Source: Carpediemonas membranifera BICM (Eukaryota > Protista > Fornicata). Taken from it: a DNA stretch of 64,000 nucleotides. The position numbers were made by a program, and so were the translations under genes. The notes beneath the pieces were generated by a model that searched no databases, was not told where the DNA came from, and saw only the letters and a list, made by a program, of their open reading frames with translations. Shown in pieces: positions 1 to 64,000 of the stretch; within the stretch, counting starts at the first letter, position 1, and each line of letters begins with the position of its first letter. Location of the stretch: the NCBI GenBank assembly GCA_019828565.1, contig JAHDYR010000050.1:59613-123612 (forward strand). The letters are read 5' to 3'.

Positions 1-259
1 GCAATGGGAAGAAGGCCATTACCAATTTCACGTGTCCGGATTGTGCTGCTGCTTCTGAATGCACCCGCTGCAAGGCTAAGATCAAATCGTCAAAGGGAAG
101 GGACTCTTTCTTCTTGCAACATGTGCAAATCTTGGTATTGCAAGCCATGCGGTGTGGCCATGTGGGAGACCTCGATTGATGGAACCGTTGCCAGGTTCTT
201 ATTTTTGCCAGGTCTGCAAGGAAAGCCTCCTGGCACTGAATCCGAGTCTGGCATTGTGA
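1..259 (+). pseudogene. 3' end of a PHD-finger-like (Cys-rich zinc finger) gene, frameshifted
   Basis: Stitching three frames gives FTCPDC...CTRC...CNMCKSWYCKPC...YFCQVC, stop at 257-259. This is the end of one finger plus a complete C-x2-C/C-x2-C/C-x2-C/F-C-x2-C finger. Confidence 0.55.
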
Positions 260-781
260 GAGTAAAGGAAGGAAGAAGCGATCCAGCCTTTATGTAATTT
301 AATCACTTGCGGCTTATCTACATACAGCGGCCGGCCGGGGTTAGCCACTCACTGGGGTCAACATCATCCCACGGCAGCAAAATTCGCTGCAGTAGATTGA
401 CTGTCGTCCCCGCTGGGGAAGGTGGGGAAGGTGTGGAGACGTTTCTATTACGCGTTTATTGGGCAATGTGGGTCAAACAACAATTTCTGCTGGTATTGGT
501 TTCTCATACAACGGCATCCATGGAAGAGTTGGTGTCCACCGCAGAATATTGTTGTACGCGTACCACCGTTTGTTGAGTGGGTTGAACAGCCAGTAAGTGC
601 TGGGGACTTATCCATCAGTGTCACTGCATATTTTTTGATGCCTCAAAGCGCGCAATAGCAGGAAACCCATGCGATTGTCTCGAAACCACAGTTTGTCTGC
701 TCCCGCCGTCTACTCGCACATAGATAAGGACGTTGTTGGGCAATAGCACAAACTTGGAAAGTGGGTACAACCTATACACCC

Positions 782-2036
782 TCATGTTCGCTGCAAGGAA
801 TCGGGTTTGGGTCCAAAAAATAGAGATCGGACAATGTTGGGGATGAGTCGGGATCTACCGATGAGATAGCAATCATTGCCAGATCTAACGATCATAAACC
901 TAGACTGTGCAACAAAGATGATTGCGTCGATCCAGACAGGTGTCCTCCTGAACCCCGGATGGGCGACATCCGTCATGTCATCAGCGGGAATATGACCAGT
1001 GGTATTACCGGTGAAGAACTGGGCTGGGACTATATTCTTTGTCTTGGATGCCCGGACCGTTCCGGACAAGATAACAAGTCCAGGCACGGCCCTGATCCCT
1101 CCAAGATTGACGGGAAGTTTCACCTTAGCAAAACGAAGAGAATCGGTGAGTGAGGGCCACATCGTGTCCAAACCAAGCCATCATATTAACGCCATACTCC
1201 TGAGAAGGCGCTGTAACGAGCACCCCGTGCATTGTGTGCAACATGATGTAAGTGTTGCAGTGGCAGTCAAGAACAAATCGATGCCTGCACCACAGATGCA
1301 TCTTGGCAAGCTTCTCAGCTATGGCTGCGGGGAAAACCGCCTGATGGACAGATGTAACACGAGCGAACCACAAGTTGCCAATGTAGAACGCCTTGCTGGT
1401 TGAGAAGAAGAAACACTTGCCATCAGACCAGAACCGCATGATCCGGTGACGGAATGAACGATGATTGTCGTGGAAGACAAACCCACAATAATGCACGAGC
1501 TCTGATGCATCATAGCTCTTGATGACAGTCCGATCTCTCTTAGCAACACTATGTGAAAACATGAACTTCCTGCACATGAACCAGAGAGCGCTCGAGTCAC
1601 CATCGGTCACCGTCCTCAGTATGGCCCACAACGTCCCTTGTATAAGCGTGTGAAGACGGTCGGGCAGCGATTCGCCTTCGCGAAGCTGAACATCCATGCT
1701 TAGCTGTGGATGGCTTCGCAGTTTGATGACGCGAGAGAGAATCCGGGCAACCTGCGATGCCTGATCCGAATTCTCAAGCTCTTGCGCGTGAAGACAAGCA
1801 AGCTGAAGCATGTCATCAAACGTCTCCAGGTCTTGAAAGATGTGATAGAAATGCGAACGCGCAGGGAACATAAAGAAGACCCTTGTGGCTTGTTCTAAAT
1901 AGCCCGGCAGGTTGTTGGGCAAAGTTTTGCACAGGACACAAGAGTTCCAGTAAAGGTCACAAACACTGAGCGACAATTGTCTGTGATTAGAATCAGTCAT
2001 GTTCCCCCTATAGCTGTTCTTAAACTGCACTGCCAA
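782..2036 (-). pseudogene. Lineage-specific family protein (degenerate RCC1/beta-propeller-like), frameshifted near 1150; paralogue of 48376-49905
   Basis: LSMDVQLREGESLPDRLHTLIQGTLWA..LWFMCRKFMF aligns with LSMNVELSPGDELPAAMHTLNQGAVWA..LRFLCRKFFF. ORF 782-1171 matches the C-half (VILS..GF..P..D..SG). The RCC1-like fold call is tentative. Confidence 0.6.
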
Positions 2037-2127
2037 AAATGAGGTGGAGAAAATGGCATCGACATTTTTTTACGTAGGACCAATATAAACAGCGAAAAAA
2101 ACGTAAAGGAAACAAAACTGGGAGGAC

Positions 2128-4701
2128 ATGCATATCTCCACACAAGCTACTTTGGTCATCTGGAGAATGACACCTTACGGTAACATTCTAGCACCATCAA
2201 GCGTTTCCGCCGTCAATGTCATTCTAGCAAACGTTTACACCTCGATCCAAGGACACCACGCTAATGGCATGGATCGACGGTTCCGTCAATGCGATAAGGA
2301 TTCGCGTTCGTTGTTCAAGGCTGTCTTGCTATCTCTAACTGATGGTGATATTGACAAGAGCATTCTTGATCCTGTCTTTGTTTCCTTGCTTGATGGTAAT
2401 ACGGATCGTTTTTCGACGTAACATATGTGCTACTGTCAGAGAGTACACACCAACATGGTCCCATGCCTTCTCACCTGCGTCGGACGAGAGAGATAGCTTG
2501 TGCGAGGACAACCACCTGCTACTCGAGAAGATTGAGAACACCGAGCATGCATTTCAGTTCGCAATGGCGCTCAAGCGGATCACTGAAGGTGTCAATGTCG
2601 TTGATGATGAGGTTACTGTCTTTAACGCGATCGCCAAAAGGCTGGGTATCCAGACCATGAAGTTTGATGTCTCACATTATGCTCTCAAAAGACCTTGGGT
2701 GTGATATTAGGAACGTGTTCGGAGTGAAAGAAGCCATGAAAGATCACGAGGCAGATTTTTTTCGAGAGTCTTGTACCAGACGAGATACACTGTTCGCACA
2801 ACACGTTTCGTTATGATCAAAACAACCAGAAGTTCCCTCTCGAACATACGACACGTTTCCCAATTGCAGCTGACGCAATAGGCTCCTTGCCGGTTCCGGT
2901 CAACAACTACTTACATGATGGAACGCACATTACTATCTTCTTCAACAGCGAAGATGAACGAGATCAATGTGTCTCCATGCTTTCCACCCTCAACCCCACC
3001 AAGTTGAAAAGCGATCGGTGGGCCTTTGTCAAGTCGGTTAAGTATAACATTTCCAGCCGTATTGCACGAGGCATTCAGTCACCACAGTATCTCGAGACAG
3101 CCAGAGATATTTGGTATGATACAACGACACATGTTAGCAGAGAAGCGCGTGTTGAAGCTAGCTACATTCCAGTTGACATTCTCATCTGGTTTGATGCATG
3201 GCGAGGGACTACGACCGCTGTCAAATTCAGGCTGATTGACATGACAGGAGAGGTCTTTCCGCAGAGAGTGACATCACCATTCAGACTGCTTGAGTACCAG
3301 GGAAAGGAGGATCTTTTGCCAACATACTTTGAGTATATTCAGTCTAACGTGGAAGAGGCAATCCAGAAGTCATTCCAAGTGCGAGAAACTGGAAGGTGGG
3401 CAAGAATCAACAGAGTATTGCTGATTGGTGACCACCCTGCCATGTCGACAGTTGTGGGCTCGCTGCAAGGAGGGCATTATCCATCGCCTTTCCAATCGAA
3501 TAGTAAGCGAAACATGGGTTGGATGCCGTTTGGCGCCACGTTCCGGACCACACTTCAGCACGTCCTCCAAGCCAAAGAAGGTAGTATTGCTGAATCTACA
3601 TCGGGTATTCCAGATCCTGCCGCGCACTGGGGCAGCTTTCTCCTGGCGACTGACCGAAGGCGTTCGTTGGAATACAGAAGAAGAAGGTTACGTCAAACTC
3701 TCTTTGAGGGATCGTCGATTGCTCCTGACAGTGTGTTTCTTATCCCCCCAATCATGCACTGTTGCCATCATTTCATGGGTCAGGTGGCCCTAATGGCGGG
3801 AATGTTCAAACCGCGGAATGACGGCTCACGAGAAGAGAACGCTCAGTGGGGACGTTATCTGCAATCTATCCAAGATTTCAAACCGCCAGATCGTACAACT
3901 GGGTGTAATGAGCATATGTTAGGCCGCAGGTTGATGGCCAACATGGCAACGACGTACTATCATGCGTTTCCTGTCTCTGTTCAGTCCATCTTCAGACTAA
4001 TGGGATATCTTTTTCTCCCATTATTACTCAACTGCGACAGTGACGGAAGATATCGTGTGGTGGCATCGAGTTGCTGCACTGTTGGTCCACTTACTCCATG
4101 TAAGCCTCTCCTTGGTCACTGATAAGCCCATCCCGGTTCCCACACCATCCGAGGCAAAAATCAATGCGGCCATTCACTCAGACGCTATATAGCAATGCAA
4201 TTGTCGCAACCATTCCCGAGATACAAGCCGCAACAATGCTTCCTTTTTGGTGTCATCATTGAGGAGTACTTCGAGAGAGACTTCATTGGCAACCAGGATG
4301 CTCGTGTACATTTGAGGAGGAACACAGTTCTGCAGCAAGTTATTCTGAGAGAACAAGCGGAGATGTTCTATCGGTTCCTGCGCGGTCCTGTATCTTATGG
4401 TCGACGTGAGGGCCACGTACCACTTCTTTCCCCTCTGATCAGCCTCCGAGTACACAAATGTTGCAAAGATCACGCTCAATGGATTCGTATTCAACAGGAT
4501 ATGACAGAAACGTTGCCAAAGTCTGATGTCAACGATCTGAATAGAAAATTCGAGCAGAACGTCGCTCATTTGTGGGAAAGCATGCTGAGACGAGCGCGAA
4601 AGTCATGGAACAATGAAGACTGGCTGTTTATCAAGGTTCGGGATGATCGTGAGAACGGTGTTCGTCTTGACGTGTGTCTATGCAGAGAAGGCTGTCCATA
4701 A
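2128..4701 (+). pseudogene. DDE transposase, CMC (Chapaev/Transib/RAG1-like) type, several frameshifts
   Basis: ORFs 2128-2421, 2342-2704, 2887-4122 and 4195-4701 are collinear with 36004-38589. Motifs: IWFDAW (D1), IGDHPAM..VG (D2), PPIMH, IEEYFER (E). At least two breaks are homopolymer indels (~2410, ~2690). Confidence 0.65.
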
Positions 4702-5295
4702 ATCGTAGTTGTATTTAGCGGGGGAGACAATAATCAACCACACGCCCGACCAAGCAGGAAAGTGACGCCCCTGGGATTGACGGGGGGAAACCCCGCATAT
4801 TCCGGCAGCAAAACTTCGCTGAAACGGAACCACATAATTACTTGACTGATTTTGGATCTTAGAGAAGACTTGACGCGCATAAACTCAGGTTGATCGTCAA
4901 GATCTCCGAAAGGAACGCAACTGCTGCCTAAATCACCTTTTATCATTATTAGTCGGTTCAGCTTTTTTTCTCGCAAGTCCGTCATCATTTCGTGACATAA
5001 TCCGCGGGATCCGTAGCGAACGATGACTCCTCGGAAAAAAACACATAGTTGTGCTCTACACTTGACCTACATTCCAAATATTCACTTTGTTCTTTCCAAC
5101 GGCTCAGTTTTGTCATGCGTTGACCGACCAAGAATGTGAGCGTACACTGACACTATTGGTTGCATGATGTGAAACATCGTGTATTGCGTACATGAACAAA
5201 GTTTTAAGCTGTTATGACTCGTATTCGTTGAGATATGGCTGTTTGTTCATACGCCTAAAAATGCACACATGGTCAAATCTGTCGAAACAAAAAAA

Positions 5296-5428
5296 GAATT
5301 GGGAATATCTCGGGAATGACACGTTTCCGTTTTTCAAAAATCGGGCAAGCCCAACGAATGATAGTATGGGATCGCCTGCATCATTTGCAAAAAACGGAAA
5401 CGTGTCAATCTCTAGATATCGCCAATTC
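5296..5428. repeat. 133-bp imperfect palindrome
   Basis: gaattgggaatatctcgggaatgacacgtttccgttttt... pairs with ...aaaaacggaaacgtgtcaatctctagatatcgccaattc. Inner arms ggcaagccca/tgggatcgcc enclose a ~13-nt loop. Confidence 0.85.
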
Positions 5429-5572
5429 TGCATAAAAACTTTTTTTTGCAAGGCATAGAACTCTACACTGTGAGCACTAGTGTATTAGTGCTTGCAGAAG
5501 CGGTTACTTGAGTCGATGAAGTATACGCACATGACATAATTAATTAAAACAGTTTAATATTGAGTGAGCCAC

Positions 5573-5654
5573 CAGGAATTTCCCTTATCCAATCAGGGAA
5601 TTTCCTCGGGGGAAAGCCCGAGGAAATTCCCCTACCCAATAAGGGAAATTCCTG
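5573..5654. repeat. 82-bp hairpin built from four GGAAWTTCC/GGAATTTCC-like units
   Basis: caggaatttcccttat/ataagggaaattcctg (16 bp perfect) and gggaatttcctcggg/cccgaggaaattccc (15 bp perfect), loop ggaaag. Confidence 0.9.
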
Positions 5655-6779
5655 CACCCTGGACAGTATGGGTGTGGACATGTAGGTCAGACTTGATCTG
5701 GAAGAGGGGTTCGAAGACCTTGTTGGTGAGGACAGAGATCACGGCATGCAACTCTTGTTCGTATGTTGACCAATTCGACATGGTCTTGTCGTAGGTCTTC
5801 TGGAAACAGGCCAGAATTGAGCGAGTACCGTCCTCCTCATCTTGTATTAGCACGCCTCCTTCGCCAAGTGATGAAGCGTCGGTGTAAATGTGCCAGGGTC
5901 TATCGAGGTCTGGGTATGTTAGGCTGATGTGAAGCGCCAACTGGGACTTGATGTCGTCAAAAGCAGTCAGTTGTCGTCGCGTTTGGCAACGCGGAGGGCA
6001 AGGCGCTGGAGATCATCCATGGCGGTGGGCTTGCGTTCAGCCTTCTTGAACTTCATGACCTCCTTGAAGGGCTTCGGACGTAGGTTGTCGGTGAAGATCC
6101 TCATAGTCTTTCAGAAAGCCTGAGGGGGATTGAGGATCGGGATCGTCGTCATCAGGGGCATCACCGTCGACGTGCCTTACAGGGACGATGGCTGCTTCTT
6201 CGTAGTCGCTGTCGGAGCTGCTGTCGGATTCGGAGTCGGAGTCGTTGTCGTCATCACGTTGTAGTACGGTGTGCAGGTTAAAAACCTCGTTGAAGCGGTG
6301 GATATAGTCTCGGACTAGAACGATTCTAGACTTCTTGTGCGTTGCGTCTACGGCACAGACAATCTTATCGAGACGTTCCTTGAGTGAGAGTAGGTCTCTT
6401 GGAGCGATCAGACGCTCGATGAGGTGACCCACCTCTTCGTCAGTGAGCGTGTCCAGATCGGCATCGAACTGGAGCTCGAGGGCGTTGTAGAGGTCGTCGT
6501 TTAAAAACAGGGAGATCTTGGCCTCGGGGTAGTATACCTGGAACTTTCTGAATGAGCGCTTGGCGGCCCGCCAAGAGTCGGCGGAAAGACCGGCCAAGGG
6601 GATACTGGGCTGCTCTATGGGAGTAGGCAACACCATGATGGAGAGTATTTATACTGTGCTCGAGAGGACGGAAAAACAACTTGGTGCTTTAGTCAAAGAG
6701 AAGTCGACACAACAGTGTCGACCGGAATGGCGGATCGAATCGCCAATCAAATAAAATATTTGATTGGCACACTGCCACA
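5655..6779 (-). mobile_element. Ty3/gypsy element F, internally deleted remnant (5' LTR, gag, RNase H fragment)
   Basis: LTR-like 6655-6779 (TGTG...CACA). Gag 6636->~5965 is homologous to the gag of 11723-15697 and is joined to RNase H (IYTDASSLGEGGVL..WSTYEQELHA). Truncated near 5660. Confidence 0.8.
6655..6779 (-). repeat. 5' LTR of element F (125 bp, no partner visible)
   Basis: TG...CA ends with TGTG/CACA inverted termini. It interrupts the 7118 gag ORF, and F's gag ATG lies 18 nt downstream. Confidence 0.7.
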
Positions 6780-7118
6780 GAGGTCGTCCTGTAGGAGATC
6801 GATGATCGCCCTGTGGCGCAAGCGAACTACGTCACCCCAGGGGGTGGATTTCGGCTTCGGATCGGAACCCTGCGCGATGACGTCGGGAGTGAGGGCATCC
6901 CACATCCAGGAGAACGTGGGGTATGCCTCTGTGGGGCGCCATGCGGCCTCTAGCAGTTCGACGGACTCTGGGGTCCACGCGTGCAGGAACGTCCGCGGAC
7001 GTCTAACGTTGAAGACTTCGCGGTGCCATACCTCGTAGCCTGCAAGCAAGGAAGGGATGTCCTTAACTATTAGACTGGTGTGTGCGTCAGTGGAGGCAGA
7101 GTATCGATATTGTGCCAT
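6780..7118 (-). pseudogene. Probable gag N-terminus of a tandem A-family element, interrupted by element F
   Basis: ATG lies 25 nt after the 7144 LTR end and palindrome. The ORF runs into F's LTR at 6779. Confidence 0.55.
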
Positions 7119-7143
7119 GTTGTTGTGGTCTGTTTACATAAAC

Positions 7144-7195
7144 TGCGGCAGGGTGACTTAGTGGAGTCGATCAGGGTGACTTCAATGACTCGACA
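7144..7195 (-). repeat. Putative 52-bp LTR of element A family
   Basis: TGTCGA...GCCGCA, directly preceded by PPT gagaggggaag and followed by palindrome + ATG. Contains an internal 11-bp direct repeat, cagggtgactt. Confidence 0.6.
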
Positions 7196-8082
7196 CTTCC
7201 CCTCTCATGATCGACTACCGTGAACCTTTGCCGCGAAACTTGCGCTTATAGGCGGCGAACTGAAGTTCGTACGACGGATGTTCCGCGAGGTAGACGTCAA
7301 GGGCGGCTAGCTGGTCGTAATACGCGTTGTAGGGAATGTATGAGTTCTCGGACACCTCAAGCCCAGTCCAGTGGACCAAAAGCTCGATCTTACCGCGGCG
7401 GACGCGGTGGCTGACGATGTAGTCAACCTGCTGTTCATCCTGCTCGTAGGCGGCGATGCGCTCGAGTGCCTCAAGGCTGATCTCGCCGCGATGGAAACGA
7501 ACGAGACGGTCCTGGTGGACGACGATCTCTGCCTTCGTGACGAGATCACGAATCCGGAATGCGTTGGGGCTCTTCCCTCCCCCAAGCATTATAAGGGGCC
7601 CCCGAAGAGGCGGGAGGAGCTTCGGAGCCCTGGAGGGGTACCTCAGCAGGACGAGTTCCTCGCGGGCCCAGTCGATCTTCTCAGTTGGCTGTGCCGACTC
7701 GTTGACACGCTCATATGCCTTGATGCGAGCGCGCGCTTGCTCGTGAATCGCCAGTACGTCCGAGTGGAACGTCTTGATGGCCGTATGGACGTCTGTGTGT
7801 CCTTCCTGTTGCGTTGCGTTGATGAGAGCGGTTGCTCCGATCTGAGTAAGAGCCGATGTGTGCGAAAAGAGGATGTTGAATGGCGAGAATCCCGTAGTGG
7901 AATGTTCTGTTGAGTTGATAACGTGCTGAACGATCGGGATGAGTGAAAGCCAGTTCTTTGTCTCGCTGTCGAGCAACAGGGCCCGAAGTCTACGAGCAAT
8001 GGTGCCGTTTGCACGTTCCACCACGCCGTTGCTTTGGGGGTGGTACGCAGTGCTGAATCTGTGCTGCAATGAGAGGCGCTTG

Positions 8083-8209
8083 TGTTGTAGGCGCGCGGGG
8101 GTAGAACAACAACGAACAATGCGAAGTGTTTAACAACAAAAGACAAATCAAGACCAGATCGTAATCAGATCAGGAATAAATATATGCATGGATCTAAAGA
8201 TCCACGACA
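8083..8209 (-). repeat. 3' LTR of element B
   Basis: Identical to 11238-11364; TGTCGT...ACAACA. Confidence 0.95.
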
Positions 8210-11200
8210 CTTCCCTCCCATGGTCAGTAATTGGGCGCCACTGAGCTATGGTGAGCCCAGTTGCTCCCTCGGGATGCTCTAAGGGGGAAATCAGGATCAA
8301 AATCTCGTCAGCAATCAATTGATGACGACATCCAACGAGTTTTCCTATTGCTGGAAGTAATGCCAGTTGAATGAGCACGATCCCAACAAGAGCGCGAAAA
8401 TGGCCCTTAGAAGGCCCAACGAGGCCTCAATGGCGAGTTCTCGCTATTTTCGCTTTCTTCCCTCCGTTCGAGCTCGTAGCCGCCTAAGATCTCAACGACG
8501 AGCCATATAAGTAATCAATATCAAGTAGTTAGCCGTATAGAAGCGGTATCCACCACCAGTTACTTAGTTATGTTCAAATTAGTTAGTTTTCGGATGGTGG
8601 TGGCGGTGAAAGCGGTAGAGAACGAAGAAACAGAGGTCCATTTACGTGCAGTATGGACATGTTGCGGCTATGATGATGGCTTAAGCCACCACTTGTACCG
8701 TCTTAAGTTCTTCTTGAGCCTGGGGTGAGCGGCAAGGTACGCTTCGAACGCCTCGAGCTGATCCATAGACTTATCGAACTCGTTCCATGTGGAGTCGGCG
8801 TCATCGTACCCCTCATACGCGACGGACAGTTGCAGCCGTCCAGCTCGGATAGTGCTCCATCGTCTTTGTGTCGACGAGAGAGTCTTGGCAAAATATGCGA
8901 CGGGTTTTCCCTCGGAGTTGGTCAGCACACCGCCTATCCCGACGTCAGAAGCGTCTGTAAATAAATGCAGTGCCTCTCTGGGACGTGGGTGGACTAGGAC
9001 TTCCTCGTTCAAGAGGCGGTCCTTGATCCAGGTTGAGGCAGCGTCCTGCTCCTGTCCCCAGTCAAACTTGGATGCCCTCGTGAGTGAGATAAGGGGTTCC
9101 ATCCTCGTTGCGTAGTCGGGTAGGAGAGCGCGGAAGTAGTTAGCTAGACCAATGAGGGCGCGGAGACCAGTGAGAGATGTCGCGGGGCGTAGGGCCTTAA
9201 TGGCGTCGAGGCGATCAGAGGAGACCCGCTTACCGTGTGCGTCAATGTGCCAGCCCAGATAGTCTATCTCCGTGGCGGAGAACACAGACTTCGCTAGATT
9301 GAGCTTCAGGCCATGCCTGGAAAGGCGAGACAGCACATCTTGAAGGTTTGCGAGGTATTCCTCTGGATCGGCCGAAAACTACTATATCATCGATGTAGAC
9401 CAAGCACTTAGTGTAGAGTGCACCGCCCATAGCCTTCTCAAGAGCCCGCTGCATGTGAATAGGCGCGTTTTTCAGCCCAAAGGGCATACGGCAGTATTGC
9501 AGCTTTTTCTTTCCAGCTGTAAAAGCTGTGAGAGGCCTAGAATGGGGGTCAATCTCAACCTGGTGAAATGCTTTTGTGAGGTCCAAGGCAGCGAAAAACT
9601 GCATGCCCTCGAGATGAGACACGAGGTCATCGATCAATGGTAGGGGATGTATAAGGTCCAGGGTGACCTTGTTGAGCTCCCGAAAGTCCAGACACATCCT
9701 GGCTTCACCGTTGCGTTTGCCAGCCATGACAATAGGGTTGTTGTATGGGGAGTCAGACGGCTCCAGGACTCGTAGAGACTCTAGGGTGTCTGTTTGACGA
9801 TGAATCTCTTTCATCACGGAGTCGGAGTATCTGTATGGATAACGGTTGATGACTTGGGCATCCTTGGTGCGTATGGTGAAGGGATCTAGGAGAGATGGGG
9901 ACGAAATGTCGCCGGTGACGTCGTACTTCTTCAGTAGCCTTTGGATCTCTTCTCTAAATAGTTCGATCCGCGGCTCATCGGGTTCTTCCGCCATGGCGTC
10001 CAGTTCCATGTCCTCCCTCGTCATCCAGGATGGAGATGTCGGAGACCTCTGGGATCTCGAAAAGGCCTGTGTTCCGTAACGTGGGGAAGCCAATGACGGC
10101 GTCGAAATCAAGGTTTGGGAGGATGATAAACTTGATATCGGCTGTCAGGTCGTGGCCTGTCACGGAGGGAAAGTGGACTGAGAGTTGCGCGATATGGGTG
10201 CACACAACAATCTGTCCGGTGGCTAGCCTGATACGATGGCGCTCTGGATTGAGCGTGACACCGATTGACTTCGCGAGGGCTAGGCTGAGGAAATTCGCGG
10301 TGGCTCCAGTGTCGTATAGTGCCATGACCTTGTGGTCCCCGAGGTGAATTGGGTAGATTGGTCGATCACGCACATCGGTGCACGAATGGGCTTCATCAAT
10401 AGCGTCCAGGTAATCTTCAGTCAACTCAAGGCAGGGCTGATCTTTTAATTCAGCTTCTGCCTTGGTCTCGTACCGAACGCGTTCCTGCTCCTTGGCCTGT
10501 CTGAGGGAGAGCTGCATCGTCTTGCGCATACTGCGCTTGTCGGCCTCGGTCTTGCACCTTTGGCGCAGACGGGCGTCGCTGATGTTCGATAGGAATTTGG
10601 TTACGCAGATGAGACTCCTTGGGGCGAACGTCACAGCAGTTTTGCAGGGTACGGCGGTACAGCAGACAGTAGTGCATCATGTTCTCGTATAGCTCGCGGC
10701 CCTTCGAAAAGCTTATATCGTTGAAGCGATCGAGGGCACTCTGCTTGTCACGGGGCTTGAAGATACGGTTGACGGCGTCAATAAAGAACTTGTTGAGATG
10801 CTGGGCTGAAGCGTAAAGCATCGTCGGATCGTTCATGTCGGACTCGTGGGAGAAGATAGAGTCGATGGAGACGTGGTCAGGAGCTTCGGAGGAGGAAGAG
10901 GAAGAGGCGGAGGATGAAGAATCACTGGAGCTGTCGTCGTCGAGAGCTTGTTCTTCTGCCGGAGGCGGAAGAAAGAGAAGTGGATCTCGAGGCTGGGCCT
11001 GAGGGCGTTGGCGTCGGAGGGCTACGTAACGCATCAAGCGTCGAACGTCTTCACTTTCAAGGGCGAAAGTCTCAAGCACAGTGCGTGCAACGCACTCGTA
11101 TATCGGCGCAGGATCGCGTGCTCGAACGGCGTAAAGGTGTAGCTTTCTCTGAAGGAGTACCAGCCCTTTGCCTTAGTGGACGACAGGTATGGGGCGAAAT

Positions 11201-11237
11201 AATTCGTTAGTTGCTCAATGTTCATCAGTAATATTAC

Positions 11238-11364
11238 TGTTGTAGGCGCGCGGGGGTAGAACAACAACGAACAATGCGAAGTGTTTAACAACAAAAGACA
11301 AATCAAGACCAGATCGTAATCAGATCAGGAATAAATATATGCATGGATCTAAAGATCCACGACA
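11238..11364 (-). repeat. 5' LTR of element B
   Basis: Identical to 8083-8209. Confidence 0.95.
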
Positions 11365-11430
11365 GCTTGTTGAGCTCGTCGATCACTGCGTTCTTAAACT
11401 GCGTCCCCTGGTCGCTCTGTATGCAGAGGG

Positions 11431-11559
11431 TGTGAAGGGTGCACTGCTTTATATGGCGACACCAATTGTGTCGAGTCGAGACGGCCATGACCGTATCGAG
11501 ATCAGGGGATTATATGTAGAGGGTAATTATATGTATATATATTATATGTATATATCACA
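11431..11559 (-). repeat. 3' LTR of element C
   Basis: TGTGA...TCACA; matches 15728-15857. Confidence 0.95.
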
Positions 11560-11722
11560 CTACCCCCTCCCCACCCAAAAAAATAAATCCTCACTCCTGA
11601 GAAAAAAAAATCCAGGGCAAATCTCTGACCCTTGACGTAATCGTCCAGAAGTCGGCGGATAGTCCAGGAGTCGATAAATCGTCGAGGAGTCCGCAACAAC
11701 GAAGTTCGTCGTCGACATTTCC

Positions 11723-14700
11723 CTAATGGCGCTTCGGGATGGTTCCTTCCAGCCTTTTCCTACTTACTGATGTCAAAGTGTCCAAATAGTCGTCCAGAGC
11801 TCTTAGCTGCGCATTCGCCGCGTTCAACGGTTCCCAAGTGGCTTCATCTGGTTCAAAACCGGCCCATTCGATCAAGATGGCCGAACGATTCTTCCTACTA
11901 CCGAGCTTGTGGCCTACGATCCTTTCGACAACGAATTCCTGATGATCCCGTGCCGCTAAGCGCACCGCTTGCTCCATCGAGACCTTAGCCACGCTTATCC
12001 GTTCCTCATGGATCAGTACCACCTTGTGCGAGATTAAGTCCTTCATGCGCCAGGTGTTCGGGCTTTCCCCTTGCCCGACGGCCTGCATCGGTCCACGGGC
12101 CTTAGCAGTCAACTTCGTCTGTCTCGTTGCCCACCTCACAAAATAGAGGTCGCCAGTCCGTACCTTAGACTGAGACTCAGCCGGCTGTTTCGCAGCCTGG
12201 CGGCGTTCATACTCACCCACCGCTTGTTCCGCTGCCGCTCTGAAGCCCTGCCGAGCCCGTGCCCACTCTGCCAGATCCGCCGGGGCCCCGACAGCCTCCG
12301 CCATCGGTGCCAACTGCTCGGCCGACTTAAGAACGGCGGGTGAGATGCCGAAGAGGCATTGGAGTGGGCTCATGCCCCCTAGCGTGCTGTGTGGCGCGCT
12401 GTTAATCACCAGCTGCGCGACCGGGAGCCAGTGCTCCCACTGGTCGTCTTCCGCCTCCAACAACAGCTTGCGTAGAGCTCGGACCAACGTGCCATTGGCT
12501 CTCTCCACTATGCCATTACTAGCAGGATGATATGCGGTGGAGAATCGATGGTTGAGGGTCAGTCGAGTCGTGACTTGGTTGACGAGTTCATTTCGGAACT
12601 GCGAGCCTTGGTCAGTCTGGATCGTCTGTGGTACTCCCCATCGACCACACACGCGGGCAACCACCTCGGCCGCCCCCTGGGCGTCGGTGCTCTTCACCGG
12701 GTAGACGTCCACGTACTTCGAGAACGCATCAATGACTACGACAACGTACTGGTTGCCGTGCGGTGATTGGGGGAGGGGCCCGATAGTATCAAGCTGCACC
12801 ACCTCGAATGGCTGCCTGTGCTGCGTGGAGTGCCAGGGGACTCTCGTACGCCCCGGTTCCCGTGCCTTCTGGCATATGGGGCACTCTTCGACCCACTGGC
12901 GAGTGAAGGGTCTAATCTCCTCCCATCGATCACCCGCCCGGTCCTGCATTGCTGCCAATGGAACGTGGCCCGCACTGCCCCCATGTAGAGACTCTAGTAA
13001 TGCACGAGCGTCGTCAGGAATCTGTTGCCGGTCGAGTAAGTTTGTCTCCATCGGCAGTCGGGATAGGGCATCCGCTACTACGTTGTCCTTCCCGGCTACA
13101 TGCCGCAGCCTGAACGGATACTCGCCCAGGATAATCCTCCACCTCTCGAGCTTGGCGCTGAGGTCCTTCCGCTTGTGAAGGAATAGTAGGTTCTTGTGGT
13201 CGGAACACACAGTGAGGTCTGGGTGTAGCTTGAACAGCGGGGCGAGGTCGGGCTGTGTCACGCAGTGTACAATGGCGTATAGTTCCTTGTCATACGTCGA
13301 CCACCGCCCTTGAACTGCCGAGAACTTCTTGCTGAAAAAGGCAACTACCTGTTCTTCCCCTGGGTCACCCTGAAGCAGGACCCCGCCGATGCCCTCGTCA
13401 GAAGCATCAGTGTATAGCTGCCACGGCTTTGTCAGGTCGGGGAACACTAGCGCCGCTGCGTTCGCTACCGTCTCTGCGAGCTCGCGTACTATGCCGTCGT
13501 GCTCGTCGGTCCACTGCCCCATATCCTTGATCTCGTAGAGCGGGGCGAGGACCCTCTGGCAGTCCGGTATGAACCTTGCCAGATAGTTGAATTTTCCAAT
13601 GATGCCGCGGAGATCTGTCATGTTGTTGGGCCTAGCTAGGGCCCTGAGCGAGGCAATCCTCGACTCCGACACGCGACTGCCGGTTCCGTCAATGACGAAC
13701 CCGACCACTTCCACGCTCTTGGCTCTGAACGTGCACTTCTTGGGTGCCAGCCTTAGTCTGGCCGCTCTCAAACACTCGAAGACCGTCCGGAGTGTAGCAA
13801 GGTATTCCTCTGCCGTCCGGGCATAGTTCAGAATATCGTCGATGTACACGCAAGCGCCCTTGTGCAAGACTGGTGCCAGGCTGCGCTGCATCTCCCGCTG
13901 GAACACCGCAGGAGCATTCCTCAAGCCGAACGGCGTGCGAACAAACTCGCAATAGTCGTCGGGGGTGACGAACCCCGTCTTGAAAACGTCTTCGGGCCGG
14001 ACCTTCATCTGATGGTACCCTGAAGTGAGGTCCATACTGCTGAACCACTCAGCACCTGCGGCCTCGTGGACGAAGGACCGTAGGTCCGGCAGCGGGAACC
14101 GGTCCGGCTTGGTTACGTTGTTGACCGCAGTGAGGTCCACACAGAGTCGAATAGCCCCATCCTTCTTCGTGGCGACCACTATTGGGCTTGCCCACGGCCC
14201 ACGGCAGTCTCGGATAATACCTTCCCGCTTCAACCGGCGGACTTCCTGCCGCACTAACTCCCGCTTAGGGGGTCCCAGGTGTCTCGGGCGGCTCTGGATG
14301 AGCGCGTCTTCGGATGTATCTATGACCATGGGGCCAAGGGTAGAGCCCTCCGGGGGTAGTCCCCCGAACAGCTCGGCAAACTCCCGGATCAGCGCCCATA
14401 TGTCGGGAGCTATGTCTGAATCCGGCACAGTGATGGCCGACAGTGAGTCATCCAACGTCTCCTCCACCTGATTAATCTCAACATCAATGTCATCCCCATC
14501 GTCGCCATCCTCGGCCTTATCGATGAGCCTGATGAAGAGTTCATCGTTCGTCACGACTCCGAGCTCGCGAAGAATGTCTAGACCGACGATGGTCTTGACC
14601 GGAGCGCCTGGGAGTACCACTAGCCGTACCTGTATCTCGACGTCAACCGGCGTCAGCCTCTCCAATATTATTGTAGCGGTGGCATAGGTGTTTGTCTTCG

Positions 14701-15697
14701 ACACTCGCTGATCAGCGGTCACGTAGTGTATCGTTGGCCCGGTGCAAGTTGGTAAGTGAAATTGTTCCACTGCTCCCTCCGTCACCGCTGAGAACGTCGC
14801 CCCTGTATCCAAACGAAACGAACACTGCTGGCCATTTATTTGGCCGGAGGTCATGAGGGGCTTGGCGTTCTCTAGGAGGTTCACCTCGGGCTTGCCTGTC
14901 GGACACTGGGAGTCCCAGTGCCAGCCACCGCAGCTAGAGCAAGGGCGATGGGGAGGCTTCTTGGCCGGGTCGACGTCATTGGCCTTGTCGGAGCTGTTGT
15001 GGCGGGCCTCGCGACGATCGGCTGGAGAAGAGCGACTGTCGGACGGAGAAGGCTTGGAGGTCTGGCCTCGGGGCTTCTTGGACTTGGTCTTTGCCTGGGG
15101 CGGCCTATAATAGCCGTAACGTTCGGCTTCTTGGCGGGCCGCGTCGTCTCGCTTTGCTTCTCGGTTGGCTAGGGAGTACATTTCCTTGAGGTTCGAGGGG
15201 CGCTTGACTTTGGCCGCAAATTTGACCGCCTCTCGGAACGGCTTCGGCTCCAGGGCATCGATGAAGAGCTTCATTGCTTGGCGCTCCATCTGTGAGACGT
15301 GGTCCTCAATGAGGCCACCCTCACTCTCTGACTCCGAGTCGCTGTCCTCCATGTCGACGAATGTCGCACGGAAGGACCGAATAAACTGGCGAATGAGTGC
15401 TACACGTTCGGAATGTTCGTCTGTGGGGCAAATGAGGCTTTGGAGCTTTGACTTAAGCTCGGCAGTGGATGACGGAGCCAAAAAGCGATGCAAGTAGTCC
15501 GCGATGGTTTCGTCGTCTTCGTCGATGAGATTCTCCTCTCCGAAGAAGTCTTCCAGGAGGTCCAGCGTCTCGGGAGCCATGAAGGTAGCCATACGAACGT
15601 TGCGGTCTCTTGTAATTGCCTTGAGACGGGCAAGATCCGTTTGGAAACGGCGTAGGTCTTCAGAATTAAAGTCGGCATCGAGCGACGGGACAATCAT
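11723..15697 (-). CDS. Gag-Pol polyprotein 1324 aa (Gag-CCHC, protease, RT, RNase H, integrase, chromodomain)
   Basis: CSSCGGWHWDSQC; LDTGAT; DLTSGYHQ, PFGL, YIDD; YTDAS; H..GH..CPIC; LDTIGP, TDQG, VER; FVVERIVGH..IEWAGF..TWEP. Confidence 0.97.
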   Translation of the reverse strand: MIVPSLDADFNSEDLRRFQTDLARLKAITRDRNVRMATFMAPETLDLLEDFFGEENLIDEDDETIADYLHRFLAPSSTAELKSKLQSLICPTDEHSERVALIRQFIRSFRATFVDMEDSDSESESEGGLIEDHVSQMERQAMKLFIDALEPKPFREAVKFAAKVKRPSNLKEMYSLANREAKRDDAARQEAERYGYYRPPQAKTKSKKPRGQTSKPSPSDSRSSPADRREARHNSSDKANDVDPAKKPPHRPCSSCGGWHWDSQCPTGKPEVNLLENAKPLMTSGQINGQQCSFRLDTGATFSAVTEGAVEQFHLPTCTGPTIHYVTADQRVSKTNTYATATIILERLTPVDVEIQVRLVVLPGAPVKTIVGLDILRELGVVTNDELFIRLIDKAEDGDDGDDIDVEINQVEETLDDSLSAITVPDSDIAPDIWALIREFAELFGGLPPEGSTLGPMVIDTSEDALIQSRPRHLGPPKRELVRQEVRRLKREGIIRDCRGPWASPIVVATKKDGAIRLCVDLTAVNNVTKPDRFPLPDLRSFVHEAAGAEWFSSMDLTSGYHQMKVRPEDVFKTGFVTPDDYCEFVRTPFGLRNAPAVFQREMQRSLAPVLHKGACVYIDDILNYARTAEEYLATLRTVFECLRAARLRLAPKKCTFRAKSVEVVGFVIDGTGSRVSESRIASLRALARPNNMTDLRGIIGKFNYLARFIPDCQRVLAPLYEIKDMGQWTDEHDGIVRELAETVANAAALVFPDLTKPWQLYTDASDEGIGGVLLQGDPGEEQVVAFFSKKFSAVQGRWSTYDKELYAIVHCVTQPDLAPLFKLHPDLTVCSDHKNLLFLHKRKDLSAKLERWRIILGEYPFRLRHVAGKDNVVADALSRLPMETNLLDRQQIPDDARALLESLHGGSAGHVPLAAMQDRAGDRWEEIRPFTRQWVEECPICQKAREPGRTRVPWHSTQHRQPFEVVQLDTIGPLPQSPHGNQYVVVVIDAFSKYVDVYPVKSTDAQGAAEVVARVCGRWGVPQTIQTDQGSQFRNELVNQVTTRLTLNHRFSTAYHPASNGIVERANGTLVRALRKLLLEAEDDQWEHWLPVAQLVINSAPHSTLGGMSPLQCLFGISPAVLKSAEQLAPMAEAVGAPADLAEWARARQGFRAAAEQAVGEYERRQAAKQPAESQSKVRTGDLYFVRWATRQTKLTAKARGPMQAVGQGESPNTWRMKDLISHKVVLIHEERISVAKVSMEQAVRLAARDHQEFVVERIVGHKLGSRKNRSAILIEWAGFEPDEATWEPLNAANAQLRALDDYLDTLTSVSRKRLEGTIPKRH

Positions 15698-15727
15698 TGC
15701 TGGGGATCATTACCGCAGTGTTAACAC

Positions 15728-15857
15728 TGTGAAGGGTGCACTGCTTTATATGGCGACACCAATTGTGTCGAGTCGAGACGGCCATTGACCGTATCGAGAT
15801 CAGGGGATTATATGTAGAGGGTAATTATATGTATATATATTATATGTATATATCACA
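15728..15857 (-). repeat. 5' LTR of element C
   Basis: Matches 11431-11559 with one extra T. Confidence 0.95.
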
Positions 15858-18452
15858 AGGGGGGCGCCGAACAGTGACCAGACGTCCAGCATGGCGCTGG
15901 CTGCCTCGTCGGCTCCGGTGGAATGCACCGGCTTCAGCACGACGAACTTGGAGAACACGTCGATGAAGACAATGACGTGCTTGAAACCGTCGATGTCGGG
16001 CAGGGGCCCGATGGTGTCGATTTGAACCGACTCGAAGGGCGTGCCCTTCTGGGTGGAGTGCCACGGTGCCGTAGTCTTTGGGTGGGGCCGGAGCTTTTGG
16101 CAAATCGGGCACGTGGCGACGAATTCTTTGACGTCCTGTGCCATGGTGGCTCAAGACTGACCCGACTCGCGAAGGTTAGCGAGGGTCTGCTTGACGGAAA
16201 CGTGGCCGTTGGCTCCGCCGTGAGCGGTGGTGATCATCTGATTGATCTCGCTTGTGATTTCCAGAATGTGCCCGCTTGGACGCGAAAGTGCGTCAGCGAC
16301 GACGTTTGTGGCTCCAGGTATGTGTTGTATCTCGAATGTGTACTCGCTGAGGATGAGGCGCCATCTCGTGAGCTTCCTCGTGCCCTCTTCCGATTTCTGC
16401 AGCAACCAGACAATGTTTCGGTGATCTGTAAGAACTTTGAATGGCTTCAGCTTCAGTATCTGGGAGAATTCCGGTCTTGTAATGCAATAGACGATAGCAT
16501 AGAGCTCCTGCTCAATGGTTGCCCAGCGTTGCTGGGTCTCCGAGAATGTCTTGCTGAAGAAGGCTAGCGGCTTCTTTGAGCCGTCAGCCTCGTGCTGCCA
16601 CAGCACACCGCCCGCCGCGATGGCTGAAGCGTTCGTTTCAAGCGACCATGGGCGTTCCCAGTTAGGGAGAGCGAGGGCTGTGTGGCGGGTGCAGAGCTTC
16701 TTAAGCTCGTCGAAGGCCTTGTCATGTACTTCTGTCCAGTCAAGGCGGTCGCCCTTGTCGGGCGAGCCCTTCGGGAGGGCGTTGAGGGTTGCCGCTGCGG
16801 CGCCGAGGTCCGGGATGAAGTTGGAAAGATGATTAAACTTGCCCATTGTCCTTCTCAGTTCCGTGACCGTTGTCGGGCGGGTCAGCTCGAGCAGGGCCGC
16901 AATACGGCCGGGGCTGACTGCGTGGCCAGCTTGGTTGACGATGAAGCCGCAAACTTCGACTTCCTTTGCCCCAACGACGCACTTGTCCGCGCGGAGTCGG
17001 AGGTCGTTGGCCTCTAGGCAGGCCAGCACGGCGTCCATCGTCTGGAGAAAATCTTCCGCGGTTTTCGCGAAGACGAAAATGTCGTCGACGTAGACTCGCA
17101 CTCCGGCAATGTCGCCGAGAATGCTCTCCATAGCTCGTTGGAACTTACCAGGAGCGTTCTTCAGTCCGAATGGAACTCTCAGAAACTCGAACTGGTGACC
17201 AGGAACGACAAACGATGTCAGTGGGATGCTGTCTGGTTTGAGCTTCTGCTGCCAACAGCCGGAACGGAGATTTAGGGACGCAAAATAGCTACATCCCGTC
17301 GCCTCGTGAGGGAATTCCCTCAGATCGGGGAGTGGAAAGTTGTCCGCGATCGTGGCGTCGTTGAGCCCGTTATAGGCGACGCAGAATCGAGGCTCGCCGT
17401 TCTTCTTGGTGGCCATCGTATGGGGGCTTGTGTACTGTGACTGGCTCGGACGGATAACGCCAAGGGCGGTCATCTTCTCGATCTCACCCAGCGCTCCCGT
17501 TCCCGGTTTGCCGACGAGTGGCCGTGGGCGGGACTTCAAGTGGAGGGGCTGCGAGAGCTCTATCCGATGAGGTTCAAGCTTGCTGCCGTCGATGGGGAGT
17601 ACGGGGTTGAAGACCCCGCTTCGTCTGGCCAGGAGATCCTTGACTTATTGAACGAACTCGGGCCCGTGGTCGTCGGGGACCCGGACTTTCGCAAGCTCGT
17701 CGGTGGAGCTGGTCTCTTCAACGCATAAGTCAACGTCGAGCATCGAGTGCTCCTCCAAGTCGTCTGTGTCTTCGAGCTTACCGGGCATTATGAGCAGCCG
17801 GTCGTTGTGAATATAGCCGAGGTGGGTGAGGAGGTCGCGTCCGAGGAGGATGCGCTCCCTCTCTCCGTGGATGTCATGGAATGTCCACGTCAGGCCGACG
17901 GTCCTGCCGTCAGCGCTTGGCAGTTCGATCGTGGTAACGATCTTCTCCTGGGTGGAGATCACGCGGTCGTCGGCTGCGCGGAGTACGACGTCGGAGTGCT
18001 CCCTGGGGAGGGCCAGCCGGTCTGCGAGAGCCTCGCTGACTATACAGACGTCAGCCCCGCTGTCGAGTTTGCCTGGGAGGTTGATGGTCGGGTCGGGGTG
18101 TGTGATCACTTGATGAACACTTGACTGTTCTTGCCGTACGTTGCCGTGAATGGTCACGGGGACCGTGATTGGTGCCTCCGACGTGAGGACCTCGTCAATG
18201 TTGGCCTTTTGGCCTGGTACGGCAGTGCACTGTTCGGTAGTGTGGCGCTGCCAGCAGTGGACCTTACAGAACTTGTCCCCGGGGACGATATAGTGGGCCT
18301 TGTCCTTATACTGGACATATGGATCAGGGCCAATGACCTTCTGAGCCGCGGGCTTGCCGTTGCTCGGTCCTTCCTTCGGGTTCAGGCTGCCGCTAGCGCC
18401 GTGGCGAGATGAAGAGTTCGAGCCTCCGGAACCATGATTGTGTGAAGCGAAC

Positions 18453-20249
18453 TGTTTATAGGTAAACCGTCTAAAGGTAAAAATGGTCTAAAATACCGTG
18501 ACACCACCCTCTCTTTGGAAGAAAACCCCTCCTGGGGAGCAAAAGAAACCAAAGAGGGACCTTAAACGTAATTAGCAAGGTTCTTACGGGCCTTCCGAGC
18601 ACGGCGCTTAACCTCTTCGACGTGGGACACAGACCTTAGGTGCTGTTCCGTGCGTTCATCATAGTGTTTCCACTTAATGGTCACCATACCGGTTTTCCAG
18701 TCGATCTTCTCGATCTTTTCGATCTCAAACTGTTCCTTATCGGATTCGGCTAATTGCTTCATTTGAGTCTCTTCAAGATCTGTCTCAAATGGCATCAGTT
18801 TGTCGACGTGGGTAACTCTAATGTCTCCTGTGACAATAGATTGCAGCTTCACCTTATGGTTCGGCAGTACCTCGTGAATCTTCCACGGGCCTCTGTTCGG
18901 GCAGTCGAGCTTCTTGGGGTTTTCATGTTTCCATAGGACATAGTCACCTACTTCTACCCCCTTCGTCTCGATCTGGCTCCTGGCGGATGTGCCTTCCCTT
19001 ACGGAGTCTTCCAGTGTCCTTAGGACCTCCTGGAGAGATTGCTTGAACTCAACAATCCTCTTGTCGCCCCACTCTGCCGCGTCCCACTCAGTGGAAAATA
19101 GGTTGTGAGGCTGACCGAATATTAATTCATGAGGGGAGAACTGCGTAGCAGTGTGTGTCGTGCCATTAAGTATCATTTGAACGGTTGGCACCAATGTTGC
19201 CCACTCGTCTCGGCTCGCAATAGCGAGGACCATCCACCTTAAGTGGCGGCCAATCTCTGCATTTCTCCTCTCCACCAGCCCATTACTCTGGGGGTGATAT
19301 GGGATCGTGAAGTGCCGAAGCACCTTCAGCTCCGTGAGCATCGCGTCCAGTATGGAGTTTGCGTATTCCGGACCCCCATCAGATTGGAGTTCGAGGGGGA
19401 CACCGTATCTCGTAAATACTCGGTCCCATAGGGCCTGTGCAACTGTGCGTGCGTCATCGCTGGCTACGGGGATAAGCTCCGTATACCTAGTGAACATGTC
19501 AACTGCTGTGACGATGTATCGTGCCCCCAGATTATCCAAGGGCAGTGGTCCAATGGTTTCCACAGCCACGGTCTCCCATGGCTTGCCTCTAAGGCTGGAT
19601 CCTGCTTCGACCTCAATGTAGTTTCTTATTCTCGACTTGAGGCAGATCGGGCACCGCTTAACGGTTCGTCTGACATCATTCAGCATGCTAGGCCAAAAAA
19701 ACATCTTCTTCAGCATCTGATACGTGGCATTTGAGCCAGTGTGGAATTGATGTGCCAACTGCAGGAAGGTGTCGCGTAGCTTACCGTCCGGGATGATCGG
19801 GACTCCTTGTACGAAGTACGTAGAGTCCACCAGGGTGCAGCCGTCTAGGCCTTCCCAACCGATCCTATGTTCCTCAGGGAGGCTGGCCTGGGCCTCGCTG
19901 ATATCCCATAGGGACGGTCTCACCTCGCTCTCCTCTGCTTCTAGCAGATTTAAGGAGTGTGAGTCCCGGCAGGTGCTCTGCACCCGCGACAGCATATCTG
20001 CCATGACGTTAGCGTTACCAGATATATGACTAATGGTGAACGTGTAGTCCGATAGGACGGTAACCCAGCGAAGGAGCTTCTTTGATAGCTCTTTCATCTG
20101 TAGTAAATATACCAAGTTGCGGTGATCCGTATGAATCTGGATATCATCCTTCAACCTAAAGAGTTGGGCCATATCGGGCCGCGTCAGGCAGTATATGATC
20201 GCATGAAGCTCTTGTTCATACGTGGGCCACCTGGACTGAGTGTGTGCCG
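18453..20249 (-). mobile_element. Ty3/gypsy element D, 3' half (RNase H end, integrase, degenerate chromodomain)
   Basis: ORF 18562-~20245: WPTYEQELHA, H..H..CPIC, SDGG, VER, FEIEKIEK..IKW. PPT aaagagagggtgg is followed by TGTCAC at 18503. The left LTR boundary is uncertain. Confidence 0.85.
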
Positions 20250-20317
20250 TGTTACGAATGAGTTTTATGCAACCAACTCCCGCAGTTTAGGGTCACACTT
20301 CCCCCCATGCGGACGCA

Positions 20318-22159
20318 TTAACGGCGCCCGGAACTGCGGAACTTCTTCTTGGCGGCGGCGAACGCGGCTTCATGCTCTGGATGAGCGACGAGGTAATCAT
20401 CGAGAGCCGCTAGCTGGTCATAGTACCGGTTATAGGGTACATAGGAGTCTTCGTCGGGTGTGAGGCCTTCCCAACGGATGAGGAGCTCCAATGAGCCGTT
20501 CTTCTTCTTCTTGTGACCGACGATCTCCTTGACGGGCTGTTCGCCTTGCTCGAAAGCGGCGATCCGCTCGAGCTCGGTGTCGGATAAATCGGTCTCGAAT
20601 CGGACCAGTCTGTCGGCGTGGACCGTGCTGACGCATCTTGTGACGAGGTCACGGACGCGGTAGGTGTTCGGGTGTTCGCCCTTCCCCTCCATGCGGAAGG
20701 GTCCGCGCAGGGGGGTGTAGATCTTAGCCGGGGGCTTGCCCGGGTAGCGCAGGAGAACGTATTGTTCTCTCTCCCACGCATGAGTGTCTGCTGTGGCCTT
20801 GGCCTTGCGCGCCTCGTACGCGCGAATCTTGACGCGGGCGAGGGCTTGTAGAGCGGCTACTTCCTCCTGGAAGCGGACAATCTCACCTTCATCAACGCTC
20901 CCAGGGGTGCAGCTCTTCGTGGCGTTTGCCAGAGCGATCGGGGCGACCCGTAGCGTCGATTCTTTGCCGAACAGCAGTTCGAAAGGGGAGCGACCGGTGG
21001 TGGCGTGGCGGGTAGAGTTGATGACGTGTTGAGCGAGCGGTAAATAGGCGGGCCAGTTGCCGTCCTCTGCGTCTAGGAGGAGCGCTCTCATGCGAGACAT
21101 GATCGTGCCGTTGAGTCGTTCAACGACTCCGTTGCTGGCCGGATGGTAAGGGGTTGAGAACCTGTGCTGAAGACTGATGATGGCGTTACACTCGGCAATG
21201 AGGGCGTTACGGAATTGAGTGCCCTGGTCGGTTTGAATCTCCTTTGGGACTCCGAACGTGGACCACACATCCAGCATCGCTGCTGCAGCCTCTTCGGCCT
21301 TTGTAGTAGCGACCGGACGGAGGATCGTGAACTTGGAGAAGACATCCACGATCGTGATGATGTAGGACATGCCGGCCTCTTCCGGAAGGGGGTCTATTGT
21401 GTCAAGCTGGACCGTCTCGAAGGGCTTGAGTCGCTGCGTGGAGTGCCACTTCGTCTTCTCGCGGGCAGGGGGTCTAACCTTCTGGCAGACGGCGCAACTT
21501 CTGAGGGTCTCCCGGACGTCCGATTTCATGTCGGGCCAAGACTGCCCGGCGTTGCGGAGATTTTCCATCGTCTGAGCGACGCTGACGTGGCCCTGTGCAC
21601 CGGCGTGGGCCTGGTTGATGAGGTGACGGTGAGAACTGGAGACCTGTTCGATAGCGGCCTTGAGGTCGTCTCGGTCCTCTGGGACGCTGCTAGGACGGGA
21701 CAGCGAGTCGGCGACGACATTGTGGACGCCCTTGATGTGGGCGATGGAGTAGGGGTATTCGGTCATTGTCAGGCGCCAGCGAGTAAGCTTTTTCGTGCCC
21801 TCCTCGTCCGTCTTTCTCAGGAGCCAAATAAGGTTCCGGTGATCGGTTCTGAGAGAGAACGGCTTAATCTTAAGGAGGGCTGAGAACTCCGGTCGAGTTA
21901 CACAGTGGATGATCGCGTAAAGCTCCTGTTCGACGGTCGACCACCTTTGCTGAGTCTCGTCCAAGGTCTTGGAATAAAAAGCGAGGGGAACCTTCTCAAC
22001 TCCTTCGCCCTGCCAGAGGACCCCGCCGATCGCTACTGAGGAGGCATCGGTCTCCAAGGTCCAGGGCTTGTCTAAGTCTGGGAGGGCGAGCGCCGAGTGT
22101 TCGGTGACCAGGTCTTTCATCTTAGCGAAAGCGGCGTCCTGCTCGGCGCCCCAGGCCAC
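20318..22159 (-). CDS. Element E RNase H-integrase-chromodomain (613 aa piece of pol)
   Basis: ETDAS, CAVC, LDT, TDQG, VER, PVKEIVGH..IRWEG. Confidence 0.9.
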   Translation of the reverse strand: MAWGAEQDAAFAKMKDLVTEHSALALPDLDKPWTLETDASSVAIGGVLWQGEGVEKVPLAFYSKTLDETQQRWSTVEQELYAIIHCVTRPEFSALLKIKPFSLRTDHRNLIWLLRKTDEEGTKKLTRWRLTMTEYPYSIAHIKGVHNVVADSLSRPSSVPEDRDDLKAAIEQVSSSHRHLINQAHAGAQGHVSVAQTMENLRNAGQSWPDMKSDVRETLRSCAVCQKVRPPAREKTKWHSTQRLKPFETVQLDTIDPLPEEAGMSYIITIVDVFSKFTILRPVATTKAEEAAAAMLDVWSTFGVPKEIQTDQGTQFRNALIAECNAIISLQHRFSTPYHPASNGVVERLNGTIMSRMRALLLDAEDGNWPAYLPLAQHVINSTRHATTGRSPFELLFGKESTLRVAPIALANATKSCTPGSVDEGEIVRFQEEVAALQALARVKIRAYEARKAKATADTHAWEREQYVLLRYPGKPPAKIYTPLRGPFRMEGKGEHPNTYRVRDLVTRCVSTVHADRLVRFETDLSDTELERIAAFEQGEQPVKEIVGHKKKKNGSLELLIRWEGLTPDEDSYVPYNRYYDQLAALDDYLVAHPEHEAAFAAAKKKFRSSGRR

Positions 22160-24791
22160 GGGGACGACTTCCCCGGAGAGCCCTTAAGCAGCCGGTTGAG
22201 AGGTGCTGCGGCGTCGGCGAGATGGGGAATGTAATTCGACAAGTAGTTGAACTTGCCGAGGGATCGACGGAGTTCCGACGTGGTGGTCGGAGGAAAGAGG
22301 TCGCGGATGGCCTGGACTCGAGCGGGGGCAACGGATCTGCCCATCTCGTTAACGATGAAGCCGCACACCTCAACTCGGAGAGGCCGAGGGCACACTTGTC
22401 GGCCTTCAGTCTGACGTTGGCCGCCAGTAGATGATCGAAGAGATCCGTGATGGCGCTCTTGAACTCTTCCTCCGTGTGCGAGTAAGTGAAGATATCGTCG
22501 ACGTAGGCTTTGGAGCTCTTGCAGTCTTCCAACACCTCGTCCATCGCTCTCTGGAACTTGGCCGGGGCATTCTTGAGCCCGAAGGGGGTACGAAGAAACT
22601 CGTAATGACCGCCTGGGATAGTGAAGGCGGTGAGTGAGACGCTGTCGGGGTCCATACGTTGCTGCCAGTAGCCGCTTCGGAGGTCGAGCGTGCCGAAGAG
22701 TGAGCAGCCGCTTGCCTCATGGACGAAGGAGCGGATATCTGGTGTCGGGTAGCGATCGTCTTCGGTGGCTTCATTCAGAACGTTATACGCGACGCAGAAC
22801 CTGTCCTCACCGTTCTTCTTCTTCGCCATCACGTGTGGGGATGAGTACGGCGAGTCACTTGGGCGGATGACTTTTTGTTGGAGCATCTTGTCGATTTCAG
22901 CGGCGGCGCTGGACGCTTGGGAACCCTTAAGGGGGCGTGGTCTTGCCTTCGGGAGCCTGTGGTCGCCAGGCTTCAGGGTGATTTGTGTGGACGCAACTCG
23001 CTGCCGTCCTCTGGCAGCTCGCCGAAGAGCTCGCGGCGTTCGTATAGGAAGCCTTCGAGCCACTTAGTGAGGTCTGGATTGTCATCGTAAGGGATTCGGA
23101 CCTTCTTCCACTCGTTATCAACATCAATCTCATCTGTGCAGGAGTCGAGATACGGGTGTGGAGGCAGATTGTCGTTGTCGGAGATGGTGGCGGATGACGG
23201 GATCAGCAGTCTGTCGTTCAGTTGAAATGTCCGGTATGGGAAGTTGACGAAACCAACCGGAAAAAGGCCAAAAGCTGGCAATCGGGATTTATCGGATCTC
23301 ATTGAAAGCTATTCGAGCTCGAAGCGAGCGACGGTGCCCCGCGGCGCCAGCATCCACCAAATGGTAATTTCAGGACCAAGAGTTCGTCTGCTCTGGGGCA
23401 CGAGAGCAGAAATGGGAAGTATTCTCCTAACCCACTAGCCATAGGGCACATTGGGGAAGCAAATTGCTCCCCGGAGGAGATCGCCCGTTGCGAAGCAGGT
23501 TAGCGCCAGAGCGGGCCGGCAGAGGACAACTGGCTGCTCCAGGTGAGGTGCGCACCACCTCACCTCGCGTTGACAGAATACACAGTACTCTAACAACAAA
23601 CAAAACCTACCGCCCATGCTCCTGGGACCCACAAGGGGACCAGACGCAACTAAACGCTCCTCGCACAAACCCACAAGGGAAATCAACGCGAACAAGCGTA
23701 CTGCGCCACCTTTATGATTGAAACCCCTACCGTAACCGGTACCTGCAGTAGGCCCCAGAGGCACTGCGACACGATTGCCTCAGACAACTTAACTGGGGCC
23801 ATATGGCAAAGTAACCCGAGAGCACCGGGACCGGCGGCCAATAGGCTCTCACTGGGAGGCCACTGGGCCACACTACTCCGGCGCCCGTGCTCTCATGCCG
23901 CCCAAGACCGGGCTTGTGGACGTCATCGCCACGAGAGCCGGGATCGCCGCCCGCCGCCGGCATAGGCAACAGGGCCACCACAACAGGCCCCCAGTACACC
24001 AGCCATACCGGACAACAGACCGGGAGCGCTGAGGGCCCCGTCCACAGCCCCACAAGAAACGCCCAGCCGAAGCCAAAAGGCATAAACCATCACGGTGTTT
24101 ACCAGGACTCACAACCTCTTGGGAGTGACGCGACCCAGGAAGGAAACAACCGGGCTGCGACCACAAGATACAGGACGAGGGGCGTGAATGGCAACCAGCT
24201 GGTGCAGCCGGGCGTCTATGCGAGCACGAAGGCGCTTATAGACCCGCATTTGGCCCCTCAGCTCAGCGTCGAAACCCCGAGCCGACTTAGACTCGTGGGG
24301 ACTCAGGTCCTCGTCACGGTAATTCTGAGCCAGGTAGGAAAAGGCAGCGGCACGCTCCCGCCACCGGCTGGCCAGGACGTCCACCTGGGCAAAATCGTCA
24401 GCTATGGTCCGCAGGAAATGCGCCTCCCAACCCCGAGGAGTCGCCGGGCCAGGAGTCGGGGACTCCCGAGAAGGAGCGGTGAAGCCCCTGCCGCCACAAG
24501 GCAAGGGACTACCCTGGGGCCCGGAGGGGAATATGGGATCCCCCGTCGGAGTGCGAAGAGGGCCCTGCTTCCCGGGAAAGAGGCGGCGCCCCCGAAATCG
24601 GAGTCCAGGCCGTACTCGGGCCAAGGACTCGATAGGGATCGGAGTGCATAACCCCTGGTAATGCACCTCCCCCTCTGGGGACCGCTGGGCAGCGGAGGCG
24701 CCGGCCGAATGGCCAGGAGGAGGCGTGAAGGTGGAAGGAGAGATGGAACGGACGCATGGGGGAATAAGGGACAGCAGCCCCGTGTGGGGCG

Positions 24792-27700
24792 ATGCTCCCT
24801 GTCCCTGCAATAAGGTTCCCTTTTGGGTTTTCGCCAGACATGTTTTGTGTGGAAACAAGGTCCGCAACAAACCTCGCATACCTCGCCCCTGAACCATCCG
24901 CCCTGAGGAAGGGAAAGGAGCCATACAAGACCAGGACATCGCTGGCTGGCGCCCCTTGGAACCTCCACCAAACCTCCTCAAGCCCCTCCAAGAAGCTGGC
25001 AAAAGTGCACTTCCCGCCTTTTGCCACTCCAAATGGAAACAGGGGAATATCCCAACAGGGACATGCCAGATAGAGAAGAAAGCATGATTTATGGCTTATT
25101 CGCCCTTAAGGCTGCACCCAGAAGGGATCTCAGGAAAACCAGAAGGGAAAAAGCAAATACGTCCATTATCCAGCTCGGCAACGCGATAGGATACGACAAG
25201 ATTGTAGACCCAGAACAGGGAAGCTTTACAGCAAAGGAAGGCCCAGGGGAGCTCCGGAAAAGCCGGGCCAAGAAGCTGTTTGCATCACTTCCCCTCCTGA
25301 GACGGTACACAAAAGCCGCCCAACAGCCATACTGGCTATTCATTGAAGGGAACCGGCTGGACCTAGAGCAGGCGGAGACACTAAGCCGGCTTCGCCCAGG
25401 GTCCCCCAAATTTGTGTTCTACCCCAGAGTCCAGGCGGACTACTCCAAGTACGTAGCACATCCCCACCGGACGAGCCAGACGGCACCAGCTAGTGAGCAA
25501 CACACCCCATCACTTCTCCCCGTGGAGGAGGGCCTTGATCTCGGCCGAATCCATAACCGGGACTTTTTCGAGACCACGCCACACAATGACCTCGAACAGC
25601 TCCCAAAGCGTCCCAGACGCCTTGGATTGCGCAAACACCACCCCAAATGGGATCAAGGAGTCGTTAACGCCACTGGGCAAGCAACTGGCCACACCGGACG
25701 AATGGGACTGCATCAGAGCCTCAGCAGATGCGGCTATTCCCACAAGGGACGTTGCCATGGTCTTCACCAGAGATGACGCAACGGACTTCACTGCCCGAAC
25801 GGGAAAGGTCGCAAGGACGCTCCTCCTAGAGCTCGTGGCAACATCGCTGCAAGCTGCAGGACATTCTTCGATCTCAGGCAACGGCATCCAGACCAAGTAC
25901 GGGATGGAGGCTGCAATGTGGCTCCTCCATGCCGCCGGACACGCCATCTCCGCGGGAGCTGCAGCCAGAGGGCTCCCCCTCACTAGGACGCGAAAACAAG
26001 AAGCTCTGGGCCGACCTAGGCCGGGAACTAACCAAAGGGCAAGGCTACCACGCCCCTCACCCCCCGGAGGAAAGGTTTCCGCAGACCAGACGGCACGCCC
26101 ATCCAGATCTGGACCCAGGGCCCCGTCGAGGAGATCCTCATCTACAGCAGAACCGAGGGTGTGATGAGGCCAGTCTTCCCACCCCACCCCTGGAAGAAGA
26201 GCCTTCGGCAGCAGAGGCAGACCTGAGGGAGGAGGTCAGAGACCTCATCCAACGGTGGTCAGTCCCCGGCTTCCCCGAACTCTGGTCGGCATGGGATAAG
26301 ACCAGGCGTCTCTGGCCCCCACCCGCGAGGATTGCCCGCGAACTGGTGTCTGCCTCCTTTCTGACGCGCAACATCACTAACTACTGGCTCACAACGGGGC
26401 AGACCCAAGTTATAGAGCCCGTACGGGACGGGGCATCTCATGGAGCCCTGGGTACTAACGAAGAAGAAACCCCCCTGGGCCCGAGCGGCAGCAGGACTTC
26501 CGGCCCTGATGACACACCCACCACGCCAAACAAGGGCACATGCGGGCCCAGCATGGGAAGCTAGCCCGCCTCGTTCCAATATCACCCAACGAGCCAACAC
26601 CACCAGGCAGTTGATCGCTATGGTGGACTTTGAGGAAGGAAGAGCCAGATCCAACCAAGGAGACGAGGCCATCATTTGCGAAGGGGCGGCACTGATTTTC
26701 GACCCAGCTAACGAGCAAATCCTCTACTACATGCACGGGATGCTTGGGGAAGACATCACAGTGGATGCCCTGGACCAATGTCTGTGGGCCACGCACTACA
26801 TCCATGGCTGCCCACCAGCTACGTTTGTCGACGTCACCACGGGCAAAGCCCCCAAGGGATACGAAGCAGACTTCCCCCACGCCAAGCGATGGTGCACCGA
26901 GATGGCTACAGAGCTGAAGAGACTGGAAGACGACTCGGGGCCACAGAAGACCCACGTCCACATCGTGGCTAAGGGAGTCGAGGCTGAGAGAAGCATCCTG
27001 ACCAGTGAGAAGTTCGTCCCAGACGGGAACCTCCGCACCTGGCTAAGCTTACGCCTCATGGATGAAACTGACCTCAACACGATCTTCCCCAACATCCTCG
27101 ACACGCTGACCTGGTTCTACCCCAATAGTGGGGAGAAGAGCCTCACCGGCCTCCCCTCCCGACCCCAGTCCGAACTGGGCCGGACCTGGACCAGAAGGTA
27201 CCAACAGCGCCCGGAGGCAAAAGTGGTGTGCCCCTATCACAAGCACGCACCCCACCACTGCCACTGCGCCCTAGCAGATGTCTCCATATTCTACGCCAGA
27301 CTAGCAACAGCGTTCTGGATGAGAACAACCCAGGCTGGGACTGGGGGCAGGTAGAAGCCCACCTCACAGCCCTAGGAAGCATGCTCATGGGCGGGGAGTC
27401 GCCGTACCATGATGAATACAAGGACCTGGCGACCAAAGTCAACGCCAGACACGGCCTCGGCACCGTGGCGGCCGGTCGCCTAACCCCATTGTCCCAACAA
27501 GTCAACCTCTTTGGCACCAAGAACCCCAAACGGGGCCAGATTATCATGACCAACTGGGAGGAAAACGATTTCAGCTCCGGAAAGGGTATCACCAGAGCCC
27601 TGGAAGGAACAGCCGTGATCATCGGAAACCCAGAATCGCTCGCGAGAGTAGGCGAACCAGCGCGACCCATCCTCCTGGAAATCCACTCGGAGTGGAACGG

Positions 27701-28877
27701 GCGCCGCCGCGCTGTCCAAGACGGTTTCCCTTGGGCGAACCTGAGGGGGGAGCCCACGGAAATAGACGCGGAAAAGATGCTTACTCTAGACGTCAGCGAC
27801 ACCAAAACGATGACCCTATCCCAAGCGGCGTCTTTGATGCCCGTCCACAAATTCGACATAGCTGGAGGCCACATGGGCAGAGAAGCCAGGAAGAAGATCT
27901 TCAACTACTTCACGGAGGTCCCAGCCGACGATCGAGAACTCCCTGGCCAACATGTGTGTCGACCCGGAGACAGGCTCCATCAACTTCCTCCCCTCGTTCC
28001 TCCCCCCGGGACTGGGGTATCACGGATGAACCAGCAGAAGAGGGAAGAGGCGAGTGGGCACCTTGAGGAGCGCCTCCTGGATAGGCAAACTCGCCCTGGC
28101 GAGGCTCAGGCGTGGAACACCCAAAAGGGGGGAAGCCATGGGACACGCTGAACTGTGTTTTCCCGGAAGGCGCCAGCACTAACGCCAAGAACAGACTGAG
28201 GACCGAGAGGAAGCAGGCGCTTCGAACAAAGGTGAGACGAAGGGCTACTGAACTCGCCAAGATGCTCCACAGGAGGACGGAGGTCTACCTGCCGAATGGC
28301 GGCATAGGGGGCCTATATGGCCCTCCACGCGAGCAAATTGTCACTGAACAACCGCAAAGTAGCAGGACAGAGCGAACAGAGCCCGGGCCCCCTCCAACTA
28401 AGAGCTGTGCCCCCCCATACCCCCAACCCATCAGCCAAGACCCGCCAGGTCAGACAGGTGGACCAAGAGGACCTGCAGCCCAAAAGAGCACGACAGGAGG
28501 ACACCGACCTGGGCAGAGCATAGCGGCCCTGCTGGACCAAGCCATGGCCCGGCGAGAAGCAGAGGTCAGACAACAGCTGGAAGAAGCTGCAGCCAGAACC
28601 ATCAACGAGCTCAAGGCCAAAAGCCAGGAGCTGGAGGGAAGAACAGGGAAGCCCGGAGAGCAGCCCAAGCTGCGTTGGACGAGAATGCGGAAGGACCTCA
28701 GGGAAGACAACGGAGAAGTGCTCGTCTCTAACCGAAGAGAACGAGGACTTACTCAGCCGCGCGGCCCGACTCTCGGCAACCAACGAAGCCCTCAGCTTCA
28801 CCCTAGCAGCCAAGATGGATAACTTCAGGTCTGACCTGAGGAAGGGAAGAGAAGACGAGGAGAAGGAAGGAGAGTAG
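24792..28877 (+). pseudogene. LINE ORF1 (>1200 aa if reconstructed; many frameshifts) including a Maelstrom-like DEDDh exonuclease domain at ~26610-27300
   Basis: Chain of overlapping + ORFs (24792, 25021, 25493, 25929, 26440, 27228, 28112). Motifs: VDFE, ICE, THYIHG, VAKGVEAE, CPYH, HCALADV. Confidence 0.7.
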
Positions 28878-29451
28878 AAACAATCATAAGTAAGAGGTGC
28901 AGAGGGTAGTGTGATATAAGTCTGAGCTAAAAGTGTATATATGAACCAGCATGTATGGCCGGGCTGTGACTAGTAGGGCCTTAAAGTCCAAATGGACACC
29001 GGCGAACCATTCCGGCGGGAGCAAAAATGCAACACATTCTTTTTCAGCAAACCCCTGTGCCCCACAGGGAGCCGGGGAGCAGGGTTACCAAAAGGTAAAA
29101 AGAGCCCTGCCTGTCCGGCAGGCTGTAACTCCAACCTTGGGAGGGGCAACAACCACTGTCGCTCCCACCTAAGCTCGTTAGGTAATGGTCCTGCCATGCG
29201 GCGAGGAAGGAAGCTAAGCGGAGACCGGCAGCAATGCCGACAAGCATCGTGAGGCCCCGACTGTGAAAGGGAATGGTATGCCCTAGGCCGGGAACTAAGG
29301 GAATACAGGCACAAGCCTGCCCAAAAGGAAACGACTGCTCGGTTAGAGGCCTCAGCAACCCACCAAAAGGTACGCCCAAAAAGGGAATGTCTACAAAGAG
29401 CAGATTAGTGCGCGCAGGGTAACTCCCGCAGTTTATGTCAGAACAACCTGA

Positions 29452-32400
29452 ATGAGAATAATATCGCTAAACAGCGAAGGGCACCTAGCGGGCGCAAACG
29501 ATTACAGCGGATCCATAGCTTTATCCATCCGCAAGAGGATAAGGACTGATGCGATCCTCCTCCAGGAAACCAAGCGGTACGGTAATACCACCATCCCTTG
29601 CTGGGTAGATCTCCAGTACGCCTGTGCGGGAGAGGTCAAGCCATTAGAGGCAACGCGCAAGCGACCCACAAAGGGACTGGCCACACTGATTAGCCCGCAC
29701 TCCAAAGCGGAATGGGACGTAGGCGTGTCCGACGGGACGAACCCACGAATCCAAGTAAGCATCCTCAAAGCATCGAGGGCCACGGCAGTCATCAATATCT
29801 ACGCTCCCGATGGTGGATGTGCACGACCCGAGATTGAGGAGTTCGACCGGATGCTAGAGCAAACCGTCGCGAACTATGAGGGGTGTGACATCATCATCAT
29901 CGGGGACTGGAACGGGAGGCCAGGGGAAACTCAGGCAAGCAACTGCGATGACCCTCCAGCGATGGAACCTCACCCCAATAGCACCAACTGCACCGACGTA
30001 CGGGACTAACTCCCGAACGTCCACAATAGACTTATGCAGCGGTAACGGGGGGTATCCAAAACCCGGTTGTTGGGGTAATAGACAAGACCACAATCGGGCA
30101 CTGGGGGTCGGCACACAAAGCCATAGAGCTCACCTGGGATAGCAACCCGACAGGGAAACCAGAGATATCAAAGAGACTGGAAATCCCACGGATCGATGCG
30201 TGGCTGGTCAAACCCAGGAGAACAGGGCCCAAGCTAGAAGAGTGGCCACCACTAGACAGCAAAATACCAGTGGACGAGATGGAGACTCTCATAAGGAAAT
30301 GGTTGTCCACCGGGTTTGCTACCTCCAGAAGGCACCCATTCGCTGTAGAAAACCAGGAACGTATCCCTAGTGAGGGTATGGGAACGGCTGGCCAAAACCT
30401 CCACCTGGAGCAAAACCGCCGCCAAAGATATCAAAAAGTCCCTCAACGGAGCACTGAGCAGATCATGGAGGACCTTCCAACATGACTGGAATGAGCAGGT
30501 TGAGGTTGGATCCGTGATGGGTACAAAACGACAAAAGGATCCTCGCAAACCAAGTGTTCCGCTTCTGGAACGAGAAGCAGCACGCCGGTCTCCCGGTGAT
30601 GCTGAAGGCTGGAAACAAAGATTCTAGCAAGGCAGAGGGGAGATTGCAGACTCCCTCCAGGAGCAGTACGCGAAGGTAAGCTCCGGGAAGGAACCCACCT
30701 GGGAACCCACCTGGGAAACCGAGCCGGAAACGGACATGGAGGACCATCCGCCATCGCTTGAAGAAGTGACAGCGGCGGTCAAGTCCATAAGGAAGTCCTC
30801 GGCCGGAGGCTGGACGGGATTATTGGAGATTGTCTGAGGGACCTCCCCGAGTCAGCGTACGAGGCAATCACAGTCCTGCTCGCGAAAGTATACGACAGCG
30901 GGACCATGCCAACCACATGGAAGTATGCAGCGGTGTCGCCTATCCACAAGGTTGGGAAGGACAAGCTCACGCCCAGCTCGTACAGACCGATCTCCCTCAC
31001 CCCCCTCCTATACAGAGCCTACGGGAGGATACTGAAATGGCGCCTCAGGCCGACGGTGGAGAAGTTCATCCCCAGAGAGCAAGTTGGGTTCATGAAAGGG
31101 AAAACTGTAGTGGATCACATAGCCCTCCTAGCCCAACTCCACCAGTCCGGAAACCGTACCAGCGTCCTACTTGACATAGCAAAAGCATATGATACGGTCC
31201 CAAGGGACCTGCTGGTGAACAAGTTGACGCTCATGGGGGTACACCCAAGACTGACGAGGGCCATCCGAAATACACTTACAGAAACGTACATCTCGGTACG
31301 AGGGGCAAGCACATGGTCCAGAACAAACATGGGGGTCAAGCAAGGATGTGTGGTGGCCCCCACTCTGTTCATTCTCTTCACAGCTAACTGGCTAAGCCAG
31401 GCGGCACTGTACCTCCGGCATAGAGATCCCGGACCCCTGCCTCCCTCCAACGGACGATAGGCCCAAAAACTGCCTCATTGCAATGTTTGTAGATGATACA
31501 AGCATCTCAGCCGAGACCCCGCAGCTCGCCGAAGAAGGCACAGACGCAGTGGTCAGGGTAGTGAAGCCCATGGACTCCAGACCAGCCCAGGCAAAAGTGT
31601 GGTGATAAGTACCGACGTAACTGCAGCGGTCAGCATCCAAGGAACTCCCACACTGGCGTCAGACTCAGCAAGGTATCTGGGACTCTGGCTAGCCAGCGGG
31701 AAGAATCCGTTGGCAGCATGCATCAAAATGAAGACGTCACAATCCCGGAAATACCTAGCCCTGGCAAGAGAGAGCAGGGTGGACCAAAGGATCCACCCCG
31801 GCCGCCACCTCGGAATCCATCCTCAGAACCTTCCTCTGGCCCAAGATCGAGTTCGGGATCGAGATCTGGGGCCAAGCACTCAGGGGAAGAGCCATCTGGA
31901 ACAACTGGCGCGGCCTAATGGCGAGCACAGGACCGGGGGGAGGAGGAGCCGCCCGTGTACTAATGGGATGGATGTGCTGGGAGGCAGATATGGGGCAGAG
32001 AGCGGTGAGGCTCTATGAGTCTGCGCACGACCCGGACCGTCCGACCCCCTAGGGAATCTGGACTGGGCGACAGCGGAGAGAGGATCGGTCTTACATCGCC
32101 TCTACCAATGGCGACGGAGCGTCCTCCAGGGCACACAGGAGGAGATGCCCGCCAGGGGAAAAGAGCAAAGAGGGGAGGCTGGACCCTCACAGCAGAAGAA
32201 CTACTGCACACCGGGAGCCGAACGGCCAAAGGGGTGGCAACAGTACTAGCCCCGGAAGTCATCCTCAGCATGCAGCAAGGGAAGAGACCCAAGAAACCAG
32301 GAATGATCAAGGGGTGAGATGATAACCAGACGGGAAGTCAAGAGAGTAATCATGACTGCATCCAACACACTCCCCTCCCCCCAGCAACAGTGGCAGAAGC

Positions 32401-32989
32401 AGAGCCATACTTGGGAGCGCGATCGGCCAGCCCCAGAGCCCTCCTGAGCAGGATCAAGCGGTGTTGCCCCCTATGTACCCTGGACTCAGAAGGTGACACC
32501 ATTACTCGCCTGTACACTGTCACCAGAACCGCGGCGGAAACCACCAAAATCCTCTCAGAATGGGCATACAACCAGCCCCTGGGAACACAAAGCCACATCA
32601 TCTGCCAATGCAAGGCGGTAGAACGCCCAGAAGGATGGAATGACATCCTGGCGGAGGCGCATCTACGCACACAGTACCACGCCCTAAGGCAAGGGCAGGA
32701 GGCGGAGTGGTACAACTCAAGGAGCAATCCTGGAAATGCTCTGGCTCCTCCGCAGCGAGGACCATACCGTCAGAGAGGGACTGCAGAACGGCAGACGTGC
32801 CCTTCTGAACCTCCGGAAAGACGGGTAAGTACACCATCCCAGAATCCTATGACCTCTGGGACCAGGGTCAAACTGGGACCCAACCCCCGCCTCAACCGAA
32901 GCGGAGCGCTCCTGGGATCAGCGGGGGACGCAAGCCCACGTATCCCGGTAGCACCCAGCCGCGGAAGGGGGACTCAACCCGAACACTAA
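29452..32989 (+). pseudogene. LINE ORF2: APE endonuclease, reverse transcriptase, C-terminal Cys/His motif; frameshifted
   Basis: MRIISLN, LLQET, INIYAP, IGDWN, TID; WKYAAVSPIHK, YRPISL, QVGF, LDIAKAYD, GVKQG, FVDD, YLG; CPLC...HIICQC. Confidence 0.93.
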
Positions 32990-33850
32990 TCTCGCTAACA
33001 CACAAACGCTCACCCATACTGGGAACGTAGACAACATTCAGCCGGCAGAACCGGCACACTCTTCACACGTATAAGAAATAACCCAGAGCCATGGGGCGGG
33101 GCACGTATGCACATGTATACACGTACGTGCGAGGTATCGGGGCGCAGCAGCCAAACAGGAGGGTAACCATAAGGCAACAATACCACCTGGGCGGCACCTG
33201 GACCAAATCAGAGCTGCGCCGAACGGCCCGGCACCCAAAACTTGGAACCAGCCGGAAGCTAGGAAGAAGCCCTATAGGGAACAAATCCTTGAGGAGGGGA
33301 TCCATGCCGGAACGGAAAGTGTGGAAGAGCCCGAACGCAGCCGTGAATCATATAGCTACCCAGCGATGATCGGTGGGTTTCATAACTGGCCCAATTGCGT
33401 GGTACGGCAAACGCCAAGCCCGAAACCGCTTCGGCGGGTGCCTGAAAAAATTGCAAACTGGGTCGAATGGTATGGAGAACATATCCCTGAGAGGAGCCCT
33501 GTAGGGGGGAAACCGAGCAGAAGGCCCCGGTGGCGGGTGTGCAGGGCAAGGCCTTGCGGGTGCCAGGCAGAACGGGGGCCCGAAGGACCCCCAAGAGTAA
33601 GACCTGGGTTATCCCGACTTTGGGGGTATCGGGCCAGCCAGTTGATAGGTCAACATGCAAGGGACTACCCAGCCTTACCAGCTGGACCCTGACGGTGATG
33701 GTGCTAACGCCCCCAACGTAGTATCAGGCTCGCTCACGAAGGGAAGTCAACACGCTAAGGCGTTCCCGGGGACATGGGGTGGTGCAAACTGGTAATTCCC
33801 TGATTTACACAGGTGTACAGGATACGTTAAATTTCTTTCTTTCTTTCTTT

Positions 33851-35017
33851 CAGCAGTCTGTCGTTCATGAGGTAGCCCAACCTTCTGAGGAGGTCGCGGC
33901 CGATCAGGACCTTTCGGCGTTTGGCGCGGATCACCATCAGCAATGCGGTGGCCTGCACGGTCTTGCCATCGATAGACGGGAGAGTGATGTCGACCTTTGC
34001 GGCCTTACCGATGGAGATGACCTCGTCGCCGGCGCCGAAGAGCTCGACTGAGGTGTCGATGAGCTGGTAATTCGGGACCTTCGCTAGTGCGGGCTCCGAG
34101 ATGACTGAGACGCAGGCTCCGATATCGAACTTCGTCTTGATTTGGACACCGTTGATCGTGGCCGGGACGTTGATGGGGTCGTTGTCGATCTCAACAGCCC
34201 CCACCTCATAGACGTCACCTTCGTCCTCGGACTCGGCGTCATCTGAGGCGTTGTTGTCGACTTCATGGACGTCGCGCTGGCCGCGCGAGTTGCGAAGCTT
34301 TGAGGAGTCCCTCAGGAACATGTTGCCGGCCCGACGGTCGGACTGCGTACCGCTGGTCTGCTTCTGGTCGTTCTTCCGCGGCTGAGAGGAGCCGGAGGTG
34401 CCCTTGGACTGGTTGTCCTTCTGCCGTGCGAGGAACCTGCATGACTCTGTCGTATGGTTACTGTTCCACCCATGAGACTTGCACCACTTGTTGAAGTGCT
34501 GTGGGATGGCATACTTGTGCTTGTCTTTGAACTGGAGATAGGGATCGCTTGTATGGGGCAGTACTGTCGGCTTTTGCTTGCCAGGGGCGCGACGGCCGCT
34601 TTCTTTCTGGTCGGCGGGTTGGGATGTTACCGCGAACGCCCGCCACGGGACAATAACGCGTTCGTCGTGATCGACGTCGAGGTTCTCGAGGCGAGAAAGA
34701 AGATCGTCGATTGAGTCGGCTGGGTCCTCGATGATGTCCTCGTAAAGAGCCTCGGCGTCCTTGCTATAGCCCTTGAGGAAGATCGACCCCAGTAAGCGCT
34801 CGGTCGAGTTGTAGGTTAGTGCCTCGATGTCTGGGACGCATGGATCGTAAGCGTTGAGGATCCTACGTAGCTTGAAGACGGCGAGTCGGTGCTCGACGGC
34901 TGGGCCGAAGAATCTAAGGCCGGATGCCTTGTCGCGCACCATCTTCAGTCTCGATCCCATGTCGAGGGTCGGTAGGAGCGTATAAACGATGTAGGGGATG
35001 ATCGCCTTTGCCTCCAT
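33851..35017 (-). CDS. Element E gag C-half and aspartic protease
   Basis: CKSHGWNSNHTTESC knuckle (homologous to A's CKVHCWQRHTTEQC), FDIGAC, VLIGRDLL. Confidence 0.85.
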
Positions 35018-35179
35018 GCTGTTTTTTCTGGTACTTTAACCGGGACTTAAAGTCCCGGAATAAGTCCCGGAATACATGAAAAAAGGACGATTGCAAGAAA
35101 AAATGAACGCGCTCAAACAATTAAACTACAGCGTATTACGCCTTGCACTTGCACAAGGCATCGTTTAGACATCCGTACA

Positions 35180-35954
35180 ACATGCTGAAGACCTTCACTC
35201 GCGAAGTCAGTGGCATCGCACAAACTCTCGTCGAAAAACTGTCTCATGGTTCATCTAGGGTCGGGATAGACTGCCGTGCCTCCCCCACTGGTCCAGTATG
35301 CCGAGATAAAATTTCCTGGGTGCGTAAAGATGCGACTTTTGGGAATTGCTCCCAAAGAAGTTTGCTTTTGCTCGCCAACAAAGAAGGCCGAAAGCAAGTG
35401 AGAACATCTGTGTCACATAACAACCTTTGTTCTGCATCAAATAGCAGCAAGATTGCATACGGCATCGAGTATTCTCGAGAAAACACTCAAAACTTTGCCT
35501 GGCAAACGAAAAACGATCCTAAAAGCTAATTTACCTCCAATGTCTCCAAAAGTGAGCCGCATGATGTGTATTTCTATGATCTTTGTCTTTCACCTTCAGT
35601 TCTTCTTCAAATCATCCATACGCGGCATATCAAGCATTCCTCGTCGTTTGGTCAATTCTGGCAAATCAACAAAAGGTATCCATCGGCTCAGAAGAGGCTG
35701 TGGTGGTAGCCTCGGTCCCGCTTACACCCCCGTGCGTGCCTTGTGATGAAGAAAACTTGTGATATGGCCGGAATGCACTTTATGACAAACGAATGAAGCG
35801 GGCCGAGTTTATCGCCGAAATCAAGCAAATGCGCGTTAAGCTGAGTCACTTGACTGAAATTGATGACTATTACGCCATTGCCGACGACGTTACTAAGAAT
35901 TACCTGACAGTTGCCTCAAATTTCTTACTGAAAGCTGTTCTTCGCTCGCAATAG
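35180..35954 (+). pseudogene. Possible degraded gene of unknown function
   Basis: Protein-like segments in shifting frames, ending RMKRAEFIAEIKQMRVKLSHL...LRSQ*. Confidence 0.3.
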
Positions 35955-36003
35955 ACGTAATTGACTGTAGATTGGTGAAGATAGTGTAAACATAAAGAAC
36001 CCT

Positions 36004-38589
36004 TTATATACATACTCCGATTATCCATCTATCTATCTTCTCGGGCGAAGATTGTGCCCAGTCCTCCTCATCAGCTCCTCCGCTCGCTGCTCACTGTTGC
36101 ACAGATTGCAGATGCAGAGAGTCTCATCCAGACCACTGTCCGCCGTCCTTACACAAATCGTCTTGGCTGTCTCGTCAACAGTGATGAGTTCCCGGATCTC
36201 CTCCGGCTCCTCACAGATACCCTTGACCCATCCACTAAACAGCGCATTCAGCGACTGTTGGCTCGCCTCCTATCCCAGTTGGGTACCTTAGTTAATAGAC
36301 GATTTCTCCAGGCGGCACACCGGTCGGCATCAAATAGACACGAGCAGAATGTGACAGACTTACACTGCCTTGCAATCGGCAACACCATACCATGCTTTCT
36401 TGATGAGCCACGGCGGGTGTAGTGAGCAAGGACACGACCGACCATTGTCTTCTGAGCCAGGAAGCCGAGAACCCAAGATCGATGCTTGTCCACTCGCAAC
36501 TGGGCATTGATGAGGAAATCACGTTCGAAGTACTCCTCAAGCAAATAGAACATCGGAAGCCGCAGTTTCGAGTGAACCTTGGGCAGAACTGACACCACTG
36601 CATTCAGATATAGCGAGCCGGTAAACTTGGGAGAGTAAGTCAGTCTGAGACCATCATTGAGCGTCGTAGCAACCGAGGAGCGACTCGATGGAAGGTCATA
36701 GAACAACGTCAAGACATGGAACATGATGAACGTAGAAAAGGACGCCGCGTGATGGAAAGCGATTGTCTGGTGTGTCACGTGGTCAGAGGAGTAATACAAC
36801 GCCTGTAACTTGGCTGTAAGGAGTATGAAGGGCTGGAGTGACTGGTCAAACTCCTCAAGGTGCTCGTTGACTAGTGTCGCGAGCTTTCGTCTGTTCCAGC
36901 TCTGCTCGTTGCAGCCAGTTGTCCGCGTGAACAGCTTTTCAATCTGCTCAAGTGTGTGCACGTTCTGACCAGCGTGTTGAACCTTGACAAGGCCAAGCAG
37001 CGTCCAGAAGTCCTTCATAAGATAGTGACTCACATGCATGACAGGTGGAATGAACGTGACATCAGCGTACTTTGTGAGCACGTGAAGTGGGCCATCTATC
37101 TCGTTGGCATAGGTCAGACATCTCGGTGACCATCGCGGGACCCAAACCGTGTCATGTCTTTCACGCCACCAGCGTCACGAAGACGGATGCTATCTGCGAT
37201 TGTCCAGCGATCGCAACGATTGGCAAACGGGTCGCTTGCGACCTTTCCCATGTGTAGGGAGGAGAATGGAGAGCGGTAGTATCGTCCCCGCTTGACGCCA
37301 CTAACAATCTGCAACGCTTTGTGATCGCCGCAGATCCCGAGCAGGCTGATGACAACACGGCTGCGTGGGAGCAACGAACTGTCACCACATGCGAAGGGGA
37401 TACCAATGAGCTTGTTCATTAGCCGCTGTACATCATCAAAGAACGAAGGAATGAGCTTCTCTGTGCCCTGAAATGTAAGAAGCGTCATGGGTGGGGTAAT
37501 CTTCTGTGGTAGGGCTGCTCCCTCGCGATCAATTATGCGATATTTGACCGCCGTACAGTCGGCCCGATATCCATCAAACCATAGGAGCATCTCAAGACCA
37601 TAAGCCTCCTGTCGGCTCTCCGGGTTAATAGTGACGGATTGAACGAACTTGCTTGACTTGATATCGCGCTGAACTCGGTCGGGGAACTTCAGCATGAACT
37701 TAATCTGGGCGACAGGGTCATAGGACAGAGCGCTGATCACCATCCGGTGAGATTTCTTTGTTCCACGCGGAATGATGCCCATGTTCCGGCATAATCTCTG
37801 AATCTCCGGCAGCTTGGATGGATCATCATGCGAAATGTATAGCCGTGACTCCCCCGATATCTTCTCGAAGTGGTGAGCGAAGAGGCAGTCGTGTTCATCG
37901 AGAGTCTCTTGCAGGTCGGTGTGGGTGGTTGGGTCATATAGGACGTAAAAAGCCTCCGCGACTTCCACGCTACGCGTGAAACCGGCTCCTGCTTGACATT
38001 GAAGCTCTTGGTTAGACACCCCATCACGCCCAGAGACATCGGGCTGCTCAGGAGTGAACGCGTTGACGTCCTCGATCAGTGTTGGGTCTGATATAACAGA
38101 TCGTATGGCTGGGATGGACAGCAGGTCATACCCAAGATTCTGGAGACTGTCTACCACCGGTGGAGTGTGAATTCCAAGGCGAACTCCCATGTCGGAGGCC
38201 ATTGAAACAAATGCATGGCGGAGTCGGTCGTAGCGATTCTTCCCTAACTCGACGGCACAGATAATTGCCATGGCCGTGTATAGGCTCTTCGTCTTCGCCT
38301 CGTTGTCGACTCGCGTAACAGTCACATGAGCAGTGCTGTGATTCCTCATCAATGCGCTCCAATCAGCATTAACGACTGCACTACGTAACGTAGCATCACT
38401 ATGTGTCACCCTCAGTGGACATGACGTCAGGAAATCTCGGAGAATGCGCAAGCACTGCTCCTTGCTGTCTAAACGAAACGATTTGTCGCGGTTTCGGAGC
38501 AGAAACTCGTCTAAGACAGCGGTGATGATATATCCAAGAGAACTGTCCGCCCCATAGGTGATGACGACTTCCCAGTTCTCGAAACGCAT
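36004..38589 (-). pseudogene. DDE transposase, CMC (Chapaev/Transib/RAG1-like) type, two frameshifts
   Basis: LLWFDGY, GICGDHKALQIVSG, YRSPFS, PPVMH, YLNAVVSVLP-x14-EEYFER. C-terminal piece (LCICNLC) continues to the stop at 36004. Confidence 0.7.
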
Positions 38590-38734
38590 TGCTTCAATAG
38601 CAATAGGATAAATTTACAAAGTAAATACACAAATGTGCTGATGTAGGGCATGGTGGCGGATCTGGCGCTGGTGGCGGACGTGGAGACACTGGGGGTGCTC
38701 CACAACCACGTCCACTGCAAGGGTGACTCATGTA

Positions 38735-38993
38735 GAGTCGCCCGAAAAGCAGAAGCATGCGGACAACACAATAGAGGATGATTCAGAGATCGAGACAAGT
38801 GGTAAGAGGGTGAGGACTGAGTAAATGGATTGCAAATGAGTCTTTTTAATGTCTCACCACCTGTTTGGGCCTCAGCGCTGTCGTTCAGGCCAATCCACGT
38901 TTGTGGATCCGTGCAGTTTATGGCTTATCGACCGGACATCTCCTGAACTGAGCGCCAGGGGGCGGAGGTGGCGTTGGCGTGGGGCGTGGAGGC
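38735..38993. repeat. 259-bp inverted copy of 60281-60539 (also 62094-62352)
   Basis: Direct reverse-complement match read from the sequence. Confidence 0.92.
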
Positions 38994-38994
38994 A

Positions 38995-39778
38995 TCAGTG
39001 GCTTCTTCCAGCCAAGTGAACAAGTCTAGCATCGTATATCGCCAAGAGACGTTAAATGGTTACTAAAAGTTTATGTATATCGCCTGCGGCTTGTCAGAAC
39101 TCATACCGTGACTACCACCAGCCGTCATCACACCCCTAGCCCTACCCACACGTCCATTCTCTCCGATGCTGATTAAATCGTCCGGCCAGCGAGCCGGGGC
39201 CTTTCGCAAATTTAATATGGCCAAGAGACGTTATCTGCGGCTGAAAAGAGCCCCATATAACCCCCTATGAAGTTATACGGAGAAATCATCGCCGATTTTC
39301 ACGTTTCGGCGAGCTCCGGCCAAGGGGTCCAGGAGTCAGCTTTTGGGGGAAGGTCTGTGGTGCTATAACGTACCTCGGGACGCACTGTGGAGGCCCCTAG
39401 AGTGCTCGGTCATGGCATGTCAGACCAAGGGTCCCTCAAATCTGGCCCCATTCAGGATGCACCCCCTAAATGTTCCGTTGCAAGCGTCTGACGGGCGTTC
39501 TCTGGATACCGACCAAGATGGAGGTCACGTGGATCAACGGACGATAATTACGGTATTCTGGCCATGCCTGGTACTCTCAAATCATCTATACTGCTCAGTG
39601 CTCCATTTATAGTTCATATCGTTTCGTCCTGATGGACTTATGGTACTTGATGTTGTTTAGGGATAATTGTTGCTTTAATGATGCTCTGCGCCCGCATACT
39701 GATGTTTCTTAGTGTTGTGCACATGCCTACTACGTTAAAGCCGCCAGTATTCTTTCTATTCTTAAGATCCTCATTTCA
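38995..39778. repeat. 784-bp direct copy of 55940-56723 (OTU gene start and upstream region)
   Basis: Near-identical sequence with scattered substitutions in the distal part. Confidence 0.95.
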
Positions 39779-41970
39779 TTTTTTTGACGACGCGTCGAGA
39801 CAATTCATGCGTGCGCAGGGTACTAACAGGCTCAAACAACAGCTCTGTCTGAGTAGACGCCTCCTCTAGGTCTCGCACAGTCTGAGTCTCTGCATGCTCA
39901 CCCTGCGGCGAAAACTGCTGGCATTTTCCCACCATCCTCGGCTTATCAGGATCAGGACCCAGCGCAGTCATGTAAACAGGTACCTCAACCCGCTTCTCGA
40001 CTATCCTGACAGGCTGGGAGTCCCTGCGGGAAGGGGCTTGCGGGTGAACTCGCGTCCTGGTCGGCCCCCCGTTCGCCTCGTTGTGCAGAGCCTCCATGAA
40101 GGCATTGAAGCCGTCATCACGGCCCACCTTCTGCGTCACAAACGACATGACGCATGTGACCGACATCTCAAAGGATGCAAAATCGTCAGCACTGGAAACA
40201 TCGCGATTGTGGCAGATTGAGTTTCGAGCTGCCAACAGCTCGCGTATATGTCTCTTATCAGCGTGGTGAAGATCAGGAACACGATGTAGGATCGCTTGCA
40301 AAAGCATAGCCGGATCCATCTCGCCACCGTCACCACGGTACCTCGCGATGTACTCCTGCAGCTTCGGAATCATCCTCAGTAGCGCTTCAAACATCATGCT
40401 GGCGTATCCTGCTGAATCCTTCACCCCAGAGCTCATATCGGTTTCTTCAGAACGAAATTCTAAAGAAATGTTCGGTGGTAAGTGAGATCACTGCGCATCT
40501 AGAGACAGCAGAAACGTAACCTACAGCCCATATTGATGTGGGCTGGTCTTATCCGGATGTCCAAGGACCTTGATTCGCTCTGGGGTAGTCCCCCCATGAC
40601 CGTCAGGCACGCGAACCGCATCCTGCACGAAGCGGGGATGCAGAGTCTGAAAAAGACCCATCTCTCTGTCCGATCTGGATACCCCCTGACGATAGATGGA
40701 ATGAATGAAGCTGTAAACATATCCATTGACTCTGAATCTTTTATTTCTCCATCTGCGAGTTAAGCCAGGCCACTGCCTTTCCCGTCAGATATACCTTACG
40801 CGTGTCGTGCACCTTCTTTGTTGCTCTTGCGGCTGAAGCATCAACAGTGGCCTGCTTCAACAAATCTCGGCAGCTAGACTTCGGCGTCTTGGTGCCACGC
40901 CGCGTGCAGGCCCACTCTCTATCGTCCACGGACTCACCACACACAACGCATGACCCTGCGAATACGGTCGGTGGCTTCTCCTTCAGCTTCTGTCGAAGCA
41001 GATCGCACATCGCGGTCTTGACGACGCGTCGAGACAATTCATGCGTGCGCAGGCTACTAACAGGCTCAAACAACAGCTCTGTCTGAGTAGACGCCTCCTC
41101 TAGGTCTCGCACAGTCTGAGTCTCTGCATGCTCACCCTGCGGCGAAAACTGCTGGCATTTTCCCACCATCCTCGGCTTATCAGGATCAGGACCCAGCGCA
41201 GTCATGTAAACAGGTACCTCAACCCGCTTCTCGACTATCCTGACAGGCTGGGAGTCCCTGCGGGAAGGGGCTTGCGGGTGAACTCGCGTCCTGGTCGGCC
41301 CCCGTTCGCCTCGTTGTGCAGAGCCTCCATGAAGGCATTGAAGCCGTCATCACGGCCCACCTTCTGCGTCACAAACGACATGACGCATGTGACCGACATC
41401 TCAAAGGATGCAAAATCGTCAGCACTGGAAACATCGCGATTGTGGCAGATTGAGTTTCGAGCTGCCAACAGCTCGCGTATATGTCTCTTATCAGCGTGGT
41501 GAAGATCAGGAACACGATGTAGGATCGCTTGCAAAAGCATAGCCGGATCCATCTCGCCACCGTCACCACGGTACCTCGCGATGTACTCCTGCAGCTTCGG
41601 AATCATCCTCAGTAGCGCTTCAAACATCATGCTGGCGTATCCTGCTGAATCCTTCGCCCCAGAGCTCATATCGGTTTCTTCAGAACGAAATTCTAAAGAA
41701 ATGTTCGGTGGTAAGTGAGATCACTGCGCATCTAGAGACAGCAGAAACGTAACCTACAGCCCATATTGATGTGGGCTGGTCTTATCCGGATGTCCAAGGA
41801 CCTTGATTCGCTCTGGGGTAGTCCCCCATGACCGTCAGGCACGCGAACCGCATCCTGCACGAAGCGGGGATGCAGAGTCTGAAAAGACCCATCTCTCTGT
41901 CCGATCTGGATACCCCTGACGATAGATGGAATGAATGAAGCTGTAAACATATCCATTGACTCTGAATCTT

Positions 41971-42900
41971 TTATTTCTCCATCTGCGAGTTAAGCCAGGC
42001 CACTGCCTTTCCCGTCAGATATACCTTACGCGTGTCGTGCACCTTCTTTGTTGCTCTTGCGGCTGAAGCATCAACAGTGGCCTGCTTCAACAAATCTCGG
42101 CAGCTAGACTTCGGCGTCTTGGTGCCACGCCGCGTGCAGGCCCACTCTCTATCGTCCACGGACTCACCACACACAACGCATGACCCTGCGAATACGGTCG
42201 GTGGCTTCTCCTTCAGCTTCTGTCGAAGCAGATCGCACATCGCGGTCTTGACGACGCGTCGAGACAATTCATGCGTGCGCAGGCTACTAACAGGCTCAAA
42301 CAACAGCTCTGTCTGAGTAGACGCCTCCTCTAGGTCTCGCACAGTCTGAGTCTCTGCATGCTCACCCTGCGGCGAAAACTGCTGGCATTTTCCCACCATC
42401 CTCGGCTTATCAGGATCAGGACCCAGCGCAGTCATGTAAACAGGTACCTCAACCCGCTTCTCGACTATCCTGACAGGCTGGGAGTCCCTGCGGGAAGGGG
42501 CTTGCGGGTGAACTCGCGTCCTGGTCGGCCCCCCGTTCGCCTCGTTGTGCAGAGCCTCCATGAAGGCATTGAAGCCGTCATCACGGCCCACCTTCTGCGT
42601 CACAAACGACATGACGCATGTGACCGACATCTCAAAGGATGCAAAATCGTCAGCACTGGAAACATCGCGATTGTGGCAGATTGAGTTTCGAGCTGCCAAC
42701 AGCTCGCGTATATGTCTCTTATCAGCGTGGTGAAGATCAGGAACACGATGTAGGATCGCTTGCAAAAGCATAGCCGGATCCATCTCGCCACCGTCACCAC
42801 GGTACCTCGCGATGTACTCCTGCAGCTTCGGAATCATCCTCAGTAGCGCTTCAAACATCATGCTGGCGTATCCTGCTGAATCCTTCGCCCCAGAGCTCAT
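41971..42900 (-). CDS. Swt1-like HEPN RNase-domain protein with TQT motifs and C-terminal Cys cluster (RxxxxH intact)
   Basis: MDPAMLLQAI...ELLAARNSICH; AETQT, ASTQT; CVVC..C..C. Confidence 0.75.
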   Translation of the reverse strand: MSSGAKDSAGYASMMFEALLRMIPKLQEYIARYRGDGGEMDPAMLLQAILHRVPDLHHADKRHIRELLAARNSICHNRDVSSADDFASFEMSVTCVMSFVTQKVGRDDGFNAFMEALHNEANGGPTRTRVHPQAPSRRDSQPVRIVEKRVEVPVYMTALGPDPDKPRMVGKCQQFSPQGEHAETQTVRDLEEASTQTELLFEPVSSLRTHELSRRVVKTAMCDLLRQKLKEKPPTVFAGSCVVCGESVDDREWACTRRGTKTPKSSCRDLLKQATVDASAARATKKVHDTRKVYLTGKAVAWLNSQMEK

Positions 42901-43203
42901 ATCGGTTTCTTCAGAACGAAATTCTAAAGAAATGTTCGGTGGTAAGTGAGATCACTGCGCATCTAGAGACAGCAGAAACGTAACCTACAGCCCATATTGA
43001 TGTGGGCTGGTCTTATCCGGATGTCCAAGGACCTTGATTCGCTCTGGGGTAGTCCCCCCATGACCGTCAGGCACGCGAACCGCATCCTGCACGAAGCGGG
43101 GATGCAGAGTCTGAAAAAGACCCATCTCTCTGTCCGATCTGGATACCCCTGACGATAGATGGAATGAATGAAGCTGTAAACATATCCATTGACTCTGAAT
43201 CTT

Positions 43204-44133
43204 TTATTTCTCCATCTGCGAGTTAAGCCAGGCCACTGCCTTTCCCGTCAGATATACCTTACGCGTGTCGTGCACCTTCTTTGTTGCTCTTGCGGCTGAA
43301 GCATCAACAGTGGCCTGCTTCAACAAATCTCGGCAGCTAGACTTCGGCGTCTTGGTGCCACGCCGCGTGCAGGCCCACTCTCTATCGTCCACGGACTCAC
43401 CACACACAACGCATGACCCTGCGAATACGGTCGGTGGCTTCTCCTTCAGCTTCTGTCGAAGCAGATCGCACATCGCGGTCTTGACGACGCGTCGAGACAA
43501 TTCATGCGTGCGCAGGGTACTAACAGGCTCAAACAACAGCTCTGTCTGAGTAGACGCCTCCTCTAGGTCTCGCACAGTCTGAGTCTCTGCATGCTCACCC
43601 TGTGGCGAAAACTGCTGGCATTTTCCCACCATCCTCGGCTTATCAGGATCAGGACCCAGCGCAGTCATGTAAACAGGTACCTCAACCCGCTTCTCGACTA
43701 TCCTGACAGGCTGGGAGTCCCTGCGGGAAGGGGCTTGCGGGTGAACTCGCGTCCTGGTCGGCCCCCCGTTCGCCTCGTTGTGCAGAGCCTCCATGAAGGC
43801 ATTGAAGCCGTCATCACGGCCCACCTTCTGCGTCACAAACGACATGACGCATGTGACCGACATCTCAAAGGATGCAAAATCGTCAGCACTGGAAACATCG
43901 CGATTGTGGCAGATTGAGTTTTGAGCTGCCAACAGCTCGCGTATATGTCTCTTATCAGCGTGGTGAAGATCAGGAACACGATGTAGGATCGCTTGCAAAA
44001 GCATAGCCGGATCCATCTCGCCACCGTCACCACGGTACCTCGCGATGTACTCCTGCAGCTTCGGAATCATCCTCAGTAGCGCTTCAAACATCATGCTGGC
44101 GTATCCTGCTGAATCCTTCGCCCCAGAGCTCAT
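43204..44133 (-). CDS. HEPN protein copy, R->Q variant
   Basis: AQNSICH (C>T at 43922). Confidence 0.75.
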   Translation of the reverse strand: MSSGAKDSAGYASMMFEALLRMIPKLQEYIARYRGDGGEMDPAMLLQAILHRVPDLHHADKRHIRELLAAQNSICHNRDVSSADDFASFEMSVTCVMSFVTQKVGRDDGFNAFMEALHNEANGGPTRTRVHPQAPSRRDSQPVRIVEKRVEVPVYMTALGPDPDKPRMVGKCQQFSPQGEHAETQTVRDLEEASTQTELLFEPVSTLRTHELSRRVVKTAMCDLLRQKLKEKPPTVFAGSCVVCGESVDDREWACTRRGTKTPKSSCRDLLKQATVDASAARATKKVHDTRKVYLTGKAVAWLNSQMEK

Positions 44134-44437
44134 ATCGGTTTCTTCAGAACGAAATTCTAAAAGAAATGTTCGGTGGTAAGTGAGATCACTGCGCATCTAG
44201 AGACAGCAGAAACGTAACCTACAGCCCATATTGATGTGGGCTGGTCTTATCCGGATGTCCAAGGACCTTGATTCGCTCTGGGGTAGTCCCCCCATGACCG
44301 TCAGGCACGCGAACCGCATCCTGCACGAAGCGGGGATGCAGAGTCTGAAAAAGACCCATCTCTCTGTCCGATCTGGATACCCCTGACGATAGATGGAATG
44401 AATGAAGCTGTAAACATATCCATTGACTCTGAATCTT

Positions 44438-45367
44438 TTATTTCTCCATCTGCGAGTTAAGCCAGGCCACTGCCTTTCCCGTCAGATATACCTTACGCGT
44501 GTCGTGCACCTTCTTTGTTGCTCTTGCGGCTGAAGCATCAACAGTGGCCTGCTTCAACAAATCTCGGCAGCTAGACTTCGGCGTCTTGGTGCCACGCCGC
44601 GTGCAGGCCCACTCTCTATCGTCCACGGACTCACCACACACAACGCATGACCCTGCGAATACGGTCGGTGGCTTCTCCTTCAGCTTCTGTCGAAGCAGAT
44701 CGCACATCGCGGTCTTGACGACGCGTCGAGACAATTCATGCGTGCGCAGGGTACTAACAGGCTCAAACAACAGCTCTGTCTGAGTAGACGCCTCCTCTAG
44801 GTCTCGCACAGTCTGAGTCTCTGCATGCTCACCCTGTGGCGAAAACTGCTGGCATTTTCCCACCATCCTCGGCTTATCAGGATCAGGACCCAGCGCAGTC
44901 ATGTAAACAGGTACCTCAACCCGCTTCTCGACTATCCTGACAGGCTGGGAGTCCCTGCGGGAAGGGGCTTGCGGGTGAACTCGCGTCCTGGTCGGCCCCC
45001 CGTTCGCCTCGTTGTGCAGAGCCTCCATGAAGGCATTGAAGCCGTCATCACGGCCCACCTTCTGCGTCACAAACGACATGACGCATGTGACCGACATCTC
45101 AAAGGATGCAAAATCGTCAGCACTGGAAACATCGCGATTGTGGCAGATTGAGTTTTGAGCTGCCAACAGCTCGCGTATATGTCTCTTATCAGCGTGGTGA
45201 AGATCAGGAACACGATGTAGGATCGCTTGCAAAAGCATAGCCGGATCCATCTCGCCACCGTCACCACGGTACCTCGCGATGTACTCCTGCAGCTTCGGAA
45301 TCATCCTCAGTAGCGCTTCAAACATCATGCTGGCGTATCCTGCTGAATCCTTCGCCCCAGAGCTCAT
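44438..45367 (-). CDS. HEPN protein copy, R->Q variant
   Basis: AQNSICH (C>T at 45156). Confidence 0.75.
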   Translation of the reverse strand: MSSGAKDSAGYASMMFEALLRMIPKLQEYIARYRGDGGEMDPAMLLQAILHRVPDLHHADKRHIRELLAAQNSICHNRDVSSADDFASFEMSVTCVMSFVTQKVGRDDGFNAFMEALHNEANGGPTRTRVHPQAPSRRDSQPVRIVEKRVEVPVYMTALGPDPDKPRMVGKCQQFSPQGEHAETQTVRDLEEASTQTELLFEPVSTLRTHELSRRVVKTAMCDLLRQKLKEKPPTVFAGSCVVCGESVDDREWACTRRGTKTPKSSCRDLLKQATVDASAARATKKVHDTRKVYLTGKAVAWLNSQMEK

Positions 45368-46902
45368 ATCGGTTTCTTCAGAACGAAATTCTAAAGAAAT
45401 GTTCGGTGGTAAGTGAGATCACTGCGCATCTAGAGACAGCAGAAACGTAACCTACAGCCCATATTGATGTGGGCTGGTCTTATCCGGATGTCCAAGGACC
45501 TTGATTCGCTCTGGGGTAGTCCCCCCATGACCGTCAGGCACGCGAACCGCATCCTGCACGAAGCGGGGATGCAGAGTCTGAAAAGACCCATCTCTCTGTC
45601 CGATCTGGATACCCCTGACGATAGATGGAATGAATGAAGCTGTAAACATATCCATTGACTCTGAATCTTTTATTTCTCCATCTGCGAGTTAAGCCAGGCC
45701 ACTGCCTTTCCCGTCAGATATACCTTACGCGTGTCGTGCACCTTCTTTGTTGCTCTTGCGGCTGAAGCATCAACAGTGGCCTGCTTCAACAAATCTCGGC
45801 AGCTAGACTTCGGCGTCTTGGTGCCACGCCGCGTGCAGGCCCACTCTCTATCGTCCACGGACTCACCACACACAACGCATGACCCTGCGAATACGGTCGG
45901 TGGCTTTCTCCTTCAGCTTCTGTCGAAGCAGATCGCACATCGCGGTCTTGACGACGCGTCGAGACAATTCATGCGTGCGCAGGGTACTAACAGGCTCAAA
46001 CAACAGCTCTGTCTGAGTAGACGCCTCCTCTAGGTCTCGCACAGTCTGAGTCTCTGCATGCTCACCCTGTGGCGAAAACTGCTGGCATTTTCCCACCATC
46101 CTCGGCTTATCAGGATCAGGACCCAGCGCAGTCATGTAAACAGGCACCTCAACCCGCTTCTCGACTATCTTGACAGGCTGGGAGCCCCTGCGGGAAGGGG
46201 CTTGCGGGTGAACTCGCGTCCTGGTCGGCCCCCCGTTCGCCTCGTTGTGCAGAGCCTCCATGAAGGCATTGAAGCCGTCATCACGGCCCACCTTCTGCGT
46301 CACAAACGACATGACGCATGTGACCGACATCTCAAAGGATGCAAAATCGTCAGCACTGGAAACATCGCGATTGTGGCAGATTGAGTTTCGAGCTGCCAAC
46401 AGCTCGCGTATATGTCTCTTATCAGCGTGGTGAAGATCAGGAACACGATGTAGGATCGCTTGCAAAAGCATAGCCGGATCCATCTCGCCACCGTCACCAC
46501 GGTACCTCGCGATGTACTCCTGCAGCTTCGGAATCATCCTCAGTAGCGCTTCAAACATCATGCTGGCGTATCCTGCTGAATCCTTCGCCCCAGAGCTCAT
46601 ATCGGTTTCTTCAGAACGAAATTCTAAAGAAATGTTCGGTGGTAAGTGAGATCACTGCGCATCTAGAGACAGCAGAAACGTAACCTACAGCCCATATTGA
46701 TGTGGGCTGGTCTTATCCGGATGTCCAAGGACCTTGATTCGCTCTGGGGTAGTCCCCCCATGACCGTCAGGCACGCGAACCGCATCCTGCACGAAGCGGG
46801 GATGCAGAGTCTGAAAAGACCCATCTCTCTGTCCGATCTGGATACCCCTGACGATAGATGGAATGAATGAAGCTGTAAACATATCCATTGACTCTGAATC
46901 TT

Positions 46903-58146: not shown

Positions 58147-58571
58147 GAGGCGGTGTCCGACGAGCCAGCTTACCAGGCAGAGTGGATGCACTACGAGGTG
58201 CCAGCTCGCGAGGAGAGCGAGGAGGGCGCCTTTGGTGAGGAGGTGGACTTATGCAAGAGTGCCGATGAGGAACCAAAGATCGACCACGACGAGCATGGCG
58301 GGGAGGTGGCGGGCAGAGATGGTGATGGGGAGATTCAAGAGAACGTGATTGATGAGGAGCGCTCAGAGAGCGATACTGCCGACAGTATCGTCTTTTCCTT
58401 CATCTGACATTGTAAAGAGGAAGAGTTTATGATTGGAGCATAGCTGATGTCCATAAACACCATTCATAAGCCAGTCCTGGCTTGTTTTCCACTGCTACTT
58501 CTCTCGTTGCGACGTACAGCTAGCTGTCGCGAAATGCACTTTAAGACCAATTTTCACACAGCTACCTGTGC

Positions 58572-59876
58572 ATGGTGTTCGAGCTAGATAGCGACAAGCT
58601 GGAGCGACTTACTTCCTTACCTGGTAATAGTAGACAATATCTGCACGACTTTGAACCTGAAAAGCTGCAGGTCGTGATCAAAGTTGATGAGCATTATGGT
58701 ATGGAGGTTCCCACCCTGCTAGCGCTCAAGGACAGTCCGCATGTCCTCCCTGTCGTCGATACAGGTTTTGTCGACCGTGATCCAGCCTTCATGGCTCCTT
58801 TGGTCAACTGTACCCCCTTCGCTGGCATCTGCAAGGCTCACTCCAGCGTGCAGTTCCGCTATGTTTCGCATCTGCTGCAGGCAGTATGCTACATGCATGA
58901 CCACGGGGTTGTCCATTGCGATATTAAGCCAGACAACTTCCTCTTCAGCAAGAGTCAGAAGGGATACCTCATTGATTTTGGGTCTGCAATGAGGAAGCCG
59001 GCTAATGGCGACGACAGGTGGGCCATACAACTGAGATTCGCATCCGAGTATCGCGGCACCCATGGATATTTGCCCCCAGAGCTTTTCTACGAGTACCTTG
59101 TCTCGCGCTCAGTGATTCCTGCTGCACGCGACACCTCCAAGCTCGCGCGCATGACGGCAGGGGCTCTTTCCGTCACTTCTTATGTCGTGACACCTGCATC
59201 GGACATTTACTCTTGCGGTATTGTCATTATGATGCTCGTTAACGGTCTCTCTAAGTCCCCCTTTGCCGCGAAGGTGACTGACATGGGTGCAAACATGGCG
59301 CAGATCGACAACAAGAAGAAGAAGAAGATGCTGAAGCTTGGTAGCTTGCTGAACTGGTGCCAATTCTATGGTGGGCAGTTGCAGTTGTCACCTCAGGCAC
59401 AGACACATTTCAAAGATTTCCTCGAGTGTGTCAATGTGAACTCTGAGCTCCCGATTCGCGGCACCACGCCACCTACTTGTCTCAGCCTGTACGACCTGGC
59501 AATGCAGATGCTCCACTTCGACCCTGCGAAGCGTCCCACTGCTGCCGAATGTCTTGAAAAGCTCAAGGTCATCATGCGCGTGCATGAATGCGTCGCCAAG
59601 CCGAGTCCGCTTCTGTTAGATGATACAGAAGAGGTCACCCTGTCTGCAGCTCAGCGAAAGAGACTGACCGACTGCTGTCAGCGAGGGTTTGAGGGTCAAG
59701 TCTTCTATCGGCGCTGCATAGTGTGTGGTAGAGACCTTCATGGACGCGAGAACGTCAGCTGTGACACATGCCACAAGGGATACAGGCAGGTGAGCACCAA
59801 TAAGTGCGCAAAAGGTGTGCGCGGAAGACTGCACAGGCAGTTTATTGCAATGATTGAGCGGACGAAAAGAGATTGA
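58572..59876 (+). CDS. Ser/Thr protein kinase (non-RD; DIKPxNFL as in CDC7/CK1-like kinases) with C-terminal Cys finger
   Basis: VIK, HCDIKPDNFL, DFG, GTHGYLPPE, SDIYSCG, DPAKRPTA; CIVC..CDTC. Confidence 0.9.
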   Translation: MVFELDSDKLERLTSLPGNSRQYLHDFEPEKLQVVIKVDEHYGMEVPTLLALKDSPHVLPVVDTGFVDRDPAFMAPLVNCTPFAGICKAHSSVQFRYVSHLLQAVCYMHDHGVVHCDIKPDNFLFSKSQKGYLIDFGSAMRKPANGDDRWAIQLRFASEYRGTHGYLPPELFYEYLVSRSVIPAARDTSKLARMTAGALSVTSYVVTPASDIYSCGIVIMMLVNGLSKSPFAAKVTDMGANMAQIDNKKKKKMLKLGSLLNWCQFYGGQLQLSPQAQTHFKDFLECVNVNSELPIRGTTPPTCLSLYDLAMQMLHFDPAKRPTAAECLEKLKVIMRVHECVAKPSPLLLDDTEEVTLSAAQRKRLTDCCQRGFEGQVFYRRCIVCGRDLHGRENVSCDTCHKGYRQVSTNKCAKGVRGRLHRQFIAMIERTKRD

Positions 59877-60449
59877 TACTTTCTGTGATGCAGGAATGAG
59901 ATCAATGCTGCTGACAGGTCTCGAGATGGCAGAGGTGCTGGAGAAGAGAGCGCAGAAAAGGCATCAGAAGTAAATGTCCTAAGGAGATGTAACAGAAGTA
60001 GCAAGCAATGTTTAATAACGTATGAACAGTCCTTTTGATGTTGTTTAGTGATTTTGTGCATTAACGACCGAGAACAGTGGAGTGCAACGCAGATGTTGGT
60101 TATTGATGGTAGATGGCGCGCTTTTGACGACAGCTGGTTGCTTTTGCAGTATAAAGAACCGCATAGCTGCCACTAGTTCCTTCCAATAATGCTTTCCCGC
60201 CATTTTGAGGTTGGAATGAAATTCCAAGCACCGTGCACTTTATGTAATTGCCCAATATCAACGCCACCCCCGCCCCCAGCGCCTCCACGCCCCACGCCAA
60301 CGCCACCTCCGCCCCCTGGCGCTCAGTTCAGGAGATGTCCGGTCGATAAGCCATAAACTGCACGGATCCACAAACGTGGATTGGCCTGAACGACAGCGCT
60401 GAGGCCCAAACAGGTGGTGAGACATTAAAAAGACTCATTTGCAATCCAT

Positions 60450-61618
60450 TTACTCAGTCCTCACCCTCTTACCACTTGTCTCGATCTCTGAATCATCCTC
60501 TATTGTGTTGTCCGCATGCTTCTGCTTTTCGGGCGACTCATGGGTCACCGCCGCGGTTTGTCCGAGACCAAATGCCATTCTTGCAAACGCCATAAGGTCT
60601 GGCGGGAATGTACTGCTTGTCGTCAGAGCATTGTAGATCTCAGGACGGATATCTTTCGCCGTTGAGTAAACCATGCACAGATGACTGTGAACAATGAGGG
60701 TGCTCAAGCCCCTGACTGTATCGTTATCCTTCGGGATCATTCGGTTCTTCAGCAAGGAAGTGAAGTCGGCGAAGTGGATGATGATGACACCAATGATGTT
60801 GTGGAACTTTGACATCATGCTTTCTGTCTCACCCATCAGTTTCAGACGCTCCACAACGTTGTTGTAGAAGGGGGTCTTCGTTATGTTAAGGCGTGTGGAA
60901 AGTGCACCTTGCTTGTTCGCCTGGACAAAGATCCTCTGCTGCTGAAGAGCCACTGAGAGCAGGGCGTCGCTGGGGGCCACGTTTTCGTTATACTTAATCT
61001 TCTGGCTTGACAAACAGTCGTAGAGACAAAGCTGGTAAGCAATCCAGGCCCGAATAACTCGGACGTTGTTCTCCTGGAATGAGTGTTCCAGCTCGTGAAG
61101 GGTCGACTCACTGGCGTTGAAACCATCCATCCCAGAGATATCGATGGTAATGGCAGAGTTTTTCGGCACGCTGCGAATCCACGTTTCAAGGCTTGTCTCT
61201 TCCTGGCGGCTGAGGTTCTTGAGTGGTACGATGACCTGCTGTTGTGTCGGGGCAGGCGTACCAGCGCGTCGCGGCGCCAGCTGTCCCACTTCTTTGTCTG
61301 CACCTTCTTCTTCGCAGACTTGGTGGTCTTGGGCTGAAGCTTGGATGCAGGCTTGGCGGTTTCTCCTACCGCGACAGGCACATCTTCAATGGGCTCTTGG
61401 GGAATCTCCGCCAGGAGATCTAGCTCTTTCATGATAGACGGGCTGTCGGCGAAGAGATCGCGCAAGAAACGGTCGAATGCTCTGTCAAACTCACCAGAAA
61501 TGACCGCGGCGATATTTCGGGCCTGTCTGTTGTTTCTTTCTGATGGGACAGCGCCACAAGTAAGCTCAATAGCAGCAATAAGCTGCTGCAAATGCAGTTC
61601 TGACTCCAGAGTGTCCAT
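60450..61618 (-). CDS. ~381-aa hypothetical protein with a 23-nt intron (61239-61261)
   Basis: Removing gtacgcctgccccgacacaacag joins MDTLESE..RRDAL to QVIVPLKNL in frame. Confidence 0.7.
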
Positions 61619-62262
61619 TGCTGCATAAGCTGCACATGAATCCAGCCTGGTCGATTCCTTCACGCGGCAGACAAGAAGAGAGACGTGCCAGGCATGGCAC
61701 TCTCTCTGGCAATGGCAAGTCTTCAACGGGAAGCCGCGAACGCCTCGTTGATCTGTCTTGGCATTTGTTGAGGACAACACAGCTGTAAACGACAATAAGA
61801 TGAAACAGAAGTAGCAAGCAATGTTTAATAACGTATGAACAGTCCTTTTGATGTTGTTTAGTGATTTTGTGCATTAACGACCGAGAACAGTGGAGTGCAA
61901 CGCAGATGTTGGTTATTGATGGTAGATGGCGCGCTTTTGACGACAGCTGGTTGCTTTTGCAGTATAAAGAACCGCATAGCTGCCACTAGTTCCTTCCAAT
62001 AATGCTTTCCCGCCATTTTGAGGTTGGAATGAAATTCCAAGCACCGTGCACTTTATGTAATTGCCCAATATCAACGCCACCCCCGCCCCCAGCGCCTCCA
62101 CGCCCCACGCCAACGCCACCTCCGCCCCCTGGCGCTCAGTTCAGGAGATGTCCGGTCGATAAGCCATAAACTGCACGGATCCACAAACGTGGATTGGCCT
62201 GAACGACAGCGCTGAGGCCCAAACAGGTGGTGAGACATTAAAAAGACTCATTTGCAATCCAT

Positions 62263-63430
62263 TTACTCAGTCCTCACCCTCTTACCACTTGTCTCGATCT
62301 CTGAATCATCCTCTATTGTGTTGTCCGCATGCTTCTGCTTTTCGGGCGACTCATGGGTCACCGCCGCGGTTTGTCCGAGACCAAATGCCATTCTTGCAAA
62401 CGCCATAAGGTCTGGCGGGAATGTACTGCTTGTCGTCAGAGCATTGTAGATCTCAGGACGGATATCTTTCGCCGTTGAGTAAACCATGCACAGATGACTG
62501 TGAACAATGAGGGTGCTCAAGCCCCTGACTGTATCGTTATCCTTCGGGATCATTCGGTTCTTCAGCAAGGAAGTGAAGTCGGCGAAGTGGATGATGATGA
62601 CACCAATGATGTTGTGGAACTTTGACATCATGCTTTCTGTCTCACCCATCAGTTTCAGACGCTCCACAACGTTGTTGTAGAAGGGGGTCTTCGTTATGTT
62701 AAGGCGTGTGGAAAGTGCACCTTGCTTGTTCGCCTGGACAAAGATCCTCTGCTGCTGAAGAGCCACTGAGAGCAGGGCGTCGCTGGGGGCCACGTTTTCG
62801 TTATACTTAATCTTCTGGCTTGACAAACAGTCGTAGAGACAAAGCTGGTAAGCAATCCAGGCCCGAATAACTCGGACGTTGTTCTCCTGGAATGAGTGTT
62901 CCAGCTCGTGAAGGGTCGACTCACTGGCGTTGAAACCATCCATCCCAGAGATATCGATGGTAATGGCAGAGTTTTTCGGCACGCTGCGAATCCACGTTTC
63001 AAGGCTTGTCTCTTCCTGGCGGCTGAGGTTCTTGAGTGGTACGATGACCTGCTGTTGTGTCGGGGCAGGCGTACCAGCGCGTCGCGGCGCCAGCTGTCCC
63101 ACTTCTTTGTCTGCACCTTCTTCTTCGCAGACTTGGTGGTCTTGGGCTGAAGCTTGGATGCAGGCTTGGCGGTTTCTCCTACCGCGACAGGCACATCTTC
63201 AATGGGCTCTTGGGGAATCTCCGCCAGGAGATCTAGCTCTTCATGATAGACGGGCTGTCGGCGAAGAGATCGCGCAAGAAACGGTCGAATGCTCTGTCAA
63301 ACTCACCAGAAATGACCGCGGCGATATTTCGGGCCTGTCTGTTGTTTCTTTCTGATGGGACAGCGCCACAAGTAAGCTCAATAGCAGCAATAAGCTGCTG
63401 CAAATGCAGTTCTGACTCCAGAGTGTCCAT
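62263..63430 (-). pseudogene. Second copy of the ~381-aa gene; 1-nt homopolymer deletion at ~63241
   Basis: Same intron; ctcttcat here versus ctctttcat in copy 1. Confidence 0.65.
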
Positions 63431-64000
63431 TGCTGCATAAGCTGCACATGAATCCAGCCTGGTCGATTCCTTCACGCGGCAGACAAGAAGAGAGACGTGC
63501 CAGGCATGGCACTCTCTCTGGCAATGGCAAGTCTTCAACGGGAAGCCGCGAACGCCTCGTTGATCTGTCTTGGCATTTGTTGAGGACAACACAGCTGTAA
63601 ACGACAATAAGATGAAACAGAAGTAGCAAGCAATGTTTAATAACGTATGAACAGTCCTTTTGATGTTGTTTAGTGATTTTTGTGCATTAACGACCGAGAA
63701 CAGTGGAGTGCAACGCAGATGTTGGTTATTGATGGTAGATGGCGCGCTTTTGACGACAGCTGGTTGCTTTTGCAGTATAAAGAACCGCATAGCTGCCACT
63801 AGTTCCTTCCAATAATGCTTTCCCGCCATTTTGAGGTTGGAATGAAATTCCAAGCACCGTGCACTTTATGTAATTGCCCAATATCAACGCCACCCCCGCC
63901 CCCAGCGCCTCCACGCCCCACGCCAACGCCACCTCCGCCCCCTGGCGCTCAGTTCAGGAGATGTCCGGTCGATAAAGCCATAAACTGCACGGATCCACAA

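Follow-up and report, generated by a model that had tools for sequence, protein, structure and literature searches.

Ultra-compact chromoviruses of Carpediemonas membranifera with a family-specific palindrome in place of a tRNA-type primer-binding site

From what primer do LTR retrotransposons begin minus-strand DNA when the bases after the LTR do not resemble a tRNA-type site? This question is raised by a 64,000-nucleotide stretch of the Carpediemonas membranifera genome (assembly GCA_019828565.1, contig JAHDYR010000050.1, positions 59,613 to 123,612), hereafter the window. In an earlier note on this DNA, it was claimed that four families of LTR elements carry, instead of a tRNA primer-binding site, a palindrome that covaries in a fixed register, and that priming occurs either by fold-back or by the annealing of two genomic RNAs.

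The elements of the window and their post-LTR sites

The C. membranifera elements, in the window and among the genome copies, are Ty3/gypsy chromoviruses of 4.4-5.2 kb. Their LTR pairs measure 55-146 nt, have TG...CA ends and are in many cases 100% identical, and a polypurine tract (..GGGAGGGAAG or ..GGGGGTAG) lies immediately 5' of the TG of the 3' LTR. The TSD is 4 bp in 11 elements and 5 bp in element B. Coding sequence accounts for up to ~97% of element length, and the gag ATG is found, across families, from -8 to +56 relative to the LTR end (+1 in L056). C. membranifera can be cultured, and many element copies have identical LTRs, so that replication intermediates should be observable. 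A set of 240-bp direct repeats at 50287-53795, the ends of which are not TG...CA, was set aside as unrelated.

Element C (11431-15857, minus strand; 4427 bp) is an intact chromovirus, delimited by its Pfam domains, its LTR pair and its flanks, with a 4-bp TSD (ccct). Its 5' LTR (15728-15857, minus strand; 130 nt, TGTGAT...TTCACA) pairs with a 3' LTR at 11431-11559 (minus strand). A single ORF (11723-15697) encodes a polyprotein of 1324 aa, in which Pfam places an Asp protease at 284-377, RVT_1 at 511-669, RT_RNaseH at 754-860, rve at 961-1058 and Chromo at 1255-1291; this order, protease - RT - RNase H - integrase - C-terminal chromodomain, is that of a chromovirus. Copies 99% identical to element C are present at G000:C1 and C6. 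Directly after the 130-nt LTR stands the palindromic site CA-GTGTTAACAC-TG (15716-15729, minus strand), centred 5 nt past the LTR end, with the gag ATG at 15697. The same 14-mer recurs after the LTR of a distant relative (L059), and its 12-mer is identical in another element (L072). Two public contigs, from three small sets of guessed kind, end at 15725 and at 15739 (12 nt into the LTR); these two ends weakly suggest that the element C transcript starts within the last tens of LTR bases.

Element B (8083-11364, minus strand; 3282 bp, TSD caagc) has two 127-nt LTRs (8083-8209 and 11238-11364, minus strand) that are 100% identical. Its palindromic site, CA-GTAATATTAC-TG, occupies 11226-11239 (minus strand), with an ATG at 11225-11223. 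Given that Pfam and tblastn searches returned no integrase match and that its reading frames are broken, element B is, on sequence grounds, probably a non-autonomous copy; the palindrome is retained in it all the same. The B and C sites are both perfect 14-mers that abut their LTRs, just as the earlier note had described them.

For element F, the position assigned earlier to the site was correct, but the self-complementarity was not. The 5' LTR (6655-6779, minus strand; 125 nt) was bounded from 20 genomic copies, comprising 10 matches that continue beyond the LTR into the element body and 10 matches to 3' or solo LTRs, and the site GTATAAATAC (6645-6654, minus strand) follows it directly. In the window copy of this site, a central A/A clash leaves the self-complementarity incomplete. 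Because the F junction reads GTATTAATAC in 9 of 10 genomic copies, the window copy is, by comparison among copies, a mutant. The F gag ORF lies at 6037-6636, and the insertion of element F interrupts the downstream A copy in its gag region.

The A-family site had been placed in the wrong register. As the post-LTR site, GTTTATGTAAAC (7132-7143) was rejected, being internal to an 85-nt LTR (7111-7195, minus strand; TGTCGAG...ATGGCACA) that is delimited by genomic LTR copies. When the window segment 6900-7215 (minus strand) was used as query, LTR copies elsewhere in the genome spanned query positions 20 or 21 to 105, ending at window position 7111. The gag ATG (7118-7116) lies inside this LTR together with GTTTATGTAAAC, and the intact relatives L043 and L044 have 57-nt LTRs that likewise enclose both. 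A polypurine tract (7196-7206, minus strand) precedes the LTR, which lies between the end of pol (ORF 7215-8069) in an upstream A copy and the gag of a second copy; as read from this layout, two A copies in tandem share the single LTR. The true A post-LTR site is ATATCGATAC (7101-7110, minus strand), inside gag codons 3-6, with one mismatch, at its last base. The A junction reads ATATCGATAT in 22 of 24 copies and ATATCGATAC in 2, the window copy included. The perfect form thus predominates within families (9/10 copies of F and 22/24 of A).

Register and covariation of the palindrome

The figure of four families proved too low. A post-LTR palindrome was found in at least 11 families of the C. 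membranifera genome, and such palindromes were also found in relatives from assembly GCA_002919055.1 and from environmental contigs (Logan and ENA). The earlier note had named a failure of conservation in further families as a result that would tell against its claim; these further families carry the palindrome. Across families and relatives there are ~16 different palindromes. In every family examined the palindrome is perfect, has arms of 5-8 and starts at the last A of the LTR; its core is 8, 10 or 12 nt, for a total of 12-16 nt. Pairing between the A at -1 and the T that follows the core holds in 19 of 19 aligned 10-nt-core sites and in 5 of 6 sites with 8- and 12-nt cores. The palindrome is retained despite overlap with coding sequence in L043 (gag codons 3-6) and in L056, where the ATG is at +1. 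It was absent after those 3' LTRs that were examined, and matches to 3' or solo LTR copies of F end 0-4 nt from the LTR end.

Covariation was assessed in 19 sites. Changes on both sides were seen at 5 of 7 pairs, giving 27 double-change cells, compared with 6.7 in shuffles (none of 500 shuffles reached 27). Among the 133 cells counted there was no one-sided or G-U cell, all changes being Watson-Crick on both sides. Pairing was 89% in the true register and fell to 28-46% when the register was slid. Compensated changes were also observed within tight clades, for example ATATCGATAT versus GTATCGATAC, on a tree of this clade only. The earlier claim of a covarying palindrome in fixed register was therefore borne out by both the double changes and the loss of pairing on shifting. 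The window has no general enrichment in palindromes (14 observed with arms of at least 6, compared with 16 expected). A genome survey of the LTR-end motif CACGGCACA, which is informative for recurrent family junctions only, gave no excess over control (233 vs 209).

Search for conventional primers

Given that a host tRNA is the default primer among LTR elements, such a tRNA, or a fragment from within one, would be the obvious candidate, copia and Ty5 being examples. No site begins with TGG, and in none of the palindrome families was TGG found at +1 to +5. When the 20 nt after each LTR were compared with 15 distinct tRNAs (35 genes) of at least 63, the best complement was 5-7 nt and was not anchored at the LTR end. 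Moreover, ~16 perfect palindromes would require as many palindromic pieces of tRNA. Although the comparison covered 15 of at least 63 tRNAs, we regard tRNA priming as barely credible for these elements. Distant relatives (L083 and L085) retain a TGG site, TGGTATCAGAGC or TGGTATTAGAGC, adjoining the LTR, and the recovery of these classical sites in the same search indicates that the method can detect a normal primer site.

The second established route is self-priming of the kind used by chromoviruses of the Tf1/sushi group (Tf1, Tf2, Tj1, Maggy and sushi; PMC10085805), in which the first bases of the transcript fold back onto the site. The present elements are themselves chromoviruses, a group with known self-priming members, which speaks for such a mechanism (PMC10085805, PMC4600332). 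In both cases the elements are Ty3/gypsy chromoviruses that lack a tRNA site, with their own RNA as the presumed primer. However, the Tf1 site complements the first transcript bases in the 5' LTR and needs a three-duplex structure, whereas the Carpediemonas site is complementary only to itself. In ten families, the longest complement of the 14 post-LTR nucleotides within the LTR measured 4-6 nt, a length that shuffled LTRs matched (P 0.2-1.0); a transcript 5' end folded as in Tf1 is therefore unlikely, and LTRs of 55-66 nt leave scant room for the three-duplex "pretzel". On balance, these results leave Tf1-type priming extremely unlikely. A second inverse-complementary block was likewise not evident in the first 90 nt past the LTR (longest 3-6 nt, P 0.08-1.0).

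The earlier note's observations that a TGG or tRNA-type site is lacking and that the LTRs hold no complement of the site have thus stood, and the tRNA alignment that it proposed, run on 15 distinct tRNAs, yielded no anchored match. Combined, these comparisons show, at the level of sequence, that an ultra-compact clade of Ty3/gypsy chromoviruses of C. membranifera and relatives has lost the tRNA-type primer-binding site and has a family-specific Watson-Crick palindrome in its place. A similar loss is known in the dictyostelid Skipper chromoviruses, which lack a TGG site and an LTR complement, as in Carpediemonas, and for which a new kind of self-priming has been suggested (PMC5006619); Skipper differs in having a polypyrimidine stretch where the Carpediemonas elements have a palindrome.

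Self-pairing of the palindrome as a candidate priming mode

We tentatively propose, with confidence just short of even, that the palindrome is the primer-binding site and that a second element RNA, cut after pairing, supplies the identical sequence as its primer. Two genomic RNAs, assumed to be co-packaged, would pair antiparallel through the palindrome; an assumed endonucleolytic cut of one strand at the duplex's 3' edge, which would put the primer 3' end at +10 or +11, would then leave a 3'-OH paired beside the end of U5. Reverse transcriptase would extend this 3'-OH across the U5-R of the partner to give minus-strand strong-stop DNA, and the site in the plus strand would be templated by the primer. 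The likeliest cutting enzyme is assumed, by analogy with Tf1, to be the element's own RNase H. In work attributed to Levin (1996) and to Haag et al. (2000), the RNase H domain of Tf1 was reportedly needed for the RNA-duplex cleavage that makes the primer, and priming in trans was described. The LTR end would then be fixed by the duplex edge, so that the palindrome would be anchored at the terminal A of the LTR whatever its length; and with the primer as template for the site, palindromes lacking exact Watson-Crick symmetry would not reproduce themselves, and G-U pairs would be missing. We also consider possible, at somewhat less than an even chance, that this constitutes a new mode of starting reverse transcription, in which the site is its own primer, the LTR end is given by the duplex edge, and palindromes must be exact to breed true. 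Two points count against the proposal. The long RNA primer (R-U5-palindrome) raises the problem of how plus-strand synthesis would stop past the site, and the absence of G-U pairs would also fit a function at the level of double-stranded DNA.

Of the two mechanisms offered in the earlier note, the annealing of two RNAs fits better and simple fold-back does poorly. In a cis fold-back, the RNA would be cut 3' of the palindrome, and its own small hairpin would prime the U5-R of the same molecule. Monomer folds of the leader do often give a stem of 4-5 bp with a 4-nt loop in the palindrome. Nevertheless, the predicted hairpins are weak, at 0 to -5 kcal/mol with several at 0, compared with -12 to -24 kcal/mol for the predicted two-strand duplex, and a DNA start at the CA of the LTR would leave only ~3 bp to hold the 3' end. 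Furthermore, the four loop bases should be free to vary under fold-back, yet the central four nucleotides are self-complementary in every intact family. On account of the central bases and the weak hairpins we disfavor cis fold-back and judge it quite unlikely.

Short palindromes also pair two genomic RNAs in the leaders of retroviruses, at the dimer initiation site (e.g., the SL1 loop of HIV-1). The Carpediemonas site resembles these as a short 5'-leader palindrome with Watson-Crick pairing. The retroviral site, however, occupies the loop of a hairpin, and a separate tRNA primer site lies upstream of it, whereas the palindrome studied here abuts the LTR, is self-paired in monomer folds rather than exposed in a loop, and has no separate primer site beside it. 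The palindrome might accordingly serve only as an RNA dimerization or packaging signal, the minus strand being primed by a small RNA, by a protein or de novo. Retroviral leader palindromes are classic dimerization sites (discussed in PMC5445492), and the strong predicted homodimer would suit dimerization equally well. Yet dimerization alone does not explain anchoring at the very last base of the LTR by cores of 8, 10 and 12 nt, and an ATG at -8 to +56 (+1 in L056) leaves no space for a separate primer site. In addition, some G-U pairs would be expected if the site were purely an RNA-RNA contact, yet all 133 cells lack them. We therefore regard a dimerization-only role as unlikely.

That same strict symmetry with zero G-U is what would be expected of a palindrome acting as DNA, and a dimeric element or host protein might bind the site as symmetric double-stranded DNA, or in a DNA intermediate, with a role in transcription, integration or cDNA processing. 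Against this, a protein site should conserve its sequence, whereas the ~16 unrelated sequences are alike only in symmetry. The site is also found after the 5' LTR only, not at the outer ends that integrase sees, and its position is the exact point at which minus-strand DNA must start. A DNA-level site is in our judgment very unlikely.

Returning to the self-paired primer, its closest precedent is, by analogy, the palindromic site of the fungal GalEa copia elements. These elements have a Conserved Hairpin Site, lack both a tRNA site and an LTR complement, and their mechanism was left unexplained (Donnart et al. 2017, PMC5445492). The GalEa site stands directly after the 5' LTR and is palindromic when the final A of the LTR, which is followed by CTGATCAGT or CTAATTAGT, is counted (PMC5445492); the Carpediemonas palindrome likewise abuts the 5' LTR and takes in its final A. 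The two systems differ in that GalEa belongs to Ty1/copia, whereas the Carpediemonas elements are Ty3/gypsy, with the order RT - RNase H - integrase. Moreover, one or two sequences prevail in 85% of GalEa families, and a hairpin is formed by a second inverse-complementary block lying 12-41 bp downstream (PMC5445492), whereas Carpediemonas has ~16 freely covarying palindromes and lacks the second downstream block.

The ~16 variants provide a natural covariation series on how the end of a primer sets the LTR boundary. A self-paired site may permit shrinkage to 55-nt LTRs and ~97% coding sequence. To our knowledge, well-studied LTR elements and retroviruses all use a host tRNA as primer, except in the Tf1 group, where the element RNA folds back its 5' end to prime. 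A site whose sole partner is itself would add a third solution to the priming problem, one that does not depend on the host and takes up as few as 12 bases, even within gag. The GalEa site, left unexplained in 2017, might have the same basis, which is testable; if this held for GalEa too, self-pairing would be a recurrent solution when LTR elements abandon tRNA primers.

Chromoviruses in the window and their leader sites

The minus strand of window 6000-17500 carries nested LTR retrotransposons. In element C, a 1324-aa ORF (11723-15697) encodes protease, reverse transcriptase, RNase H and integrase domains together with a C-terminal chromodomain, and this domain set identifies the elements as Ty3/gypsy chromoviruses. 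Element C (minus strand) is intact at 4427 bp, with LTRs at 11431-11559 (129 nt) and 15728-15857 (130 nt). As claimed in an earlier note, the 14-mer CAGTGTTAACACTG lies beside its 130-nt LTR (15716-15729, minus strand). The corresponding claim for element B (8083-11364, minus strand; two identical 127-nt LTRs, duplication caagc) was also borne out, the 14-mer CAGTAATATTACTG being located by the 127-nt LTR at 11226-11239 (minus strand); no integrase match was found in this element, and its reading frames are broken.

For F, the LTR was placed at 6655-6779 (125 nt, minus strand), given that 10 genomic matches begin at the LTR start and continue into the element and 10 others end 0-4 bases from the LTR end. 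The F site GTATAAATAC (6645-6654, minus strand) directly adjoins this LTR as previously stated, but its proposed self-complementarity is interrupted here by a central clash; when the genome was searched by pattern, the junction was GTATTAATAC in the remaining nine copies. The A-family LTR end had been set at GTTTATGTAAAC, which is the wrong register: independent LTR copies span exactly 7195-7111 (minus strand), and both GTTTATGTAAAC and the gag ATG lie inside the 57-nt LTRs of intact relatives. The true A junction, at 7101-7110 (minus strand), reads ATATCGATAC in the window copy; 22 of 24 copies have ATATCGATAT instead. Two A-family copies are also arranged head to tail with one common LTR, in the order pol end, LTR, next gag (window 7111-8069, with 6780-7118); a similar arrangement was seen at a related locus, L062.

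The palindrome in the genome and in relatives

The genome of Carpediemonas membranifera, a free-living metamonad, was examined as 24.2 Mb in 69 contigs. Its assignment to this host follows from a protein that is identical (100%) across all 936 residues to J8273_5646, listed by NCBI under C. membranifera. In a protein search of the genome, related elements numbered in the dozens and many of them had open frames of 1300-1580 aa; LTRs and junctions were surveyed at 20 loci of 10 kb each. LTR pairs measured 55-146 nt and were frequently 100% identical. Target duplications were 4 bp long, and a purine tract lay immediately 5' of the 3' LTR. In every surveyed case, the LTR was followed by a perfect palindrome (GTGTTAACAC, GTAATATTAC, GTATTAATAC, GAATCGATTC, GTGAATTCAC, GTTTTAAAAC, GTATCGATAC, or ATATCGATAT), with arms of 6-7 and a centre exactly 5 nt past the LTR end. 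Relatives with 28-40% protein identity, from GCA_002919055.1, Logan contigs and an ENA metagenome, added ATAATATTAT, ATGGATCCAT, GAAACGTTTC, GTGTACAC, TTGGCCAA, GAAATTTC, AAGTAATTACTT, and AAGTATATACTT. Core length is 8, 10 or 12 nt across families, and the palindrome begins at the terminal A of the LTR, which pairs with the T after the core, with one exception (locus L058, where the LTR end is putative).

Covariation was assessed in an alignment of 19 sites whose core is 10 nt, using 500 shuffles. Changes on both sides were observed at 5 of 7 pairs, and 27 two-sided-change cells were counted versus 6.7 in the shuffles, none of which reached 27. Among the same 19 sites, no cell carried a one-sided (G-U) change. 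Pairing was 89% in register and fell to 28-46% once partner columns were slid; palindromes were not enriched in the window overall. Compensated changes occurred within tight clades of the pol tree, where locus L046 with GTATCGATAC neighbours L048 with ATATCGATAT, and element C with GTGTTAACAC neighbours L035 with GTGAATTCAC. The position-fixed palindrome with compensatory changes envisaged in the earlier note is present in the element families surveyed in this genome and in the relatives.

Two further features were noted at these junctions. TAG, mostly TAGT, follows the core in 7 of the 19 sites (alignment columns 19-22, +11 to +14 past the LTR), with TAGT found after GTGAATTCAC, GAATCGATTC, GTATTAATAC, and GTTTTAAAAC, for example. 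At locus L037, the 5' LTR (7295-7399) lacks the final three bases, ACA, that are present in its own 3' LTR (2472-2579) and in sister copies; the missing bases fall in an ACAACA run where the LTR meets the palindrome.

Literature searches found no earlier account of the post-LTR palindrome for Ty3/gypsy elements or for Carpediemonas. The closest precedent is offered by the GalEa site, described in 2017 and there left without explanation (PMC5445492); the GalEa Conserved Hairpin Site has a second inverse copy downstream, whereas none was found downstream of the Carpediemonas site. Skipper is a further chromovirus group without a TGG site (PMC5006619).

Compact elements and tandem repeats

The shortest LTRs were 55 nt (L048), 57 nt (L043/L044 and L056/L057) and 66 nt (L046/L047), and in these elements both LTRs are identical and the 4-bp target duplications are clean. 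Promoter, repeat region and U5 must all be confined to 55-66 nt. The L056 coding sequence begins with an ATG immediately after the 57-nt LTR and reaches its stop 11 nt ahead of the 3' LTR; in L043/L044, the ATG is within the 57-nt LTR and the site spans gag codons 3-6. Coding sequence almost fills the element in L056:58-4911 and in L044:3362-8043, where the LTR that contains the ATG is the 5' one.

In the genome assembly (G000:C6:749409-755936), three GTTTTAAAAC-family junctions spaced 2167-2168 bp apart are followed by a fourth LTR end, an arrangement suggestive of a short, probably non-autonomous derivative repeated in tandem. The window itself contains a tandem array at 39784-48338 (period ~1233 bp, units 99.5% identical) and a tandem repeat at 59985-64000 (unit ~1.8 kb, 99.8% identity) that continues past the window end; a 272-nt piece of the latter recurs inverted at 38722-38993.

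The palindrome as a candidate primer-binding site

The comparison with host tRNAs proposed in the earlier note covered 15 distinct tRNAs, part of the full set, and gave only unanchored matches of at most 5-7 bases. The statement that the LTRs hold no complement of the sites also stood, as none was found beyond chance, and the Tf1 self-priming scheme is therefore unlikely to apply.

The end of an LTR is defined by the start point of minus-strand DNA. Because the palindrome is anchored to this point at any length, it is most simply regarded as the primer-binding site. It is complementary to itself only and has a self-complementary centre in every case, and the predicted stability of the two-strand duplex (-12 to -24 kcal/mol) far exceeds that of the hairpin (0 to -5 kcal/mol); these properties suggest that its pairing partner would most likely be this site on another RNA molecule. 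Judging from the sequences, two element RNAs may pair via the palindrome, cleavage where the duplex ends would create the 3'-OH, and extension would follow. In Tf1, the RNase H domain is reportedly necessary to cleave an RNA duplex in such a way, and priming in trans has reportedly been seen. The site would then be copied twice over, as template and as primer, and the progeny of a G-U variant would carry an A-C clash; the absence of G-U pairs would fit such double copying.

Two public contigs of uncertain kind span the gag half of element C, one stopping at window 15725, inside the palindrome, and the other at 15739, 12 nt into the LTR. Because both fall short of the 30-nt stop expected for a 31-mer DNA assembly inside a repeated LTR, these ends could be transcript ends.

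Two more distant elements from the metagenome search (L083 and L085, ~30% identity) carry a classical site, TGGTATCAGAGC or TGGTATTAGAGC, a few bases past the LTR. Since these distant relatives keep the classical site, loss of the tRNA site is, as far as sequence comparison indicates, specific to the palindrome-bearing clade.
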